Assembly (NCBI GenBank): GCA_041690135.1
Contig: JAWLHY010000011.1
Span: 224,001-288,000, forward strand
Origin: Armatimonadota bacterium
Lineage (GTDB): Bacteria > Armatimonadota > SYMT01
Length of the DNA stretch: 64,000 nucleotides
Direction of reading: 5' to 3'
In this document: positions 1 through 64,000 of the stretch, in pieces
How the letters are laid out: every line of letters starts with the position of its first letter
Numbering within the stretch: position 1 is the stretch's first letter
The notes under the pieces: generated by a model
Seen by the model: only the letters and a program-made list of their open reading frames with translations
What the model was told of the DNA's origin: nothing
The model's database searches: none
Made by a program: the position numbers and the translations under genes

Positions 1-658
1 CGGCCGGGGCCAGTTCCGGATCCGGACGCGAGAGGAGGCCGAAGCCGCCCTCGAACAGCTCCAGGGCGAGCCCGGTCTGCTCGAGCAGCACGTCCCGTTC
101 GAACGAGAGCTCTCGCTGCTGGCGGTGCGGGGCCGCACCGGGGAGACGGCCTTCTATCCGCTGGTGGAGAACCACCACGAACAGGGAATCCTGCGGACCT
201 CCCTCGCCCCCGCCCCCGGTGTCACGCGCGACCTCCGGCTCCAGGCGGAGGGGCACGTCCGCCGGATGCTCCACGACCTCGACTACGTGGGCGTCCTGGC
301 GGTGGAGTTCTTCCTGGTGAACGGCACCCTCGTCGCCAACGAGATGGCGCCGCGCGTCCACAACTCCGGCCACTGGACGGAGGAAGGCGCCGAAACGAGC
401 CAGTTCGAGAACCACCTGCGCGCCATCGCCGGTCTCCCGCTCGGCTCCACGCGCCCGGTGGGGCACTCCGCCATGCTCAACCTGATCGGCACGGTCCCCG
501 AGCCGGACCGCATCCTGGCGGAACCGGGCGCGCACCTCCACCTCTACGGCAAACAGGGCCGCCCGGCGCGCAAGCTGGGGCACATCACCCTGCGGGCCTC
601 CCGCCGCGAGATCCTGGAGCAGCGCGTGTCCCGCGTCCGCGCCGCCCTGGGCGGGTGA
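1..658 (+). CDS. purK: N5-carboxyaminoimidazole ribonucleotide synthase (5'-truncated by window)
   Basis: Frame open from base 2 (GRGQFRI...LLEQHVPFERELS); ATP-grasp motifs GVLAVEFF, NEMAPRVHNSGHWT, SQFENHLRAI, HLYGK..RPARKLGH. Confidence 0.95.
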   Translation, partial: GRGQFRIRTREEAEAALEQLQGEPGLLEQHVPFERELSLLAVRGRTGETAFYPLVENHHEQGILRTSLAPAPGVTRDLRLQAEGHVRRMLHDLDYVGVLAVEFFLVNGTLVANEMAPRVHNSGHWTEEGAETSQFENHLRAIAGLPLGSTRPVGHSAMLNLIGTVPEPDRILAEPGAHLHLYGKQGRPARKLGHITLRASRREILEQRVSRVRAALGG

Positions 659-1314
659 AGACAAATTGCCCGGGTGCGGAGACGGAGCGGGAGTTCTGAA
701 GTACCAGTGGGCCACCTGGCATGCACGTCCCGATGGTCAACACCCGCTCTGGGCCATGGATCTTCCAGAGGACATTGCTTCTGGTGAACGGAGTAGCCTT
801 TGTCCTCGCACCGGGAGAAGTAGGGCGGATCGCTCCGTCACCGCCGGGCCTTGGACCTGTACCCGTCGTGCCGTGTGGGACTCCACCCACACCTGCCAAT
901 GCGGGCAGGGGGGTGCGAACTCCCAGACGCAGAGCGCGCAGAGAACAAGCCCCGGCGCATGCGTCGGGTACCCACAAAGTGGGTGATGGGAAGGGCGGCA
1001 GAACTCGGCTTCCACTCCCGGAGGTGGCGCCGCCCCTCCCGGGTTACGAACTGCGGCTCTGGGGGCGCCTATCCCGCAGGTAGCTCTCCATCGCCCGCCA
1101 GAGCCGGCTGCGGCTGATCTCCGCCTGCCGCTCCTCTCGTGGGGTGACGCTCGGGTGGATTGCTTTTTCCGGACAGGAGGGATGTCCGGAAGCAATTGCT
1201 TTTTGCGACCGGAGGCAACTGCTCTAATTCCCATTTCCGGCTCCCCACAGTGGCAAAAGGGGAGCCGAAGAGACTAGGCAGCAAGGAGGATTTGTGGCTA
1301 GAGTGCGGAAATTA

Positions 1315-1387
1315 CGCCCCCGGCGTGAATCGAACACGCGACCAATTGCTTAGAAGGCAACTGCTCTATCCGCTGAGCTACGGGGGC
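1315..1387 (-). tRNA. tRNA-Arg(TCT)
   Basis: Reverse complement GCCCCCG-TAGCTCAGCGGATAGAGCA-GTTGC-CTTCTAA-GCAAT-TGGTC-GCGTG-TTCGATT-CACGC-CGGGGGC-G folds as a cloverleaf; CCA not encoded. Confidence 0.96.
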
Positions 1388-1439
1388 CTATAGGGTGCCT
1401 CGGGCAACATTCCGTGCCGGGCCCGAAAACTCTCTCTGA

Positions 1440-1468
1440 AGGATAGCCCTACCGCCGGAAACCGTCAA
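1440..1468 (-). promoter_or_regulatory. sigma70-type promoter for tRNA-Arg
   Basis: TTGACG-N17-TATCCT on the minus strand about 50 nt upstream of the tRNA. Confidence 0.7.
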
Positions 1469-1564
1469 GCCGCCCGGGCACCTTCTGTGCCGGTGGCCGT
1501 GACCGCGAGTCCCTGTCGGGACCACCCCGCCCGCAGTCCCCCGGATGGGAAGGCCGGACTCGCG

Positions 1565-1594
1565 AAAAGGGCCTCACGGACTCCCGTGAGGCCC
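1565..1594 (-). terminator. Intrinsic terminator after the 1630..2154 gene
   Basis: GGGCCTCACGG/CCGTGAGGCCC 11-bp stem followed by TTTT on the minus strand. Confidence 0.75.
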
Positions 1595-1629
1595 AGAGCC
1601 AATCGTTTCTGTTCCGAATGCGCTACCTG

Positions 1630-2154
1630 TTAGCGTTTGCGGCGGTTGTTGGGCTTATCGTCCCGCTTGTTGCGAGCCCCGTCTCCGTCCCGGTCGCGGT
1701 CCCGGCTGTTGCGGATACCGTCTCGATCCAGGTCCCGGCTGCCCTTGGATGGAATGTTGGGGCGCTTGTCCTTCTGATTTCGCCGTCCGTCGCCATCGCG
1801 GTCCCGGTCGAGGCTGTTGCGGATGCCGTCTCGATCCAGGTCCCGGCTTCCCCGCGACGGAATGCTGGGATACTTGTCCTTCTGGTTACGCAGACCATCG
1901 CCGTCCCGGTCTCGATCCCGGCGATTGGGAATCCCGTCCCGATCCAGGTCCCAGCGCCGCTGTCCCCGGGTGTTGTACCAGAAGCCGTTGCGGAACTTCA
2001 GGCGTTGACCCCGGATGGTATACCACTGCCCGTTGCGGTACTGCACTCGACGGGACGGCGCCGCCTCCGCCGAAGAGGGAGCGACCATCACCGCACCGGC
2101 AATGAGGGCCGCGAGACCGAATATCTTAAAACTGCGCGTGAAACGCTGTGTCAT
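1630..2154 (-). CDS. Secreted Arg-rich protein with three DxDxDG (thrombospondin type-3-like) repeats
   Basis: Signal peptide (..LIAGAVMVAPSSAEA); 3x ~35-aa unit DLDRDGIxNxxDRDRDGDGxRNxxDxxP. Confidence 0.8.
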   Translation of the reverse strand: MTQRFTRSFKIFGLAALIAGAVMVAPSSAEAAPSRRVQYRNGQWYTIRGQRLKFRNGFWYNTRGQRRWDLDRDGIPNRRDRDRDGDGLRNQKDKYPSIPSRGSRDLDRDGIRNSLDRDRDGDGRRNQKDKRPNIPSKGSRDLDRDGIRNSRDRDRDGDGARNKRDDKPNNRRKR

Positions 2155-2452
2155 CTTCCTCTACCCTTATGAACGCACGCACTCTTGTGTTTTGGACGGC
2201 GGCAATTTCGTCGTCCGTCCTGGCAAGGTCCGTCTTCCGGCCTTCCTGGCAACCTTCCCCTGTGGGGGCCGTCGCTTGAAGGCAGGTGCCCTGCCAACGG
2301 TAAGACCTCTTCGCGCTCCTATACGTTCCCTGATCTTCCGAACCTCACGCATCCGGACTTAGTTCGAGAGGTATAGGAGAGGGCGGTAGCCCTGGACTCA
2401 TCCTATCGTTTACAATCCGGGAGAACTGCGACTTCTCCCGTCCCATGCGCCG

Positions 2453-3205
2453 ATGCCTACCCTCCTCGAACCTCTTTCACTGAACGCCTGGCCCGCCCTC
2501 GAAACGGAGGACCGCGATGGCTGGCGACTCTGCTTCGCCCACGGGTTCAGCCGCCGGGTGAACTCCGTCCAGCCGTTCTCCGCGCCTTCCGGCGAGTTGG
2601 AGGAGCGCCTCCGCTACTGCGAGAGATGGTATGCCGCGCGGGGTCGACCCACGTACTTCAAGCTGACCGTCGCCGCGCAGCCGTCGGACCTCGACGACTT
2701 CCTTGCCCGGCGCGGCTACGTCCGCGAGGCCCCGACCAGCGTCCAGACCCGAGAACTGGGCGAGGAGCCGCAGCCGGATCTCCCCGCCGGATACCAGTTC
2801 GCTGCGGGGAGTCGCGTGGATGCGGCCTGGGTGGAGCGGTACATGACGATGAACGGTTACGACCTCCGGCACCACCCCACGGCCGTCGCGATCATGCGCC
2901 GCATCCAGGCGCCCTGCCGCTACCTCTCGGTGCTGCGGGGGAATGAAACGGTGGCCGTGGGGCTGGCCGTCGCCGAGGCGGGATGGGTCGGCCTCTTCGA
3001 TATCGTCACGAGCCCCGAGTGCCGCGGCCAGGGTCTGGGCACCCAGGTCGTCCGGGAACTCCTCCGCTGGGGCCGGGAACACGGCGCCCGGCAGGCCTAC
3101 CTCCAGGTCATGCAGAACAACCTCCCCGCCCAACGCCTCTACGCCCGCCTCGGCTTCACCCCACGCTACGAGTACTGGTACCGCCGCGGCCCCCACCCCC
3201 GCTAG
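2453..3205 (+). CDS. GNAT family N-acetyltransferase
   Basis: DGWRL..HGFSRRVNSV N-domain; acetyl-CoA motif CRGQGLG; AYLQV..NLPAQRLYARLGF. Confidence 0.9.
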   Translation: MPTLLEPLSLNAWPALETEDRDGWRLCFAHGFSRRVNSVQPFSAPSGELEERLRYCERWYAARGRPTYFKLTVAAQPSDLDDFLARRGYVREAPTSVQTRELGEEPQPDLPAGYQFAAGSRVDAAWVERYMTMNGYDLRHHPTAVAIMRRIQAPCRYLSVLRGNETVAVGLAVAEAGWVGLFDIVTSPECRGQGLGTQVVRELLRWGREHGARQAYLQVMQNNLPAQRLYARLGFTPRYEYWYRRGPHPR

Positions 3206-3331
3206 GCTAAAGGAGGGTCCCCGCCCAAGAACCACGAACCGAACAACGATGTGCCTGGGGCGATCCACACAGCGAGAAAGCCGCGAGCCCAACGCTGGGA
3301 TACGACCTATGCGCCGCCATCGTGGGTACGA

Positions 3332-3410
3332 ACCGATAGCCCCTTCTCTGCGTCGGAGCCGGGCACCCTTTGGGTGGCGGGTACCCGCGGAGTGGGTGGC
3401 GGGATGAGGT
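3332..3410 (+). repeat. Dispersed intergenic hairpin repeat with two nested mini-elements
   Basis: ACCGATAGCCCCTTCTCTGCGTCGGAG...GATGAGGT, also at 5944-5992 and 62700-62796. Confidence 0.8.
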
Positions 3411-3621
3411 CCTCTGCAAAACCGCATTCACTCTGCTATACCCCTCAGTCGCAGAAACTGTGATGGGCATAATTCAGTACAGGTTGGCTCCAGTCCAGAT
3501 GAGTGTAAACCTTTCGTGTCTTTCGTTCTTTCGCGATTTCGTGTTAGCCCGCGCAGCGCCCGCACCCGTTTCGCATCACCACCAACCGTGAGCTGACCCA
3601 TCCCAACTCAAGCCCCAAACC

Positions 3622-3799
3622 TTCACGCATGACGCATTACGTCCCCACGTCCGAGGCAAAATCTCTGCCCGCGCAACCGCCTCGCACGTAAGCTTCACGA
3701 ATCACGAATTACGGATCACGCTACCACGTCCGAGGCACAATTCCTGCTCCCGCAGCCGCCTCGCACGTAAGCTTCACGTTTCACGTTTCACGTTTCACG
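3622..3799 (+). repeat. Two 54-bp direct repeats embedded in (TTTCACG)n-like heptamers
   Basis: CACGTCCGAGGC..GCCTCGCACGTAAGCTTCACG at 3646-3699 and 3725-3778. Confidence 0.8.
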
Positions 3800-3806
3800 C
3801 AACCCA

Positions 3807-5036
3807 ATGAAGCCGATCACCTATCTCCTGCCCCTTGCCCTTCTCCTCGTCGCGAGCCAGCCCCTGGCTTCCGCCCAGACCCCGTCCGCGGCGAAGCAAG
3901 ACCGCTGGGCGGCCATCGACCGCGCGGCCGAGGAGACCATCGCCTCCGGGAACGCCCCCGGGGTCGTCCTGGTGGTCGGCCACCGCGGAAAGATCGTCTA
4001 CCGGAAGGCGTTCGGGAACCGCAGTCTCCGCCCCGAGGCCCGGCCGATGACTGTCGATACCGTGTTCGATCTCGCCTCGCTCACCAAGGTCGTGGCCACC
4101 ACCAGTGCCGTGATGGCCCTGATGGAAGAGGGGAAGCTCCGGCCGGGAGATCCCGTCGTACGTTACTGGCCGGAGTTCGGCCAGGCCGGCAAGGAGAAGG
4201 TCACCATCCGGCAGCTCCTCACGCACACCTCCGGCCTCGGCGCCTACATCAACTTCTACCGGCGCTACGCCGACCCCACTCGCCCCGGCGTGCAGGACCA
4301 GCGCGAGAAGGTGCTCCAGGCCATCGCGGAGGTGGCCCCCACCTACCCGGCCGATACGAAGCAGGTCTACAGCGACCTGGGGTTCATCACCCTGGGGGAG
4401 ATCGTCCGGCGTGTCAGCGGGGAGCCCCTGGAAGAGTACGTGCGCCGGCGCATCTTCCTGCCGCTCGGCATGCGGGAGACGACCTATAATCCCCAGGGCC
4501 GGCTCAAAGAGCGGGCCGCCCCCACCACCCAGCGGGTGAACGGTTTCCTGCAGGGAGAGGTCCACGATGAGAATGCCGCCTGCTGCGCCGGGGTGGCTGG
4601 TCACGCGGGGCTCTTCAGCACCGCCGCCGACCTGAGCCGCTTTGCGCGGATGCTGCTAAGCAGCGATAACGGCGACCGCCGCCGCTACCCGCTTAGCCCG
4701 GCCACGGTACGCACGATGACCTCCCCGCAAACCCCGCCGGGGATCCGCCTGCGCGGCTTCGGGTGGGATATCGATTCGACCTATTCCCACGTCCGGGGCG
4801 ACCTGCTGCCCCGGGGCAGCTTTGGTCACACCGGCTTCACCGGGACGTATATCTGGGTGGACCCGTACAGCCAAAGTTTCATCATCGGCCTCTCCAACCG
4901 GGTGCATCCGGAGGGCAAAGGCAACGTATTACGACTCTGGTCCCAGGTGGCGAACATCGTCGCCGGAGAGGTGCGGCCTTACGCGCTCCCTCCTCGCGGC
5001 GCGGTTGCCGACATTCCTATGGGTGGAGCAAAATAG
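3807..5036 (+). CDS. Exported serine hydrolase, beta-lactamase family
   Basis: Signal peptide; FDLASLTK (SxxK), LLTHTSGL, YSDLGF, GHAGLFS, FGHTGFTG. Confidence 0.92.
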   Translation: MKPITYLLPLALLLVASQPLASAQTPSAAKQDRWAAIDRAAEETIASGNAPGVVLVVGHRGKIVYRKAFGNRSLRPEARPMTVDTVFDLASLTKVVATTSAVMALMEEGKLRPGDPVVRYWPEFGQAGKEKVTIRQLLTHTSGLGAYINFYRRYADPTRPGVQDQREKVLQAIAEVAPTYPADTKQVYSDLGFITLGEIVRRVSGEPLEEYVRRRIFLPLGMRETTYNPQGRLKERAAPTTQRVNGFLQGEVHDENAACCAGVAGHAGLFSTAADLSRFARMLLSSDNGDRRRYPLSPATVRTMTSPQTPPGIRLRGFGWDIDSTYSHVRGDLLPRGSFGHTGFTGTYIWVDPYSQSFIIGLSNRVHPEGKGNVLRLWSQVANIVAGEVRPYALPPRGAVADIPMGGAK

Positions 5037-5074
5037 GGCGGGACCCGGTCCCTTTCAGTTTCAAGGAGTATTGC

Positions 5075-5749
5075 ATGCGTAACCGATGGCACCTGGCAGC
5101 CCCCATGCTGGCGAGCTTGATGCTGCTTTCCGGCCCCGTAGCGGCGCAGTTCGGGACGGCTCCCGTCAACCCGTTCCCGGAAGACTCGCGGGGTAACCGC
5201 GGGTTCCAGATCAAGCGCAAGACCGTCCAGGGTTCGGTGAAGTCCACGGATGGCGAGAAGAAGCTGCTGGTCCTCAATGTCGGCGACGAGAAGGAGCCGA
5301 AGGAACTCCGGGTCGTGGTGGGCCCCTGCCGGATCTTCGCGGGCCCCGGCAGCGCCACCCTGGCCGACTTCAAGCCGGGCGACAAGCTGAAGGTCTATGG
5401 CGAGACCACCGTCCATGGCAACCTGCGGGCCATGGATATCTGGGCGCCGAAGGAGCGGATGTCGATCGCCCCGCCGGAAAAGCCGAAGAAGATCAAGCTC
5501 ACGCCGGAGCAGAAGAAGGCCAAGCGGGAAGCGGCCAAGGCCAAGCGCGCTGCGGATGAAGCCAAGCGCAAGGAAGAGGAAGCCGCCGCGAAGGCGAAGC
5601 GTGCTGAGGAGAAGGCCGCCATCAAGGCCCGGAAGGAAGCCCAGGAAGCCGCCCGCAAGGCCCGGAAGGCCAAGGCCGCCGAGGAAAAAGCCGCCGAGGA
5701 AAAGGCCGCCGAGGAAAAGGCCGAAGAAGAGAAGAGCGAGCAGCAGTAG
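5075..5749 (+). CDS. Exported hypothetical protein, OB-fold-like (DUF5666-like) domain with Lys/Ala/Glu-rich tail
   Basis: RBS AAGGAG; signal peptide; VQGSVKS...DFKPGDKLKVYG...A.DI pattern; low-complexity helical C-terminus. Confidence 0.75.
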   Translation: MRNRWHLAAPMLASLMLLSGPVAAQFGTAPVNPFPEDSRGNRGFQIKRKTVQGSVKSTDGEKKLLVLNVGDEKEPKELRVVVGPCRIFAGPGSATLADFKPGDKLKVYGETTVHGNLRAMDIWAPKERMSIAPPEKPKKIKLTPEQKKAKREAAKAKRAADEAKRKEEEAAAKAKRAEEKAAIKARKEAQEAARKARKAKAAEEKAAEEKAAEEKAEEEKSEQQ

Positions 5750-5943
5750 CGTCGCGTTCCTGACCTTCTCCTCTCCCAGGAAGTCGGAAGCCGTAACGGC
5801 ACCGCTCGTGCGGCACTGCAGCCGGTCTGGAGCGCCACCGATAAGCGTCGGCTCTACATACGGCACAGGCGGCGCGTCATGCAATTGACGGAACACTACC
5901 GTGTGTCGGGGCCTCTGACGAGCCAACCGCCGCACTGTTCCCC

Positions 5944-5992
5944 ACCGATAGCCCCCTTCTCTGCGTCGGAGAAGGGGGTGGGGGGATGAGGT
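5944..5992 (+). repeat. Dispersed hairpin repeat (uninterrupted copy)
   Basis: CCCCCTTCTC-TGCGTCG-GAGAAGGGGG perfect stem. Confidence 0.8.
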
Positions 5993-6409
5993 TGCTGTGG
6001 TAGTGCGTGGAAGGTTCCGCATCCATACTCACTCTGGGCAGACGCTCATATGCGTAAGCGAGATTCATCCCCTGGAGTAGCGCGGGCGAGGTCACACCCC
6101 CTGAACGAGCACCTGCCTGTTTCGCCTTCTCACCTCCATGGAACCCGTTCTGGCCTGTATGGCATCTGCCCCCATCCTTCGCGAGCAGATGCGAAAAGGG
6201 CAGAAGGGTATTCGCTTTCGGAAATAGAACCTTACCTGGGTTCGGAGCGCAACCCTGCCTGCCCGGCACCGTTTGCGGTGTTCCGGGGAGTGGGGAAGGC
6301 GGTCCTGCCGCGAACCTACACGCTTTACGTTTCACGCTGGCCCCACACGAGAGCCGCGCTGAAGCCAGCCGGCAGACGGTTTTTACGACAACCAAAGGAG
6401 ATGCCGATC

Positions 6410-7351
6410 ATGACGCGAAATGCGCTCATCTGGAGTGCAGCGGGAATCCTGACGGTGGGGGTGATTTCCTCCGCCTCGGCCCGCCCGAACTACCTGCAGG
6501 TGTTCAAGGGGCACTACAAGACGACCGAGGGCAAGCCGAAGCTCAACGCGGCTAACTGCGCCCTCTGTCACATCGGCCCCGCCAACCAGGGCAAGTGGAA
6601 CGCCTACGGCGAAGCCATGCGCCAGGCACTGGGCGCCAAGGGCGTTCAGGACCGCGCCAAGGTGGTCGCCTCCCTGGAGGCGGCCGGCAAGAAGCAGAAT
6701 GCCACGGCCAAGCAGACGTTCGCCGCCCTCATCGCGAAAGACACCTTCCCGGCGGCGGCCCAGGCCGGCGGTGGCGCCAGCCCGGCGGGTGGGGGTGCTC
6801 GCCCGGTGGCCCAGGCTGGTCGGCCCGGCCCCGCGCCCGTGGCCGGCGATTGGGAAGCCGTGTTCAACGGCGTCGACATGTCCGGCTGGACCAAGATGAA
6901 CGCCGGCAACTGGACGGTCGAGAACGGCCTGCTCAAGTACACCGGCGGCGGCAACGGCTGGCTGCGCACCAACAAGCAGTGGAAGGACTACTCCGCCGTG
7001 ATCGTGTGGCGGTTCGTCGAGCCGGGTCCCAACGACTCGGGTATCTTCCTCCGCGCCGGCCTGGAAGGCAACCCCTGGCCGCGCTCGCCACAGTTGAACA
7101 TGGGTCCTGGCCAGAACCTGGGCAGCATTGGCGGCACGCAGGGTTCCACGGCCCGCGCCGACCTGGTTAAGCCCACCGACTGGAACACCTATCAGGTGAC
7201 GGTGAACGACGGCGTCGCCACCCTCGCCATCAACGGCCAGAAGGCCTGGGATCGGGCGACGGGGATCGCGGACCAGCCGGGTCATCTGGGGATTCAGGCC
7301 GAAGGCCGCAAGATCGAAATCCAGGGCTTCTGGGTACGACCTCTCCGGTAG
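6410..7351 (+). CDS. Exported protein: N-terminal c-type heme domain fused to DUF1080 (3-keto-disaccharide hydrolase-like)
   Basis: RBS AAGGAG; signal peptide; CALCH..WNAYG; Gly/Ala/Pro linker; FNG.DMSGW, WTVENG, NDSGIFLR, WNTYQV, GHLGIQAEG. Confidence 0.85.
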   Translation: MTRNALIWSAAGILTVGVISSASARPNYLQVFKGHYKTTEGKPKLNAANCALCHIGPANQGKWNAYGEAMRQALGAKGVQDRAKVVASLEAAGKKQNATAKQTFAALIAKDTFPAAAQAGGGASPAGGGARPVAQAGRPGPAPVAGDWEAVFNGVDMSGWTKMNAGNWTVENGLLKYTGGGNGWLRTNKQWKDYSAVIVWRFVEPGPNDSGIFLRAGLEGNPWPRSPQLNMGPGQNLGSIGGTQGSTARADLVKPTDWNTYQVTVNDGVATLAINGQKAWDRATGIADQPGHLGIQAEGRKIEIQGFWVRPLR

Positions 7352-7453
7352 GGCCACCTTTCAAGGTAGCAGACCGGAACAGTGCGGATCGCCCTGCCCC
7401 CTGGGTAGGGCGATTTCGCGTACTGCGTGGGATCGTGGAGGACGATAGTAGGG

Positions 7454-8044
7454 ATGCGTCGAGAAAAACGGACCGGAACGCGAGGGAAACCGGCGGGCGG
7501 TGAGAAGAAGCCGGCCCAGAGCCCTCAAGAGCGAGCAGAGGCCATGATCGCGCGGCTCGAGGCGCGGGAGACGCACCTGGTTACGGCGGCGGAGGAACTG
7601 GACCGCCTCCAGGGCACGTTGGAGCGACTGGGTAGCCTGGAAGGTCTCCGCGAGCGGGTGGCCGAGTTGTGCGATGCCTGGTCCGACGTGAGCCTCCGGG
7701 GGGACACCGGCCAGGCCTGGCTGACACTGGTCGGCGCCTTCGATCTCAAAGAGCACGACTCCCGGGTAGTCGCCCTGGCGGAAGAGATGGGCGCACCGGT
7801 CGCCCTCCGCGCCCAGGCCTGCCGCGTGCTGGCCCGGCTCGGCGGCGAAGAGGCGGTGCTAAGTCTCGCCCGGGTCCTCCAATCTCGCTCCGACGCCCAG
7901 GTCCGGGTGGCCGCGGCGGAAGGCCTGGCGAGCCTCCGCGATCCCAGTGTGCGCCCGCTTCTGGAAAGCCTCCTGGAAGAAGACCTGCCTCGCCCCGTGT
8001 GGAGCGCCGTCAGCGAAACCGTGGATCGCCTCCCCAGAGGATGA
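7454..8044 (+). CDS. HEAT-repeat protein
   Basis: LRAQACRVLARLG, VRVAAAEGLASL repeats. Confidence 0.75.
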   Translation: MRREKRTGTRGKPAGGEKKPAQSPQERAEAMIARLEARETHLVTAAEELDRLQGTLERLGSLEGLRERVAELCDAWSDVSLRGDTGQAWLTLVGAFDLKEHDSRVVALAEEMGAPVALRAQACRVLARLGGEEAVLSLARVLQSRSDAQVRVAAAEGLASLRDPSVRPLLESLLEEDLPRPVWSAVSETVDRLPRG

Positions 8045-8200
8045 GGATAAGGACACGGATAAGGATAAAGAGGGCGGGACCCGCTTGCCCGACCGCTGAA
8101 TGCCCGACCGTCTGAATGAGGTTGTTGGTAAACTCGATCGCGGGCAGCATATTGATCGGCTGCAGTTGGACTGCAGCCGATCCCGGAGAACTTACCAACA

Positions 8201-8255
8201 ACACCCGAACACCCGAACATTTACCCCCCACAGGGGGGCCCGACCACCTGAACAC
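8201..8255 (+). repeat. Dispersed octamer-based repeat; inverted copy at 48194-48248
   Basis: ACACCCGAACACCCGAACATTTAC-CCCCACAGGGG-GCCCGA-CACC-GAACAC near-identical at both sites. Confidence 0.8.
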
Positions 8256-8325
8256 CAAACACCCTCCTGCCCCAAGCGGTTCGAATTACGCATTACGCAA
8301 TACGCATTACGTCCCCAACGCCCGA

Positions 8326-9597
8326 ATGCCTGAACACCTCACACCCGACCTCATCCTCGCCGGCCACCTGATCGACGGGACCGGCGCTCCTCCGCGCGAG
8401 CGGCAGGGGTTGCTGCTGCGGAACGGCGCCATCGAGGCGGTGATTCCGCAGGCGGATCTCACCCCGACCCAGCGGCAGGGCCGGTCCGTGCTGGATCTGG
8501 GGGACGCCACGGTGCTTCCGGGCCTCATCGACACGCACTGCCACGTTACCTTCAACGCGGGGCCAAACCACGATGTCGTCCGCCGCGGGGTCGTCGAGGA
8601 GAGCGATGCCCGCCTGGCGCTGCGGGCCATGGCCAATGCCCAGGCGCACCTCGCCCGGGGCGTGACCACGCTGCGCGACGTGGGCGGGCGCGGGTTCCTG
8701 ACCCTGGCCGTGCGGGACGCCGTGCGGGAGGGACTGGTGCTCGGTCCGCGCATGCAGGTCTCCGGCCCGGCGATCAGCACCACGCGCGGCCACCTCAACT
8801 ACCTGGGTGCGATCGCGAACAACGCCGAAGAAATGCGGCGGATGGCGACCGAAATCCTGGATGCCGGCGCCGACCTCGTCAAGCTCTGCGCCACCGGCGG
8901 GATCATGACCGCCGAGTCCGACCCGATCGGCTCCCAGTACACCACCGAGGAACTACGGGCGGCGGTCGAAGTCGCCGAGAGCCGCGACACACGGGTGGCC
9001 GCGCACGTGCTCGCCTCGGAGGCGCTGGTCCGGTGCGTCGAGGCCGGCGTCCACAGCATCGAGCACTGCATGTGGCAGGAAACCCCGGGCGCGTACCGGT
9101 TTCAGCCGGAAGTCGCGGCGGTGATGCGGGAGAAGGGCATCTTCGCGGGCCTCACCTTCGCGGGCCTGGGGCAGGCTCGTTACCTGGAGCAGAAGCTCGG
9201 GAAAGCGCCCCGGGAAGATATGGGCGTCTGGCGAGGCCGCATGGAGAGCCGCTACGCCGCGGAGCGGGAGATGGTGGCGTCCGGGGTCCGCTACGTGCTC
9301 CACAGCGACGCGGGCGTGCGCGAGACCCCCTTCGGCGCCTTCTGGCTCACCCTCGCCACCGCCTGTTTCGAGTTGCACCTCTCCCCGCTCCAGGCGATCG
9401 CCGCGACGACTTCCACGGCCGCCGCGCTGCTCGGCTGGGAAGACCGCGTGGGCACGCTGGCGCCGGGCAGGCGGGCGGACCTCCTGGTCGTGGAGCGGAA
9501 CGCCGCACAGGTGATCGAAGCACTCTCCGAACCCCGGATGGTCCTGCTCGACGGCCGCATCGTGGCCGAGAACGGCGTGCTGTACACGGAAAAGTGA
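8326..9597 (+). CDS. Metal-dependent amidohydrolase (prolidase/imidazolonepropionase-like)
   Basis: LPGLIDTHCH, GVTTLRDVG, VKLCATGG, VAAH, SIEH, SDAG, GTLAPGRRADL. Confidence 0.92.
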   Translation: MPEHLTPDLILAGHLIDGTGAPPRERQGLLLRNGAIEAVIPQADLTPTQRQGRSVLDLGDATVLPGLIDTHCHVTFNAGPNHDVVRRGVVEESDARLALRAMANAQAHLARGVTTLRDVGGRGFLTLAVRDAVREGLVLGPRMQVSGPAISTTRGHLNYLGAIANNAEEMRRMATEILDAGADLVKLCATGGIMTAESDPIGSQYTTEELRAAVEVAESRDTRVAAHVLASEALVRCVEAGVHSIEHCMWQETPGAYRFQPEVAAVMREKGIFAGLTFAGLGQARYLEQKLGKAPREDMGVWRGRMESRYAAEREMVASGVRYVLHSDAGVRETPFGAFWLTLATACFELHLSPLQAIAATTSTAAALLGWEDRVGTLAPGRRADLLVVERNAAQVIEALSEPRMVLLDGRIVAENGVLYTEK

Positions 9598-9609
9598 AAG
9601 GCAGTCCCC

Positions 9610-10749
9610 ATGAAGATCACGAAGGTTGAAGCGGTCGGTCTCTCCACGCGCTCCGAGCGCAACGTCGCGGACGGCACCCAGGATGCGCTCTTGATCCTGG
9701 TCCACACCGATGCGGGTCTTACGGGCGTGGGGGAGGCGGATACGTCTCCGCAGATCGGGCGCGCCGTGCTCGAAGCTCCCGTTTCCACCGACAAGTGCCA
9801 GGGGCTGGCGGCACAGTTCGTGGGCGAAGACCCCTTCGATCGCGAGGCGCTGTGGAAGAAGTGCTACTACCGCTCCTACAAGTACGGGCGGATGGGCGTG
9901 GCGATCAACGTGTTGAGCGCCATCGACATGGCGCTCTGGGATATCATCGGCAAGGCGACCGGGCGTCCCCTCTACCAGTTGTTGGGGGGCGCGGTCCGGA
10001 AGTCGGTGCACGCCTACTCCAGCGTCCTCTTTCCGGAATCGACGGAAGACATGCCGGAGGCCCTGGCGGACGTACGGCGCAAGGCGACCTCGGCCCGCGA
10101 GAACGGCTTCACCGCCATCAAGTACGGGTGGGGCGGCTTCGGCTACGACAAGCCCAAGGACGTGGCGATGGTGGCGGCGGCCCGCGAGGTGATTGGCGAC
10201 GACATCGCGCTGATGATCGACGTGGGGATGCGTTGGGATGCCCAGACGGCCATCGAATGGATCGAGGCGCTCCGCCCGCTCAATCCCTACTGGTTCGAGG
10301 AGCCCTGCTACGCCGACGAGTACGAGACCTACGGGGCCATCGCGGACGCCCATCCCTGGACTCGCATCGTCGGCGGCGAGCAGGAGTACAACCGCTGGGG
10401 TTTCCGTCGCCTGATGGAAGTGGGCAAGGTCAAGGGGATCCAGCCCGACCTGGCGCGGAACGGCGGCATTACGGAGACCCTGAAGGTCGCCGCGATTGCC
10501 CAGGAACGCGGCGTGCCCATCTACCTCCACGGCTGGAGCACCAACGTGCTGGTGGCCGCCAATCTGCATTTCATCGCCGCCACCCCCAACTGCCAGTGGC
10601 TGGAGTACAACACCGGCGACTCGCCCCTCCGCTGGGAATTAACGTACGAGCAGTTTCCCCTTCGCGATGGTGCGGTGAGCGTGCCGGAAGGCCCGGGTCT
10701 GGGGATTACGTTGAACTGGGATGCGGTAGAAAAGTACCGGACCTTCTAG
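9610..10749 (+). CDS. Mandelate racemase / muconate lactonizing enzyme family protein
   Basis: SAIDMALWDIIGK..G.PLYQLLGG; GFTAIK; LMID, WFEEP, GGEQ metal ligands; PGLG. Confidence 0.93.
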   Translation: MKITKVEAVGLSTRSERNVADGTQDALLILVHTDAGLTGVGEADTSPQIGRAVLEAPVSTDKCQGLAAQFVGEDPFDREALWKKCYYRSYKYGRMGVAINVLSAIDMALWDIIGKATGRPLYQLLGGAVRKSVHAYSSVLFPESTEDMPEALADVRRKATSARENGFTAIKYGWGGFGYDKPKDVAMVAAAREVIGDDIALMIDVGMRWDAQTAIEWIEALRPLNPYWFEEPCYADEYETYGAIADAHPWTRIVGGEQEYNRWGFRRLMEVGKVKGIQPDLARNGGITETLKVAAIAQERGVPIYLHGWSTNVLVAANLHFIAATPNCQWLEYNTGDSPLRWELTYEQFPLRDGAVSVPEGPGLGITLNWDAVEKYRTF

Positions 10750-10857
10750 TAGCCTCAATCGGTTCGTCGGGGCGACGGAAAAGGATTATAATGGTCAGAG
10801 GCTCCTGCCGGACCCTCGGTCGCTCTTACGGCTGACGGTGGCCTGCGATTTGGTGTT

Positions 10858-11205
10858 ATGTACGCGATCAATTTTTATACCCAGCTCTACGAAGACATGC
10901 TGATGCGGGGGCGCAAGACCGCCACGATCCGCCTCGGCGACAAGACCGACAAGTACAAGGCGGGCGAACTCGCCTGGATCACGGTCGGTCAACGGTTCGG
11001 ACGCCGCCGTAAGCTCTTCACGGCCATCATCGACGCCGTGACGGTCAAGCCTATTTCGGAGCTCACGCCCCGCGAGATCGATCGTGAGAACCCGGAGATG
11101 CGCACGCAGGAAGAGCTCGCCCGGTTTCTGAGCATGATCTACGACCGCCCGGTCACGACGGATCACCTGATAACCGTGGTCCACTTCTCGCCGGTCAGCG
11201 AGTAG
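10858..11205 (+). CDS. ASCH (PUA-like) domain protein, YqfB-like
   Basis: GRKTATIR signature; downstream REN..ELARFLSMIY. Confidence 0.85.
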   Translation: MYAINFYTQLYEDMLMRGRKTATIRLGDKTDKYKAGELAWITVGQRFGRRRKLFTAIIDAVTVKPISELTPREIDRENPEMRTQEELARFLSMIYDRPVTTDHLITVVHFSPVSE

Positions 11206-11244
11206 AATTCGTCCGGCGCCGGCTACGGCGCGCGGCATCACGCG

Positions 11245-11279
11245 ACAGGGGGCTCCGACACTGCGTCGGAGCCCCCTGT
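11245..11279. terminator. Hairpin between convergent genes
   Basis: ACAGGGGGCTCCGAC/GTCGGAGCCCCCTGT 15-bp perfect stem. Confidence 0.7.
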
Positions 11280-11498
11280 GTTCTATCTGGACCGCGGGGA
11301 TCGCCCGCGGAGTAACCCGGCCCCCGATACGGCGCTGCGGTACCGGCCGGTGGGTGTGGGGTTAAGTTGTCTATGAAGTTTTCGAAGAGGCGTGGGTTTC
11401 AAGTTGTGGGCAGCGCCGGGGTGTAGCATCCAGTGCTAAGGATGTCCCGGGTCCCCGCCTGGTTCCCACGCTTTTTCACCGCCTGCCTGTGAAAGAGC

Positions 11499-12122
11499 TC
11501 ACCCCGGGCTTTCTCTCTGGAGAAAGCGGAGCACCGCATAAATGGCCCGGGCCGTCTCCTCCACTTCCAGGCAGCGCCCTCTCTCCTCCACCTGTTCCAC
11601 TTGTGCCGGCAGGCACGGCACGTGCAGGAACCCGACCCGGGTGCGGCTACCCGCGGCGGTTACCCGTCGCAGCGAGTGGTAGAGGGCGTGGTTGCAAAGA
11701 TAGATTCCTGCGTGGTTGGACACCACGCAGGGAATCCCTTCAGCCCGGACAGCGGCGGCCAGGGCGTCCACTGGGAGCGTGGAGACGTAGGCGATCTCGC
11801 CCGCCGGGTCGATCCACTCCTGCGAATCCTTTCCGTCTTCGCCGTAGCGCACGTTGACCGCGATCCGCTCGACCCGCACTTCCCCGGCGCCTGTGGCCTG
11901 GCCGGTGTGGAGGATCACCTCGGGGCCGTCCGGAGCGCCGGGAGCGACGGCCGCCAGGGCCGCTTCGACGGCCGCCACGTCGGGGCCGTATTCCACCGGC
12001 AGAACAGCGAACCGCAGGTCGAACTCCGCTCCCCATCGCTCCAGAAACAGACGACATCCCTCCAGGCTGGCGTTCAGGCCCGTGCCGTCGAACGGCTCGA
12101 AGGCGGTGAGGAGAACCCGCAT
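11499..12122 (-). CDS. pcp: Pyroglutamyl-peptidase I
   Basis: VLLTAFEPF..NAS; VERIAVN; AGIYLCN; GFLHVP (Glu-Cys-His triad). Confidence 0.93.
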   Translation of the reverse strand: MRVLLTAFEPFDGTGLNASLEGCRLFLERWGAEFDLRFAVLPVEYGPDVAAVEAALAAVAPGAPDGPEVILHTGQATGAGEVRVERIAVNVRYGEDGKDSQEWIDPAGEIAYVSTLPVDALAAAVRAEGIPCVVSNHAGIYLCNHALYHSLRRVTAAGSRTRVGFLHVPCLPAQVEQVEERGRCLEVEETARAIYAVLRFLQRESPG

Positions 12123-12125
12123 AGG

Positions 12126-12602
12126 TTATCGGACCAGCGTCTTGTCGAACTTCTCCACCAGGCTGGCGGGCACGGCGTCCCGGTTGCGCCCGGTGAATAC
12201 CACCGTGCATTCGTCCTCGAGCAGGCGCTCGCGTGATTCCGTCAACCACCCGGCCAGGCGCGATTCAAACTCTACGTCTTCGCGCCGCGCTGCATGGGTG
12301 AGCGCCTTGTCGATCTTGTCCAGATAGATCACCATCGAGCGTTCGCTCTCGCACAGGCGCAGCAAGTTCTCCAACTGCCGCTGCGGATCGTCGTGGTCGA
12401 ACAGTTCCATCAGGTTGGCCAGCACCACGTTCCGGCCCAGCCGGTGGGCCAGGCGACCGACGGCGGCGGCCTTGCCGCTTCCGGCCGGGGCCATGATGAG
12501 GACCGACGCATCGGTTGCGCCGATTGTCAGGAGCCACTCGTCCAGGCCCGCGATATCCACGGACCCTTCCATCTCTTCCGCTCGCAGGTTGCGAAAACGC
12601 AT
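12126..12602 (-). CDS. Small stand-alone degenerate AAA-like P-loop protein
   Basis: LIMAPAGSGKA (Walker A-like), VIYLDKIDKAL (Walker B-like); 3 nt upstream of pcp. Confidence 0.75.
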   Translation of the reverse strand: MRFRNLRAEEMEGSVDIAGLDEWLLTIGATDASVLIMAPAGSGKAAAVGRLAHRLGRNVVLANLMELFDHDDPQRQLENLLRLCESERSMVIYLDKIDKALTHAARREDVEFESRLAGWLTESRERLLEDECTVVFTGRNRDAVPASLVEKFDKTLVR

Positions 12603-13275
12603 CGTTTACTCCTTGGCTGTGGGGGTACTGGGCGGAGCGCCCATCGACTTATCATTCCCGCTCCCACCCGGGTCATACACCCAATGCTTCTTCGCATGGG
12701 GATGCGACCTCACCCACCTCCTCCGTTCCACAGAGCGGGCAACCACCCCTGCCCTTTCCCGGTAATTCAACCGCCATCCGCAAATCGGATTGTAGACCAG
12801 AGTCCGAATGGACGATGAACCCAGTCGCGTTCGACGACCACTATTCTGACGGCACTCGGTCGGAGTTCATGGTGCCGGTCTGAAGGGCGAGCCATTCCCC
12901 CATACTCCCTTTTCTCCGTTCGGACCGTCACGCATGGCCAATCGTGAAGTTCATAGGAACGCAATCCCATCACCCGAGGTCTCCTCAGCATTCTTCCAAT
13001 TGGGGGGATAGCAACCGCGGAGCGCAAATATCCGTCTATCACATAACCCCCGCGTCGGCCAGGGCGCGGAGAGGCCGCCGCCAGGGACGACCGAAGGAGC
13101 GGTCGCACAGGCGGGCACTTTGGCAGGCGAAATTACGTTGTACAAGAGTAGAAGGCGCGGAGGACGGTCCGGCCTGATGCCGGACTCCATCTGTCGAAGC
13201 GCGCGATGGGGATTCTCGTCCCCTGCCCGGCTTCCCAGGCCCGCGCAGAGCCGGTACGACCGGTAAGGAACGAAA

Positions 13276-14235
13276 ATGGGCAAAGGCATTCCGGTCATCG
13301 ATAAGCTGCTCCGCCGCACTCGCGGCGACTCGCGGGTCGAGCAGGGCCTGAACGGCGCCCTCTCGGGAAGCGAGGATGAGTTCGCCGGTACGAGCAGCGA
13401 AGCGGATGGATGTTACACGCGCGACAACTATTCGGTAGGCCTGGCATACCCCACGCATCGGCGGCTGCTCACCGCCCGGGAAGAGGTGATCCTGGCCGTG
13501 CGAGCCAAGTCCGGGGATACTGCCGCCCGGCAAGCGATGATGGAGGCGAACATTCGCCTGGTCATGAGCATCGCCCGCCGCTACACCTGCAAGAGCCTGA
13601 CGTTCGAAGACCTGGTGCAGGAGGGGATCCTCGGTCTGCTGGAGGCGATCAACAAGTTCGACACCACCCGGGGGCTCCGCTTCAGCACCTACGCCACCTA
13701 CTGGATCCGCCAGGCCATCGTGCGGGCGATCGAGAAGCAGGACCGGTTGATCCGCCTGCCGGTCTACGGGTGCGACGCCGTACGCAAAGTGGAGCGAGCG
13801 GAACGGGCGCTCTCCGAGACGCTCGGTAGACCGCCCACACCGGAGGAAGTTGCCCGCGAGACCGGTTTGCCGGTGCGCCTGGTCAAAAACATCGCCCAGT
13901 ATGGGCAGGACCCGCTTTCCCTGGATGCCATGGTGGGCGACAGCGACGACACGCTGTTTGCCGACCTGGTGGTCGATGCCGACGCCGCGGACCCGGCCGA
14001 TACCGCCCTGGGCGCCATGGACCGCGAGGCGCTGATGGAGCAGGTCCGTTACCTGGAGCCGCGCGAGCAAATGGTGATCGAGCGCCGCTTCGGCCTCTCC
14101 GACGGCAAAGTGCACACGCTTAAGGAGATCGCCGACCAGCTCAAGATGTCGCGCGAGGGCGTCCGCCACGTCCAGCTTCGCGCCCTCCGCAAGCTCAAAG
14201 ATGGCCTGGGCCGCGCCGGCGTGATGCCGGCGTAG
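13276..14235 (+). CDS. RNA polymerase sigma factor, RpoD/RpoS-like (no region 1.1)
   Basis: EANIRLVMSIARRY, DLVQEG..GL, RFSTYATYWIRQAI, IRLPV, TLKEIA..SREGVR. Confidence 0.93.
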   Translation: MGKGIPVIDKLLRRTRGDSRVEQGLNGALSGSEDEFAGTSSEADGCYTRDNYSVGLAYPTHRRLLTAREEVILAVRAKSGDTAARQAMMEANIRLVMSIARRYTCKSLTFEDLVQEGILGLLEAINKFDTTRGLRFSTYATYWIRQAIVRAIEKQDRLIRLPVYGCDAVRKVERAERALSETLGRPPTPEEVARETGLPVRLVKNIAQYGQDPLSLDAMVGDSDDTLFADLVVDADAADPADTALGAMDREALMEQVRYLEPREQMVIERRFGLSDGKVHTLKEIADQLKMSREGVRHVQLRALRKLKDGLGRAGVMPA

Positions 14236-14324
14236 GTTGAAGTCCGGCCTTGACTGTCAGGAAACCACTGCCGCGGTGGTTTCCTGACGGCCCCTGAGCC
14301 CTCTTGGCGCTGTAGTCGTAACGT

Positions 14325-14552
14325 TGTCCGGTCCCCCTCGCGACCACCGACTCCGAACCCCGGACTGGCGTCCGGACTCCCCTCTGGGACTCCTGCGGGT
14401 TCGGAATCTCACGCACGCCACTCGTTCCGTGGTAATCGCCAGAGTGTTCGCACTCCTCCTTAGCGCGGGAGAGGAGTCCGGACGCTAGTCCGGTACTCTT
14501 TGCGACCACTGATTCCGAACCCCGGACTGCCATCCGGACTTCCCTCTCGGAC
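14325..14552. repeat. Two copies of a long imperfect palindrome with conserved loop
   Basis: GCGACCACyGAyTCCGAACCCCGGACTG..TCCGGACTyCCCTCT at ~14340 and ~14502; the second copy has a complementary left arm at 14467-14493. Confidence 0.75.
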
Positions 14553-14614
14553 ATTTCCCCAACCGTTACCAACGAGGGGATCACGAGCTTGGATTTTGTT
14601 CCTCATCGGCTACC

Positions 14615-14885
14615 CTGGCGGGCGAGACGCCCGCCCCACTCCACCCCTCCACCCTCACACCTCACCCTTCGCGCCTCACCACCCTGGGCACAGGGGTCCG
14701 GAGTTGGCCGGCTCCAGTTTCCTGGTGGCTACGGTTTTGCACGCACTCATCTCATACAGGACAGGGCAATCAGAGCCGATGCCCCTACAATCCGGTTCTC
14801 CTTAACGGGTGCTGATCGTGGCGTCTACGCCCACGCCCCCTACTCCCCACGCTCCCTCTGGCGGGCGAGACGCCCGCCCCACTCA
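14615..14885. repeat. REP-like GCGGGCGAGACGCCCGC copies
   Basis: CTGGCGGGCGAGACGCCCGCCCCACTC at ~14615 and ~14858; related copies at 63041 and 63101. Confidence 0.75.
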
Positions 14886-15061
14886 CCACTCCGGCCCACC
14901 ACTCCACCACTCACCACTCGACCACTTCCCCGGCCGGACGCAGGAAGTCTCCCGGTCGCGGACGAAACACCGGTCGGACACGCCGGCCCCCGCTGCACCG
15001 CCCGCCCCTCGCATGAGCGGGCATCCTGCGCTGCCGGCGAACCTCGAGAGGAGATTTCCTG

Positions 15062-15790
15062 ATGCAGAACCCGGGATACGATGATACGCCCTTCCTGCCG
15101 CACGCCCCCTACCGCGTTCATGATGGCGACCGTCCCGCCCCGCGCGTGGTGGGCACGGGGGAGTGGATCGGCCAACCGCCTTCGGATGCGGTGATGCTGT
15201 TCGACGGCTCGGACCTTTCCGGCTGGCTGAACAAGCACGGCGAGCCCGCGCAGTGGAAGGTGGAGCACGGCTACATGGAGGTGGTGGCGGGGACCGGCGA
15301 CATCCACACCCGCGCGGAATTCGGCGACTGCCAGCTTCACCTGGAGTGGGCCTCGCCCTGGGAAGTCCACGGCGACAGCCAGGGCCGGGGGAACAGCGGC
15401 GTATTCCTGATGGGCCGCTACGAGATCCAGGTGTTGGACTGCTACGAGAACCCCACCTACGCGGACGGAACCACGGGCGCGATCTACGGCCAGTACCCGC
15501 CGCTGGTGAATGCCTGCCGCCGGCCGGGCGAGTGGCAGAGCTACGACATCATCTGGGAGGCCCCTCGCTTCGAGGGCGAGCAGCTCGTCCGCCCCGCTTA
15601 CGTGACGGTACTTCTCAACGGCATCGTGCTGCACCACCGCGCCGAGCTGATCGGTGCCACGGGCCATAAGAATGTCGGCCAGTACGCGCCCCATCCCCCG
15701 GTCGGCCCCCTCAAGCTGCAGGACCACGGTAACCCGGTGCGCTTCAAGAACATCTGGTACCGCCCGCTCACCAGCTACGACCAGCAGTAG
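15062..15790 (+). CDS. DUF1080 (3-keto-disaccharide hydrolase-like) protein
   Basis: PPSDAVMLFDGSDLSGW, FGDCQLHLEW, GNSGVF..YEIQVLD, GEWQSYDI, LQDHGNPVRFKNIW. Confidence 0.92.
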   Translation: MQNPGYDDTPFLPHAPYRVHDGDRPAPRVVGTGEWIGQPPSDAVMLFDGSDLSGWLNKHGEPAQWKVEHGYMEVVAGTGDIHTRAEFGDCQLHLEWASPWEVHGDSQGRGNSGVFLMGRYEIQVLDCYENPTYADGTTGAIYGQYPPLVNACRRPGEWQSYDIIWEAPRFEGEQLVRPAYVTVLLNGIVLHHRAELIGATGHKNVGQYAPHPPVGPLKLQDHGNPVRFKNIWYRPLTSYDQQ

Positions 15791-15997
15791 GGCGCCTGGT
15801 TATAGCGTACGTCCTCGCCTCCCGGAACGTGGCTGGGAGCGCCGCCGGCGCGAATCGAAACGGCGGGCCGGTAGATCTGGTTCTCCGCTCCGCCGTTTCA
15901 GTCGCCTCTGGGTCACTTGTAGCGCGAGTTCCGAGCGCCGGCGGAATGCCGGTCCGCTGGGCAAGTGGCCCACAAGAATCTCGGTCTCCCGGTCGGC

Positions 15998-16552
15998 TCA
16001 GCCCGAACGTGCGTCTTGCCGTATCGCGGCTCGTTTTCGGTCAAACCAGGTGACGAAACCAGCGGAGATCCAGCCCGTAAGAGGACCCAATGTGCCGGTG
16101 AGAAGAAGGAGGGGCGGATAGTAGAGGCCGAACAGGGCGCCCACGCCCAGACCTATCAAAGCGGCTACCGGCTTTCTCATCGCCTCGCTGCCCAGCGCGG
16201 GATCGACCGCAGCCATGAGCAGCCCCCCGAGCAGCCCCGGCACGGCTCCGTACGGCACGCCCAGCAGAGCGAACGCGCCGATGCCGATCACGTCCAGATC
16301 GGCGCCGGGTTGGGTGAACGCGAGGATCAGCGCCAGACCGAGACCCACCACGGTGCCGGCGCCTGCCCCAGCGGCCGTGCCCACTGCGGCCCAGAGCAGC
16401 AGATCGGATCGGAACGGTCGCTCCCGCTCTGTTCGCGGACTGCCGGCGATCCGGTGTTCCGGCGGCGGTGTAGACCCGAGCGGCTGCCGGCAGTCCACGC
16501 ACTGCGCGAACCCGGGCGCATGCTCTCTACCGCATACGGGACAGAACGGCAT
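15998..16552 (-). CDS. Membrane protein with N-terminal zinc ribbon
   Basis: MPFCPVC..CVDC then ~4 Gly-rich hydrophobic segments. Confidence 0.75.
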   Translation of the reverse strand: MPFCPVCGREHAPGFAQCVDCRQPLGSTPPPEHRIAGSPRTERERPFRSDLLLWAAVGTAAGAGAGTVVGLGLALILAFTQPGADLDVIGIGAFALLGVPYGAVPGLLGGLLMAAVDPALGSEAMRKPVAALIGLGVGALFGLYYPPLLLLTGTLGPLTGWISAGFVTWFDRKRAAIRQDARSG

Positions 16553-16836
16553 GGTCGGCTCCATTCGTTGTGGGTCTAACGGCAGACACGCTGTCCACTC
16601 CATTATGGTGACCCTTGCGAGGGTTCTTGCGCGTGTCACTCGAGGCCCGGGTGTGAAGTTTTTCACTTCACACTTCCCAACCCCGGATGGAACGATCCCT
16701 TCAGAAGATGGAGAGGGGAGCGCTACTCCGCCGCCCCCCAGATAACCCGGCGCTGTGGACTCCGTCCGGCGGCGCGCGACGCACAGGGCTTACGGCCAGG
16801 AACGGAACCGCTTTCTACGCACGGAGGAGAAGAACC

Positions 16837-17187
16837 ATGTCCCGATCCCACACCCGCCGCGGCTTCACGCTCGTCGAGATCATGATCGTGGTGCTGATCA
16901 TCGGCATCCTGCTCGCCATTGCCGTCCCGAACTTCATCAAAGCCCGCGAGAGCAGCCGCGCCAAGAGCTGCATCTCCAATCTGAAGTCGATCCAGGGCGC
17001 TAAGGAGCAGTGGGCGATGGACCACAAGAAAGTCGCGGGTGACACCGCCGGCTTCTCCGACCTGGTCGGTACGGACAAGTACATCAAGAGCACCCCCGAG
17101 TGCCCCAGCAGCGGCACCTACACCATCAACGGGTTGGGTACCGCCCCGGAGTGCTCGCGGTTCGACGACGGTCACAGCATTCCGTAA
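16837..17187 (+). CDS. Type IV pilin / pseudopilin
   Basis: RBS GGAGGAG; RRG|FTLVEIMIVVLIIGILLAIAVP; C-terminal CP..GTY..C..H. Confidence 0.92.
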   Translation: MSRSHTRRGFTLVEIMIVVLIIGILLAIAVPNFIKARESSRAKSCISNLKSIQGAKEQWAMDHKKVAGDTAGFSDLVGTDKYIKSTPECPSSGTYTINGLGTAPECSRFDDGHSIP

Positions 17188-17355
17188 TCCTTTGCGGAGT
17201 GATTTCCCTCACGTCCGCCGCTGGGGAACCCCGGTGATCCCGCCAATAGAGAGGCGTGGACACCGGGGTTGACCGCGCTGGAGACGCGCCACGACGGGCA
17301 CGGCGAGCCGGCCTTCTCCGGGTATCCTGATAACGAGACAGGAAATGAGGAGAAG

Positions 17356-17715
17356 ATGAACGAAGCCTGGAAGCAAAGCGGCCGCCGGGGGTTTACCCTC
17401 GTGGAGATCATGATCGTGGTGCTGATCATCGGCATCCTGCTCTCGATCGCCGTCCCCAACTACATCAAAGCGCGTGAGAGCTCCCGGGCCAAAAGTTGCA
17501 TCGCCAACCTGAAGACCATCGACGCCGCCAAGGAGCAGTGGTCGATGGAGAACAAGAAGGTCGCGGGCGACACCGCCGGCTTCTCCGACCTGGTGGGCAC
17601 GGACAAGTACATCAAGAGCACTCCGGAGTGTCCCAGTGGCGGCACCTACACTATTGCCGGCCTCGGCACGGACCCCTCCTGCTCCCGCAGCACCGACGGC
17701 CACACCATGCCGTAG
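17356..17715 (+). CDS. Type IV pilin / pseudopilin (tandem paralog)
   Basis: RBS GAGGAG; RRG|FTLVEIMIVVLIIGILLSIAVP; highly similar to the upstream pilin. Confidence 0.92.
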   Translation: MNEAWKQSGRRGFTLVEIMIVVLIIGILLSIAVPNYIKARESSRAKSCIANLKTIDAAKEQWSMENKKVAGDTAGFSDLVGTDKYIKSTPECPSGGTYTIAGLGTDPSCSRSTDGHTMP

Positions 17716-18026
17716 CCTCGCGGATTAGGAGTTCCGATTAGGACGAGGAACAGGATGGGTCTGGGGCAAGTGGGATGCTCCAATGTTGCCCCACCTCAGC
17801 CAAACCGCACCCCTTTGGGAAATACCTCCGGTTGCTCCGCCATGCATCGGAGGGTAAGTCCATCCATCACCATGGCAGGGGCCCGCGCCAGAAGCTATCC
17901 GGGGATTCAACGGCGCCCGATCGCGCTGTTCCTTTCTTAACGCTCGCGTAACAGCATCGCAATGTACGGCGTCTAAACTCCATATACGTAGGCTGCCACA
18001 CGCTTATTGTTGGGGAGGATGCCACC

Positions 18027-18893
18027 ATGTACACCAGGCGCTGGGTCCGGTTGCGGGGGTTCACCCTGATCGAGCTGCTCGTAGTGATTGCCATTATCGC
18101 TATTCTTGCAGCGATACTCTTCCCGGTCTTTGCACAGGCCCGAGATGCGGCCCGGAAGGCGACGTGCGTCAGTAATCTCAAGCAGATCGGGCTGGCCCTG
18201 AACATGTATGTCCAGGACTACGATGAGACCATCGGGGCCACTACCTACGGCGACTCCTGCCGCGCGAGCGGTGCTCCGGGGGCGGCGCGCTCCGATGCCA
18301 ACTACGTGGGGATGCCCGGCTGGCCGGTCGCGTTGCAACCCTACGCGAAGAACCTCGGGTTCCTCTCCTGCCCGTCGGACCCGCATAAGGGCGGCTTCGC
18401 AAAGACCGGCTCCTACTGCTACGAGGCGCAGATGGTGCAGGGGAACCTGCCGGGGGCCTATACCGGGATCAGCGCCAACAACGCGGACATGCGGAAGGTG
18501 CTGCCGCTCTCCTACAGCGCCAACTACTTCCTGAGCAACACTCAGGCCACCCCATACCGGCCGGCGGCGCCGGACATCCCCGGCGGCGTGGCACTGGCCG
18601 CCATTGCCCGGCCGGCGGAGGTGTTCTTCGTCACCGAGAACGGCACGGACCCGGCCGCCGGGTACGCCGCCTACTACATCACCCCCGGCTACGGCAATTC
18701 CGCCAGCCCCACCAACCGTTGGGCGATGGGAATGCGCCACCAGGAAGGTCGCGTGTGGGTGTTCGTGGACGGCCATGCCAAGTGGTCGAAGGACATCCCC
18801 TACCTCAAGTCCCCCGGCGTGGCGAAGACGCAGGCGGAGTTGATCGCGGAATACGCCGCGCGGGGTATCCTCACTGACCCCTTCACCCCGTAG
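18027..18893 (+). CDS. DUF1559 prepilin-type protein with H-X9-DG motif
   Basis: [29 protein letters not shown]; [17 protein letters not shown]; [16 protein letters not shown]. Confidence 0.92.
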
Positions 18894-19175
18894 CTGGGTA
18901 CGGCAAGAGGCCGGCCATCTCCCCTTTTCCCACTCACAGGATTGCACCAGCAGCCACCCCCGGTCGGCCGGGTGGCTGCTGGTGTGTACGGTACCCACAG
19001 GCCTCCGGGGTAGTTCCCTTACCGGAGCACGCGAGTGCACATGTTTGCTCAACCCCGGTACGATACTCATGGGCCAGATAGTAGACTTCCGGGACCAGGG
19101 TATCAAGATCAGATAGGGGAGTGAGTGGGCGGCCGGCGGCGGACGATCGTGCATGTGGCCAGCAAGGAGACGGTG

Positions 19176-22100
19176 ATGGAGATTCTGGAGCGCACGCAGG
19201 GGGGAACGGATTCGCTGGAAACGCGGACCCGCGACATCGGGCGGAAGCTGCTGGCGGAGGCACGGGAGCGGAAGAGCCACTTCTGGGCGCGGGAGCGCTG
19301 GGAAGAGGGTCTGCTGCGCAAGCTTATGGTGAACGAGCGGTTCCGCGTGCAGGCGCTGCGGTTCGTGGACGTGCTGCCCGCGCTCCGGGACGACGATGAG
19401 CTGGTCCGCCACCTGCGGGAGTACTTCGGCGACGACGAGCTGCCCCTCCCGGGGGCGGCGCGCTGGGGCATCGAGCGCGCGCAGGGCGGGGTGGCCGCGC
19501 ACCTGGTGGCGGCGGCGGTGCGGACCGCCATGCACGGGCTGGCGACCCGCTTCATCGGCGGCGCGGATGTGAAAGACGCCTCCCACTCGGTAGAGGAGCT
19601 GCGCCGCGACGGGATGGCCTTCACCCTCGACCTTCTGGGTGAGGCGACCGTCAGCGAGGCAGAGTCCGCGGAGTACCACGCGAAGTACCTGCGCCTGCTG
19701 GACGAGTTCGCCCCCCGCGTGGCGAAGTGGAAACCCAACCCCCTGCTGGACACGGTGAACGGTCGCCCCGCCCCGCGCCTGAACCTCTCCGTCAAGGTCT
19801 CCGCCATGTACTCGCAGCTCAGCCCGGTGGACCCGGAGGGCAGCGCGAACGCCGTGAAGGAGAAGCTGCGGCCGATCCTGCGGAGCGCCAGGGAGAAGGG
19901 CGCCTTCATCTGCCTCGACATGGAGCAGTACGACCTGAAGGAGATCGTGCTCCGTGTGTTCCGCGAGATCCTGATGGAGCCGGAGTTCCGCGACTGGCCG
20001 GACGCGGGCCTTGCCATGCAGGCCTACCTCCGCGAGACAGAAGGGGATCTCCACGAGCTGATCGCCTGGGTCAAGCGCCGCGGCACCCCCGTCACGGTGC
20101 GGCTGGTCCGGGGCGCCTACTGGGATTACGAAACGGTCATCGCGCGGCAGCACGGCTGGCCGGTGCCCGTGTGGACCGAAAAGTGGGAGACCGACCGCAG
20201 CTACGAGCGCTGCCTCCGCTTGCTGCTGGAGAACCACCCCCACATCGAAACGGCCGCCGCCACGCACAACGTCCGCAGCCTGGCGCTGGCCATGGCCCTG
20301 GCCGAGGAGTACGGCCTGGCGCCGGACCAGTTCGAGCTGCAGATGCTGTACGGCATGGCCGATCCCCTCAAGGACGCCGTGGCCCGCATGGGCCGCCGCC
20401 TCCGGGTGTACGTGCCGTTCGGGGAGCTGATCCCCGGCATGGCGTACCTGGTCCGCCGCCTCCTGGAGAACACCGCCAGCCAGTCCTTCCTCCGCATGGG
20501 CTTCGCCGAAGACGTCCCCGCGGAAGTACTCCTGGCTGCGCCGGGGTTGGAGGTTGGGGGACGGGGGGCGGAAGCTGGGAATCGGACCGAGGGCTCGGAT
20601 AGGGATGGAGACGGCCGGAGGTCGCCGGTACCGGGGCTTCAGCCGGTGGTGGCGGGTAGCGGGCAATTGACAATTGACAATGGTCAATTGTCAATTGTCA
20701 ATTCCCGGAGCCTTCCTCGCTTCCAGAACGAGCCCGTCCGCAGGTTCACCTCGCCGCTGGAGCGCGACCGCTTCGCGGCGGCGATCGAGCGGGTGCGGGG
20801 CGAGATGGGCCGCGAATACCCCCTCTGGATCCACGGGCGCGACCTGTGGACGAAGGAATGGCTCGAGTCGACCAATCCCGCCCGCCCGTCGGAGGTGGTG
20901 GGCAGGGTCGCCTCAGCGAACGAGAAGGACGCCGAAGCGGCGGTGATTTCGGCCGTGGCCGCCTTCGCCGAGTGGCGGGAGCGGCCGGTCCGCGAGCGGG
21001 CGGACTACCTGTTGCGGGCGGCGGCGCGGATGCGGGAGCGGCGGGACGAGCTGAGCGCCTGGGAGATCTTCGAGGCCGGCAAGACCTGGCGCGAAGCGGA
21101 CGCCGATATCACGGAGGCGATCGACTTCCTGGAGTACTACGCGCGCGAGGCCGTGCGGCTCTACCAGGTGCTGCCCCTCAACGCGCCCGGCGAGCGGAAC
21201 GACTTCTTCTACCAGCCGCGCGGGGTGTACGCGGTGATCCCGCCGTGGAACTTCCCGCTGGCCATCCTCACCGGGATGCTCTCCGCGGCCGTGGTAACGG
21301 GGAACACCGCCGTCCTCAAGCCCGCGACCCAAACGCCCGTGATCGCCGCCAAGCTGATCGAGATCCTGCGGGAGATCGGCCTACCCGCGGGGGTGGTGAA
21401 CTTCGTACCGGGGCCGGGCGCCGAGATCGGGGAGTACCTGGTCCGGCACGCGCAGGTCCACGGGATCGCCTTCACCGGCTCGCGGGCAGTGGGCACGCGC
21501 ATCTGCCGGGTGGCCGCGGAGATCCAGCCGGGGCAGGAGCACCTGAAGCGGGTCATCGCGGAGCTGGGCGGCAAGAATGCCGTGATCATCGACAGCGACG
21601 CGGACCTGGACGACGCCGTAATGGGAACCCTGGCCTCCGCGTTCGGCTTCCAGGGGCAAAAGTGCAGCGCCGCCTCGCGGGTGATCACCGTGGGCGACGT
21701 CCACGAACATTTCGTCCGGCGCCTGGTGGAGGCCGCGCGCAGCGTAACGATCGGGATGCCGGAAGACCCCGCCTACTTCATGGGCCCGGTCATCGACGCC
21801 CGTGCCTGCGAGAACATCCGCAAGGCCATCGAAGCCGGGAAGAGCGTGGCCACCCTGGCCCTGGAGACGGACGTCTCGCACCTGGGCGCCGGCTACTTCA
21901 TCGGCCCCACAATCTTTACGGATGTGCCGCCCGACAGCGCCCTGGCCCAGGAAGAGATCTTCGGCCCGGTTACGGCGATCATGCAGGCCCGCGACTTCGA
22001 CCATGCCCTGGAGCTGGCCAACGGCACCAGCTACGCGCTGACCGGCGGGGTCTACTCCCGCAGCCCCGAACACCTGGACCAGGCCCGCGCCCGGTTCAAC

Positions 22101-22313
22101 GTCGGCAACCTGTATCTGAACCGGAAGATCACTGGCGCCATCGTCGGCCGGCAGCCGTTCGGCGGGTTCAAGATGAGCGGCATCGGCAGCAAGGCCGGCG
22201 GCCCGGACTACCTCCTGCAGTTCCTGGAGCCGCGCACCATCACCGAGAACACCATCCGCCGCGGCTTCGCCCCCGAGTTCGATCAACTCTCGGCCGAACT
22301 CGGCGGCCTGTGA
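19176..22313 (+). CDS. putA: Bifunctional proline dehydrogenase / P5C dehydrogenase
   Basis: RBS AAGGAG; DLLGEA, LDMEQY, VRLVRGAYWDYE, ATHNVRS, YLVRRLLEN; PWNFPLAI, AELGGKN, GQKCSA, QEEIFGP, QPFGG. Confidence 0.96.
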   Translation: MEILERTQGGTDSLETRTRDIGRKLLAEARERKSHFWARERWEEGLLRKLMVNERFRVQALRFVDVLPALRDDDELVRHLREYFGDDELPLPGAARWGIERAQGGVAAHLVAAAVRTAMHGLATRFIGGADVKDASHSVEELRRDGMAFTLDLLGEATVSEAESAEYHAKYLRLLDEFAPRVAKWKPNPLLDTVNGRPAPRLNLSVKVSAMYSQLSPVDPEGSANAVKEKLRPILRSAREKGAFICLDMEQYDLKEIVLRVFREILMEPEFRDWPDAGLAMQAYLRETEGDLHELIAWVKRRGTPVTVRLVRGAYWDYETVIARQHGWPVPVWTEKWETDRSYERCLRLLLENHPHIETAAATHNVRSLALAMALAEEYGLAPDQFELQMLYGMADPLKDAVARMGRRLRVYVPFGELIPGMAYLVRRLLENTASQSFLRMGFAEDVPAEVLLAAPGLEVGGRGAEAGNRTEGSDRDGDGRRSPVPGLQPVVAGSGQLTIDNGQLSIVNSRSLPRFQNEPVRRFTSPLERDRFAAAIERVRGEMGREYPLWIHGRDLWTKEWLESTNPARPSEVVGRVASANEKDAEAAVISAVAAFAEWRERPVRERADYLLRAAARMRERRDELSAWEIFEAGKTWREADADITEAIDFLEYYAREAVRLYQVLPLNAPGERNDFFYQPRGVYAVIPPWNFPLAILTGMLSAAVVTGNTAVLKPATQTPVIAAKLIEILREIGLPAGVVNFVPGPGAEIGEYLVRHAQVHGIAFTGSRAVGTRICRVAAEIQPGQEHLKRVIAELGGKNAVIIDSDADLDDAVMGTLASAFGFQGQKCSAASRVITVGDVHEHFVRRLVEAARSVTIGMPEDPAYFMGPVIDARACENIRKAIEAGKSVATLALETDVSHLGAGYFIGPTIFTDVPPDSALAQEEIFGPVTAIMQARDFDHALELANGTSYALTGGVYSRSPEHLDQARARFNVGNLYLNRKITGAIVGRQPFGGFKMSGIGSKAGGPDYLLQFLEPRTITENTIRRGFAPEFDQLSAELGGL
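20661..20706. repeat. AT-rich heptamer palindrome inside putA
   Basis: GGGC(AATTGAC)2AATG(GTCAATT)3CCC, read in frame as GQLTIDNGQLSIVNS. Confidence 0.85.
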
Positions 22314-22664
22314 AGGAACTTACTCACCGCAGAGACGCAGAGTGCGCAGAGGTGGCGCAGAGGGAGAAAAGAGGAATGAGCGAAGAGCCGGCAAGATGGA
22401 GGAGGCGGTAAGGAGAAGGCTTAACAGGTAAACTGGTGTGAGCCAGGCTGTGGTTGCTCTTCTTACTCTACCTCCGGTAATCCGGCATCCATGAATGCCC
22501 AAACGTTCACCCCCATCGGATCTGTCTGATCCTGACCGATCCGACCGAACGCCTAATGCCTGACCGCCTGAATGCCCGATCGCCTGACCACCCGAACACC
22601 GGCCCGCCCGAAGGCCCGAACACCCGACCCCTATTACGCATTACGCTATACGGATTACTGACCC

Positions 22665-22997
22665 ATGCCCGCCGTCTCCGGTGACCGTTTCTCCAGTCAG
22701 AACATGTCCGACTGCGCCTTCTGCCCGCCGGAAGGACGCCGGTTCCGCACCACCCGCACCTGCAACGAGTGCGGGCGCCCCCTCTGCTTGATCTGCCGGC
22801 CCGCCGTGCCGAAGGCGCCGTTCCTCTGCCCGGAGTGCGGCGGTGGGCCGCGGGAGGACGCCATCCACCAGCCGGGCGCCGCCATCGAGCGGATCCGCGC
22901 GGCGGGGAACGCGGCCCCCTACTGGCTCACCGTGATCGAGCGCCGGCTCCAGGCCACCTCTCCCGCGGTGGTCGAAACGGAGATCGTACCGGAGTAG
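22665..22997 (+). CDS. Small Cys-rich putative zinc-finger protein
   Basis: CAFC, CNEC..LCLIC, CPEC (four CxxC); start may be 22704. Confidence 0.75.
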   Translation: MPAVSGDRFSSQNMSDCAFCPPEGRRFRTTRTCNECGRPLCLICRPAVPKAPFLCPECGGGPREDAIHQPGAAIERIRAAGNAAPYWLTVIERRLQATSPAVVETEIVPE

Positions 22998-23155
22998 GTC
23001 CTACCAACTGCACTTGGCTCGGCACGACTAAAAGAGCGGAGCACCAATACCAGTCGGCGCAGGCGGGTGCCCGGGTACCCACTTGTGGGTGTGGCGTTCG
23101 CGCCTTTTCAGCCTGCGACTTTGAGTCGCCTGTTTGAAGTCGGCGCGAATCCCGG

Positions 23156-23374
23156 CTACTGCGTACAGTAGCGGGCGCGGTAGGATGCCAGCCCCTCGCG
23201 GTAGGCATAGACCATGCCGACGGCGCGGGTTTCGCCGGAGCGGACCTGGCTTTCCGCCCGGCGCAGCATGTGGCGGAGCAGGCCCTCCCCATAGTCGGTG
23301 CGGCCGTCTTCCGCCGCATCGGTGGCCAGCCACAGGATTTCGAGTACGCGGTCCAGCTCCTCGTCGGTTCGCAC
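23156..23374 (-). CDS. Small helical hypothetical protein (paralog family member 1)
   Basis: GTG start with GAGAGAG upstream; gapless similarity to 39928..40242 and 43472..43696. Confidence 0.75.
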   Translation of the reverse strand: MRTDEELDRVLEILWLATDAAEDGRTDYGEGLLRHMLRRAESQVRSGETRAVGMVYAYREGLASYRARYCTQ

Positions 23375-23495
23375 GGCGGGCTCTCTCGGAATTCTGGACC
23401 GGGCGTTACACAGCAGGATGTGGCCCGGCACACGTTGGCCTACTCCAACTAAGACGCGCCTCCCTGCGGGTTGTTTAACTGATTTACGGGCAGGC

Positions 23496-24644
23496 TCACT
23501 CCGCCGGTGCGAGGTAGAGATCGTCCCGAAGCCGGAAGCTGACCTGTTTCCCGCCCGGCAGCCAGCGGAGGTCCCGCGGTCCGTGGCTCTCATCGGTCCA
23601 GCTCGCCCCGGCCGGTTCCCCCTTCTTACCGGAGGTGGAACCCACCTGAACCATCGTCTCGCCCCGCAGGCCGCTGGTCCAGAGCTCGAAGCGGGGAGGT
23701 GGTCCGGCGCTGGGCGCGCGGGGTTCCAGGATCCAGGCCAGCCGGTCGCCCGCCGGGGAGAGCGCGCACTCCACCACCCGGGAAGGGTCGGGCAGCCGGA
23801 GCGGGTAGCGGTCGAGTTGCCCCTGCTCGTCGGAGAGGTCTACCTGGGTGAGCGACACCGCCTCCACTTCCGGGGTCTCCCGCGCTTCGGCTGCGCTGCC
23901 GTGGCGGACCAGCAGCTTCTCTTCCGGGGTGAATCCGAGGGCGAAGCCGTCTTCCAGCGCCGGGGTCTCCACCGTGCGGTCGGCCTGGGGGCTGCGGAGG
24001 TCGTGGAGGTGGACTCGCCGCAGGTAGAAAAGACCCTCGCGGAGGTCGGTCTCCACCTCCGCCCACCGCTGCCCGTCCCGCAGCCACACGGCCTGGTTCC
24101 GGAGCGGGCTCGGCTGTCGCCACCGGCCGGTGGCTTCCCCTTCCAGGGTGGCCGCGTGCCAGAAGAGACGACCACCAAACCAGAGGAGCGACCGCCCCTC
24201 CGGGGAGAGCGCGGCGACGGGGGCCTCGTAGGTAAGCTCCGCTCCCGGCCGGCCGGCAACCGTCACCTGGGTCCGGTGGCCGCGCAGCAGCCCGCCGAAC
24301 GCCTCGTTGAAGCTCCGCAGCGGTTGTTCCTTGCCGGATTGGGTGTTCAGCACGGTGAGGCGGAAATGAGCCGGCGCTTTCGGGGCGGGGCGCAGCAGCA
24401 CAGCCTCCCGCTCCGACCGCCAGAAGTACGTCGCGTTCTCCCCGTCCGGCAGTTGTCCCACGTGCCGGACCACCCTCAGCAGGTCGGCGTCCGAGCGTCG
24501 CGGCTCGGCCGGCGGTGGCGGCGCGGCGGCCGGGGTGGCCGGCGGGGTGGTAACCCGCGGCGCCGGCCGGATCACCCAACTGGCTACCGAGATCCCCAAC
24601 AGGACCACTCCCAGCGCGATCCAGCCCCCGTTCCCGTGCTTCAT
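23496..24644 (-). CDS. Membrane-anchored hypothetical protein with TolB/WD40-like beta-propeller motifs
   Basis: N-terminal TM; LSPEGRSL, FTPEEKL, LSPAGDRLAW, WLPGGKQVSF. Confidence 0.7.
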   Translation of the reverse strand: MKHGNGGWIALGVVLLGISVASWVIRPAPRVTTPPATPAAAPPPPAEPRRSDADLLRVVRHVGQLPDGENATYFWRSEREAVLLRPAPKAPAHFRLTVLNTQSGKEQPLRSFNEAFGGLLRGHRTQVTVAGRPGAELTYEAPVAALSPEGRSLLWFGGRLFWHAATLEGEATGRWRQPSPLRNQAVWLRDGQRWAEVETDLREGLFYLRRVHLHDLRSPQADRTVETPALEDGFALGFTPEEKLLVRHGSAAEARETPEVEAVSLTQVDLSDEQGQLDRYPLRLPDPSRVVECALSPAGDRLAWILEPRAPSAGPPPRFELWTSGLRGETMVQVGSTSGKKGEPAGASWTDESHGPRDLRWLPGGKQVSFRLRDDLYLAPAE

Positions 24645-24872
24645 GCTTGCACCCCTCTCCCGTTCCTCTCCCCGAGTAGGATGCGAAGCGGGGGCGCCCG
24701 GTAGTTCCGTCCTTCACCGTGGAAGACTCACCGCAAAGGACGCAGAGGAGCGCGGCGCATGCGCCCGTATGGGAGGATCGCAAAGAAGAAAAGGAAAGTA
24801 GGGTGGAGAAGGATTCAGTTCCCGGCAGGAGTGACTCCCATGGAGTAAGGATCTGTCTGCGGAGCACAAGAT

Positions 24873-25460
24873 ATGCGGACCATGAAGCTGGGTGAAGCAC
24901 TGGAGAAGTTCCGAAAGGAGAAAGCCGCCGGGCGGAAGTCGCTGCCACAGGCGTTGGCGGAGCTGAGTGATGCCGATGCCGAAACCCGGCGCTGGGGCGT
25001 CCTGGCTCTCCGTCGGATAGGGGGTAAGGAGGCCGTACAGGCCCTGATCGGCGCCCTGGAAGATCCCGATCCGTGGGTACGGTCGAGCGCCGCACTTTCT
25101 CTGGGAATCCTGGAGGACCCGACCGCGTTCGAGCCGCTGTTGCGACACTATCGCAGCGACCCCTCGGGAGAGGTCCGTGCGATGTGCGGTCCTTACCTGG
25201 AACAGTACTCGGACCCGAGGGTAATCCCGGCGCATTTGGACGCCCTGCGCGACCCGGAGTGGAAAGTCGTGCAGGGTGCGATCATCGCCCTGGAAGCACT
25301 GAATGTGCGAGAAGCGGTTCCCAGTCTCTGTACGTTACTCGATCATCCGACGGCGAGCGTGCGCCGGGCGGCCTGCGAGGCTCTGCTCACCTTTGGAGTA
25401 CGCGATCCGCGGATCGTGAGCACCCAGGAAGCCCTGAACGCCGATCCCGAAACGACGTAG
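24873..25460 (+). CDS. HEAT-repeat (PBS lyase-like) protein
   Basis: LEDPDPWVRSSAALSLG, LRDPEWKV, LDHPTASVRRAACEAL. Confidence 0.85.
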   Translation: MRTMKLGEALEKFRKEKAAGRKSLPQALAELSDADAETRRWGVLALRRIGGKEAVQALIGALEDPDPWVRSSAALSLGILEDPTAFEPLLRHYRSDPSGEVRAMCGPYLEQYSDPRVIPAHLDALRDPEWKVVQGAIIALEALNVREAVPSLCTLLDHPTASVRRAACEALLTFGVRDPRIVSTQEALNADPETT

Positions 25461-25628
25461 CGCGAGGTGTTTGGGTCGGCGTTCGGCGGACTGCTCCTGT
25501 CCGAACTGGGTGAGGGTCCACCCCCGGCCGCGACCCGGAGTTCAGGACCTGCTCGCTCCGCCCCACGGCAAGCCGTCTGCGGAGACGCCGGAGTAGCGCC
25601 AGTTCATGCCTCTTTCAGGAGGAACCCG

Positions 25629-26675
25629 ATGTCGTACCTTTGCAACGCACGCTGGGTGATGACGATCTCCCGGCCGGGACCGGACGGAGGCCTTTCCGAG
25701 TACGTCGTGCGGTTTTGGCTACGGGCGGAGCCGTTCGCCCTGGCGACGATCCACAGTAACGGGAAGCGCACCTTAACGGATGCGCGCGGGACCCTTTATC
25801 TGCTTCCCGAGGCCGATCACTGCACCCTCTTGCCGGCGCCTCCGGGCGCGACCTTCCCACCGGCGGGAAATGAGCACGGCTTCCAGCCCTGGGGACCGCT
25901 GACCCCGGACGATCTCGAGCCGGGCGTGCGGTCCGCGGACGGTTTCGATTGGCAGCGAGACTGGGACGTCCTGGACGGCCGGAAGGTCATCCGCGGTCGC
26001 CTGGAACAGGTCACCGATACCGAACGATATGAAACCACCCTGTGGCTGGACCCGGTAACGGGGGTGATTCTGCGTGCCGAGCAGCGGGAAACCGACCCGG
26101 CCACGGGAGAACTCGTGTCGCGGAGAGTCGACTCGGACTACACCTACGGCGTGGAACTGCCGGAGGAGGTGTTCGCACTACCTCCGCCCGGTGTGCCGGT
26201 GGTCGTCCACGATAGCGACGTCACCCAGCGCCTGCCCCCTGCGGAACGAGATGAGATCGACCGGATCATTGCCCGGTGCGACGAGGGCTGGCGGAGGGGT
26301 GACCCCCGCCGATTCCGGGAAGCATGGACTTTCACCCGGGCCGGTCACCTGCGAAACCTGCCGGACCGCAGCCGATGGCTGGAGGCCGCGCGCGCCATGG
26401 CCGGGAGGCTGCAGCGGTGGGAGAGCCGGATCGTCTCTATCCGAGAATCAACCATGGTTCCCCTGCACTCCACCCAAAACCGGTTCCAGATGCTCCCTGC
26501 GGGTGCAAAGGGCGCACTGCACGTGAAAACCACCATCCAGTTCGAGTGGACGTCCGGCGTCAGCGGGAAAGTGGAGGCCACTTACTTTCTACTGAAACGG
26601 CCCAACGGCTACCGGATCGTCCACTGGTATTTCTTGCTGGAGCATGAGGGCGAGGCCGCCTCCCCATCGGAGTGA
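25629..26675 (+). CDS. Hypothetical protein (LolA-like beta domain plus NTF2-like C-domain)
   Basis: RBS AGGAGG; TTLWLDPVTGVILR..Y.YGVELPEEVF; C-terminal YFLLKRPNGYRIVH. Confidence 0.65.
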   Translation: MSYLCNARWVMTISRPGPDGGLSEYVVRFWLRAEPFALATIHSNGKRTLTDARGTLYLLPEADHCTLLPAPPGATFPPAGNEHGFQPWGPLTPDDLEPGVRSADGFDWQRDWDVLDGRKVIRGRLEQVTDTERYETTLWLDPVTGVILRAEQRETDPATGELVSRRVDSDYTYGVELPEEVFALPPPGVPVVVHDSDVTQRLPPAERDEIDRIIARCDEGWRRGDPRRFREAWTFTRAGHLRNLPDRSRWLEAARAMAGRLQRWESRIVSIRESTMVPLHSTQNRFQMLPAGAKGALHVKTTIQFEWTSGVSGKVEATYFLLKRPNGYRIVHWYFLLEHEGEAASPSE

Positions 26676-27125
26676 GAGGTTGGGAATGTTATCCGACGCG
26701 ACAAGAGAGCGTGTCGACCGCCTCGTGAACGAGGTGCAGGGGGTGGTCGAGCGCGTGGCCGCGCCAGGGCAGGTGCAGCTCTACCAACTCCGGAAAGCCG
26801 GTGTGCCGGAGGTGTTGTTTACGCCGGTGGTCGGAAGCCTGTCCGGCCCAGGCCCTGGCTAAGCAGAGCATGCACGGTGCCCGTTCCGTCACCCGACCCT
26901 TCCAATTCTCCTCCACGACTTCCCTCTCCCCTCCACTGTACGGGCCGCCACGTGTGAAACGCCAGTTTACACGTCCGTTAAGTCTTTGTTTCAGGTTCAC
27001 CGGCGCCTCAACTCCCGCCGTCTCGCAGCTATAGAGGGCATTGGAAGCGGGGAATGTTCGGCTTCGGCTCCCGCTTGCAGTCCTACGCTATCCGAAGCCG
27101 GCAGAGAAGAACGGTGTTGAGACTC

Positions 27126-27311
27126 ATGATTTCCGCTCGAAGGCTGCAGTGCCTCGGCGTTCTGGCCGGCCTGGCCGCCCTCACCCTGGTGGGGTGTGCC
27201 GAGAAGACGGCCGACCTCTCCGCCACGGGCCATAGCGCCGTCCCGGTGAACGCCCCCGCCGACGCCAACGCGGCGGCAGCGGGCGGCAGCGGCATGCCGC
27301 AGCCCCGCTAG
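27126..27311 (+). CDS. Small lipoprotein
   Basis: MISARR + hydrophobic stretch + LVGC lipobox; directly upstream of a DUF1559 gene. Confidence 0.65.
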   Translation: MISARRLQCLGVLAGLAALTLVGCAEKTADLSATGHSAVPVNAPADANAAAAGGSGMPQPR

Positions 27312-27359
27312 GGCCGGGTTCCGCCGGATCGTCCGTTCGCAACAAGAAGGGTGTCCTTT

Positions 27360-28010
27360 ATGATGCTACATCACACCAACCGGCCCCGGACACGGCGGGG
27401 CTTCACGCTGATTGAACTGCTCGTCGTCATAGCCATCATCGCCATCCTGGCCGCCATCCTCTTCCCGGTCTTCGCCCGCGCCCGCGAGGCCGCCCGCGCC
27501 ACCAGTTGCAAGTCGAACCTGAAACAAATCGGGATTGCGACCCAGCTCTACGCCCAGGACTACGACGAGCGGGTCGTCTCCGCCTTCATCTACTACTCCC
27601 CCTCCGACAACCTGGTCTGGTGGCCGGATCTCATCCGCCCTTACGCCAAGAACGAGCAACTCACGCTCTGCCCCAGCGCGCCCAATCCGCAGAATTACTG
27701 CACGAACTGGCGCCGGCCCGCTGGGATGGTCCCGCCTTCGGTTTGCTTCAATTACACCTTCCCCGACTGGTTCAACGGACGTGCGATGGCCGAGCTTCCG
27801 GTCCCGGCCGACACCATCCAGGGGGTTGACTCCAACAGCCACGAGTACTGGAGCTACGAGCAGACGGATGCCCCGATGAACCGCAGCACCTACACCCCGC
27901 GGACAGCCAAGCGCCACAGCGAGATGATGAACGTGCTCTACCATGATGGCCACGTGAAGGCGGTGAAACAGACCCGCCTCGGGGAGTGGACCATCGCCGA
28001 AGGCGACTAA
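27360..28010 (+). CDS. DUF1559 prepilin-type protein with H-X9-DG motif
   Basis: [29 protein letters not shown]; [10 protein letters not shown]; [16 protein letters not shown]. Confidence 0.92.
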
Positions 28011-28055
28011 AAAGCCGCAACTCCCGGACAAAAGGAAGGGCGAAGAAGGAAAGAG

Positions 28056-28090
28056 GAAAGGGCGAAGGGATCACTTCCCTTCGCCCTTTC
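28056..28090 (+). terminator. Intrinsic terminator
   Basis: AAAGGGCGAAGGGA/TCCCTTCGCCCTTT stem plus T-run. Confidence 0.7.
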
Positions 28091-28406
28091 TCCTATTGTC
28101 CGTCCGGAAGACCTGGAAGTTTCTCCCCTGGCACGTGAGTAATCAAGAACTTTTCCGATAGAAGAGTTCTTGATATTAGATGATAAATGCTCAAATCAAG
28201 TCCATAAGGAGCTGGAAAGGGGACGAATCTCCCCCCGTTCTGCATTTTTGCGGATGAAAGTCCCTCCACATCTGTTTCCGGGCGGGTATCTTGTTTTAGA
28301 TCACATCGTGTGGCAATCCGAGCCACGGATCCCCCCGCCTTGGCTGACCAGACATGCCGTCACCAGAGAGGGTACGCCTTTACCGGAAGATGCAGATGGA
28401 GGTCAG

Positions 28407-29186
28407 ATGGCGGAAGGACGAGAGGCAGTTTCGACTTCTCAAGAGCAGCTATGGCTGGAGTTCGTGCGTACCCGCGACTCCTCTCTGCGCGAAGTCCTCA
28501 TCAACCATCACCGGCGACTGGCGTATGCGCTGGCCCATCGTTTCCGGGGTCGTGGAGTGCCTCTCGAAGACCTGGTTCAGGTCGCCCTCCTTGGCCTGGT
28601 GCGCGCAGTGGATCGTTTCGACCCACACCTTTCTCCCCACTTTAGCAGTTTCGCGGTTCCGACGATCGTCGGGGAGCTCCGGCGCCATTTCCGGGACTGT
28701 TCCGGTAGCGTCCGCGTCCCCTGGCATGTGCAAGCGCAGGTTCGGTCTCTACACCGGGTAACCGAAGAGTTACTTTCGGTTATGGGGCGCCACCCTACGA
28801 CCTCGGAGATTGCCGTGGCACTCTCCATCTCGGATGATCAGGTTCTGGACCTCATCGCCCTGCGAGAACTGGCCCATCCGCTCCCGGAACACGACCCTCA
28901 TTTCGAGCAGCACCCGTCCCCCAGCTTGGAGGAGCTGGCGGGCCAGGTGGACCTTCGGCTGGCCGGGGTGGAGACGCGGGTCGCGGTGGCGCAGGCCCTT
29001 ACCGGCCTTCCCGTGCAACTCCGTCGCATTATCCGCCTGCGGTATCTGGAAGCGAGGAGTCAGCGTGAAGTCGCCGCGTTGCTGGGCATCTCGCAGATGC
29101 ACGTTTCCCGGCTGGAGAAAGAGGCCCTTACCTGCCTGAGGAATGAACTGGAGGTCCATTCTCCCCGCTCTCCTCCGCGGCCCTGA
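28407..29186 (+). CDS. SigB/SigF/SigG-family sigma factor
   Basis: RBS GGAGG; EDLVQVA..GLVRAVDRFDP, FAVPTIVGELRRHFRD, SQREVAALLGISQMHVSRL. Confidence 0.9.
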   Translation: MAEGREAVSTSQEQLWLEFVRTRDSSLREVLINHHRRLAYALAHRFRGRGVPLEDLVQVALLGLVRAVDRFDPHLSPHFSSFAVPTIVGELRRHFRDCSGSVRVPWHVQAQVRSLHRVTEELLSVMGRHPTTSEIAVALSISDDQVLDLIALRELAHPLPEHDPHFEQHPSPSLEELAGQVDLRLAGVETRVAVAQALTGLPVQLRRIIRLRYLEARSQREVAALLGISQMHVSRLEKEALTCLRNELEVHSPRSPPRP

Positions 29187-29288
29187 AACGACGGGGCTCC
29201 ATGGAACTGGAGGGGTCGGGGAATGCGACACCTCCCCACTTTGACGTTGATGACAGCGCACTCGGCAGTCGCAGACCCGTTCACGAAT

Positions 29289-29336
29289 GGACCTGCTCAG
29301 GAGGGGGCCTGCTCAGGAGGGGACCTGCTCAGGAGT
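29289..29336. repeat. 3 x 16-bp tandem repeat
   Basis: GGACCTGCTCAGGAGG-GGGCCTGCTCAGGAGG-GGACCTGCTCAGGAGT. Confidence 0.85.
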
Positions 29337-29694
29337 GGGAAGGTGCGGAGAGTGCCAGGAGCGCGTGGATGGCGGCATCTCGGCTGGCGTGGAGCGGCAG
29401 AAGGTCCTTCCAGCGGAGAATCTCCAGGGGCCGTTCCACCCGCCAATTGCCGTGGGTGACGATGGCCAGGGGTCGGTGGACGGCGGCCATGCTGCGGCCG
29501 CACCGGAGGAGGAAGCGAGCGCCCCGCCCGTCCATGAACGTGACTTCCTGGAGATTGAGCAAGACCGCGGGAGGCTCGGATGCGAGTGTAGCGGACCAGC
29601 GGGCCTGTGCATCGGCCTCGGTGCAGGCGTCAAGGTCTCCGCTGATGATGAACTCGATGCACTCCTGGGTGGTGTAGGTCTCCACTAGCAGCAT
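29329..29694 (-). CDS. STAS-domain anti-sigma factor antagonist (degenerate)
   Basis: ISGDLDA, VLLNLQEVTFMDGRG, VERPLEI. Confidence 0.8.
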   Translation of the reverse strand: MLLVETYTTQECIEFIISGDLDACTEADAQARWSATLASEPPAVLLNLQEVTFMDGRGARFLLRCGRSMAAVHRPLAIVTHGNWRVERPLEILRWKDLLPLHASRDAAIHALLALSAPSHS

Positions 29695-29890
29695 AACGTG
29701 TATTTCCCTGGAGACGAAGCAGGCCCTTAAGAGGCGTGGGCCCTCTGCGAGGAACCTGCGGAGCTTGCCCTAGAATTGCTCCAAGAGAACGTATTGAAAC
29801 ATAAAGATCGAGCCTCTTTGGTAGATCGGCAGGTTAGGGCTCTCCCAAACGTCGGGTGTACTTCCGTGTCAAACAGAGTCGCACCGGTGC

Positions 29891-29916
29891 GTTTGCTTTT
29901 GGGAGGGATTGGGTAA
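29891..29916 (+). promoter_or_regulatory. Putative SigB/SigF-type promoter upstream of the 30116 sigma gene
   Basis: GTTT-N16-GGGTAA. Confidence 0.55.
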
Positions 29917-30115
29917 ACCTCACACACCTGGCAGCCACCAGCAACCCGCCCGTTCGCTCTCCCGACGCAAACGGCGGGCCTTTTGCCCTGCTTCCCGGAC
30001 GGCTCTCTGCCCTTCCATGTCCGGATATGTTCGGATATGTCCGGAAGCGAAGGAGGCGGCCGACCCAGGCCCGCGGCATCTCGGCCGCCCGACAGCAGCG
30101 AGTTAGAGACAAGCC

Positions 30116-30964
30116 ATGAGCGACCCCACTCCTACCCCTACGCCCGCGCCCGTCACCACCACCGTTCAGCCGACGTCCGACGCCCCGGCGACTCCCGCCG
30201 GAAGTAGGGGAAGAGATCCCGCTCTGGATCCCGACAGCGCCCATGCCCTCTTGCTGGAGTACACGCGGACCCGCGACGTGGAGATCCGCAATCAACTGGT
30301 GCTCCGTTACAGCCGGCTGGTCCACTACCTCGCCAGCCGGTTTTCCGCGAACGGGATCACCGGTCGCGACGACCTGATCCAGGTCGGTTACATGGGCCTG
30401 ATCTCCGCTATCGAGCGCTACGATCCGGAAGCGGGCGGCGGGTTCACCACGTTCGCCATGGTCACCATCCGCGGCGTGATCCAGCACTTCCTCCGCGATC
30501 ACACCTGGGGCCTCAAAGCACCGCGCCGCCTGCGGGAGTTGGCGACCCGCCTCCGCCGCCTGCGGGACGAGCTGGAGCAGAGCCTGGGCCGCCCGCCCTC
30601 GGTGGCGGAAATGGCCGAGGCGGCCGGCGTGACTCGCGAGAAGCTGCTGGAAGCCATGGAAGTCGATCAGCTCTACCAGCCCACCTCCCTGGACGCTTAC
30701 CGCAACGAGGACAGCGGCGACGGCCGGGTGGCGCTGCGCGACTCGATCGGCGGCGAGGACCCGGGCTTCAATGGGGTGGAAGAGAAGGAACTGGTCCGCT
30801 GGGCCCTGGGTACCCTGGACGAGCGCGAGCGCGCCATCATCTACCAGCGGTTCTACGGCGAAGCTTCCCAGGCGGAAGTAGCTGGCGACCTGGGAATCTC
30901 CCAGATGCACGTCTCCCGCCTGGAACGCAAGGCCCTTTCGCGGCTAAGGGCTCTACTGAGCTAA
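30116..30964 (+). CDS. SigB/SigF/SigG-family sigma factor
   Basis: DDLIQVG..GLISAIERYDP, FAMVTIRGVIQHFLRD, SQAEVAGDLGISQMHVSRL. Confidence 0.93.
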   Translation: MSDPTPTPTPAPVTTTVQPTSDAPATPAGSRGRDPALDPDSAHALLLEYTRTRDVEIRNQLVLRYSRLVHYLASRFSANGITGRDDLIQVGYMGLISAIERYDPEAGGGFTTFAMVTIRGVIQHFLRDHTWGLKAPRRLRELATRLRRLRDELEQSLGRPPSVAEMAEAAGVTREKLLEAMEVDQLYQPTSLDAYRNEDSGDGRVALRDSIGGEDPGFNGVEEKELVRWALGTLDERERAIIYQRFYGEASQAEVAGDLGISQMHVSRLERKALSRLRALLS

Positions 30965-30987
30965 CCGGAAGGAATGGGGGAAGCGAA

Positions 30988-31039
30988 GAAAGGGGGAATG
31001 GGAGCGTCTTGTAACCGGGACGCTCCCATTCCCCCTTTC
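30988..31039. terminator. Hairpin between convergent sigma and radical SAM genes
   Basis: GAAAGGGGGAATGGGAGCGTC/GACGCTCCCATTCCCCCTTTC 21-bp perfect stem. Confidence 0.75.
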
Positions 31040-31092
31040 GTCCATTCTCCGCTTCCACCTGTCCGAGGTAGCCGGACGAGGTTAACACACCT

Positions 31093-32751
31093 TCAGGTGG
31101 CCACCAGCGTTTCCTTGCTCGAGCGGGCGGGGCTGTAGAAACACTTCTCACCCTTCCCGGCGGCGCACTCGCGGGCGAACCGGATCAGGTGGTACGACAC
31201 CATCCCCACGTGGATGACCGCTTCGATGTCGAGGCTGCGCAGGCGGGGGGCGGCCATCTTCCAGAAGATCCGGCGGTAGTCCGACTTGGCCCCCGCCATC
31301 CAGAGCAAGCGAGCCAGGATCCCGAGGCCCCGTCGGACCATTTCCGAGTCGACCTTGCGCATCTCGGCGGGAATCTTCTTCCGGTTGGGGTACGTCTCCC
31401 GGAGTTGATGTTCAAAGCGGGCGTAGAGGCGTTCGGGCGTGTACGCCTCCGTCACGCACTTCTGCCACATGCTCACCACGGTTTCGTAGGGCAGCAGGAA
31501 CTCCACGTTGGACTCGCGGTCCATCCCATCCAGCAGCCGGCCTTCCGTCTCAAGCCGTCGCCAGAGCGGCGTTTTGGGCAGGGCGTGCAGGATGTTGATG
31601 GTGAGCATCGGGATCGCGGACTCTTCGATGAACTCCAGGATCCGGTCGCCCGTGGTCGGTGTATCGGTGTCGAGGCCGATGATGATGCCGGACACGACCT
31701 CCATCCCGTAGCTGTTGATCTTCCGCACGCTTTCCACGATCGGGTGGCGCAGGTTCTGCTTCTTCTGGATCGCCTGGAGAGCGTGCTCTTCGGGGGTTTC
31801 GATCCCGCAGAAGACGGTTCCGAAATAGGCCTCCCGCATCAATTCCAGCACTTCGTCGCATTCGGAGATGTTCAGGGTCGCCTCGCACGCGAACTGGAGC
31901 GGGTAACCGTTCCGCTGCTGCCACGCAACCAGCTCCTTCAGCAGCGCGAGGGCCGCCTTCCGGTTGCCGATGAAGTTGTCGTCCACGAAGTAGACCGCGC
32001 CGGGAGCCCCCTGGGCGATCATCGCGTCCAGTTCGGCGGTCACCTGCTGCGGGGACTTGAGGCGGGGATTGCGTCCGTACAGCTCCGGAATATCGCAGAA
32101 CTCGCAGCGGTAGGGGCAGCCGCTGGAAAACTGGATGTTGCCGAGCAGGTAGTCCCGCAGGCGCACGAGGTGATAGGCCGGCACCGGAAATTCCGCCAGC
32201 GGCAGCCGCTCTTGTGTGGTGTAGACCTCCTGGACCGGGGGCCGCGCGATGCTCGCGTCGAGCCGCGCGATGATGGCGTCCGTGGAGTCACCCAACTCCC
32301 CGCAGTGGAGGAGGTCGACCTCGCCGTACCACTCGGGGCAGCCGGAGACGGAGGGGCCTCCCAACACCGTCACCTTCCCAAGCCGGTGCGCCCGGCGATT
32401 GATATCGATGATGAAATCCCGCTGGACGTGCATCCCCGTGATGAAGACCACCTCCGCCCAGGCGAATTCATCGTCCCGCACCGGCCGCACGTTCTCATCG
32501 ACGAACCGGATCTCCCATTCCTTCGGCAGGTAAGCTGCGATCAGCAGGATACCCTGCGGCGGCATGAACGCCTTGCACCCCATGATCGGGAAGGCATGGT
32601 CAAAGGTGCCGAAGGAGTGGGTGTAGCGGGGCGCCACGCAGAGAATGCGCCGCCGGTTGGAGACTTTCACCGGTTCGCGGCGGGAAGCCGGCTCGAGCGT
32701 ACTCAGTTGTGCCAGGGGGACGGTCGTGGATGGGGAGAGCGTGCCTGACAT
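31093..32751 (-). CDS. hpnP: B12-binding radical SAM methyltransferase, hopanoid C-2 methylase-like
   Basis: RRILCV.PRY..SFGTF; AFMPPQG.L.IAAYLP; GMH.QR; GELGD.TD; SSGCPYRCEFCDIP.LYGRNPRLK; TINILHALPKTPLW; RESNV.FLLP, which match HpnP as recalled from memory (not aligned). Confidence 0.82.
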   Translation of the reverse strand: MSGTLSPSTTVPLAQLSTLEPASRREPVKVSNRRRILCVAPRYTHSFGTFDHAFPIMGCKAFMPPQGILLIAAYLPKEWEIRFVDENVRPVRDDEFAWAEVVFITGMHVQRDFIIDINRRAHRLGKVTVLGGPSVSGCPEWYGEVDLLHCGELGDSTDAIIARLDASIARPPVQEVYTTQERLPLAEFPVPAYHLVRLRDYLLGNIQFSSGCPYRCEFCDIPELYGRNPRLKSPQQVTAELDAMIAQGAPGAVYFVDDNFIGNRKAALALLKELVAWQQRNGYPLQFACEATLNISECDEVLELMREAYFGTVFCGIETPEEHALQAIQKKQNLRHPIVESVRKINSYGMEVVSGIIIGLDTDTPTTGDRILEFIEESAIPMLTINILHALPKTPLWRRLETEGRLLDGMDRESNVEFLLPYETVVSMWQKCVTEAYTPERLYARFEHQLRETYPNRKKIPAEMRKVDSEMVRRGLGILARLLWMAGAKSDYRRIFWKMAAPRLRSLDIEAVIHVGMVSYHLIRFARECAAGKGEKCFYSPARSSKETLVAT

Positions 32752-33190
32752 AAAGCGGATCAACGACCTCTAGGGGACACGGCCGTGAGCCGTGCCGCGG
32801 TACTGCCGTTCCGGACGGGAGACCCTATGAGCCGATCGAAAGGACTGCCAAACGATAACCGCTACGGTTGGGCGAGTAAACTCGCGGCTGCAAACAGCGA
32901 CTGCCCAGAGGGCGCCCGCCTGCGTCGGCTGGGAACGGTGTAGCGGATACTCCTTGACGGATCCTAAGGTTTCCTGTGCGGATTGAGGCCTCGGTCTCCG
33001 TGCCGGGCCTACCGGTAAGGAGAGCACGCACGGCGGCAAATCACCCGGGTGCTTCTCCAGATTTTCATGAGTGTACGTCATGGCCGGTACCCTGTCCACC
33101 CTGGGGCTCTCGTCCCGCCCCCCGGCGTGGGGCAGCACCGGTTGCCAGGGAGGGAACCAGGACCTCTCTAGCGAATCTTCCCTTCCCGTG

Positions 33191-36058
33191 ATGAAGTTTG
33201 AACGTGTCTTTCTGGGCTGGGAACGCCCTGGGCTCCCTTCCGCCGTCCGGTTCCTCCGCGAGCGCTACGCCAGCGGCCGGGACTGGGACCTGCGCCGGGT
33301 GCTTGTGGTCGTGCCGGGTGGCCGCGCGGCGCGGCGCCTGCTGGAGCTTCTGGCCGAGGAAGCCCCGGCCCGCGAGGATCGTCCGGCGCTGGCCCTGGCG
33401 CCGCCGGTGATCGTCACCACCGGCAACCTGCCGGAACAGCTCTATCCCGCGCCGTTGCGGCCGGTGGAGCCGCTGCGCGCGCTCCTGCTCCGGATCCAGG
33501 CGCTGCAGGCCCGGCCGGACCTCCTCGCCCGGATCGTGCCGGCGCCGCCCGAGGCTCGCGATCTCCCGGGCTGGGTGTCGCTCGCCCAGGACCTGGAACG
33601 GCTCGTGGTGGAACTGGCGGGAGAGGCGCTCACCCCGGCGGATGTGGCGCGGCACTGCCGGACCGCCGAGACAGCCTACTGCGACGCGGAGCGCTGGGAG
33701 GCGTTGGAGGCGCTGCAGCAAGATTACCTGGCGCTGCTGGAAGCCGAGGAGCTCGCCGACCTCCACGCGGCGCGGTTCCGGGCGCTGGAGGCCGGCGCAC
33801 CGGCCCCCTTCCGCGACGTGGTGCTGCTGGGGACCGTAGACCTGAACCGGATCAGCCGTCGGCTCCTGGAGCGGAGCGGGGCTCGGGTGACCGCCCTGGT
33901 CCCTGCCTCGGAAGAGGCGGCGGAGGGCTACGACGCCTTCGGCTGCTTGAAGATGGACTGGTGGGAAGCGCGGCGGATCGAGATTCCCGAGTCAGCCATC
34001 CGGATCGTGGACCGTCCCCGCAATCAACTCGAGGCGGTGGTGGAGCGGCTTGCCACCCTCGGCGCAAACTGCCGGGCGGACCAGGTTACCCTGGGCGTGG
34101 GGGACGCCGTCTTCGCCCCGGCGTTGGAACGGGGCCTGGAGCTGGCCGGCATTCCCGCGCGCTCGGCCGTGGGCCGGGAGGTGGCTCACACTCGCCCGGT
34201 GGTGCTGCTCCGCGCCATTGCCGACTACCTGGAAGACCGGCGCACGGACCGTTTCGCCGCGCTCCTGCGCCACCCGGACATCGAGGCCTGGCTACTTCAT
34301 ATCCGGGTGATCGGCGAGGGCCATGCCACGCCTTTGCGTGGGGACTGGCTCAAGCTGCTCGATGAATACACCGGCGAACACCTGCCGGTCCACCTGGGCG
34401 ATTACTGGGCGGAGGACGTTTCCCAGAGAGAAGGGGAGCCTGCTGCGGTACACCACCGGTGGCCGGTTCTCCAGACCGTGTACTCTGCCATTTCCCGCCT
34501 GCTCGCCCCCCTCTCGGGCCGGTCCCGCCCGCTGCGGGAATGGGCATCCCCGCTGGCCGCGCTGCTGGGGGAGGTGTACGGGGGTCGCGACCTGGACCGG
34601 AACCGGCCCGCCGACCTGGAGCTGATCCGCAGCCTGGAAACGGTGGCCCTCCGCCTGCGCGAGTTCGCGGAGTTGCCGCCGGAAGCCCCCGGCGTCCCGG
34701 TGACCGGCGCCTCCCAGGCGCTCGCACTGGTGCTGAACGGCCTGGCGGAAGTCACCCTTCCGGAAGAGGGAAAGCCCGGCGCGGTGGAGCTGCTGGGCTG
34801 GCTGGAGCTGGCGCTGGACGATGCGCCGGTCCTGCTGGTCACCGGCTTCAACGAAGGCTGCATTCCCGAAAGCGTGAGCGCCGACGCCTTCCTGCCGGAC
34901 GGTCTGCGCCGGGAGCTGGGGCTGCTGGACAACCGCCGCCGGTACGCGCGCGACGCCGCGATCCTGGAGGGCCTCGTCCGCAGTCGCGAGCAGTTGCTCC
35001 TGGTCGCGGGACGCCGGACCGCCGCGGGAGAACCGCTCGCCCCCAGCCGTCTGTTCTTTGCCTGCGACGAGGCGACCCTGATCCGCCGGGCGCTCACCTT
35101 CTACGGGGCGGAAGCGGAGGCCGCGGGCGGAGCCGCCGGAGTACCCGCTCCCCGCCTGCTCCTGCCCGCCGGAGAGAAGTCGCGCTTCCGGGTGCCGCGA
35201 CCCCGCAAGCCGGAGCGCCCCGTGAACCGGCTGCCGGTGACGGCGTTCCGCTCCTACCTCGCCTGCCCCTACCGCTTCTACCTGCGCCACGTGCTCAAGC
35301 TGGCCGGGCTGGACGATGCCAGGTTGGAGATGGATGGCGGGCTCTTCGGCAACCTGCTGCACGACGTGGTTCGCGACTGGGGCCGCGGCCCGCTCGTGGA
35401 CACCACCAATCCCGCCCTACTGGCGGAAGAGCTCGGCACGTGTCTCGACCACCTGGCCCGGGAGCGGTTCGGTCCGGAGCGGCTTCCCGCGGTCGAGATC
35501 CAGTTGTACCAGGCCCGCCGTCGCCTCCAATCGTTCGCCCGGTGGCAGGCCGCGCACGCGGCGGAGGGCTGGCGGATCGAATGGGTAGAGGCCGACCTGG
35601 AAGCCACCGTGGAGGTGGACGGCGAGCCGTTTACCCTCCATGGCCGGGTCGACCGGATCGACGTCCACCCAGACCTGGGTTGTCTCGTGCTGGATTACAA
35701 AACGGGCGATATGGGCCGCGGTCCGGAAGAAGTCCACCGCACCGGCCGGAAGGGTGCACGCACCTGGGCCGATCTTCAGCTTCCCCTTTACCGCCGCCTC
35801 GCCGCCTCCCTCGACATCGAGCCCCAATCGGTGCGGCTGGGGTACCTCTGCCTCCCACGCGACCTGGGCGCCCCGACCCTGCTGGAGGCGGAATGGACGG
35901 AGGCGGAGTTGGCGGAGGCCGAAGCGGAGGCCCTCCGCGTGATCCGCGAGATCCGGATCGGAGAGTTCTGGCCCCCGAAGCCCGCGCCCCTCTACACGGA
36001 TGACTTTAGCGGGATCTGCCTCGACCGCTGTCTCGACCGTGAGGCGCTGCTGCAATGA
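33191..36058 (+). CDS. addB: AddB/RecC-like subunit with PD-(D/E)XK nuclease domain
   Basis: Inactive helicase-like N-part; YLACPYRFY, GNLLH, GRVDRID, VLDYKTG, LQLPLY; overlaps the next gene (ATGA). Confidence 0.8.
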   Translation: MKFERVFLGWERPGLPSAVRFLRERYASGRDWDLRRVLVVVPGGRAARRLLELLAEEAPAREDRPALALAPPVIVTTGNLPEQLYPAPLRPVEPLRALLLRIQALQARPDLLARIVPAPPEARDLPGWVSLAQDLERLVVELAGEALTPADVARHCRTAETAYCDAERWEALEALQQDYLALLEAEELADLHAARFRALEAGAPAPFRDVVLLGTVDLNRISRRLLERSGARVTALVPASEEAAEGYDAFGCLKMDWWEARRIEIPESAIRIVDRPRNQLEAVVERLATLGANCRADQVTLGVGDAVFAPALERGLELAGIPARSAVGREVAHTRPVVLLRAIADYLEDRRTDRFAALLRHPDIEAWLLHIRVIGEGHATPLRGDWLKLLDEYTGEHLPVHLGDYWAEDVSQREGEPAAVHHRWPVLQTVYSAISRLLAPLSGRSRPLREWASPLAALLGEVYGGRDLDRNRPADLELIRSLETVALRLREFAELPPEAPGVPVTGASQALALVLNGLAEVTLPEEGKPGAVELLGWLELALDDAPVLLVTGFNEGCIPESVSADAFLPDGLRRELGLLDNRRRYARDAAILEGLVRSREQLLLVAGRRTAAGEPLAPSRLFFACDEATLIRRALTFYGAEAEAAGGAAGVPAPRLLLPAGEKSRFRVPRPRKPERPVNRLPVTAFRSYLACPYRFYLRHVLKLAGLDDARLEMDGGLFGNLLHDVVRDWGRGPLVDTTNPALLAEELGTCLDHLARERFGPERLPAVEIQLYQARRRLQSFARWQAAHAAEGWRIEWVEADLEATVEVDGEPFTLHGRVDRIDVHPDLGCLVLDYKTGDMGRGPEEVHRTGRKGARTWADLQLPLYRRLAASLDIEPQSVRLGYLCLPRDLGAPTLLEAEWTEAELAEAEAEALRVIREIRIGEFWPPKPAPLYTDDFSGICLDRCLDREALLQ

Positions 36059-39000
36059 CGCGGACCGCTCCCACCCTCGAAGCGATGCGGGCCTCGGCGG
36101 GGTCCGGTAAGACCTACAGTCTCACCACGCGCTACCTACGCATCCTCCAGCGCGGCGAGACCCCCGACCGGGTGCTCGCGACCACCTTCACCCGCAAGGC
36201 AGCCGGTGAGATCCTGGGCCGGGTCCTCCAACGCCTGGCCGAGGCGGCGGACGCCGAAGAACCATCGACCGCCCTGGCCCGCGACCTGGGCGATCCCCGC
36301 CTGCAGCGGGACGACTTCCGGCGACAGCTCGCCGACCTCTGCCGCACGCTCCACCGGGTTTCGATCTCCACGCTGGACAGCTTCTTCAGCCGCCTCTCCC
36401 AGAGCTTCCGGCACGAGCTGCAGTTCCCGTCCGGGGCGCTGCTGATGGAGGCCGAGAGCCCCACCGCGATGCAGCTCCGCTTGGAGGCGGTGCGCGCCGT
36501 GCTGGCCGAGGGCCCGCTGGAAGAGCTGATCCAACTGCTGGACCAGCTCCAGCAGGGGCGGGCGCAGTCTTCCGTGACCCACGCCCTGGACGGGATGATC
36601 TCCCAGCTCTACGAGGTGTTCCGGCAGGCCCCGCGAGAGGCGTGGTTTGCCCTGCGCGCCCCGGAGACCCCGGACGACGAAGCGGTGGCGCGGATCCTCA
36701 CCGGGCTGGAGCGAAGCGCCGCGACCGCCACCGACAAGCGGCTCGTGAAGGCGATCCAGGGAGACGCGCAGCGCGCCCGCGACGGGGACTGGGGCGGCTT
36801 CTTGAGTAAGGGCTTGGCGCCGAAGGTGATGGAAAACCTCACCTACTACAACAAGCCGATCCCGGACGAAATCGCGATGTTGTACCACGGCCTCATCGAC
36901 CGGGGTCGGGCGGAGTTGATTCAGCGCATCCGGAGCCAGACCGAGGCCACGTACCACCTGCTCCGGCGTTTCGACCAGCACTACCGGGAGCTGCGCCGCC
37001 GGAGACGGGCGCTGCTCTTCTCCGACGTGCCGTATGCCCTCTCGGCCTTCCTGGCGGACCGGCCGCTCGAGGAAGTGGCATACCGGCTGGACGGCCGGGT
37101 CGATCACCTGTTGCTGGACGAGTTCCAGGACACCAGCCCGGAACAGTGGGAGATCCTGCGCCCCTTCGCGCGCCGGATCGCCGAGCGCTCCGCGGGAGGC
37201 GGCACGGCGACCGGCTCGCTGTTCTGCGTGGGGGACGTAAAACAGGCGATCTATGGCTGGCGCGGCGGCTGCGCGGAGATCTTCAACCAACTCGATGCGG
37301 ACCTGGGAGGGCTGGCGTGGGAGAGCACCGAGCGGAGCTATCGCTCCTCGCAGGTGGTGCTGGACGCCGTCAACCGCGTCTTCGGCACCCTGACCACCAA
37401 CCCGATCCTCAACGAGTGTGCGGTGGACGCGGAAGCATGGCAGGCCGGCTTCCAGGAGCACGTCGCCGTCAAGACGCTGCCCGGGTTCGTCGAGCTGGTC
37501 ACCTCCCCCGCCGCGCCGGGAGAGGAGGGAGAGGCGGAGGGCCCGGCGTCCGCCGGCGGTGAGGAAGTCGGCGGGGAGAGCCGGCCCGGCGGGCACGAGC
37601 AGTGCGTGGCGAAGCGGATCGCGCAACTGGCGAAGGACCACCCCACCGCCTCGATCGGCGTGCTGATGCGGACCAACGACGCTGTCCGCCGGATGATCTT
37701 CCTCCTGCAAAAGCTGAACGTCAGTGCCAGCGGCGAAGGCGGCAGCTCCGTGGACGACGACCCGGCCGTAGAGGCGATCCTCGCCGCCCTCACGCTGGCC
37801 GACCATCCGGGAAATACCGCCGCCCTGTTCCACGTCCGGAACACTCCCCTGGCGCCGCTCCTCGGATTGGAGAACGACCGCCCGGAGCACGCCGCCGAGG
37901 TGGCGCGCCGGGTCCGGACGCTGCTCCTGGTGGAAGGCTACCCGGCGGCGATCGGGGAGTGGGCCCGCCGCCTCGCCCCGGAATGCGACGTGCGGGGAGC
38001 CCAGCGCCTGGCGCAGCTCGTGGACCTGGCGGAGCTTTACGAGACCGGGGCGGGCCTGCGCCCCTCCGATTTCGTGCGGTTCGTCCGCGCCACCCCTGTG
38101 GAAGAGCCGGTCCCCGCCCGCGTCCGCGTGATGAGCATCCACAAGTCCAAGGGCCTGGAGTTCGACGTGGTGGTCCTGCCCGAACTGCACAAGAAGATCG
38201 CGGCCATCTCCCCGGTCCTCCTGGTGGATCGCCCGGCACCCACGGCGCCGATCTGCGCGGTCTACCGCTGTCCGGACAAGGAGATCCGCGCCGCCATCCC
38301 GGAGCTGCAGCAGGCGTACGCGGGCCACCGGAGCCGCGAGATCTGCGAGAGCCTTTGCCTGCTTTACGTCGCCCTGACCCGGGCCCGCAGCGCGCTCCAC
38401 CTGATCATTCCGCCCCTCCAACAGACTGAGAAGGGAGCCGTCCGCAAAGAGTCGCTCTCCCATGCCGCCCTCCTCCGGGCCGCCCTGCGCGCGCCAGACG
38501 TGGAAGAGGGCTTCGAGGGTGGGCAGGTGCTCTACCAGGCCGGAGACCCGCGCTGGGACCGGGGCACGGATCGCCGGTCCGGGCCCACCGCGGCAGCCCC
38601 CGCTCCCCCCGTGGTGCCGCTGGCCCCCATCCGCCTCGCCCCGGCCGAGGGGACCGAGCAGCGCGGCTGGCGCACGATCCGCCCATCGGACCTGGAGAAC
38701 GGCGGTCGGGTACGTGCGGCCCGGCTCCTGGAGTTGGAGGATACCGAGGCCCAGCGGTTCGGGACCCTGATCCACGCCTGGTTCGAGCAGGTGACCTGGA
38801 CCGGCGAACCCCTGCCGCCGGACGAGGAGCTGCTCCGGATCGGCGCCCGCGTCGTGCCGGATCAGGAAGAGACCTGGTATGCCGCCTCCCTAGAGGCGTT
38901 CCGCGGGATGCTGGAGCTGCCTGGCGTCCGGGATGCCCTCCAGCGCCCGGAAACGGTAGTCCCTGATGAGGAGCAAGAAGCGCCCGCCGTCGAACTCTGG

Positions 39001-39279
39001 CGCGAGCGCCCCTTCGTGGCCCGGGTCGACGGCGCCCTCATGCAAGGAATCTTCGACCGGGTGGTCCTCCACCGCCGCTCTGAGGAAGTGACCGCCGCGG
39101 AGATCCTGGACTTCAAAACCGACGAAGTCTCTTCCGACGATCTCTCCCCACTGGTCGAGACCTATCGTCCGCAACTCGAAGCCTACCGCCGCGCCCTTTC
39201 GGTTCTCCTGGACCTTCCCACCGAGAAGATCCAGGCCCGGCTGCTCCTCGTCCGCCCGGGATTAGTGGTGACGATATAG
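36055..39279 (+). CDS. addA: AddA/RecB-like UvrD helicase-nuclease
   Basis: ASAGSGKT, TFTRKAA, LDEFQDT, VGDVKQAIYGWRG, MSIHKSKGLEF, YVALTRA, GIFDR..DFKT..QLEAY. Confidence 0.88.
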   Translation: MTRTAPTLEAMRASAGSGKTYSLTTRYLRILQRGETPDRVLATTFTRKAAGEILGRVLQRLAEAADAEEPSTALARDLGDPRLQRDDFRRQLADLCRTLHRVSISTLDSFFSRLSQSFRHELQFPSGALLMEAESPTAMQLRLEAVRAVLAEGPLEELIQLLDQLQQGRAQSSVTHALDGMISQLYEVFRQAPREAWFALRAPETPDDEAVARILTGLERSAATATDKRLVKAIQGDAQRARDGDWGGFLSKGLAPKVMENLTYYNKPIPDEIAMLYHGLIDRGRAELIQRIRSQTEATYHLLRRFDQHYRELRRRRRALLFSDVPYALSAFLADRPLEEVAYRLDGRVDHLLLDEFQDTSPEQWEILRPFARRIAERSAGGGTATGSLFCVGDVKQAIYGWRGGCAEIFNQLDADLGGLAWESTERSYRSSQVVLDAVNRVFGTLTTNPILNECAVDAEAWQAGFQEHVAVKTLPGFVELVTSPAAPGEEGEAEGPASAGGEEVGGESRPGGHEQCVAKRIAQLAKDHPTASIGVLMRTNDAVRRMIFLLQKLNVSASGEGGSSVDDDPAVEAILAALTLADHPGNTAALFHVRNTPLAPLLGLENDRPEHAAEVARRVRTLLLVEGYPAAIGEWARRLAPECDVRGAQRLAQLVDLAELYETGAGLRPSDFVRFVRATPVEEPVPARVRVMSIHKSKGLEFDVVVLPELHKKIAAISPVLLVDRPAPTAPICAVYRCPDKEIRAAIPELQQAYAGHRSREICESLCLLYVALTRARSALHLIIPPLQQTEKGAVRKESLSHAALLRAALRAPDVEEGFEGGQVLYQAGDPRWDRGTDRRSGPTAAAPAPPVVPLAPIRLAPAEGTEQRGWRTIRPSDLENGGRVRAARLLELEDTEAQRFGTLIHAWFEQVTWTGEPLPPDEELLRIGARVVPDQEETWYAASLEAFRGMLELPGVRDALQRPETVVPDEEQEAPAVELWRERPFVARVDGALMQGIFDRVVLHRRSEEVTAAEILDFKTDEVSSDDLSPLVETYRPQLEAYRRALSVLLDLPTEKIQARLLLVRPGLVVTI

Positions 39280-39344
39280 CCTTGTGGTACGTTGTCTTCC
39301 GTGGTGGTGAAGCAAGCCGTGACAAACGGACACGACTCCGTTCC

Positions 39345-39743
39345 ATGCCCGGCGCATGCGTCCGTAGGGAAGTCCCCGAGGTATCTGGGCTCTGCAGAAA
39401 ACTATTGGATTTCGCCCCACCCCAAACCGGTACCGGCGAAGGATCTGAGAGGGGGCTTCTTGCCGAGGTAGCCCTCGGACTCCGGGCAGGGTTCAGGCTG
39501 TTAGCTGAGTTACCGGAAAGGGGCTCTAACACGTACGCCGGGCACGTGCCCGGACGCAGTCGTGGTAATCAAGACTCGATCATGAATCATGCCCGGAGTC
39601 CCCGAGATATCGGGGCACTGCAAAAGGCCTTTGGAATGCGCCCCACCCCAGAACGGTACCGGCAGAAGTCCGAGAAGAGGTTCGTTGCCGAGGTATCCCT
39701 CGGACTTCCAACGTCCTGGGGGCACCCGACGCATGCGCCGGGA
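39345..39743. repeat. Two ~120-bp imperfect palindromic elements in direct orientation
   Basis: AGTCCCCGAG.TATC..CGCCCCACCCCA..CGGTACCGGC..TTGCCGAGGTA.CCCTCGGACT at ~39372 and ~39597. Confidence 0.8.
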
Positions 39744-39834
39744 AAAGTACAAGATGCTGTCCTGTTTGCCAGGAAGGGGTTCTGGCGCGTGAGGCTCGTG
39801 TCGCCTCGCGAGCCGTTCTTAATCCCGGGCCGGG

Positions 39835-39860
39835 GTTTGGAGATGCGCCGAGGAGGGTAC
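39835..39860 (+). promoter_or_regulatory. Putative SigB/SigF-type promoter
   Basis: GTTT-N16-GGGTAC upstream of 39928. Confidence 0.5.
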
Positions 39861-39927
39861 TACGCGCATGACAACCACATATCTGCCGCAATGACAGCCA
39901 CGGGCGGGTGAGGCTAGGCCCCCACCC

Positions 39928-40242
39928 GTGGCTGTTCTTCCATTCACCGAGTTGTTAGTGGTGGACACGCAAAAGCCAAACCGACCGGCCATTCCCGACG
40001 ATGAGCTTCAGATCCTGCTGGCCTTAAGCTTCCTGGCGGACGAGTGCGCCGAGGAGGGAGACGCCGACGCCGGCTTCCGCAAGTTGCTGCACGGCCTCAA
40101 CCGGGCCTGTGCCGCCCGCCGCGCGGGCGCGGAGTGGGGCGCCGAGCTCCTGAACCGCTACAGCGAAGAGCTGATCGCCTTCGCGGCCCGCTACTGTCCC
40201 CGGCGGGTGGACGACGATCTCAAACCGCCGTCCATCCACTAA
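39928..40242 (+). CDS. Small helical hypothetical protein (paralog family member 2)
   Basis: GC3-rich coding pattern; similarity to 23156..23374 and 43472..43696. Confidence 0.8.
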   Translation: MAVLPFTELLVVDTQKPNRPAIPDDELQILLALSFLADECAEEGDADAGFRKLLHGLNRACAARRAGAEWGAELLNRYSEELIAFAARYCPRRVDDDLKPPSIH

Positions 40243-40264
40243 GACCCGTAAGACCCGGGGTTAT

Positions 40265-42577
40265 CTACATTTCCCCCACCACCATGGAGTGCACGTCGAG
40301 GCGGGGGACGATCACCGTGGTGCCGGCCGCAGACCGCTTCACGGGGAGCGTTTTCCCTTCCGGCTCCAGGCGGACGCGCTTGAAGCGGTACTCCGGCCGG
40401 AAGGTGACCTGGATGTCGTGGATCGGCACCACTTCTTCCCGGAGCGGAACGTCGTCCGTGGCGAGCGCGTGGTGGGCCGTGGTGTTCAGGTCGTTGAACA
40501 GGTGGACGATCACCCGCTCCGCCTTCCCCTTCTTCTGCCGCATCACGGTGGAATGGACGCACATCGGCGCGGTGATCTCCACCGGGCGCGGGGCGGAAGC
40601 GGCCCACTCCACGGCGTGGCGCAGGGCGAGTCGCTGGTAGGGATAGGCGTAGAGGTAGTAGCCGGAGTCGAGCCCCGCCGCGAAGTAGACTACCTTCCCT
40701 TTGCCGTGGGTCCGGCTGACTACGCCCGGCAGCTCCGCGGCGCCCGCCACGCCTTTCGCAACCAGGGTGCCGGCTACCCGCGCCTGCGGGTCCTTCCGGG
40801 CGACCCGGACGGCGGCTCCCTTGAAGGTGACCGGTTGGTCGCCCACGTAAGTCTTCATCCGGCCCTGGTTCAGGAACGAGGAGACGTCCTGCTTGAAATC
40901 GAAGACGTTCTTCCGCTTCTCCCAGTAGTCGGGCGGAATCGCCTGGGCAAAGTTGACGTCGAGCTCCGCCTTCGGCCCCGCCGCGGTGTCGGGAATCCCC
41001 TGGTAATCCACCCCCAGCACGGAGCCCAGCGCGAAGTTCTTGCGCGGGTTGCCGTACTCATCGAACAGCGAGGTGTCGAGGCTGGCGACCAGCCCGCCGC
41101 CGTTCCGGACGAACTGCTCCACCGCGGCCACCTGCGCGTCGTCGAGGCAGGCGGTGTTGGGGAGGATCAGCACCTTATACCGGGCGAGGTCGGCGGCATT
41201 GAGGTTCCAATCGTTGATCACCGTGATGGGTAGGTGCTCCTCCACCGCGGCCCGGAAGGCGCCGAAGACGTGCGACATGTAGCGCTCTTCTACGAGACCG
41301 GCGGACCGGCCGTAGAAGTTACGGGTGTTGTCGCTCATCACCAGGGCGGCCCAAGGCTCCGGGCTTTTGTGGGTGAGCCACGGCTTGCGGCGCTGCAGCT
41401 CATCCATGCAGCGGTACAGCTCCTCCTGCAGGTGAGGGGGCTGGATAACCGCGATGCTGGGAGAGGCGCCGTAGGTGAGCGCCAGCATCATCCGCCGCAG
41501 TATCTCCTGCGGCGGGAAGCTGTCCTTGCCGTAGGGATTGCCGTGGCTGAGGAGGTATGGCTCGCTGAACGCCACCCGGTGGTTGGTGACCGCCCACATG
41601 TAAGCATTGGCGAAAGCGGGAACAATGGTGGTGCCGCGGTTCGTTTCGTCCAGCCAAAACTCCTGGTCCGGCGCGTCGAGCAGCAGGTTCATCCGCGCCG
41701 GCATGTTCCGGGGGATGCTGAGGAAGTGCCCGAACCGGCCGGCGTTGGTGGTCCAGGACACCAGCGCCACGTCCGGCTTGATCCCCTTGAGGCGGGTCTG
41801 CATCCGCTGGATCAGGTTCTCCATCCGCCGGTCCGCCCAGTGCTGGTAGCGGCGGAAGGCCGGGTCGTTCAGATCGGGGTTGGGGATCTCCGCGCCCGTA
41901 TCTTTCCGGTAGTTGTCCCGGCAGAATCCGCAGTAGCAGACACCCCCATAGTGGAGACCGTCGAAGCTGAAGGCGTCCACCTGTGGGTACTTCGTGAGGA
42001 TTTCCGCCCCCACCTCGATGAAGAAGTCGCCGTAGGGGCCCAGCAGGCAGAGCATGCCGCCGTGCGGGTACTGCTTCAGGTCGATGGAGGGGATCTCGCG
42101 GGTGTTGGTCGCGATCCGCCGCCACTCCGGATGGTCCTCGTACACCTCTCCCTGGAGACACGGCGGGTAGGTAGCCAGGATACGCACTCCCAACCGCTGG
42201 TATTCCGCTATGTCCTTCTCCACCTTGCCCGGGGGCACGTGCGGGCTGCGGCGCTTGAACAGCTTGCTGTCGTAGTAGGCATAGAAGGGGTCCACAAACC
42301 CCAGCTCACTGAGCGTGACCCCATGCTTCGCCGCGGCCTCCCGTGCCTTCGTATTCATCACGGAAAGGGTGTAGCCGCAGCCGACCGTCTCCTGCAGCCA
42401 GTCCGGCACGCGCACCTGCCGGAACGGAGCGGTGTCGAACGGCTGCGCCATGATCGGGGCGTCCCAGATTGCCCTCGGCGCGGCGGCCTTCTTTTCCGTG
42501 ACCGTTTTCTCGGCGGAACCGGCAACCGCGGTGAGGACGGAGCAGAGGAGCAGCAGGCAGAAGGGTGTGTGTCGCAT
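40265..42577 (-). CDS. Exported putative glycoside hydrolase (GHL6/GH42-like TIM barrel plus trimerization domain)
   Basis: Signal peptide; HPEWR, FSFDG..CYC..C; LARYKVLILPNTACL..FVRNGGGLVA; HGKGKVVY. Confidence 0.8.
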   Translation of the reverse strand: MRHTPFCLLLLCSVLTAVAGSAEKTVTEKKAAAPRAIWDAPIMAQPFDTAPFRQVRVPDWLQETVGCGYTLSVMNTKAREAAAKHGVTLSELGFVDPFYAYYDSKLFKRRSPHVPPGKVEKDIAEYQRLGVRILATYPPCLQGEVYEDHPEWRRIATNTREIPSIDLKQYPHGGMLCLLGPYGDFFIEVGAEILTKYPQVDAFSFDGLHYGGVCYCGFCRDNYRKDTGAEIPNPDLNDPAFRRYQHWADRRMENLIQRMQTRLKGIKPDVALVSWTTNAGRFGHFLSIPRNMPARMNLLLDAPDQEFWLDETNRGTTIVPAFANAYMWAVTNHRVAFSEPYLLSHGNPYGKDSFPPQEILRRMMLALTYGASPSIAVIQPPHLQEELYRCMDELQRRKPWLTHKSPEPWAALVMSDNTRNFYGRSAGLVEERYMSHVFGAFRAAVEEHLPITVINDWNLNAADLARYKVLILPNTACLDDAQVAAVEQFVRNGGGLVASLDTSLFDEYGNPRKNFALGSVLGVDYQGIPDTAAGPKAELDVNFAQAIPPDYWEKRKNVFDFKQDVSSFLNQGRMKTYVGDQPVTFKGAAVRVARKDPQARVAGTLVAKGVAGAAELPGVVSRTHGKGKVVYFAAGLDSGYYLYAYPYQRLALRHAVEWAASAPRPVEITAPMCVHSTVMRQKKGKAERVIVHLFNDLNTTAHHALATDDVPLREEVVPIHDIQVTFRPEYRFKRVRLEPEGKTLPVKRSAAGTTVIVPRLDVHSMVVGEM

Positions 42578-42859
42578 GAGATGAGCGTGGGATCGCGGCT
42601 GGACGGCCCCGGTGCCGCCGGGGGGTTGTGAAACCGCACTGCGGTGGAGGTTTCAGTAACAGCCGTCCCCTAGTCTCAATCCACACCCCACCAGGTAGGG
42701 GATCCCAGCAGACAACGAGAATCCTTTCCTGCGGATTCCGTGCCGGAGTCACGACCCACACCCTGCTACGGGTGGGTTCGGAACCTTCATCTGCGGTCAT
42801 CTGTGGACTTACCGGCTCCCAACCGCACTCCCCCAGCAGGGGAGAGATAGAAACCACGC

Positions 42860-43246
42860 ATGCGGCTCCAGCGGAAACAGTACTCCACCAAACCGGAAGA
42901 TCTCAACGAGGTTACGGGGCGACAACTCGCAGCGGCGCGGGCCGCCGATGCGGCCTGGAGAGCGGAACAGCACGGGATATGGGCACGCCGCGTGTGGCGG
43001 GCCAGGCGGGTGGAGGTGGGCATCCACCGCTATCTTGGCATTGCATATCCTGTCGCTATCTATGGAATCTGGGCGGTGTTGGCCGTCACGGTGTATTACA
43101 AGCGGCCGATCTACTGGCTGTTCTACGCGTGGCTGGGGATCATCGCTTCTGTCTTGCTGGGGTTGGCCGCCATGTTCCTGGCAAGCGCGGCTCAGCGCAG
43201 GATCCGGCGGGCCGCGAAAGGCGAAGGGGTGGACCTTGGTGCGTGA
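42860..43246 (+). CDS. Hypothetical membrane protein
   Basis: GGAGA upstream; two hydrophobic helices. Confidence 0.55.
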   Translation: MRLQRKQYSTKPEDLNEVTGRQLAAARAADAAWRAEQHGIWARRVWRARRVEVGIHRYLGIAYPVAIYGIWAVLAVTVYYKRPIYWLFYAWLGIIASVLLGLAAMFLASAAQRRIRRAAKGEGVDLGA

Positions 43247-43471
43247 GGGCGTACCGACCCGCCCGGTGTGACCACGGTCTCTCTTCGATCTTACAAAAGG
43301 CCGGCTTTCGGATATACTCCTCGTAGATCATTCGGATTCTTCCCGATACTGTGTTTCAGGATTCTGTCCCGATAGTCGCCTCCCGACGGTGGTCACGGTA
43401 CCTGCAAACCAGCCCCGAGCGCCTCCGGATGGCGAGCATCTCTCTTTGGACGAGCCGCGGGAGGTTTCTCC

Positions 43472-43696
43472 ATGTTTCCCAGACGGGAGTACGCCACCCT
43501 GCGGAGACTCGCCCGACTGGCGGTAGCAATGGCACGCAAGGGCCAACCGGCGGCGGGTTATGTTTCCCTCTGTTGCGGTCTCGGTCGCGCGATGGCACTC
43601 CGGGATGCGGGCGAACCCTGGGGCGAGACCCTGGTCGCCCAGTATCAGCGCACCCAGGATGAATACGCCCACCGTTACGAGGTAGCGCGGGAATGA
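43472..43696 (+). CDS. Small helical hypothetical protein (paralog family member 3)
   Basis: RBS GGGAGG; similarity to the other two members. Confidence 0.8.
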   Translation: MFPRREYATLRRLARLAVAMARKGQPAAGYVSLCCGLGRAMALRDAGEPWGETLVAQYQRTQDEYAHRYEVARE

Positions 43697-43794
43697 GGCG
43701 CACGCGCACGGCAGGCGGGAGGTAGGGAAAGCGGGGCCTTGGGGTAGCCCGAAACGCCGAGCGACGGGAAGTGTGAACGGAAGGAAAGAGCCTT

Positions 43795-44037
43795 ATGGAC
43801 CGGATGGAGATGACGGGGACCTTGCATCGGCTGGTGGCGGAGTTGTACGACGGAGGACCGGTGCCCGCGGCGGAAGGCGGTCGCCTTTTTCACGAGATCT
43901 GTGAGGCGCGGCGGCGTGAGGACGACCTTTTCTGGACGGAGCGGCGCCTGGTAGACTTGGCCCGGGAACTCGGATACTGGCCCTGGACCGTGGCGCAGAT
44001 CGGCACGGCGGCGCACCCCGCGCTTCGCGATTTCTGA
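43795..44037 (+). CDS. Hypothetical protein
   Basis: AAGGA upstream; plausible codon usage; no motif recognised. Confidence 0.5.
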   Translation: MDRMEMTGTLHRLVAELYDGGPVPAAEGGRLFHEICEARRREDDLFWTERRLVDLARELGYWPWTVAQIGTAAHPALRDF

Positions 44038-44076
44038 CGACGACACGCGGCCGGCGCCATCCGATTCGCCGCGACA

Positions 44077-44105
44077 TTGCTATTACGGCGTCGATCTGTT
44101 ATACT
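44077..44105 (+). promoter_or_regulatory. sigma70 promoter with extended -10
   Basis: TTGCTA-N17-TATACT with TGn. Confidence 0.7.
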
Positions 44106-44331
44106 CCGTATGTCAAGTTCAGATCGAGTTCGTACAGCATTACCGTTCCGGAAGACGAGGCCCGTCTCGCTAGTGCTTTGCAAGCCTGGCGTACGGCCTT
44201 TTTTGTTTGCCTTCTGCAGCCAGTTCGCGGCGGACCCTCTCTGTTTGGACCCCATGTGGCTCGGGATGAGCCGCCTTTTTCCCGTTGAGCCGTCACTTCT
44301 TGAAGGGGTCGAACAACGGAGAGGAAACAAA

Positions 44332-44640
44332 ATGAGCAAGCGACTTTTCGTCGGCAACCTGTCCTGGAACATGTCCGAAACGGATCTGCAGACCGCCTTC
44401 GCCCCTTATGGCGCGACGACCGCCACCATCCCGACCGATTACGATGGCCGGGGTAAGGGCTTTGGGTTCGTGGATGTGGGTGAGGACCAGATGAACGCCG
44501 CCATCTCCGCGATGAACGGCAAGGAGATCGACGGCCGCGCCATCAACGTTAACGAAGCCCGCCCGCGCCCCGAGCGCAGCGCCGGCGGCTCCGGTAGCTA
44601 CGGTGGCGGCAACTCCGGCCGCGGCGGCCGGCGCTGGTAA
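44332..44640 (+). CDS. RNA-binding protein (RRM, Gly-rich tail)
   Basis: LFVGNL (RNP2), KGFGFV (RNP1), GRAINVNEARPR. Confidence 0.95.
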   Translation: MSKRLFVGNLSWNMSETDLQTAFAPYGATTATIPTDYDGRGKGFGFVDVGEDQMNAAISAMNGKEIDGRAINVNEARPRPERSAGGSGSYGGGNSGRGGRRW

Positions 44641-44665
44641 GCCCTACCGTTTCCAACGGTTCAAA

Positions 44666-44700
44666 GGAAGACCCGTCTCCTATAAGGGGACGGGTCTTCC
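44666..44700 (+). terminator. Hairpin after RRM gene
   Basis: GGAAGACCCGTCTCC/GGGGACGGGTCTTCC. Confidence 0.65.
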
Positions 44701-44842
44701 TGGCTTTAGTCTCCGGCTCGCGCCGCAATCCTCTTACCGGAAAGCTCCGGGCATAGGGATTTCCTATCGTTTTCTTTTCTTCCCCATCGCCTGTATGAAC
44801 CGGCCTTAGCCGGAAGACGACCGGGTCGGGAGCACCCTACAG

Positions 44843-45706
44843 ATGACACAGAATAGTCCGTGCCTGGCCCGGGTCGAGGAGCACGTTTCCGCCTACCTCG
44901 CCGCCAACGACCACACCGGTTACAACCGGTTTGAGGACTTCCCTTGGGACACGCTGAAGGACAGCGTGCAGCAGTCGAACCTCACCGAACTCCACATCGG
45001 CGCGGTCGAAACCGCCATGCTGGTGGAAGACCATATACCCGGCTACGCGTCCGAATACGTCCGCCTCTTCATGACCCACGCGGACCGCGCGGATGACGAG
45101 GCGTGGACCTGTCGCCAGATGCTGCACTTCGTCTTTCGCTGGGTCGCGGAGGAGGACCGGCACGCGCACTGCCTGGAGTTGTGGCTGCGCCATTCGGGAC
45201 GACGCGACGCGCAGGCCCTCACCCAACTGATGGTGACCGAGGGCAAGAAGCCGTACACCGTTCCCCACGATGACCCCACCCAGTTGTTCACGTATACGGC
45301 CATCCAGGAAAAGGCCACGCAGCTCTATTACTCGTGCCTGCGCGGAGCCACGGACGAACCCGTGCTGCGGGCCGTACTGGCCCGGCTGGCACAAGACGAG
45401 GCGCGGCACTGTCATTTCTTCAGCCAGTTCGTGCTGGACGCCCTGGGAAGTGCGACCTCCACGCAGGTCGCCCAGATGAAGGAAGTGCTGGAAGGCTTCA
45501 GCATGCCCCTGGCGATGATGCTGGAGAACTACAAGCGCAAGGCGATCCAGATGCGCCGCGCGGCCGGTGGTTACGACTACCGCGACGCGCTCGAGCACTT
45601 CAGCCGGCTGGTGAAACGTTCTCTGGAAGTGCGGACGAGCGAGGGCGGAGCAGCCCTCGAGGAACTGTTGCTGTTCACCCGGTCCATGCAGCCCCAGAAG
45701 CGTTGA
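44843..45706 (+). CDS. Acyl-ACP desaturase-like / ferritin-like di-iron protein
   Basis: VEDHIPGY, WVAEEDRH, YTAIQEKAT, LAQDEARH. Confidence 0.85.
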   Translation: MTQNSPCLARVEEHVSAYLAANDHTGYNRFEDFPWDTLKDSVQQSNLTELHIGAVETAMLVEDHIPGYASEYVRLFMTHADRADDEAWTCRQMLHFVFRWVAEEDRHAHCLELWLRHSGRRDAQALTQLMVTEGKKPYTVPHDDPTQLFTYTAIQEKATQLYYSCLRGATDEPVLRAVLARLAQDEARHCHFFSQFVLDALGSATSTQVAQMKEVLEGFSMPLAMMLENYKRKAIQMRRAAGGYDYRDALEHFSRLVKRSLEVRTSEGGAALEELLLFTRSMQPQKR

Positions 45707-46210
45707 TTTCCGACGCCCAGGACGGGTGTGGTGCCGTATGCTTGCCGGTGGTGAGCGACCGGGGGCGCGATTTCCGCGAGCATTACGGGCGCGGTCCATG
45801 ACCAATGACGTGGACCGATAGCCCCTCATGCGCGTACCGGGACCCACGGGGACAAGCCCCTCTGCTACCTTCCGTGATCAGATGGGTAGTCGAGAAGACT
45901 CCAACGAATTGCCGGCGCAGGTCGGGGCGGGGGGCCTGCCCACAACTCCCCAACCCGCCCCAGACCTCACGTTTCACGTTTCACGCACTGGTCCGAAGTT
46001 GCCCCCCTGCCACCGGCGCTATCCCGCACGTGGCACTCACGCAATACGCAATACGCATCACGTCCTCGCCCGAGGCTACAGCCCTAGGCCACGCACGCAC
46101 CCCGGCACGCACGCACCCCGGCACGTACCCCTACGCATCACGCATTATGCCAGCCCATGCCCGAGGCCGCCGTGCTGTAACCGACTGGTTCACTGCACGA
46201 ACACTGCGCT

Positions 46211-48028
46211 CTAAGGTGCGTAGTAATGCCACTTGTAGCCCAATTCCTGGCTCTTGCCGGGGTCCAGCTTCACGTCCCAGGTGATCCGGGCCACGCCGTT
46301 GCGGGCGTGCCACCAGTAAGGCCAGTTGTACCAGGACCACCAGTACGGGCGGTGCTCGCCGGGCGCGTAAGAGTCGTCCTCGAACACGTTGACCTTCTCC
46401 ACCTTGCCGTCGTGGCTCGCGCTGTCCACGTTCCCCAGCACGTGGCGGGTCACTTCGACTTCTACCGGCTGTCCCCGGCGGTTCGTGAGCGTGATGGATC
46501 CCTCCAGTTCCACCTTCGTCAGATGCGTGCCGTTGTGGTTGACGGCGTTCGGAGTGCGCGCGGTCTCGCGGTCGCGTTTCCGGACGGAAATATCCAGCGC
46601 CGGGTTCACGGTCACGTCCACGTCGCCGCCTGGGGAGGTATAGGTCATCGTGCCCTGCGCGAGCACCTGATCTCCCTTGAGGATCAGCGCGGGCGCCGTG
46701 GTGAACGGCTGCTGAGTGCTGTTGGAGAGGCGGATCTTGTGCATCACCTTCGGAGCACTCAGCATGCGGGCCAGCTCGTTCTGCTGCTCGCTGTTGAGAC
46801 TGCCGCGGACTTCCGGCGGGGGCGCAAACGGCAGGTCCAGGGTGAACACGTCGCGGTACTTCACCCGGTATTCGTTCACCGGCAGCACCATCCGCTGGCC
46901 CTTTTTGAGGGTAATGTTCCGGACGGTGAACACGAAGAGGTTCTCCGCTTTGCTTGAGCCGGCAACTTCCGGGCCCAGGTCTCCCGGCGGCTGGTCGGAC
47001 GGAAGCGTACCGCGGTCTTCGCCAAAACGGCCGGCACCCATACCACCGGCCACCTGCGACATCATGGCGTTCGAGAGAGCGAATTGGGTCCGCACGCCCT
47101 GCTGGAAGTGCTGGCCGAGCTGCGCCACGGACTGCTGCAGGCCGATCGGGTCCGGCATGTCCTGGAAAGCGAAGGAGGGCACGCCCACTACCAGGTTGGC
47201 GGTGGCGTCGCGGAGGTCGGTCAACTCGTTGATCAGGGTCGCCTGGAGTTGCACCACGGCATTCCCGGCGCCGTCGATCGTTACCTTGTAGTGCGGAATC
47301 CAGCGGAGACCCTTCTGGAGGTAGAGCATCCCCACGGAAGCCTGGGGCTGCCGCGCCTTCCCCTGCCAATCGAGCCGCAGCGTGAGCAGGTGGCGGAACT
47401 CCTCGTTCGTCACCTTCAGGCCGTGTTCGTTCTTGAAGGTCACGTCCTGGATGCGCTCCACGGGTACCGCCTTGACGCCGCGACTGGTCCGCAGCAGCAG
47501 GAGGTTACCCTTCACCGGGAGCGCCTCGCCCATGTTCGGCGGGTTCGTCGCTTCCAGCTCTGCGGAGGTCCGCTCCGTGAAGCCGAGGATCACCGCGTCG
47601 TACTTCTCCCCGCCCAGTTCCGTTACCGAGACGGAGGCGCCCTCGTTCGCCTCGATTAACTCCCGGAGATTGAGGGCCGTCCGCTCCACCGCCAGCCGGC
47701 GGGGACTGGCCACCACTGCGGAGAGCTTCACCCCCGGCTCGCTCGCGTACGGCCAGAAGGTCCCCAGGACGGGCGCGGGGAGGTAGTCCATCACCACGTT
47801 TCCGGCATCGTCCACCGGCATGCGTCCCTCGTGGAGCACGAAGGCGTGGCCATCCTTGAAGACCGTCACTTCCTTCACCGGCAGCTTCGCGAGAGCGCTG
47901 GCTTTCGGCACGGCCTCCGCCGGGGCCGCGACTGCCGGGCGAGGCATGGGGCGCGCACCCTGGGCGTGCACGGCGCCGGCGGCCAGGACCAGGACCAAGC
48001 CGAGCGAAAGATAGCGGGGCGAATGCAT
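46211..48028 (-). CDS. Exported DUF4139/DUF4140-like protein
   Basis: RBS AAGGAG; signal peptide; VTVFKDG; YLQKGLRWIPHY; TLKKGQR; W.VKLDPGKSQEL.Y. Confidence 0.75.
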   Translation of the reverse strand: MHSPRYLSLGLVLVLAAGAVHAQGARPMPRPAVAAPAEAVPKASALAKLPVKEVTVFKDGHAFVLHEGRMPVDDAGNVVMDYLPAPVLGTFWPYASEPGVKLSAVVASPRRLAVERTALNLRELIEANEGASVSVTELGGEKYDAVILGFTERTSAELEATNPPNMGEALPVKGNLLLLRTSRGVKAVPVERIQDVTFKNEHGLKVTNEEFRHLLTLRLDWQGKARQPQASVGMLYLQKGLRWIPHYKVTIDGAGNAVVQLQATLINELTDLRDATANLVVGVPSFAFQDMPDPIGLQQSVAQLGQHFQQGVRTQFALSNAMMSQVAGGMGAGRFGEDRGTLPSDQPPGDLGPEVAGSSKAENLFVFTVRNITLKKGQRMVLPVNEYRVKYRDVFTLDLPFAPPPEVRGSLNSEQQNELARMLSAPKVMHKIRLSNSTQQPFTTAPALILKGDQVLAQGTMTYTSPGGDVDVTVNPALDISVRKRDRETARTPNAVNHNGTHLTKVELEGSITLTNRRGQPVEVEVTRHVLGNVDSASHDGKVEKVNVFEDDSYAPGEHRPYWWSWYNWPYWWHARNGVARITWDVKLDPGKSQELGYKWHYYAP

Positions 48029-48580
48029 GGCGGGGCTCCTTCCAACTCCAGCGGTGACACCGGTTGGACGCTGGAGGGTGGGGGTGGGGTTACACCCGGA
48101 AAGGGGTGTTTGTGGGCATTCGGCGTTCAGGCGTTGGGCGTTCAGGCATTGGGCGTTGGGCGTGGTGCAGGAGCGCGGACGTCCCGTCCGCCCGTGTTCG
48201 GGTGTTCGGGCACCCCTGTGGGGCGTAAATGTTCGGGTGTTCGGGTGTTCAGGCGGTGAAGTCAGGGCCTGTTCCAGGCTCACCGATCTTGTGGGGGGCG
48301 CAGACCCACCAGCCTGAACTTCCGTCGTCCTATGGGCACAAGTTCCAGGTCCGGCTGGGCCTCCTCAGCCGCTGACGCGAGGAGTTGCCGGACCCACCGG
48401 TCGATCTCGGGGCCAAGCAAGAAGGGGCTGGTCTTCCAGAAGTCCCTTGAGAGCTCACATCGATAGGCAACGCCGCCGCCCGCCTATGCGGGGTGGAGCC
48501 GATAGCCACATTTCAACTACCACCCCCCGCCGCGAGCAGACTTACTCACTCAGGTTCCGTCCAGCCCGCGTTACTCCACC

Positions 48581-49081
48581 TCAATCATTGCCAGCGACCG
48601 CATGGTATTGCCCTAGCTGTGGCAGGTACTCGACTGTCCGCAAGCCACTGCGGACGGAACTCTGTTTCGAGTTGCCTGACGGAAGCGAGCCCGATGGCAG
48701 GGTGGAGTCGTGGCTCGCACGGTACCGGAAGGCGCCGTCATTGGCTCCGGGTGCGGAACCATTTTCCTTCCAGATTTGTTTCACCCAGGTCGAGGGCGGC
48801 GTTGTATCCGGAAGCGTGAACCGGATCGTGTATAAGGATGAACCATACATATCCTTCTCCTCACTCACATAGATCAGGCGGCTCTCCGGAGGAAGCCAGG
48901 CGTAGTGACGGACCTCCTTCTGATAGAAGGCCTGGGCATCTCTCTTGTGATACCGGGGCATCCCTTGGAACGAGAGGTAAACTGCTGCTACAACAAAGGG
49001 CATCAAGAGGAAGGTGGCGGCGATAGACAGGATGGCGCCCCCTACAAGAGCCATGTCGCGCCTGGCGTGTTCGCTTATCAT
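48581..49081 (-). CDS. Hypothetical membrane-anchored protein
   Basis: N-terminal TM, lower GC. Confidence 0.55.
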   Translation of the reverse strand: MISEHARRDMALVGGAILSIAATFLLMPFVVAAVYLSFQGMPRYHKRDAQAFYQKEVRHYAWLPPESRLIYVSEEKDMYGSSLYTIRFTLPDTTPPSTWVKQIWKENGSAPGANDGAFRYRASHDSTLPSGSLPSGNSKQSSVRSGLRTVEYLPQLGQYHAVAGND

Positions 49082-49470
49082 TGGAGAGTTGCGCCTTTCC
49101 CGTGGAAGCCTCTTTCGGAGTCAGAGTCGCTTCTCGTTCCCCTCTGCGCTTAACCCCGGAGAGTGGTGCGGTTTCGGGGCCCCTCTGTGTCGAAGCCGAA
49201 CCCCTCCTGCACCAACGGGGATCAGGCTTCTACCTTACGTCTCTCTGTAGCCCTCCGGAGCTGTTTTTTTACAGGCACCAGTTCCGGGCGCTCGCCCCCC
49301 CGGCTCACGAGCGGACTGCTGTTTTCTCCCTCCCCTCCGGGGCTACGAATCGCCTCGTACCACCAGGTGGGCCGCACTGTGCAGTCTCCCGTGCAGAGCC
49401 ATCGGTTTTGCTCCTATGTAAAACACAAGAGTCGTTCGATTCAGGTACTGGCGATTCACAGGAAAGCAGT

Positions 49471-50049
49471 TCAGTTGCGCATGACGGCGACTTGCACTCT
49501 GGACCCACTGGTGGAGGGGATCGCAACTCCCGATGCGGAGGCGTTGGGCTCAATTTCCAAGAGGAAGTCACGGCGATGGGTATGTTCCTCATAGGGACAC
49601 TTGTATGAGAAGGTCAACACCGCCGTCCGCCAGCGCTGCGATCTCCTGTGCGGGCGATAGAAGAACTTCGGGACCTGCCCGGCGTGATGTACGAAACGAA
49701 CAGCACCCTTTGCGGAAGCGCTGCGGGGCACCGTCCATACACGAATGCGTATTCGGCTGGATTCATGCATGAGGCTCTGGCTTTGCCCGTTGGAATCAAT
49801 CTCATAAACGTGAAAGTCGGCTGATGGACTCGTGCTGTGGAGCGTGCCAGATCGTGTGTCTGTGGCGTCGGCATTATCATTCAGATAATCGACACCAATC
49901 CGATCAATCTGGCTGCAGGTAAATGGCACGCCGTGGGGACCGGTGGTCTTCCCACGCGCCTGTCCGGGTCGTTGATCGAACGACAAGGAAAGTGCTCCCA
50001 GCAGGCAAGATCCTACCCATAGCGCGGGCGTTGAGCGTGGCCTGAACAC
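49471..50049 (-). CDS. Hypothetical, possibly exported protein
   Basis: GGAGG + GTG at 50049; signal-like N-terminus; lower GC. Confidence 0.4.
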   Translation of the reverse strand: MFRPRSTPALWVGSCLLGALSLSFDQRPGQARGKTTGPHGVPFTCSQIDRIGVDYLNDNADATDTRSGTLHSTSPSADFHVYEIDSNGQSQSLMHESSRIRIRVWTVPRSASAKGAVRFVHHAGQVPKFFYRPHRRSQRWRTAVLTFSYKCPYEEHTHRRDFLLEIEPNASASGVAIPSTSGSRVQVAVMRN

Positions 50050-50315
50050 TTGGACCTCCGCATCCCTTTCAAGAGATTTCCTTCGTCTCAACCCGGAGTT
50101 GAACGAGAACGGCTGTGCGTCTCCCATCGGCGGGACGGTCGGGGGACGCATGCCTCCCGACCGTGTCCCCGGAACAGTCCCCGTCGAAAGAGCAAGCCGG
50201 TTCGTGAAGGGCTGTTCCGTCCAGTCGGTATCGAAACCTTCGTCTGTGTCGCTTTCCGTTCCCCTCTGCGTCCCTCTGTGTCGAAGCTTGAACCCCACTC
50301 TGGCCATTCCGGAGG

Positions 50316-50945
50316 CTACCTTCTCACCAGAAACCGCAGCACCCACAACACCCCCAGCGAACCCGCTAACAGCAGATTCACCCGCATAAGGGGATCGTGA
50401 AGCTGGAGCGCCACCCCCGTCAGGGAAGCGTGGAGGGAAGGCGCAACCCCTGCAGCAAGGGCAAGACCAGTCATGAGGACCAGAAGGCCCGGTAGGCCGG
50501 CGCGGAGGTCGGACCAGCTGGGCACCAGGGCGGCGCCGATGCTGGCCATAAGCCAGGCCGCGGCCACCATTGGGAGCGGAGTTTCGGGACGGACGAACGG
50601 GGCCAGGGCGAGCAGTGCCGCACAGCCGGCCAGGAGCGGCATGAACGAGATGAGCGGCTGGGTTACCAGTCGCCAGCGGGGCGGGTCGTGCGCCACCCAG
50701 CCCTGCCCCGCGCGCCAGAGGACCACTTCCCGCACGCGCGCCCCCACGAGCAGGCAGCCGAACACGTGCGCCAGCTCGTGAAGCGCCACACCGGGGGCGA
50801 AGAAGAGCGCGTACAGCCAACGTTGCCGCCCGGCCAGGTGCGCGGCCGCCTGTCCCAGGAGACGGGCGAGCAGCAGGACGAGGAGGGTGGCCACAACCAC
50901 GGTTGTCAGCGGCGCGCGTGCGGGATCAACAGGTAACTCGGGCAC
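50316..50945 (-). CDS. Membrane protein with HExxH, M50-like metallopeptidase
   Basis: APGVALHELAH; G.V.H; LIS..PL; PS.SD; multiple TMs. Confidence 0.8.
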   Translation of the reverse strand: MPELPVDPARAPLTTVVVATLLVLLLARLLGQAAAHLAGRQRWLYALFFAPGVALHELAHVFGCLLVGARVREVVLWRAGQGWVAHDPPRWRLVTQPLISFMPLLAGCAALLALAPFVRPETPLPMVAAAWLMASIGAALVPSWSDLRAGLPGLLVLMTGLALAAGVAPSLHASLTGVALQLHDPLMRVNLLLAGSLGVLWVLRFLVRR

Positions 50946-51009
50946 GAGAATGCCCTTGGCCGCTCACGCCGGCTCTCCCTCCTGTCCCATTCGTTCACTT
51001 ACCTGTTGC

Positions 51010-51654
51010 TTAACGCGTTCCTCGACTACGACGGTTCCGGAACGCCGCCAGCCCCATCAGGGCCGGCAGAAAGAGAAGGACCGACGAAGGCTCCGGCACG
51101 GCCGATCCTTCCGTTTGGGTGAAGTTGTAGGCCTCTCGCACCGTGTCGTCGGGCATCTGCATCGACAGGACGCGGTTATCCGAGAACCGGACGAAGATCG
51201 TGCTGTTGGGAGCCGCGCCGTTGTTGAAGAAGATGGTACGGAAGTCTACCTGCGCATCCACGGAATCGGGGTCCATGTCGGTGCGGAAGGCGAACTCCTT
51301 TCCCGCCCCCAACCCGGTGAACGTGTAGCGGAACTCATCGCTCCGCACGGTGGCGCCGTCTCCGGAACTGTCCGGCGCATGGAGCACGAACCCGACACCG
51401 GGGCTGTGTGTCTCGTTCTGTCCCGAGTCGAAGTTGAAGGCGGGATTGCCGATGCCTACCTTGAGCTCCACGATCTCGAAGCCGGGAGAGGAGATGTTGG
51501 TGAGCTTCCAGGCGGGCGCGTCGGCCGCGGACACCGTATCGATCCCGGGCGGCAGGAACAGGTCAAGGGAGTAGCCGATGGTCTGCGCCTGGGCCGGAGC
51601 GGAGGAGAGCGCCAGAGCCAGGAAGGCAAGACAGATTACTGGACTTCGTTTCAT
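51010..51654 (-). CDS. PEP-CTERM sorting domain protein
   Basis: Signal peptide; AVPEPSS + TM + RNRRSR. Confidence 0.88.
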   Translation of the reverse strand: MKRSPVICLAFLALALSSAPAQAQTIGYSLDLFLPPGIDTVSAADAPAWKLTNISSPGFEIVELKVGIGNPAFNFDSGQNETHSPGVGFVLHAPDSSGDGATVRSDEFRYTFTGLGAGKEFAFRTDMDPDSVDAQVDFRTIFFNNGAAPNSTIFVRFSDNRVLSMQMPDDTVREAYNFTQTEGSAVPEPSSVLLFLPALMGLAAFRNRRSRGTR

Positions 51655-51679
51655 GAACGGTCTTCCTATTCCTTGGAAA

Positions 51680-52462
51680 TTAGCGGGGACGCCGATGGAG
51701 GTACCGGGACCCTACCAATCCCACGAGAACCGGTAGGAAGAGAAGGACGGCCGAAGGCTCCGGCACGGCCGGGGTTTCGGAGCCGGCGCCCTGAATGGAA
51801 AAGGACGCGGTCATGGTTCCCAGGTTGTCATCGTAGTAACCGGGCGGACCGTTGAAGGCAAAACCATCGGCAAACCCCAGGAAGAGACGGGTGGCGCCGT
51901 CGGGTACGTGGAAGGCCTGGATAGCTCCCGCGCCGGTGCCGCTACGGCCGTCACCGATGAAGAACGTCTGGCCGATTACCGGCGCCAGTTGGGTGAACCC
52001 GCTATTTCCGGTGAAGTCCAGGCGGGCGGGAGCCGGAGCAACGGGAGCATCATCCGTCAGAAAGACGCCGGTCAGAAAGCCGACTCGGTCCAGGGCGGTG
52101 ATGCCGGAAATGCCACCCACCGAATCGAGGTCGGTGAACTCGCGACTTGCGGTCCCGGGGCGCCCATCCGGACCGTTTGCGGGCGTCAGTGGATCATCTT
52201 TACAGCAGTCGAAAGTGCCGCTGACGCTGGTGAATTGGAGAATCCGCCCCGTTCCCGGGTTGAGGGAATAGGAGGGTGGTAGGGTCCCTCCTCCGCCGCC
52301 GGCGGGAGCCGGGGGAAGCGTGAGACCGGCGCCAAAAATGTTGGAGGTGGCCTGAATGGCCTGACCCGAATAGGTCTGCGCCGCAGCGGGGCTCGCCGCC
52401 ATCAACGCGCAGCAGGCCAGTGAGAAGAAGGTCCGGACCAGAGAGCCGTGAGGATGTGTCAT
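51680..52462 (-). CDS. PEP-CTERM sorting domain protein
   Basis: Signal peptide; FFIG..VPDGATRLFLG.AD..YDDN.G; AVPEPSA + TM + RRPR. Confidence 0.88.
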   Translation of the reverse strand: MTHPHGSLVRTFFSLACCALMAASPAAAQTYSGQAIQATSNIFGAGLTLPPAPAGGGGGTLPPSYSLNPGTGRILQFTSVSGTFDCCKDDPLTPANGPDGRPGTASREFTDLDSVGGISGITALDRVGFLTGVFLTDDAPVAPAPARLDFTGNSGFTQLAPVIGQTFFIGDGRSGTGAGAIQAFHVPDGATRLFLGFADGFAFNGPPGYYDDNLGTMTASFSIQGAGSETPAVPEPSAVLLFLPVLVGLVGSRYLHRRPR

Positions 52463-52577
52463 TCGGAAGAGTTCCTTTCGCAGCCGACACCAACAGAGGA
52501 TGCGAAAGGTTGCCGAATGTAGCCACGTCCAGGAACTGCTTTTTTTGCCCTGTCTCCACAGAAGAAGGGAAGGTCTG

Positions 52578-55500
52578 TTACGGGTTGGCCGGCCGCGCTC
52601 GCACAAAAGGGGAAGTCAGCGGGAAGCTGGCGTCGGAGATGCTCACCTGCTGTCGCGGACCATCCAACTCGTGAACCCGCCGGGCAACATATTCCGCGAG
52701 CGTGTTGAAGCGGACGAAAGGAGTGGATGGGTCCGCGTGCCCCCGCAACCCTTCGAGCAAGGCGTAAGTGAACACACCGTGACCCAGACGAGCCCGCTCC
52801 TGGGCCAGTTGGTCCGGAGTGGCGCTTGCCAGGAGCACCACCCCCGATGCCGGGCTCATCATCCGCTCGGCCCGGACCGCCGGAACCGGGATCTTGCCGG
52901 AGTGGCAGGTATCGGCGAACACGATCACCTGCCGCGCGCTCAGCTTCGGTCCGAGCCATTCTGCGAGTTGGGCGCCCGTGAGAGTGGTTTCCAGGAGCCG
53001 TCGGTTAGAGGAAACATCCAGCTCATAAGTGCCGAAGCAGTAGTTCCCGGCCTCGTCCCGGAGACCATGCCCGGCCAGGTAAAGGACCACCGTGTCTTCG
53101 GGTCGTGAGCGAGCCTTGATCGCTTTCAGCCGCGCACGCAGGGCATTCCCGGTAGCCTGCGCATCCGTGAGGCAGTCCACTTCCACCCGCGTGTACAGTT
53201 CCTTCTGCCCCGCAAACACTGAAGCGACGGCGCGAGCATCGCCGGCAGGGAACGCCAGCGAATAGGCCGGATCCCGGTAACGAGAGACCCCGGCGCACAG
53301 GACGAAGAGCCGTCCCCGTACGGCGGGCGCTCCCGGCCGGCGGATGAGGATCTCGACGGGATCGGCATTGTAGCCCTGGTCGTCGAACACGGTGGCTCGC
53401 ACCAGGATCAACTCTTCACCGGGCGGCAAGGGCACCGCCAGGCGCGAAATCTGATAGGCTCGATGCCGCGGGGGGAATGCCCCAGCATCCACGCCGCGGG
53501 GCAACGACGCCGGCCGCCGCTCCGCCAGGTCGGCAATAGCGCCGGAGAGCGCTTCCGGGGCCGAGCGGTCATCCAACAACACAGGACGCCCGTTCACAAA
53601 GACCTCGGCGGATCTCACACTCCTATCGTCACTGGCAAGAAGGGTCAGTTTCACCTCCCTTGCATCGGCCGCCACGGTCATCTCCGCATCCAGGAATCGA
53701 CACGCGGGGGGGATATCGCCGGAGCCCAGAGGTGGGGCGGGTTCCCATACCCCCGCCAGCGCCTGGCGAACCGAGCGAGGGCGCCGGAAGCGGTTTTCGA
53801 AGCGCGCGGCCGGGTAGAGCTGGTCTTCCGCTCGCCAGGAAACCAGTTCGCCGCTTCCGGGGGACCCATCATAGTGGCCGTTGGCGGTGACCGCCATCCA
53901 CTCCGTACGCCGCTCCGTGCGCAGCGCGGTGAGCGCCACCCAGCGTTCACCGGCGGCATCGAGCTCGTTCCAGATGCGAACTGAACCGTCCGGAGCCGCC
54001 GCCGCCAACCGGAGGCTCGATAAGTCGCGAGTAAACTGTGGAAACTTCATTCCCAACCCACCCATGCGCAGCACCGGCTTTCCGGCGCCCGTGGCAATGT
54101 CCCACAACATCGGGGGAGCGCCGGGAAAGGTGGCGACGATGCTTTTTGCGTCACGCGATATGGCCAGGATGGGCGGCGAAATGGAGGTCGTGGTGAGGAT
54201 GTGATTCCCGTCGGGCGTCCAGGCGAACTCGGCGAGCCGGGGATGGGGAATGGAGCGCCGGACCTCACCAGTCCGCGCGTCCCATAGGCAAAGAGAGGTA
54301 CGCAACATGCCGCGCTCGGGGGGTAGCATCAGGCTACCGGCCAGGGCCTTGCTATCGGGGCTCCACTGGATGGACCCACCGCCCGCAAGTGTGTGCGTCA
54401 ACTTCCAGCCCTGTGCCGCTGCTCCGGTCGTCTCCCAGATCCATACCCGCCCGCCGCCGGTAGCGGCGAAGAAACGACCGTCGGGGCTCCAGGTGACCCG
54501 TCCCACTGTCTCTGAAAAGTTCCTCAGCCCGGAGAGACGCTGCCCGGTATCCGGATCCCAAAAGCTGACGGGCGCATCCCGGCTGACGATCGCCAGGATC
54601 TTTCCGTCCGGGCTCCACGCGGCGATACTTGCCTCGGGGGCGCGGGTGGCCGCTGGAGGTGGGAGTGGCGGGCCGGCAGCCCCCTTCAAGGTTTGCACCG
54701 GCCGTAATGTTTGCACGTCCCAGAGCTCGATCATTCCGTCGTCCGTTACGGCCGCCAGAACCTTACCGTCGGGCCGCCAGGTCAACGCAAGCACCGTCCG
54801 CTCCAGGTGGCTGAGGCTGCCTCGCAATTCTCCTGTCCGGGTATCCCAGATCCGGGGGGGCGCACCGTTGCCGGCGGTCGCCAGTTCACGACCATCCGGA
54901 GACCAGGCCACGGCCGTTAGTTCCAGGCTATGCCCCCCCAGGATCTCGGCCTTCTGACCCTTGAGTGTCTCCCATAAGCGGATGCGCGCGTCCGTGGTCG
55001 CGACGGCAAGCTGCCGGCCATCCGGACTCCAGTCGAGGGCGTAGAACGAGTCAGGTGTTCCCCCCTGAAAGCGCTCTTGTTCTTCCGCACCGGTTTCCGA
55101 GTTCCAGAGCCGGACGGTTCCGGCATGGGTTACCGTCGCGACCCAGGGTCGAGAGGGATGCCAGACCACCCTGGCGACAAAGCAGTCCTCCTGCGTCAGG
55201 ACCCGCACCCGTTTGCCGGCAACCGCCTCCCACTGTTCGACCCCCCCGCGATAGGTGGGCGCCCGCTCCCCGGCGAACTGTCCGAACAGGCCCGTGCCCA
55301 CGGCCAGGGACCGGCCATCCGGGCTCCACGCGATTCCCCGGATCGTCTGCGTGCATTCTCCCGTCCAGCGCAGCTCCCACGTCGCGGTGTCCCAGACACA
55401 AAGTTTGTTCCCACCGCCGTCGGTCGCGAGTTGGCCTCCATCCGGGCTCCACGCAACTGCTCCGCCGCCCCCGCGGGTAGAATCCAGAACTCGCTGCTGC

Positions 55501-56042
55501 TCGCCGGTCTTCGCGTTCCAGATGTGGGTAGCTCCACCCCCCGAAGAGGCCAGCAAGGTGCCGCGAGGGTGCCAGGCGACCCCATTCACCGCGCTGGCGC
55601 GCCCCATCATTACCCGCAGTTGCCGCTGCTGCCGCGGATCCCAGATGCGGATGGTGCCTTCATAGCCGCCGGATGCCAGGAGCGCCCCGTCCGGGCTCCA
55701 GCTTACCGACCGCACCCCCATTTCGTGACCGCGCAGCACCGCGTAGGTCCGTCGCTTCCGCACGTCCCAGAGCCGGAGGGTGCGGTCCCGGCTCGCCGAG
55801 GCCAGGCGATCTCCCTGGGGGTGCCAGGCGAGATCGAGGATCGCCGAGCCGTGACCGGATTGGAGCAACAGCTCCGGTTGACCGGAGGCTTCCCGCACCG
55901 GGGTACCGGCAACTCCGGTACGGGCGGCTCCCGTGGTGAGGAGAAGCAGCAGAAGCAGCCAGAAGCCGGGACGGAAGGGGGCCAGCCGGTCCTGGATTGA
56001 CGGTGATTCGCAGACAGGCATGCCGGGTCTCCTGACATTCAC
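52578..56042 (-). CDS. WD40-repeat protein with C-terminal caspase (peptidase C14) domain
   Basis: Hydrophobic N-terminus; ~14 WSPDG/GH..WD repeats; YLAGHG and FADTCHSG His/Cys dyad; GHGVFTYALLEGL. Confidence 0.92.
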   Translation of the reverse strand: MNVRRPGMPVCESPSIQDRLAPFRPGFWLLLLLLLTTGAARTGVAGTPVREASGQPELLLQSGHGSAILDLAWHPQGDRLASASRDRTLRLWDVRKRRTYAVLRGHEMGVRSVSWSPDGALLASGGYEGTIRIWDPRQQRQLRVMMGRASAVNGVAWHPRGTLLASSGGGATHIWNAKTGEQQRVLDSTRGGGGAVAWSPDGGQLATDGGGNKLCVWDTATWELRWTGECTQTIRGIAWSPDGRSLAVGTGLFGQFAGERAPTYRGGVEQWEAVAGKRVRVLTQEDCFVARVVWHPSRPWVATVTHAGTVRLWNSETGAEEQERFQGGTPDSFYALDWSPDGRQLAVATTDARIRLWETLKGQKAEILGGHSLELTAVAWSPDGRELATAGNGAPPRIWDTRTGELRGSLSHLERTVLALTWRPDGKVLAAVTDDGMIELWDVQTLRPVQTLKGAAGPPLPPPAATRAPEASIAAWSPDGKILAIVSRDAPVSFWDPDTGQRLSGLRNFSETVGRVTWSPDGRFFAATGGGRVWIWETTGAAAQGWKLTHTLAGGGSIQWSPDSKALAGSLMLPPERGMLRTSLCLWDARTGEVRRSIPHPRLAEFAWTPDGNHILTTTSISPPILAISRDAKSIVATFPGAPPMLWDIATGAGKPVLRMGGLGMKFPQFTRDLSSLRLAAAAPDGSVRIWNELDAAGERWVALTALRTERRTEWMAVTANGHYDGSPGSGELVSWRAEDQLYPAARFENRFRRPRSVRQALAGVWEPAPPLGSGDIPPACRFLDAEMTVAADAREVKLTLLASDDRSVRSAEVFVNGRPVLLDDRSAPEALSGAIADLAERRPASLPRGVDAGAFPPRHRAYQISRLAVPLPPGEELILVRATVFDDQGYNADPVEILIRRPGAPAVRGRLFVLCAGVSRYRDPAYSLAFPAGDARAVASVFAGQKELYTRVEVDCLTDAQATGNALRARLKAIKARSRPEDTVVLYLAGHGLRDEAGNYCFGTYELDVSSNRRLLETTLTGAQLAEWLGPKLSARQVIVFADTCHSGKIPVPAVRAERMMSPASGVVLLASATPDQLAQERARLGHGVFTYALLEGLRGHADPSTPFVRFNTLAEYVARRVHELDGPRQQVSISDASFPLTSPFVRARPANP

Positions 56043-56049
56043 GAAGAGG

Positions 56050-57489
56050 CTATTCGGATTTCAGCACCTGACGGCGCAGCTGCCGCAGGCCATGCAAGAG
56101 TGCAGTCGCCTCACGGGAGCCGGGGTTCTCCCGGACCAGGGACTGGAAGGCCTCCTCGGCTTCGTCCAGCAACCCGGCCCGCCACGCCAGCACGCCGCGC
56201 GTCACCAGTGAGCCGTCTCCGGCGGTCACCGCCCGCTCCAATTCCGCCGCCCGGTTCGCTTCCAGAATGACAAAACGGGCTTCCGGCTGGCCCGTACGCG
56301 GCGTCACCCGGAGGCGGGTCTCGCCGGCGTAGGCGGCGACTTCCCACTGGTAGGTCCGGCCGCGGGGCAGCGAATTTGCTGGCTGCCACCGGGTAGCTTT
56401 GAGCCTTGGACTGGTTTCGAGTGCGAACCCCTCCAGGTCGAAGATGGTGACGATGTAGCCCTCCGCCCCCACCAGGGGAACCCACGCAAGTTCCGGCCGG
56501 TCGTCCCGGACGGCGGTTCCCACCGGGCTCTTGAGGGCGAATGCCGGTGAGCCGGGCGGAGGCACGAAACGCGCCGTGCCTTCCTCCGCATCACGGCGCG
56601 GCGCTCCCGTCAATTGCGCCAGCAGGACCGGCGGTTCCAGGCGGCGGGTCTTCCAGGCGCGCTCAACCTCCGGCAGGACCGCCTGCGGGACGAGGCGCAC
56701 GAGGCGCCCCTCCGCGTCTCGGACCAACTCTCCGTTGCCGTCCCGGACGACCGTGGCGGGGCGAGTTTCGCCGGCGCCCGGCACCGACCTGGGAATCGGT
56801 GACCGCGCGAGGCTGATCTCTAGATCCTCGAGGCGCTCCCGCAGCCGGTCCATTTCCTGCGACTGGCGCTCCCGGCTCGCCACTTCCCCCACGCGTCGGC
56901 GATCGACCGCCGCCAGCTCCTTTTTCACCTGCGCCAGCTCGCGCGAGAGACGCTCGGCTTCTTCCCGGGCGGCAGTGCCCTCCTTGCGGGCCTGTGCCAG
57001 CTCACGACCCGTGGGGGTGCCGATCTCGGCGGGGAGAGGAATGCGGAGGAGAGTCACCACCAGCACGGCGGCCGCGGCGGCCGGTAGTGCCAGGCGGCAC
57101 CAGGACCAAACGGAGGTCCGGCTGGGCCGCGATGAGGATCCGGGGAGCGGAGCTCCCTCCAACTCTTCCCGGAAGGCGGCGAGGTCCCGCACTTCCGCCA
57201 CGCATGCAGGGCAGACTTCTAGATGACTCCGGACCGTCTCCAGGTCCGCGGCAACGAGGGCGCCATCGACGTAATCCGCCAGTTGCTCGAAATCCAGGTG
57301 TTCCGGAGGCAGCCCGTCTTCCCGAAAGACTGACGGCAAGGCGGTCACGGCCGTTTCGTGCGGCACCCGAACCTGCTCCCGGCAAGCGGTGCAAACGGCC
57401 AGGTGATCATCCATCGCCAGCAAGTCCACGGGCGATGCCTGTCGGCGCCGGTAGCTTTCGAGTTGTTCGGGAGTCAGGTGGGCCTGCAC
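56050..57489 (-). CDS. Anti-sigma factor: two zf-HC2 fingers, TM, coiled coil, Ig-like and TPR-like C-terminus
   Basis: HLAVCTAC and HLEVCPAC (HxxxCxxC); TM LALPAAAAAVLVVTLL; YQWEV; GLLDEAE..L..ENP. Confidence 0.85.
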   Translation of the reverse strand: MQAHLTPEQLESYRRRQASPVDLLAMDDHLAVCTACREQVRVPHETAVTALPSVFREDGLPPEHLDFEQLADYVDGALVAADLETVRSHLEVCPACVAEVRDLAAFREELEGAPLPGSSSRPSRTSVWSWCRLALPAAAAAVLVVTLLRIPLPAEIGTPTGRELAQARKEGTAAREEAERLSRELAQVKKELAAVDRRRVGEVASRERQSQEMDRLRERLEDLEISLARSPIPRSVPGAGETRPATVVRDGNGELVRDAEGRLVRLVPQAVLPEVERAWKTRRLEPPVLLAQLTGAPRRDAEEGTARFVPPPGSPAFALKSPVGTAVRDDRPELAWVPLVGAEGYIVTIFDLEGFALETSPRLKATRWQPANSLPRGRTYQWEVAAYAGETRLRVTPRTGQPEARFVILEANRAAELERAVTAGDGSLVTRGVLAWRAGLLDEAEEAFQSLVRENPGSREATALLHGLRQLRRQVLKSE

Positions 57490-57533
57490 GGATCACTCCT
57501 GGCGGCTCTCGGGGATTGGACGGGAAAAGAAGT

Positions 57534-58658
57534 CTATTTGAGCCACGGGTAGTCCCACCCGAGCTTGAGGAGGCGCCGCCGCAGCCGGTCGCGGGCATTC
57601 TGCCGCAGAACGATCACCTGGCGCGGCTGCAGATGCAGCCGTTCCGCGACGCGGCGATCGTCCAGGGGCAGGTCGGGCCAGAGCCCGGCCAACTCCTCCG
57701 CCGGCATCTCCAGCAAGGCCGCGATCTCGCGCAGAGAGGCCAGACCCTCCGCGGGCAGGAGGCGGATGACTCCCTCCGAGAGAGTCAACACGAGCGCGGT
57801 CCGCTGGCGAAGGGGGAGTAGGCCGAGCTCGAACCAGAGATCACGGAGAAATTCCCGCACTTCCAACTGCCGGACAAACTCGCCGCGGGCATCCGATACC
57901 CGTTCGAGAGGATGCACCTCGTGCGGGGATTCCGGCTCGATGCGGGTGGCTTCGCGGACCTGCCGAATCTCGGCGGATACCTTGATCAGTCGCGGTAGCA
58001 GCAGCGGAGTATCCAGCCACCGGAACAGCCGCTCCATAAAAGGGAGCAGGGCGAGGCCGACCGGGTCCTCGTCGGGAAAGATCCAGCCAGAGCACTGCTG
58101 AGAGTTCGCTTCCAGTTGAGTACGGCGTTTCAGTGCGTCGCTTTCGGGCCGGGGGCTCTTCCCTTCTGTCCGCCACCATCGCCAACCCGTCCATCGATCG
58201 GCGCCGTCCCCGCGCCACAGCGTCAAGGCGGTCCGGTCCCCGCACCGGGTGAGCAGATAGCGGATGCGATTGGAGAGGTAAGTCCACGCGGGTCGCTCTC
58301 GCCGGAGCCTGGCGGTGACCGTCTGCCCCGCAAGCAGCGCCGCCACGGCTTCCACGTCCCGGATCGCTTCACCCGTCCCGCTCCGCGCCTCTCCGAGCCG
58401 CCGGATGAGCCGCAACAGCGTCTCGCTCCGCAGGTCGTCCAGGTCATCGGCGTGATTTCCGCTCCGATCGCGGCCGGTACATCCCCACTCCTTGCGGAGG
58501 ATGCCTTCGATCCGGGGCGTGAGCGCCTTCAGGAGTGCCTCCAAACAGGCGGGTGCGTCGCCATCCGAGGCCCGCAGGTAGGACGCCAAAAGCTCACCTG
58601 GAAGGGGTGAAGCGCGAGCATTCTCGACTCCGGATTTGCGCCGCAGGAGGTCTAACAT
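57534..58658 (-). CDS. Enlarged ECF-like sigma factor
   Basis: Region-2-like DDLDDLRSETLLRL; region-4-like LPLRQRTALVL..LREIAALL..VAERL..ARDRLRR; upstream of a zf-HC2 gene; start uncertain. Confidence 0.72.
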   Translation of the reverse strand: MLDLLRRKSGVENARASPLPGELLASYLRASDGDAPACLEALLKALTPRIEGILRKEWGCTGRDRSGNHADDLDDLRSETLLRLIRRLGEARSGTGEAIRDVEAVAALLAGQTVTARLRRERPAWTYLSNRIRYLLTRCGDRTALTLWRGDGADRWTGWRWWRTEGKSPRPESDALKRRTQLEANSQQCSGWIFPDEDPVGLALLPFMERLFRWLDTPLLLPRLIKVSAEIRQVREATRIEPESPHEVHPLERVSDARGEFVRQLEVREFLRDLWFELGLLPLRQRTALVLTLSEGVIRLLPAEGLASLREIAALLEMPAEELAGLWPDLPLDDRRVAERLHLQPRQVIVLRQNARDRLRRRLLKLGWDYPWLK

Positions 58659-58760
58659 TCGCCGGGTAGCCAGGCACGAGGGTAGTGGAGGAAGCAATGG
58701 ATGGGGCGGTTCCTGGTAGGAGTATTTCTTTCATGCCTGGGCTGCAATCCTCCCAGAGCA

Positions 58761-59246
58761 TCATGACGCTCCCGATACCCGGCAAGAAGTACGCAGAGTC
58801 ACCACACCCTCCAGCGCATGGCCGAGCTCCTGGAGTAAAGGACCGGCACAGGCCTCCTCCACGGCCGGAAACAGCTCCCGCTCCTCGAAGCGGATGTGGT
58901 CGTGGAGCCGGCTTGCGGTCTCGGCGACGAGCTCGGCTAGCCGCGGATCGTCCGCCGTCTCCGCGGCGGCCAACTCCCGGGCAAGGCGGCGGAGGGTGAC
59001 GTGCTCCACCAGGGTCCGCACGAGGAGCGGATGGTCATCCGCCAGCGCCCGGGCGCACTCGGGGAGCAGGACCTCCTCCTCGGCCCGGAAGTGCGGGAGG
59101 ATCTCTCCTTCCCACTCTCGCAGGAACTCCCGCACGGTTTCCCGCAGCGGCCGCCGGCTCTCCGACGCCAGGCGCAGGTTCCGTGCCGCGACCAGGCCGT
59201 AATGATGTTGTTCGGAGAGGTCCCTCAACTCCGGGCTCCGCTTCAT
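58761..59246 (-). CDS. Hemerythrin-like domain protein
   Basis: LS.QHH, HFRAEE, EH, HIRFEERELFP. Confidence 0.88.
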   Translation of the reverse strand: MKRSPELRDLSEQHHYGLVAARNLRLASESRRPLRETVREFLREWEGEILPHFRAEEEVLLPECARALADDHPLLVRTLVEHVTLRRLARELAAAETADDPRLAELVAETASRLHDHIRFEERELFPAVEEACAGPLLQELGHALEGVVTLRTSCRVSGAS

Positions 59247-59635
59247 CCGCTCTTCTTCCCTTCCGGGGCAATGGTCAACAGGAACACGGCATCCTGGAGA
59301 GCCAGCACCGCATGCCGCCGACGGGCGGCCAGGGTCAGCAACTCTCCGGGGTGAAGGTCCACGCTTTCCTCACCGACCTGGAACCGCACCGCTCCTTCCA
59401 GCACGTGGACGGTGATGGGTCCCGGCGCCTGGTGCTCCAGCAGCTCCGCTCCGGCCCGCATGGCCTGCAAGACCACGCGCAGCTCCGCGTTCTTCACCAG
59501 CAGCACGCCGTTGCGGCCGTTCTCCCCGTACTCCGGCTCCTCGCGCAGGGTCTCCAGGGTCGCGTTCAGGTCCACCACGTGGGGCGCCTCTTCCTCCGGG
59601 TGCAGTTGCTGCATGCGGGCTTCCGCCGTTGCCAT
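59243..59635 (-). CDS. Cupin domain protein
   Basis: EHQAPGPITVHVLEG..HAV; overlaps hemerythrin gene by 4 nt. Confidence 0.88.
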   Translation of the reverse strand: MATAEARMQQLHPEEEAPHVVDLNATLETLREEPEYGENGRNGVLLVKNAELRVVLQAMRAGAELLEHQAPGPITVHVLEGAVRFQVGEESVDLHPGELLTLAARRRHAVLALQDAVFLLTIAPEGKKSG

Positions 59636-59964
59636 CTCGATCTCCTTTCCAGAGTACCAACGGCGATAACATACCCACCTGACGCGATGGAGTTACATCG
59701 GGACGAACTGGGCCACACCGCCAAGACGCCAAGAACGCCAAGAGGAAATAGGAAAGGGGGAGTCGGTTTCTCCCGGCCTCTCGAGCTCGTCCGCTCCGGC
59801 CAGCCCGGCGAGAAGACCCAGGAGCCCGAGCACCACCAGGGAAGAGCGATAGACTTGCATGGCAACACCTCCACGCGAAACGTGGCCGTATACTCACCTT
59901 CCACACCTGCGGTTCTTCAGCCGTCGACGTGGAACCTTGTAGGTTCGAGCAAACGAGGTAGCAG

Positions 59965-60945
59965 ATGCCGCTGGGACATATTGAGCAGGTCCTCTTTCAG
60001 AAGAACAAGCGCGTGCCGACAGCCGTGGGCGCGGAGATCGTGCCGATCACCCAGGGGGAGTTCCGGCGGGAGTACGGCTTTCCAGCGGACGGCGCGAACC
60101 TCTACTATGGGGTAAACCCGTGGCAGGTGGAGCAGTTCCGGCGCGAGGGAACGGCGCTGCGGGCGAAGCACCGCAACCAGCTCCGCGACCTGTGCGACAC
60201 GCTCCTGGCGAGTGACGTCCCCGCCATGAGCCTCAACCTCGGCCTAGAGCCCCGCGACCTGATGGCCCCGTATCCCTTTCTGGAGCAGCAGCCGGATCTC
60301 CTGGAGGCGTTGGCCGGAGAGATCCACGCCTTCCAGGAAGAGGCCCGCAAGCGGGACAAGACCCTGCAGATCTTCATCCGCTACGCCTCTGAAATGAACG
60401 AGGCGACCCTCAATCCGCACGACCAGCCGTGGGGCCGCAAAGGGTCCCTGCTGGACGACACGGAGCAGCAGGAGCATTACCGGCGGACCTTCCGCTCTAC
60501 CCGCGCCCTGTTCCGGAAGGCGGCGCCCCGGGTGGAGTTCGCCTTCTCGCCGGTCCTGCACCGGGGCATCCAGGGGCCGCGCTTCGACATCATTGAGAAG
60601 TACTGGCCCGGCGACGAGCATGTGGACGTGATCTCCTGCACCTGGTACGCCCGCCGGAAAACGGAAACGGACGCGGAGAGCCTGGAACTGTCGGCAGCGC
60701 CGCTGCGGAAGTACTTCACGGAGCGGATGGGGCGCCAACGGCCCTTCGCCCTGGATGAGATCGGCGGCGTGACCGGCCAGGGAAAAGAGGCCCGCGGCAA
60801 TGACGCCGTGCTGCTGCGGATGCTGGAGGTCCTCACGGCGCCGCCGCTCCACACGTTGAAGTACCGGTACGTCACCTTCTTCCTCGACGCGGACTGGGGG
60901 CGGGATGCCCGGCTGGAGTTCCTGCGGGCCGGCATGGGAGAGTAA
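59965..60945 (+). CDS. Putative clan GH-A (GH26-like) glycoside hydrolase
   Basis: IRYASEMN, YWPGDEHVDVI..Y, PFALDEIG. Confidence 0.6.
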   Translation: MPLGHIEQVLFQKNKRVPTAVGAEIVPITQGEFRREYGFPADGANLYYGVNPWQVEQFRREGTALRAKHRNQLRDLCDTLLASDVPAMSLNLGLEPRDLMAPYPFLEQQPDLLEALAGEIHAFQEEARKRDKTLQIFIRYASEMNEATLNPHDQPWGRKGSLLDDTEQQEHYRRTFRSTRALFRKAAPRVEFAFSPVLHRGIQGPRFDIIEKYWPGDEHVDVISCTWYARRKTETDAESLELSAAPLRKYFTERMGRQRPFALDEIGGVTGQGKEARGNDAVLLRMLEVLTAPPLHTLKYRYVTFFLDADWGRDARLEFLRAGMGE

Positions 60946-60953
60946 GGGGATCC

Positions 60954-61487
60954 ATGGCACGTAAGAAGCGCGACCCGCAGCGAGAAGCGCCGGTGGAGAA
61001 GCTGGTCCTCACCTACGAGGTTCGGGATGAAGACATCCGCCGTTTCCACGACTACCACCTCTGGCGCCACACCCGCCGCGCGCCGGCCGCCCTGTTCGTC
61101 ATCGCGATCGCCGGGACCGCCAGCGCGCTGATGTTCGCCGGCGAGGCGCCGCCCCTCTCCACCGCCCTCTATAGCGGGGTCTTTCCGATCCTGGCCTTCC
61201 TCTGGGTCTTCTGGTACTCGAAGCGGAAGATGGTCCGCATCGCCCGGGAGACGGGCGCCCTGGGCCCGCAGACCCTGGAGTTCACGAAGCGTGGCCTCTT
61301 CCAGCGCCGGGCGAACGGGGCCGAATCCCGCCGGCCGTGGGAGCATCCGGTCCGCATCATCGAACGGGGCGAGCAGGTCTTCGTTTACCTGAACCCGGTC
61401 CAGGCGCTGATTATCCCCCGGAGCGCTTTCGCCTCGCCCGAAGAACTGGAGCGGTTCCGCGCGGCGTTGGAACATTGGTCTGCTTGA
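60954..61487 (+). CDS. YcxB-like membrane protein
   Basis: Two TMs then ..W..I.E..ALIIPRSAF. Confidence 0.75.
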   Translation: MARKKRDPQREAPVEKLVLTYEVRDEDIRRFHDYHLWRHTRRAPAALFVIAIAGTASALMFAGEAPPLSTALYSGVFPILAFLWVFWYSKRKMVRIARETGALGPQTLEFTKRGLFQRRANGAESRRPWEHPVRIIERGEQVFVYLNPVQALIIPRSAFASPEELERFRAALEHWSA

Positions 61488-61500
61488 GGAGTTTTCAGGT

Positions 61501-61529
61501 TTGGGCAGACCCCGGAATCCCGGTATACT
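61501..61529 (+). promoter_or_regulatory. Promoter for the riboswitch leader
   Basis: TTGGGC-N17-TATACT. Confidence 0.6.
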
Positions 61530-61570
61530 CCAGGTGGAGAGCGGACCGCACCCGCTTTCCGATAGAACCA

Positions 61571-61713
61571 GACGCCTAATCCTGCGAAGGAACGGGGGAA
61601 CCACTCTGTTGGGGCGAAGGAGGGTTCAGGCAGCGACAACGCCGCCGGGACCGTCCCGGGTAGCTCTTCTCACCCGAGCCCGTCAGCTAACCTCGTCGGC
61701 GTGGCGCGAAGAG
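61571..61713 (+). ncRNA. c-di-AMP riboswitch (ydaO/yuaA class)
   Basis: ACGCC-TAAT-CCT(GCGA)AGG-AACGGGGGAACCA..TTGGGGCGAA..CGGGT-AGCTCTTCTC-ACCCG-AGCCCGTCAGCTAACCTCGTC-GGCGT..GAAGAG; P1 and the CTCTTC/GAAGAG pseudoknot are both present. Confidence 0.92.
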
Positions 61714-61772
61714 TCCAGCAAAGCGCCCCTTCCGGACAGCGCCGTCCGGGTAGCGCCTGCCGCATTCGACCC

Positions 61773-61803
61773 GCCACGCAGCCGCGTGGCCTTTTTGTTG
61801 TTT
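61773..61803 (+). terminator. Riboswitch expression-platform terminator
   Basis: GCCACGC-AGCC-GCGTGGC-CTTTTTGTTGTTT. Confidence 0.8.
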
Positions 61804-61847
61804 GCGGTGGAAGTGGGGTCGCCTGCGTTTCCCACGGAGATGTAAGG

Positions 61848-62078
61848 ATGCTGTTCGGCACCAAGGAGCGGTCCGCGACCGCTCGGGTCGTTAGCGAAGA
61901 TGCCGTCCTGTTGGGTCAGGATTTCCTGTTCGTCAACCATTCCGTCCCGCTTCCCGATGCGGAGCTGCGGTCGGCGGTCCCTCCCACCGATGCGGGGGAC
62001 TGGCTCCTGGAATTACATAAGGAAGGCGGCGGCGTGGTGCGCGTGCTGTTCGCCGAAGAAGACGAGGAGGAAGAGTGA
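61848..62078 (+). CDS. Small acidic hypothetical protein (76 aa)
   Basis: GGAG upstream; GC3-rich; ends EEDEEEE; stop overlaps next ATG (TGATG). Confidence 0.7.
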   Translation: MLFGTKERSATARVVSEDAVLLGQDFLFVNHSVPLPDAELRSAVPPTDAGDWLLELHKEGGGVVRVLFAEEDEEEE

Positions 62079-62494
62079 TGGCCCTCCCGGGCACGGGACC
62101 TTCTCCCGCCTCTTCGCCCCGGGGTGAGTTTCCACCGGAACCGTTCCGGTTGGAGATCACCGGCGACGGCCCGCGGATCACCGCCTCCGTAACCGGCCCT
62201 CTGGACGTGGAACATACCCCGACCTTCCTGGCGCGAGTGCGACTCCGGTGCCATCCCGAGTGCCGGGTAGCGGTCGATCTCAGCGGCGTGCCGTACCTGG
62301 ACAGCACGGGCGTGAGGGGACTCCTCGCCCTGAAACGGGAACTGGAAGAGCGCCACGGGGAGCTCTGCCTGATCGTCTCGAGGGGGAGCCGGGTGGAGTG
62401 GATCCTCCGCCTGCTGCAGATGGAACAGCAACTGGGGACCCGCCCGGAGCCCGAGGCCCCGGTAGATGAGCCGGACCTGCTGCGCGCGAATTGA
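62078..62494 (+). CDS. STAS-domain anti-sigma factor antagonist
   Basis: VTGPLD, VAVDLSGVPYLDSTG (phospho-Ser retained), VEWILRL. Confidence 0.88.
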   Translation: MALPGTGPSPASSPRGEFPPEPFRLEITGDGPRITASVTGPLDVEHTPTFLARVRLRCHPECRVAVDLSGVPYLDSTGVRGLLALKRELEERHGELCLIVSRGSRVEWILRLLQMEQQLGTRPEPEAPVDEPDLLRAN

Positions 62495-62699
62495 ATCCCG
62501 CGAGTGTGAGCCGCTCGGCATCCGGGGCATACTGGATGCCGAGCGGCCCCAACGCCAGGGGTGAACTGTGCCCCGTACTGCACGCGGGCCTCACCTCTAC
62601 CACAGCGCACGAGGGAATCCCGCGTGTGTTGACCCACGCCAACCCAGCCCTGAAGACGGTATCCTGAGCGGCGAAAAGCACCCCGTGATGGGCACGAGT

Positions 62700-62796
62700 T
62701 CCCCCTTCTTCCGTTCGGACCGGGTACCCGCAAGTGGGTGATGGGCTGCGTCGGAGAAGGCCGGGTACCCACGAAGTGGGTGGCGGGGGATGAGGT
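62700..62796 (+). repeat. Dispersed hairpin repeat with two nested mini-elements
   Basis: Same scaffold as 5944-5992, interrupted by CGGGTACCCGCAAGTGGGTG and CGGGTACCCACGAAGTGGGTG. Confidence 0.8.
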
Positions 62797-63014
62797 CACC
62801 CGGTCACCGCACACGCCAGAGACAACCCACACGGGGTGAGGACCCTCCGGAGACCGGACCCATCAGAGTTAACCCACATGGGGTCGTGGCGGTTCGGAAG
62901 AGGTGCCAGCCGGCGGGACGGGGGAGTGGTCCATTGCCCGGCCGGGACAGAGATCCGGCCCTACTCCCCCGCGTGTTCGCAAAGGGGTGATGTGGGAGGC
63001 AATGCAAGTGCCCC

Positions 63015-63137
63015 GTAGCTAGGACAGAACGGCTACCGCCGCGGGCGGGACGCCCTGCGCCACGGGAGCCTGGTAGCTGAGACCCAAGACGGCTACCGTC
63101 GCGGGCGAGACGCCCCGCGCCACGGTACGGGCAGCTA
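63015..63137. repeat. Two 60-bp tandem REP-like units
   Basis: ACGGCTACCGyCGCGGGCGrGACGCCCyGCGCCACGG at 63029 and 63089. Confidence 0.8.
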
Positions 63138-63251
63138 CCCCACGCGCATCAAGCCAAAGCGTCAACCACTCTTCCCGCCAACTTCTCCCCCTTCCATCCC
63201 CACTCCCTCTTTCGTTCCTTCTTTGCGTCTTTGCGTCTTGGCGCGAGATTA

Positions 63252-64000
63252 TTACCCCGTGCGGATGTAGAAGAGGAACTCCTGGACTTCGTCGCCTTTG
63301 TAGACGCGGTTCGCGCTGTCTACGTCGGCGCGGAAGCGGGGGTAGGTGAACTTGCTGTACTCGCGGATGCCGGAGGGGGACTTCCGGTCGAGCATCGCGA
63401 TCAGCTCCTCCTCTTCGATCAGGCCCTCGTTGTTGTAGGAGACGAGGATGTGGCGAAAACGGGCCTTCTCCAGCAGGTCCGCCATGGCGGTGCGGGCGCG
63501 GGTGCGCATGGCGAAGGCGGAGCGCTTGCCCTCGTCCGGGCGGAGGCCGGTCTTGCCGACCGGGGTGAACGCCTCCAGGTCCCAGCAGGCGATGGTCTCC
63601 AGCAGGTGGTAGTTGGCGTGGTACTGGCGCCGGTTGTAAGGGGGATCGATGTAGAGGATCTCCTGCTCCGCTTCGGCGGCGAGTTCGCCCACCAGGGCGT
63701 TGGCGTCCCGGCGGTAGACCCGGTGCGGCTTGTGGCCGTTGAGGAGCAGCGGCACCCGTAGCTGCAGCGGTTGGGCGGCGGACGGCTTCAGGTGTTTCAG
63801 GTAGGCGCCGTAGATGCTGGCCGTGTTGGCGACCATGTCCATCGACTCCACCAGCGAAGCCAGCAGCACGTGGAACTCGGCCTCGTCCACCCAGCCCTGC
63901 CGGCGCCACTCTTCCAGGGTGTCGCGGATCGCCTGGCATGCCATGCCGTTGCGTCGGCTGTAGTAGTTCCGGCCCGCGGAGCCCCCTTCGCAGTAGGTGT
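63252..64000 (-). CDS. DNA adenine methyltransferase (D12/FokI-like), 5'-truncated by window
   Basis: VANTASIYGAYLK, ILYIDPPYN.RQY..NYHLLETIA, VSYNNEG; frame open to window end. Confidence 0.9.
   Translation of the reverse strand, partial: TYCEGGSAGRNYYSRRNGMACQAIRDTLEEWRRQGWVDEAEFHVLLASLVESMDMVANTASIYGAYLKHLKPSAAQPLQLRVPLLLNGHKPHRVYRRDANALVGELAAEAEQEILYIDPPYNRRQYHANYHLLETIACWDLEAFTPVGKTGLRPDEGKRSAFAMRTRARTAMADLLEKARFRHILVSYNNEGLIEEEELIAMLDRKSPSGIREYSKFTYPRFRADVDSANRVYKGDEVQEFLFYIRTG

Follow-up and report, generated by a model that had tools for sequence, protein, structure and literature searches.

Why does the gene of an exported caspase-like protease follow a sigma/anti-sigma pair in an Armatimonadota bacterium, and might the protease act on the anti-sigma factor? 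Anti-sigma factors are canonically removed by regulated intramembrane proteolysis, as in RseA/DegS/RseP, MucA/AlgW and, in cell-surface signalling, Prc. Site-1 cleavage is known to be carried out by serine proteases (DegS/AlgW, Prc, CtpA) or by the anti-sigma factor itself, and we know of no trans-acting caspase-superfamily cysteine protease that has been demonstrated in this role. The locus lies in a window of 64,000 nucleotides, the whole stretch of DNA that was analysed. Its six co-oriented genes, all on the minus strand, were found where the preliminary description had placed them (Table 1).

Table 1. Positions of the genes and motifs of the locus in the window
Feature	Position (nt)	Strand	Remarks
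Enlarged ECF-type sigma-70 family protein	57534..58658	-	374 aa from ATG
Sigma region 4.1 (LPLRQR)	57792-57818	-	
Sigma 4.2 HTH	57582-57653	-	
Single-pass anti-sigma	56050..57489	-	479 aa
Anti-sigma tandem zinc motifs (HHCC), two	57382-57405 and 57202-57225	-	
Anti-sigma TM helix	57046-57093	-	
Exported WD40-propeller/Peptidase_C14 caspase	52578..56042	-	1154 aa
Signal-like hydrophobic segment of WD40-caspase	55923-55964	-	residues 27-40
Caspase His992	53064-53075	-	catalytic dyad
Caspase Cys1046	52896-52913	-	catalytic dyad
PEP-CTERM protein 1	51680..52462	-	260 aa from ATG; signal peptide
PEP-CTERM tail, protein 1	51683-51766	-	VPEPS + TM + RRPR, read from sequence
PEP-CTERM protein 2	51010..51654	-	214 aa; signal peptide
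PEP-CTERM tail, protein 2	51013-51099	-	VPEP + TM + basic tail
Polytopic membrane protein with HELAH (HExxH)	50316..50945	-	possible zincin, DUF3267/M50B kind
HELAH motif of HExxH protein	50766-50780	-	

The product of the first gene is a sigma factor of the sigma-70/ECF type, as had been proposed. This identity rests on family-level evidence because the protein's own profile matches are sub-threshold: a Pfam search with it gave zero hits, and TIGR02937 reached 24 bits (E 2.4e-5) against a cut-off of 42.9. The same profile matched 78/81 members of the sigma family, and Sigma70_r2 was found in 28/81. A fold search with an AF2 model of the protein (pLDDT 89.1) returned sigma-containing entries for 50/50 among the matches listed, all with E values of at least 0.05. 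Between sigma2 (residues ~20-138) and sigma4 (~257-365) lies a middle domain of ~100 aa (~139-235), and within sigma4 an insertion of ~40 aa separates region 4.1 from the 4.2 HTH. The reading frame may extend upstream to a TTG at 58697. The family is large: a threshold of E ≤ 1e-3 gave 1654 representatives, and at E ≤ 1e-10 there were still 1196 cluster representatives.

The next gene, separated by 44 nt, encodes the single-pass anti-sigma factor of this sigma factor. It has two zf-HC2 fingers, in agreement with the preliminary description; one was recognized by the zf-HC2 profile (E 1.2e-7) and the second by an HxxxCxxC motif at residues 29-36, which was read from the sequence and is conserved across the family. 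Residues H4, C33, C36, H64, H89, C93 and C96 are invariant in 47 sequences, in which H29 is at least 90% conserved. In the periplasm, a coiled coil precedes an FN3-like sandwich (residues ~319-408), and the protein ends in TPR-like helices (~411-477). The fold matches of the AF2 model (pLDDT 82.7) were the C-terminal domain of MtxA (E 1.1e-5) and FN3 domains.

The protease gene starts 7 nt after the anti-sigma gene in the same orientation, and the protease would therefore be made together with its supposed regulators. Its product contains WD40 repeats (E 8.7e-66; residues ~55-700), a middle domain (~700-905) and a caspase domain (~909-1132) that matched Peptidase_C14 above the cut-off (E 2.5e-13). 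NF047832 matched below its cut-off (E 1.1e-22), and the best NCBIfam match, also below cut-off, was the 'EACC1-associated' caspase type. The His/Cys dyad is intact, with the Cys invariant and the His at least 90% conserved over 69 sequences. The figure of ~14 WD40 repeats given earlier is plausible, but inexact: 12 clear W-x-P-D/Q/R-G blade motifs were counted, and ~2 more degenerate blades were seen by eye. The N-terminal hydrophobic segment that had been taken for an export signal was recovered, and a crude hydropathy test detected such a segment in 104 of 120 relatives. With an alternative start at nt 56021 the protein would measure 1147 aa.

A sigma pattern search of contigs, with one genome per species, gave 446 matches. 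A relative is encoded by 415 of these, from which we retained the best 79 loci. These best 79 of 415 loci belong mostly to Acidobacteriota, with some from Chthoniobacterales and Chthonomonadales. In 76 of them the sigma gene is immediately followed by that of an anti-sigma homologue, which makes the anti-sigma factor a conserved neighbour, and 70 of the 79 retain its periplasmic half. Where at least 600 bp of downstream sequence were available (60 loci), we took the first ORF of at least 550 aa whose start lay no more than 1.5 kb beyond the anti-sigma gene. This yielded 44 ORFs, namely 37 TPR-CHAT proteins, 3 S8 subtilases, 1 NHL protein, 1 histidine kinase and 2 without a match. The catalytic His and Cys of CHAT were retained in 37/37, and a signal-like N-terminus was present in 32/37 by a crude hydropathy test, three of the other five being cut by contig ends. 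Among the 43 loci with at least 3.5 kb on both sides, 35 have a strong CHAT ORF beside the pair (no common substitute was found in the other 8); at any flank length, 48 of the best 79 of 415 loci have one, and in 45 of these 48 it lies -94 to +759 bp from the pair. At 2 kb downstream of the pair, one locus of Chthonomonadales (L005) encodes an exported Peptidase_C14 protein (E 5.7e-26) that has a signal peptide and an intact dyad. The arrangement of sigma factor, anti-sigma factor and clan-CD protease thus recurs in related loci beyond chance, and the earlier guess that a caspase-superfamily protease (CHAT or C14) neighbours the pair in other phyla was borne out. In the window, the WD40-caspase appears to replace the TPR-CHAT protein within the conserved trio. 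That soil bacteria from several phyla share the trio suggests a protease-linked signalling system that has received little study.

In type III-E CRISPR systems, the TPR-CHAT protease Csx29 of the craspase reportedly cuts Csx30 and thereby frees an ECF sigma factor. Both cases tie a repeat-bearing caspase-superfamily protease to an ECF-type sigma factor and its release. Yet craspase is cytoplasmic, RNA-guided and acts on a soluble inhibitor, whereas the present protease is exported, would act on a membrane anti-sigma factor as the inhibitor and has no cas genes next to it.

The preliminary description knew of no characterization of such triads and overlooked, to judge from the available parts of these papers, DdvA-DdvS (PMC11506125), the ECF54 neighbourhoods (PMC7826278) and metacaspase-sigma operons (PMC3501461). 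The nearest parallels are DdvA of Myxococcus, a fused anti-sigma factor, and the gene neighbourhoods of ECF54. In the accessible text, DdvA, the partner of DdvS, is described as a single anti-sigma factor in which a ZAS domain and a TM helix are joined to a TPR-CHAT module in the periplasm, and which the authors proposed, but did not demonstrate, to be its own site-1 protease ahead of RseP; the same text records no phenotype of dyad mutants in unperturbed cells and no detected autoproteolysis, and places DdvA-like fusions mainly in Myxococcota (PMC11506125). As far as that text goes, the window resembles DdvA in its zinc anti-sigma domain, single TM helix, periplasmic His-Cys clan-CD module and ECF-type sigma factor. 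It differs in that the protease is exported as a protein of its own while the anti-sigma factor keeps an FN3/TPR-like domain, in the use of WD40 and C14 instead of TPR and CHAT, in the two zinc motifs of the anti-sigma factor, in the enlarged sigma family (~360 aa) and in a distribution mainly in Acidobacteriota; no CBASS or CRISPR genes were found among the 34 window ORFs scanned. ECF54, in the available part of its descriptions, groups actinobacterial ECF neighbourhoods with subtilase and TPR-CHAT genes, for which proteolytic control was suggested, and is presented as lacking an anti-sigma factor and as 100% actinobacterial (PMC7826278; PMC8999054). The ECF sigma gene conserved beside TPR-CHAT/subtilase genes is common to both, whereas the present family, with its anti-sigma factor in 76 of the best 79 of 415 loci and its occurrence in other phyla, is set apart by that description. 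In the accessible part of a survey of prokaryotic metacaspases/orthocaspases, WD40 is the commonest partner domain, N-terminal helices are regarded as likely signal peptides and, already in 2012, operons combining a metacaspase with sigma-70 were recorded for Myxococcus and other genera; this part reports co-occurrence only and defines no anti-sigma partner, sigma family or mechanism (PMC3501461).

We hypothesize, tentatively but as a reading that may well be correct, that the three genes form an envelope signalling module in which a signal-activated protease cuts the anti-sigma factor and frees the sigma factor. The anti-sigma factor would hold the divergent ECF-type sigma factor at the membrane, binding it with its tandem zinc-binding cytoplasmic domain. 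The exported clan-CD cysteine protease would carry a repeat-type ligand-binding domain (WD40 here, TPR in most relatives); binding of a signal there would activate the protease, which, as a trans-acting site-1 protease, would then cleave the periplasmic part of the anti-sigma factor. Cytoplasmic proteases and a site-2 protease with its gene outside the locus (a domain search found none credible within it) would complete the cleavage and release the sigma factor. Gene identities, signals for export, intact dyads and the linkage of the three genes across phyla are observations; the direction from protease to anti-sigma factor, the cleavage, the ligand and the regulon are what we infer in this scheme. 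It resembles canonical intramembrane proteolysis in that the anti-sigma factor is single-pass and removal of its periplasmic domain would license site-2 cleavage, but site-1 cleavage would be due to a trans-acting caspase-superfamily cysteine protease rather than a serine protease or self-cleavage. The fused DdvA (ZAS, TM and TPR-CHAT) serves as a Rosetta-stone precedent and counts for coupling between protease and anti-sigma factor. Against this module, the anti-sigma factor's own conserved periplasmic domain could be the sensor. The mostly convergent CHAT genes, the 8 fully flanked loci that lack a strong CHAT ORF and the scarcity of C14 caspases beside the sigma gene also count against it.

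We considered the possibility that the protease is the output of the system, the FN3/TPR-like domain of the anti-sigma factor sensing the signal and the freed sigma factor switching on the neighbouring exported protease, here perhaps along with the PEP-CTERM proteins, as an effector that remodels the envelope, gains nutrients by proteolysis or serves in defence. The convergent orientation of the CHAT gene in 41/48 loci, where it is a separate transcription unit and therefore not co-transcribed with the pair, fits this idea, as does the retention of the periplasmic domain in 70 of the best 79 of 415 loci, with a CHAT, C14 or S8 protease. According to the available part of the ECF classification, its authors acknowledge the ambiguity that conserved neighbours of ECF sigma genes may be targets as well as regulators (PMC7826278). 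Yet no promoter motif common to the regions upstream of the sigma genes was found that would define the regulon or place the protease in it; in the window, the protease gene follows the anti-sigma gene closely in the same orientation; and a repeat domain joined to a protease with a resting dyad resembles the signal-gated DdvA and craspase, not bulk degradative enzymes. We regard this alternative as rather unlikely.

The coupling might also be indirect, the protease cutting another envelope or foreign protein, the anti-sigma factor sensing the product or the state of the protease, and a different enzyme acting at site 1. RseA/DegS signalling, which senses unfolded porin tails, provides a model. 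The periplasmic protein-binding folds (FN3, TPR-like) of the anti-sigma factor would suit such sensing, and S8 subtilases beside the CHAT gene in L002, L048 and L063 indicate that more than one protease can be present. Still, the neighbourhoods held no conserved third-party candidate substrate, and the DdvA fusion favours direct action, in cis or in trans, so that we judge indirect coupling improbable. Finally, WD40-caspases are common in conflict or cell-death systems, and one belonging to such a separate system could have landed by the pair in the window by coincidence. They are indeed a widespread family of their own (191 relatives), the best NCBIfam match is the type mentioned above, and a C14 caspase occurs in only 2 of the best 79 of 415 sigma loci. 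However, a clan-CD protease fills the same slot in most fully flanked loci and is an exported C14 in L005, the short gap and shared orientation indicate one operon, and no terminator-like site was found between the window genes. We regard coincidence as highly improbable.

The two PEP-CTERM genes and the HExxH gene had been counted as members of the system, but tblastn found them in 0 of the best 79 of 415 related loci. They are local neighbours outside the conserved module, and could be co-transcribed targets. TIGR02595 passed for PEP-CTERM protein 2 only (20.5 bits; cut-off 16), and the Pfam PEP-CTERM profile gave no better than E 0.03 for protein 1. The M50-like nature ascribed to the HExxH protein was not upheld, DUF3267 (E 0.18) and Peptidase_M50B (E 0.39) both falling below cut-off. 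Atlas feature matches of this protein, to be taken as leads only, were to an unnamed cluster (0.92) and to an M50B cluster (0.89).

The six co-oriented genes of the preliminary description were confirmed as six minus-strand ORFs with short gaps at 50316-58658. The five longest-frame ORFs passing the GC filter, with GC3 values of 0.76-0.80, were taken as coding, and an ORF at 51680-52606 failed this filter. A scan of 49800-59400 for terminators and promoters gave nothing above chance, and the intergenic gaps contain no terminator-like site.

Positions of the six genes in the window and of the structural segments of the anti-sigma in its AF2 model
Feature	Position	Strand	Remark
Sigma-like gene	57534-58658	-	ORF
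Anti-sigma gene	56050-57489	-	44 nt after sigma-like gene
WD40-caspase gene	52578-56042	-	7 nt after anti-sigma gene
PEP-CTERM gene 1	51680-52462	-	ORF
PEP-CTERM gene 2	51010-51654	-	ORF
HExxH membrane protein gene	50316-50945	-	ORF
Anti-sigma, two helical bundles	residues 1-112		AF2; followed by a disordered linker
Anti-sigma, TM helix	residues 134-148		AF2
Anti-sigma, long helical hairpin	residues 160-229		AF2; followed by a small conserved element
Anti-sigma, beta sandwich	residues 319-408		AF2
Anti-sigma, TPR-like helical end	residues 411-477		AF2

The window sigma has no Pfam match, and its sole match is to TIGR02937, at a sub-threshold 24 bits vs a cut-off of 42.9 (E 2.4e-5), covering the full profile, up to position 164 of 165, with a long gap in between. 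A word-index search retrieved just 2 relatives; an exhaustive HMMER search retrieved 1654 cluster representatives (E ≤ 1e-3), 1196 of them at E ≤ 1e-10, with lengths of 330-400 aa in nearly all cases. When 81 of the best 150 relatives were aligned (A1), TIGR02937 was matched by 78 members, Sigma70_r2 by 28, Sigma70_r4_2 by 3 and Sigma70_r3 by 2. At the level of the family, a sigma2 domain (regions 2.1-2.4) is recognizable, with a DAED-type region 2.2 in the consensus, and a sigma4 domain with the region 4.2 HTH is present, the consensus showing an LPxRQR region 4.1 and then the conserved TRQQVINLRKSARERL region 4.2. The AF2 model of the window protein was confident (pLDDT 89.1). All 50 PDB matches listed by a fold search with this model were sigma-factor entries; their low TM-scores are what a flexible multi-domain protein should give, and none of the matches reached E ≤ 0.001. 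The preliminary description had considered that the protein at 57534 might lack a sigma fold, and these family and fold matches argue against this.

The protein departs from the minimal two-domain ECF build (about 170-220 aa with a short linker). It is 374 aa long, sigma2 and sigma4 are separated by a folded middle domain, about 100 aa in length and built of two strands and several helices, and sigma4 carries a helical insertion of about 40 aa between regions 4.1 and 4.2. The middle domain weakly resembles the N-terminal domain of RNAP delta (E about 0.008-0.01 in a profile search of PDB sequences, in which nothing else matched). The second of the HTH-like segments noticed initially corresponds to the helical insertion in sigma4. 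By these predicted features, the window sigma belongs to the sigma-70/ECF type but differs from a canonical two-domain ECF.

The anti-sigma matches zf-HC2 at residues 68-96 (E 1.2e-7) and NCBIfam anti-sigma models at residues 14-38 and 63-108. In an alignment of 47 sequences (A2), seven residues are invariant (H4, C33, C36, H64, H89, C93, C96), and H29 is conserved to at least 90%. HxxxCxxC with an upstream fourth ligand is therefore present in two copies (H4/H29/C33/C36 and H64/H89/C93/C96), and this conservation makes two complete tandem HHCC sites a trait of the family. The histidine of the N-terminal 'MSEHL' (residue 4, at about nt 57478-57480), found in 47/47 anti-sigmas, probably completes the first zinc site as its fourth ligand, a role that would tightly fix the true start codon. 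A fold search with the AF2 model (pLDDT 82.7) matched it to the MtxA C-terminal domain (4z29, E 1.1e-5) and to numerous FN3 domains. A search among proteins of 840-2395 aa retrieved no fused anti-sigma relative, which is weak evidence according to the tool itself.

The third gene encodes a protein with WD40 repeats over residues 55-700 approximately (E 8.7e-66; 12 clear blade motifs) and an above-threshold Peptidase_C14 domain (PF00656) over about 918-1132 (E 2.5e-13; 50.7 bits vs a cut-off of 21.4). Its catalytic dyad is intact (AGH(992)G and DTC(1046)HSG). The search for relatives gave 191 proteins, several of which carry the source names 'caspase family protein' or 'WD40 repeat protein', and among 69 of these relatives the Cys is invariant and the His at least 90% conserved. 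A crude Kyte-Doolittle hydropathy test found a hydrophobic N-terminal segment in the window protein and in 104 of the 120 relatives listed, which makes predicted export a feature of the WD40-caspase family. In the relatives, this segment is typically followed by a conserved P-E-L-x-L-Q-x-G-H at the start of the first blade.

To assess conservation of the neighbourhood, contigs representing one genome per species were scanned once with the sigma alignment. This gave 446 pattern matches, 415 of which encode a relative, and the best 79 loci were kept. Record titles place them mostly in Acidobacteriota (Blastocatellia, Pyrinomonadaceae, Bryobacterales, Thermoanaerobaculia), with Chthoniobacterales/Verrucomicrobiae, Chthonomonadales and Abditibacteriales also represented. 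By tblastn, an anti-sigma lies directly downstream of its predicted cognate sigma in 76/79 loci; the N-terminal part of the anti-sigma was detected in 75 and the periplasmic part in 70. The whole WD40-caspase was matched in 4 of the 79 loci and the caspase domain in 2, and neither PEP-CTERM protein, nor the HExxH protein, nor the upstream hemerythrin was matched in any.

The position of the caspase is mostly taken by another protease. A called anti-sigma ORF with at least 600 bp beyond it was available in 60 of the 79 loci, and in 44 of these 60 an ORF of at least 550 aa starts within 1.5 kb. Pfam assigned these 44 ORFs to TPR-CHAT (37), S8 subtilase (3), NHL (1), histidine kinase (1) or nothing (2). 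When all ORFs of all loci were searched by BLAST with the CHAT domains, CHAT-like ORFs were found in 51/79 loci (E ≤ 1e-5), strong ones (at least 200 bits) in 48/79, and a strong one in 35 of the 43 loci having at least 3.5 kb on both sides of the sigma/anti-sigma pair. In the other 8 of these fully flanked loci, a strong CHAT ORF was absent and Pfam scans revealed no common substitute. The 48 strong CHAT ORFs are downstream and convergent (41), upstream and co-oriented (5) or downstream and co-oriented (2), and 45 of them lie within -94 to +759 bp of the pair. Such tight spacing, with flanks of up to 10 kb on either side open to the search, acts as a built-in control for chance. Both catalytic residues of CHAT (His and Cys) are kept in 37/37 TPR-CHAT ORFs, and the hydropathy test found a signal-like N-terminus in 32 of the 37, three of the five exceptions being cut by a contig end. 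In L005, a related locus of Chthonomonadales, the slot is occupied by a Peptidase_C14 protein (E 5.7e-26) whose dyad (FSGHG / DACRN) is intact and whose signal peptide is clear. Conservation of the triad, a check named at the outset, is borne out for the sigma/anti-sigma pair and for an adjacent clan-CD protease, CHAT or C14; the PEP-CTERM and HExxH genes are not conserved with them.

Several features of individual loci were also recorded. An S8 subtilase adjoins the pair in L002 (12962-17149, +), L048 (9446-13822, +) and L063 (12385-14184, -); in L002 and L048 it is signal-bearing and about 1400 aa long, and the CHAT gene is upstream and co-oriented. Many exported TPR-CHAT neighbours (in L001, L003, L006, L013, L022-L024, L027, L044, L053, L069, L077 and others) share a conserved 'A..Y...D......LWS.KSP' right after the signal peptide, within the N-terminal ~100 residues. 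In the L023 protein, this segment matches SnoaL_3 (E 4.1e-6), which suggests a putative NTF2-like small-molecule-binding module ahead of the TPRs. In L070, a 331-aa ORF (12956-13948, -) beside a short sigma ORF resembles the CHAT profile over no more than its initial ~90 positions (E 1e-11), so that decay or mis-assembly of a CHAT gene may account for it.

The conserved unit, as predicted from these neighbourhoods, comprises a sigma, an anti-sigma with two zinc sites and an exported clan-CD protease that also bears a repeat domain, and the window is a variant of this predicted unit with WD40-C14 in place of TPR-CHAT. Because two branches of the caspase superfamily and two repeat scaffolds occupy one slot while the periplasmic domain of the anti-sigma is kept, we read this pattern as evidence for the protease and the sigma/anti-sigma pair being functional partners. 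The exported protease would cut the anti-sigma as a site-1 protease, a direction that we infer from the logic of regulated intramembrane proteolysis and from a fused precedent, the Myxococcus protein DdvA.

The main rival that we considered places the protease among the outputs of the sigma. Neither k-mer counts (62 regions) nor dyad counts (75 regions) revealed a promoter motif shared by the sequences 5′ of the sigma genes; GC-rich words excepted, the counts did not exceed those of shuffles. The regulon could therefore not be defined, and for the same reason an input and an output role of the protease are inseparable here. Co-folding of the periplasmic part of the anti-sigma (residues 156-479, A2) with the caspase end of the protease (residues 693-1147 of a 1147-aa form; A3, the protease alignment) gave a score of 0.00 in two control-less runs and is neutral on binding. 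Returning to the protease as input, we regard it as possible, rather than probable, that exported TPR-CHAT and WD40-C14 proteases are ligand-gated, trans-acting site-1 proteases dedicated, across phyla, to the enlarged ECF-like sigmas of this family and their double-zinc anti-sigmas, with TPR and WD40 as interchangeable repeat domains that would determine the extracellular ligand. This reading would cover at least Acidobacteriota, Verrucomicrobiota, Armatimonadota and a Planctomycetota-like genome. If true, caspase-type proteolysis would be a general, previously unrecognized entry into bacterial regulated intramembrane proteolysis.

The remaining genes of the window locus do not share in this support. 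The signalling scheme first proposed had the caspase cut the anti-sigma, an M50-like protease finish the cleavage and the sigma induce PEP-CTERM surface proteins; the linkage of sigma, anti-sigma and exported clan-CD protease holds, but for the M50 step and the PEP-CTERM cargo we found nothing beyond position. Both PEP-CTERM proteins have a visible N-terminal signal peptide and a C-terminal PEP motif, TM helix and basic tail; TIGR02595 matches the product of gene 2 (20.5 bits vs a cut-off of 16), and Pfam PEP-CTERM matches that of gene 1 at E 0.03 only. By these predicted features they are genuine PEP-CTERM proteins. No exosortase was found among the 34 window ORFs scanned. The HExxH protein is polytopic and carries HELAH; DUF3267 (E 0.18) and Peptidase_M50B (E 0.39) are both below cut-off, a PDZ match is absent, and its Atlas matches are at lead level. 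With family-model matches below cut-off, and absent from 79/79 related loci, it is not supported as a site-2 protease (M50/RseP). Given the gaps of 115, 25 and 64 nt that follow the WD40-caspase gene and separate these genes, the PEP-CTERM and HExxH genes may be co-transcribed targets in the window genome.

We compared the trio with known systems. Type III-E craspase (Csx29/Csx30/sigma) is tied to a CRISPR effector and is cytoplasmic. In contrast, the window protease carries a predicted export signal, and Cas families are absent among the 34 window ORFs scanned. In DdvA, an anti-sigma domain, a TM helix and TPR-CHAT form one polypeptide, whereas the window has separate genes; the clan-CD module of DdvA is periplasmic, and the window protease and 32/37 CHAT neighbours have signal-like N-termini by hydropathy. 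The DdvA authors propose TPR-CHAT as the site-1 protease of the anti-sigma, cleavage not being observed (PMC11506125). ECF54, an actinobacterial ECF group, is described as having neighbourhoods with CarboxypepD_reg, subtilase and TPR-CHAT, and without an anti-sigma (PMC8999054; PMC7826278 supplement); CHAT is not mentioned in the main text of PMC7826278. This context is echoed by the subtilase and CHAT genes of L002, L048 and L063. ECF54 was nevertheless rejected as the identity of the sigma family, since these descriptions set it apart as actinobacterial and anti-sigma-less, whereas an anti-sigma accompanies nearly all sigmas of the present family. Metacaspase-sigma-70 operons were noted in 2012 (PMC3501461). 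In the full-text literature searched, no description of the split trio or of the sigma family was found, and a later ECF group could cover the latter. The kind of system, protease-linked anti-sigma signalling, is already known; the one predicted here is its split, widespread version with WD40-caspase or TPR-CHAT.

That a caspase-like protease starts anti-sigma degradation is a proposal even for DdvA, the one studied case. In the naturally split version, protease and substrate are encoded by different genes, natural variants number in the hundreds, and sensor and protease come in two different combinations; it is thus a cleaner test bed, in which the protease and the periplasmic domain of the anti-sigma can be independently expressed, mutated and mixed. 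Another gain from the module is a pointer to a large family of sigmas that is abundant in soil Acidobacteriota but goes unannotated by Pfam (53/81 aligned members are without a match, like the window protein), a point that bears on how the regulatory capacity of hard-to-culture soil bacteria is read.

Elsewhere in the window, two more sigma-70 genes with regions 2, 3 and 4 (group-3-like) are present at 13276-14235 (+) and 30116-30964 (+); two extra such genes within 64 kb make the window rich in sigma factors. Directly downstream of the HExxH gene, at 48400-50300, GC content dips to 0.586-0.616 vs about 0.65-0.70 around it, and no ORF there passes the GC3 filter. Proteins with a prepilin-type N-methylation motif and DUF1559 are encoded at 18027-18893 (+) and 27351-28010 (+); such proteins are typical of, and expanded in, Planctomycetota and relatives. 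A large gene pair at 33071-39279 (+), with PD-(D/E)XK nuclease and UvrD-helicase domains, is AddAB-like and unrelated to the trio. A c-di-AMP riboswitch was found at 61563-61715 (+) (RF00379, 82.5 bits vs a gathering score of 38, E 1.1e-17), just 5′ of small plus-strand ORFs (61701-62078) and a STAS-domain ORF (62075-62494).

Follow-up and report, generated by a model that had tools for sequence, protein, structure and literature searches.

c-di-AMP riboswitches of the ydaO/yuaA class (Rfam RF00379) lie upstream of genes for K+ and amino-acid transporters, osmolyte systems, and cell-wall enzymes (PMC7266159), and the class also adjoins genes described as “sporulation” genes (PMC7288161). In Bacillus subtilis, riboswitches of this class place kimA and ktrAB under OFF regulation by c-di-AMP (PMC7288161). 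The kimA (ydaO) and ktrAB leaders combine the aptamer with a terminator/antiterminator platform that follows OFF logic, and the leader analyzed here appears to be built in the same way. The difference lies in the cargo. Specifically, in place of transporters, osmolyte systems, or cell-wall enzymes, the copy in the window (our term for the whole 64-kb stretch of DNA, from an Armatimonadota bacterium) stands ahead of genes for a 76-aa orphan and a stand-alone STAS protein. Here, we find an RF00379 aptamer, an intrinsic terminator, and a competing antiterminator ahead of a two-gene operon whose second gene encodes the STAS protein.

On the output side, the closest described systems are the partner-switching modules RsbV–RsbW–SigB and SpoIIAA–SpoIIAB–SigF. 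The window shares with them a single-domain STAS protein, an aligned DSxG serine, and sigma factors of the SigB/F/G family. In the canonical RsbV/SpoIIAA operon layout, a kinase/anti-sigma factor and/or a PP2C phosphatase is encoded alongside the STAS protein. The window, in contrast, has no adjacent gene of either kind, and its STAS protein scores under the cut-off of the family model TIGR00377. The input would also differ: in the window, an RNA sensor would set dosage at the level of transcription, and in the RsbV/SpoIIAA modules the input is a phosphatase.

Two further systems invite comparison. The dauA motif of Streptomyces, like the leader in the window, is a structured RNA ahead of a STAS-domain gene; it is a riboswitch candidate and is proposed to be an OFF switch upstream of genes for STAS proteins (PMC11109978). 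The dauA motif differs from the leader in the window in its fold, a three-stem junction by which the SD is masked, and in acting on translation, not termination; it is confined to Streptomyces and has no connection to c-di-AMP (PMC11109978). In Chlamydia, a member of the PVC superphylum and a relative of the planctomycetes, c-di-AMP and the RsbV/RsbW/RsbU proteins are developmental signals (PMC13463777). The Chlamydia review treats c-di-AMP and Rsb as separate inputs, poses their integration as an open question, and describes no riboswitch link between them (PMC13463777). In the window, transcription of an RsbV-like gene would itself provide a direct link. The original prediction was aware of no earlier description of a direct link between c-di-AMP and partner switching; likewise, none of the papers listed by the literature searches ties a c-di-AMP riboswitch to a STAS gene, although gene-association tables for the class could list rare cases.

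An RF00379 aptamer and its expression platform

By its sequence, the element truly belongs to the ydaO/c-di-AMP class, and its expression platform is based on a terminator. All positions given are those of the window, on the forward (+) strand unless stated otherwise. The aptamer occupies 61563-61715 and was first read as a full ydaO-type aptamer. An Infernal-type check with RF00379 bears out that reading: the match covers model positions 1-134 of 134 at 82.5 bits (E 1.1e-17; gathering score 38), and a permissive scan of 61400-63300 recovered it again (E 3.3e-19). All consensus helices align, namely P1 (61573-61576, CGCC, with 61698-61701, GGCG), the long-range helix, and the internal hairpins of the pseudo-two-fold architecture. 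The alignment marks just two pairs as non-canonical; both flank an insertion of 27 nt that the model lacks in the variable stem. This stem (61619-61656), which the original prediction singled out as extended, does fold as a 38-nt hairpin. Its length is nothing special: the RF00379 match spans 153 nt in the window and 127-178 nt across 20 of 20 other loci tested, so the stem reflects ordinary length variation.

Three conserved unpaired positions, which may belong to the two ligand pockets, depart from the Rfam consensus (GAA>GAG, UA>CC, and A>C). Among the matches listed, the CC variant occurs in 9 of 120 readable-motif sequences and the C variant in 11 of 121, the window being counted in both. 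The GAG variant is present in all 120 compared loci by construction. At least 120 other genomes carry an exact IUPAC match to a 23-nt core of the aptamer's 3' half, and 20 of 20 tested loci that share this core are RF00379 matches, with scores of 53-102 bits. The closest aptamer among the matches listed (L018) lies in a MAG labeled Armatimonadetes, on contig JACQGL010000233.1. Its identity with the aptamer in the window extends across the full antiterminator arm (...GGCGTGGCGCGAAGAGT), and its first hairpin carries compensatory changes. The cargo of this relative is unreadable because the contig ends 27 nt past the core; upstream, no synteny with the window was found.

Transcription could begin at a promoter-like site at 61502-61529 (TGGGCA as the -35 element, a 16-nt spacer, and TATACT as the -10 element), which falls after the stop codon (61485-61487) of a YcxB-like gene upstream and before the aptamer. 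The site answers to the promoter of the original prediction, with 9 of 12 consensus matches; it is the only one in 61300-63300, against 0.2 expected from shuffles, and is a weak match judged by the consensus alone. A separate candidate, a SigB/F-type promoter in the leader (GTTT-N18-GGTAT, 61499-61526), was rejected: it matches once in the window, and because one or more matches also arise in 37 of 100 shuffles, the reading is not significant.

Downstream of the aptamer, where an intrinsic terminator had been called, one is found at 61773-61804, with stem strands 61773-61779 and 61784-61790, the loop AGCC, and then CUUUUUGUUGUUUG. The hairpin, 61773-61790, comprises seven pairs, six of them G-C, around a loop of 4, and runs into the U tract (CTTTTTGTTG). 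The predicted 5' arm of the antiterminator spans 61699-61710; there, GCGUGGCG would pair with 61772-61779 and CGAA with 61765-61768. The arm shares three of the four nucleotides of the P1 3' strand. Its first seven nucleotides, GCGUGGC (61699-61705), which start within that strand, are the same as the terminator 3' arm (61784-61790) and can pair with the terminator 5' arm. Because the antiterminator arm overlaps the P1 3' strand, classical OFF-switch logic is readable from the sequence. These mutually exclusive helices fit classical OFF-switch wiring, under which the leader would respond to c-di-AMP, and because they can be read directly, the leader makes a clean case for a termination assay.

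The computed energies describe the same competition. The antiterminator duplex is worth -19.6 kcal/mol, versus -15.5 kcal/mol for the terminator arms. In the nascent transcript ending at 61783, the MFE fold contains the antiterminator helix, and when P1 is forced in the fold, the terminator forms. The MFE of the full leader, computed with no ligand term, already holds the terminator at -104.8 kcal/mol, and the P1-forced and antiterminator-forced states both lie at -99.6 kcal/mol; folding energies alone therefore do not demonstrate switching.

That the unconstrained MFE is the terminator state, that three conserved unpaired positions have changed, and that the cargo is atypical would all suit a decayed or re-tuned aptamer that has lost its response to c-di-AMP, leaving a leader that acts as a constitutive attenuator or as a sensor of some other signal. 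We regard such decay as very improbable. Each of the three variants is also carried by other natural copies, and the 82.5-bit score falls mid-range among the 20 representatives, most of which precede K+ transporters. Moreover, every consensus helix is present, and the only non-canonical pairs are the two beside the variable-stem insertion.

The ORF1-STAS operon

The leader opens onto a two-gene operon. ORF1 (61848-62078) begins with ATG at 61848, not 61849, and ends with TGA at 62076-62078; GGAG stands 9 nt ahead of the ATG, and in-frame GC by codon position (0.76/0.39/0.75) is coding-like. The product was anticipated to be an acidic protein of no known kind, and so it proves: its 76 residues have a pI of 4.3, end in a C-terminal EEDEEEE, and belong to no recognised family (none in Pfam or NCBIfam at E<=1). 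In a word-index search of 5.8 billion proteins, ORF1 matched itself alone. Among PDB sequences, nothing fell below E 0.7, and in the ESM Atlas the best score, 0.88, was to unnamed clusters and lay under the lead threshold. A single-sequence AlphaFold2 model is all-beta, with a pLDDT of 53.8, and is too poor for a fold search.

ORF2 (62078-62494; stop codon 62492-62494) encodes a 138-aa protein. Residues 37-119 match the STAS domain PF01740 at 43.7 bits (cut-off 22.6), and PF13466 matches at 41.8 bits. STAS is the sole domain, with no fusion to a Sulfate_transp membrane domain. The DSTG motif lies at residues 75-78, with Ser76 encoded at 62303-62305. Against NCBIfam TIGR00377 (ant_ant_sig), the protein scores 33.9 bits (E 2.2e-8), under the 53.45 cut-off. 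Its closest solved relatives are the SpoIIAA-like 4hyl_A (E 4.6e-4) and the anti-sigma antagonist TM1442 (1sbo_A; E 0.026), while a SULTR transporter is a weaker structural match (E 0.17). YLDSTG of ORF2 lines up with YMSSAG in 4hyl_A and with YMDSAG in TM1442, in both of which we take the serine of the DSxG motif, at the start of helix 2, to be the phospho-site. By these alignments, ORF2 is a SpoIIAA/RsbV-like single-domain protein that keeps a phosphorylatable serine, Ser76. The word-index search of 5.8 billion proteins found no relatives of ORF2. A single-sequence AlphaFold2 model (pLDDT 53.0) is too poor for a fold search, and a predicted ORF1-ORF2 complex scored 0.00 against a mark of 0.34, both chains having been folded without alignments, a score that speaks neither for nor against an interaction.

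The two genes are tightly joined, in keeping with an early reading of the locus as a TGATG-coupled operon that ends in a STAS gene with an intact DSTG. The ORF2 ATG overlaps the ORF1 stop codon by one base (TGATG), and GAGGAGG, 8-14 nt 5' of that ATG, forms an internal SD. Thus, the codons of the ORF1 acidic tail (GAGGAGGAAGAG) also serve as the ORF2 ribosome-binding site. Three bases past the ORF2 stop codon, a strong hairpin begins (62497-62560; inverted-repeat arms 62497-62523 and 62534-62560, 78% complementary). It lacks a U tract and probably marks the operon's 3' end. A D12 methyltransferase gene follows (63252-63998), on the opposite strand to the operon.

Such dual use of the tail codons would suit an alternative in which the STAS protein is incidental. 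ORF1 would be the relevant cargo, or else not a gene but a mere leader, and the operon would be a recent, lineage-specific construction with no integrated signaling role. Both proteins are orphans in the 5.8-billion-protein collection, so there is no evolutionary support for their pairing; the same cargo is found at no other locus among the matches listed; and the single-sequence models of both proteins are of low confidence. We nonetheless consider an incidental STAS gene improbable. The codon-position GC pattern and the GGAG of its own argue that ORF1 is a gene, it is a predicted protein in a public collection, and the single base shared by the stop and start codons suggests that ORF1 and the STAS protein are expressed together.

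Cargo of other c-di-AMP riboswitches

The original prediction stated that the class typically controls K+ and osmolyte transport and the cell wall, and it called for a survey of the genes behind homologous aptamers. Our sample consists of 76 other loci, among the matches listed, that have readable downstream DNA; it contains GAG-variant aptamers only. In line with the expectation, 36 of these 76 loci lie upstream of K+ uptake-type genes (K_trans, KimA-like AA_permease_2, TrkH, and KdpA). A stand-alone STAS gene appears nowhere among the 135 downstream ORFs of these 76 loci, nor does one turn up in 34 N-terminal fragments drawn from another 34 loci listed. Among the matches listed, just one other STAS domain lies under a c-di-AMP riboswitch, at the C terminus of a SulP anion transporter in a Limnochordales MAG (L078; RF00379 90.1 bits). 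Both STAS domains are thus behind RF00379 elements, but that of the SulP/SLC26 protein resides inside a 543-aa membrane transporter (Sulfate_transp plus STAS), whereas the one in the window is a free 138-aa protein. A phmmer comparison of ORF1 and ORF2 with 4,942 six-frame ORFs from 120 loci listed gave no matches at E<=10; this comparison is insensitive, since it also missed the STAS domain of the SulP transporter. In the window, a known class of riboswitch is therefore connected to an output that is rare, in a single instance and in one genome. With one instance, one uncultured-type genome, and orphan proteins, the arrangement may be a lineage-specific oddity.

The survey bears on an explanation that keeps the riboswitch and operon as described and changes the role of the STAS protein. 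Here, a non-canonical STAS protein, possibly together with the 76-aa protein, would serve ion or osmolyte homeostasis, for example by regulating a transporter or an enzyme, and would not act on a sigma factor. The rest of the regulon, as sampled, is overwhelmingly one of ion transport (36 of the 76 loci), which would agree with such a role, as would the fact that the sole other STAS among the matches listed is a transporter domain. STAS-only proteins with functions beyond sigma control have been reviewed (PMC8256260), no anti-sigma kinase adjoins the STAS gene, and the ant_ant_sig score lies under its cut-off. We consider an ion or osmolyte role unlikely: ORF2 has no transporter domain and keeps its phosphorylatable serine, its SpoIIAA/RsbV-type relatives rank ahead of SULTR, and SigB/F/G-type sigma factors are present in the window.

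Sigma factors in the window and a candidate route to partner switching

By our reckoning, the reading with somewhat better than an even chance is that the leader is a working ydaO-class, c-di-AMP-dependent transcription-termination OFF switch on the ORF1-STAS operon and that the STAS protein most likely feeds partner switching. From the architecture, we infer a circuit comprising a ligand response, a direction of physiological signal, a STAS partner, and a sigma output. When c-di-AMP is bound, P1 would be held closed; 61772-61779 would then be free, the terminator hairpin and its U tract would form, and transcription would stop 44 nt ahead of ORF1. When c-di-AMP is low, 61699-61710 would pair with 61765-61779, the terminator would be blocked, and polymerase would read into ORF1 and the translationally coupled STAS gene. 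The fresh, unphosphorylated STAS protein would most likely act in a partner-switching module, with the kinase/anti-sigma partner encoded elsewhere in the genome. The notion is that low c-di-AMP, brought about by K+ or osmotic imbalance, would be coupled to an alternative-sigma output or to another partner-switch output.

In the original interpretation, the riboswitch class, the OFF logic, and the STAS cargo stand; its further step, in which the STAS protein antagonizes an anti-sigma factor and so activates a sigma factor, goes beyond these observations. Its claim that the STAS protein frees a SigB/F-type sigma factor is not supported, given the sub-threshold TIGR00377 score, the lack of kinase and phosphatase genes among the window ORFs scanned, the distance to the sigma genes described below, which have a STAS neighbor of their own, and the lack of any relative of either operon protein in the word-index search. 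A more specific proposal is that the riboswitch sets the dosage of an RsbV-like antagonist, to which the 76-aa protein may be a new accessory, so that a fall in c-di-AMP would turn on a SigB/F-type general stress sigma factor with no sensor phosphatase involved; we deem it possible but doubtful. The STAS cargo is a hint, so far from one genome only, that the riboswitch may be linked to the control of stress sigma factors.

If this copy does gate a partner-switching protein, the c-di-AMP riboswitch regulon would extend from effectors to a regulatory hub, and partner switching would gain an RNA-based input. Alternative-sigma activity would then be tied to K+ or osmotic status by a route that is simple and testable. 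Such a route would also supply a concrete c-di-AMP-to-sigma link, a connection posed as an open question for the chlamydiae (PMC13463777).

The partner-switching genes of the window were sought among 140 ORFs scanned across its 64 kb. Neither the operon nor these ORFs include an RsbW/SpoIIAB-type kinase (HATPase_c_2) or a PP2C/SpoIIE phosphatase, and no diadenylate cyclase (DisA_N) was found among the 140. The two SigB/F-type sigma genes noted from the start are indeed there by TIGR02980. One, at 30116-30964 (+), scores 241.9 bits against a cut-off of 234.35; the second, at 28170-29186 (+), has TIGR02980 as its best match at 209.6 bits, under the cut-off. The presence of both of these SigB/F/G-like genes in the window shows that the organism uses that sigma class. 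Both lie ~32 kb from the ORF1-STAS operon. They have a STAS neighbor of their own, which is non-phosphorylatable and, at 37.8 bits, also falls under the TIGR00377 cut-off. Beside this second STAS gene, minus-strand ORFs at 28452-28748 and 28773-29312 were considered as genes and set aside; the real gene there is the plus-strand sigma gene.

The c-di-AMP aptamer and its expression platform

The aptamer belongs to a known riboswitch class and is an ordinary representative of it. Specifically, the Rfam covariance model RF00379 (ydaO/yuaA leader; gathering score 38 bits) matches 61563-61715 (+) over its whole length with 82.5 bits and an E value of 1.1e-17, bearing out the c-di-AMP aptamer of the original prediction. 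The only other Rfam RNA family in the 64-kb window is a tRNA at 1315-1387. Every consensus helix is present in the alignment, and the two non-canonical pairs both lie beside 27 nt inserted into the variable stem. This insertion accounts for the extended stem noticed previously; the segment concerned, 61619-61656, folds into a hairpin of 38 nt.

A promoter-like site and the predicted terminator are also present. A YcxB-like gene (60954-61487) ends upstream of the aptamer, and the interval after its stop codon holds one sigma-70-like site, TGGGCA-16-TATACT (61502-61529). This site agrees at 9 of 12 positions; by chance, 0.2 sites of this kind would be expected. Downstream of the aptamer, a 7-pair stem with 6 G-C pairs (61773-61790) is followed by CUUUUUGUUGUUUG, forming an intrinsic terminator of the textbook type. 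We rejected a second promoter candidate, GTTT-N18-GGTAT (61499-61526), a pattern that resembles the SigB/F-type promoter consensus. It is the sole match in the window, yet at least one match arises in 37 of 100 shuffles, and it is not significant.

The segment GCGUGGC at 61699-61705 could connect these elements. It starts within the 3' strand of the aptamer stem P1 (CGCC, 61573-61576, with GGCG, 61698-61701) and is identical to the terminator 3' arm (61784-61790); therefore, it is able to pair with the terminator 5' arm. The best antiterminator duplex joins 61699-61706 to 61772-61779 and 61707-61710 to 61765-61768, with a predicted energy of -19.6 kcal/mol versus -15.5 kcal/mol for the terminator arms. 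For a nascent transcript that stops at 61783, just short of the 3' arm, the minimum-energy fold contains the antiterminator, and when P1 is forced in folding, the terminator forms. For the full leader, unconstrained and with no ligand term, the terminator is preferred (-104.8 versus -99.6 kcal/mol, either state forced). Folding establishes that predicted alternative helices exist, not that they switch. Their predicted layout is that of a classical OFF switch with a clearly readable platform: ligand would stabilize P1 and favor the terminator, and a free P1 would permit the antiterminator.

An operon of two orphan proteins

The leader precedes the TGATG-coupled gene pair that had been predicted. 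ORF1 (+) runs from an ATG at 61848, not 61849 as first given, to a TGA at 62076-62078. It encodes an acidic protein of 76 aa (pI 4.3) with the C terminus EEDEEEE. The ATG of ORF2 (62078-62494, +; 138 aa) has one base in common with this stop codon, and a GAGGAGG motif lies 8-14 nt upstream of it, within the codons for the acidic tail. A strong hairpin lacking a U tract (62497-62560) begins three bases past the ORF2 stop, and the gene that follows (63252-63998) is convergent and encodes a D12 adenine methyltransferase; thus, the transcription unit comprises two genes. We consider the riboswitch and its operon very likely to be real and functional.

The roughly 750 nt of non-coding DNA between the operon and the methyltransferase gene (62495-63251) are rich in short repeats. 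Two 37-nt copies (63029-63065 and 63089-63125) are 92% identical at a spacing of 60, and a second pair, of 38-nt repeats, occupies 62800-62837 and 62847-62884. The stretch also has several hairpins of the CCCAC...GTGGG type. No Rfam family matches this region below an E value of 0.4.

ORF1 has coding-like GC content by codon position (0.76/0.39/0.75). Neither Pfam nor NCBIfam gives it a match at E<=1, and sequence search finds no PDB relative. The homolog search proposed for it, a word-indexed search of a 5.8-billion-protein collection, returns only ORF1 itself. ORF2 likewise has no relative in a word-indexed protein search, and single-sequence structure models of both proteins are of low confidence. 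ORF2 is a single-domain STAS protein with the predicted intact DSTG motif: PF01740 scores 43.7 bits (cut-off 22.6) and PF13466 scores 41.8 bits. Among solved structures, its best relatives are the SpoIIAA-like protein 4hyl_A (E 4.6e-4) and TM1442, an anti-sigma antagonist from Thermotoga (E 0.026); their YMSSAG and YMDSAG, respectively, align with YLDSTG of ORF2. Against the NCBIfam anti-sigma-antagonist superfamily, ORF2 scores 33.9 bits, under the cut-off of 53.45.

Genes behind related riboswitches

A survey of genes behind homologous aptamers, also proposed originally, places this operon in context. We scanned one genome per GTDB species for the 23-nt core of the aptamer's 3' half, a sequence bearing the rarer GAG variant, and obtained at least 120 loci; the source genome is not among the matches listed. 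RF00379 hits were found in 20 of 20 checked loci (53-102 bits), so the core pattern is a reliable proxy. These hits span 127-178 nt; thus, for all its extended variable stem, the 153-nt aptamer of the window is of ordinary length. The closest aptamer among the matches listed, from a MAG labelled Armatimonadetes (L018; JACQGL010000233.1, 1880-2050), is 78% identical over 127 nt. The whole antiterminator arm is identical, the first hairpin carries compensatory changes, and the variable stem is similarly extended; the contig ends 27 nt past the core.

Eighty loci were taken with 2-kb flanks, of which 76 gave 135 same-strand downstream ORFs (at least 50 aa, start within 1600 nt); in the others (L013, L018, L037, and L041), the contig ends too soon to yield any. 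Among the matches listed, K+ uptake-type genes occur in 36 of 76 loci by Pfam: AA_permease_2 in 18, in proteins of about 600 aa that are probably KimA-like, K_trans (Kup) in 14, TrkH in 3, and KdpA in 1. SBP_bac_5 and Radical_SAM are found in 4 loci each and NlpC/P60 in 3, and an OpuA-type ABC system, Mrp, a P-type ATPase, Usp, and M23 are single cases. The window has 66% G+C and encodes several proteins carrying DUF1559 and an N-terminal methylation motif, features that we take to be planctomycete-like. Planctomycetota-labelled loci make up 11 of the 120 matches listed, and where the first gene is recognizable (L024, L035, L043, and L046), it encodes the probably KimA-like permease in 4 of 4.

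Stand-alone STAS proteins are absent from the 135 ORFs of these 76 listed loci. Of the remaining 40 loci, 34 contribute 34 short N-terminal fragments, which have little power; these include 6 K_trans, 2 AA_permease_2, and no STAS. The association of this riboswitch with a STAS gene is therefore rare among the listed GAG-variant loci, and the window holds a lone instance, unconserved and encoding two orphan proteins. What is unusual here is the output, not the RNA.

Other cargos also attract attention. In L055 (uncultured bacterium, CAVYHJ010000002.1), a pattern match only, an M23 peptidase gene and then two P-II-like genes (PF00543) follow; this is another signaling-type cargo. In two Tepidiforma loci (L052 and L080), the aptamer precedes a small ORF and an ABM-domain protein; L052 adds a LuxR-type response regulator, a possible second case of a regulator behind this class. 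In four pattern matches from Paenibacillus, Cohnella, and a Bacillota MAG (L007, L019, L020, and L036), the first gene encodes a radical-SAM protein (about 390 aa), a cargo absent from the associations named in the reviews consulted.

Sigma control or ion homeostasis as possible outputs

Published accounts connect c-di-AMP riboswitches with transporters for K+ and amino acids, with remodelling of the cell wall, with the osmotic response, and with "sporulation", and describe negative regulation of kimA and ktrAB (PMC7266159, PMC7288161). The original prediction knew of no described link to partner switching, and the papers listed, in the parts available, likewise contain no report joining such a riboswitch to an anti-sigma antagonist; the gene tables of Nelson 2013 and Block 2010 lie outside its scope. 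The papers found include one from Listeria on sigma B and the virulence regulator PrfA and a Listeria review (PMC10117814). Judged by titles, no ydaO-STAS link appears, and nothing was found on c-di-AMP riboswitches in Planctomycetes. For Chlamydia, a PVC relative, a 2026 review presents c-di-AMP and Rsb partner switching as two distinct inputs and poses their integration as an open question (PMC13463777). The dauA motif, a riboswitch candidate of unknown ligand, is reported upstream of STAS genes in Streptomyces (PMC11109978). Thus, as far as these sources extend, RNA control of STAS genes has precedent; c-di-AMP control does not.

The two sigma genes expected in the window are present and are SigB/F/G-like: 30116-30964 (+) scores 241.9 bits with TIGR02980, above the 234.35 cut-off, and 28170-29186 (+) has the same best hit at 209.6 bits, under it. 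A third sigma gene (13267-14232) is RpoD/RpoS-like. Between the first two lies a second STAS gene (29329-29694, -) with DGRG at the position of ORF2's DSTG and thus without the serine. No kinase is near this cluster (28170-30964), which may be a phosphorylation-independent partner-switch module. RsbW-type HATPase_c_2, PP2C/SpoIIE, and DisA_N cyclase domains are absent from 140 ORFs scanned (5 + 46 + 89) in the 64-kb window.

Low c-di-AMP was proposed to raise antagonist levels and thereby free a sigma factor. This proposal fits the organism's parts list, but the analysis found no partner, adjacency, or conservation in direct support of it; we regard a partner-switching or sigma output of ORF2 as plausible yet tentative. 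A role for ORF2 in ion homeostasis is a serious rival because STAS-only proteins also have non-sigma roles (PMC8256260) and because the one further STAS domain in the survey, among the matches listed, belongs to an anion transporter. Specifically, in a Limnochordales MAG (L078), a SulP transporter with a C-terminal STAS domain (323-1951, -) directly follows the riboswitch (90.1 bits).

Elsewhere in the window, an ORF at 44038-44637 (+) matches RRM_1 (E 6.6e-15), an RNA recognition motif of the eukaryotic type.
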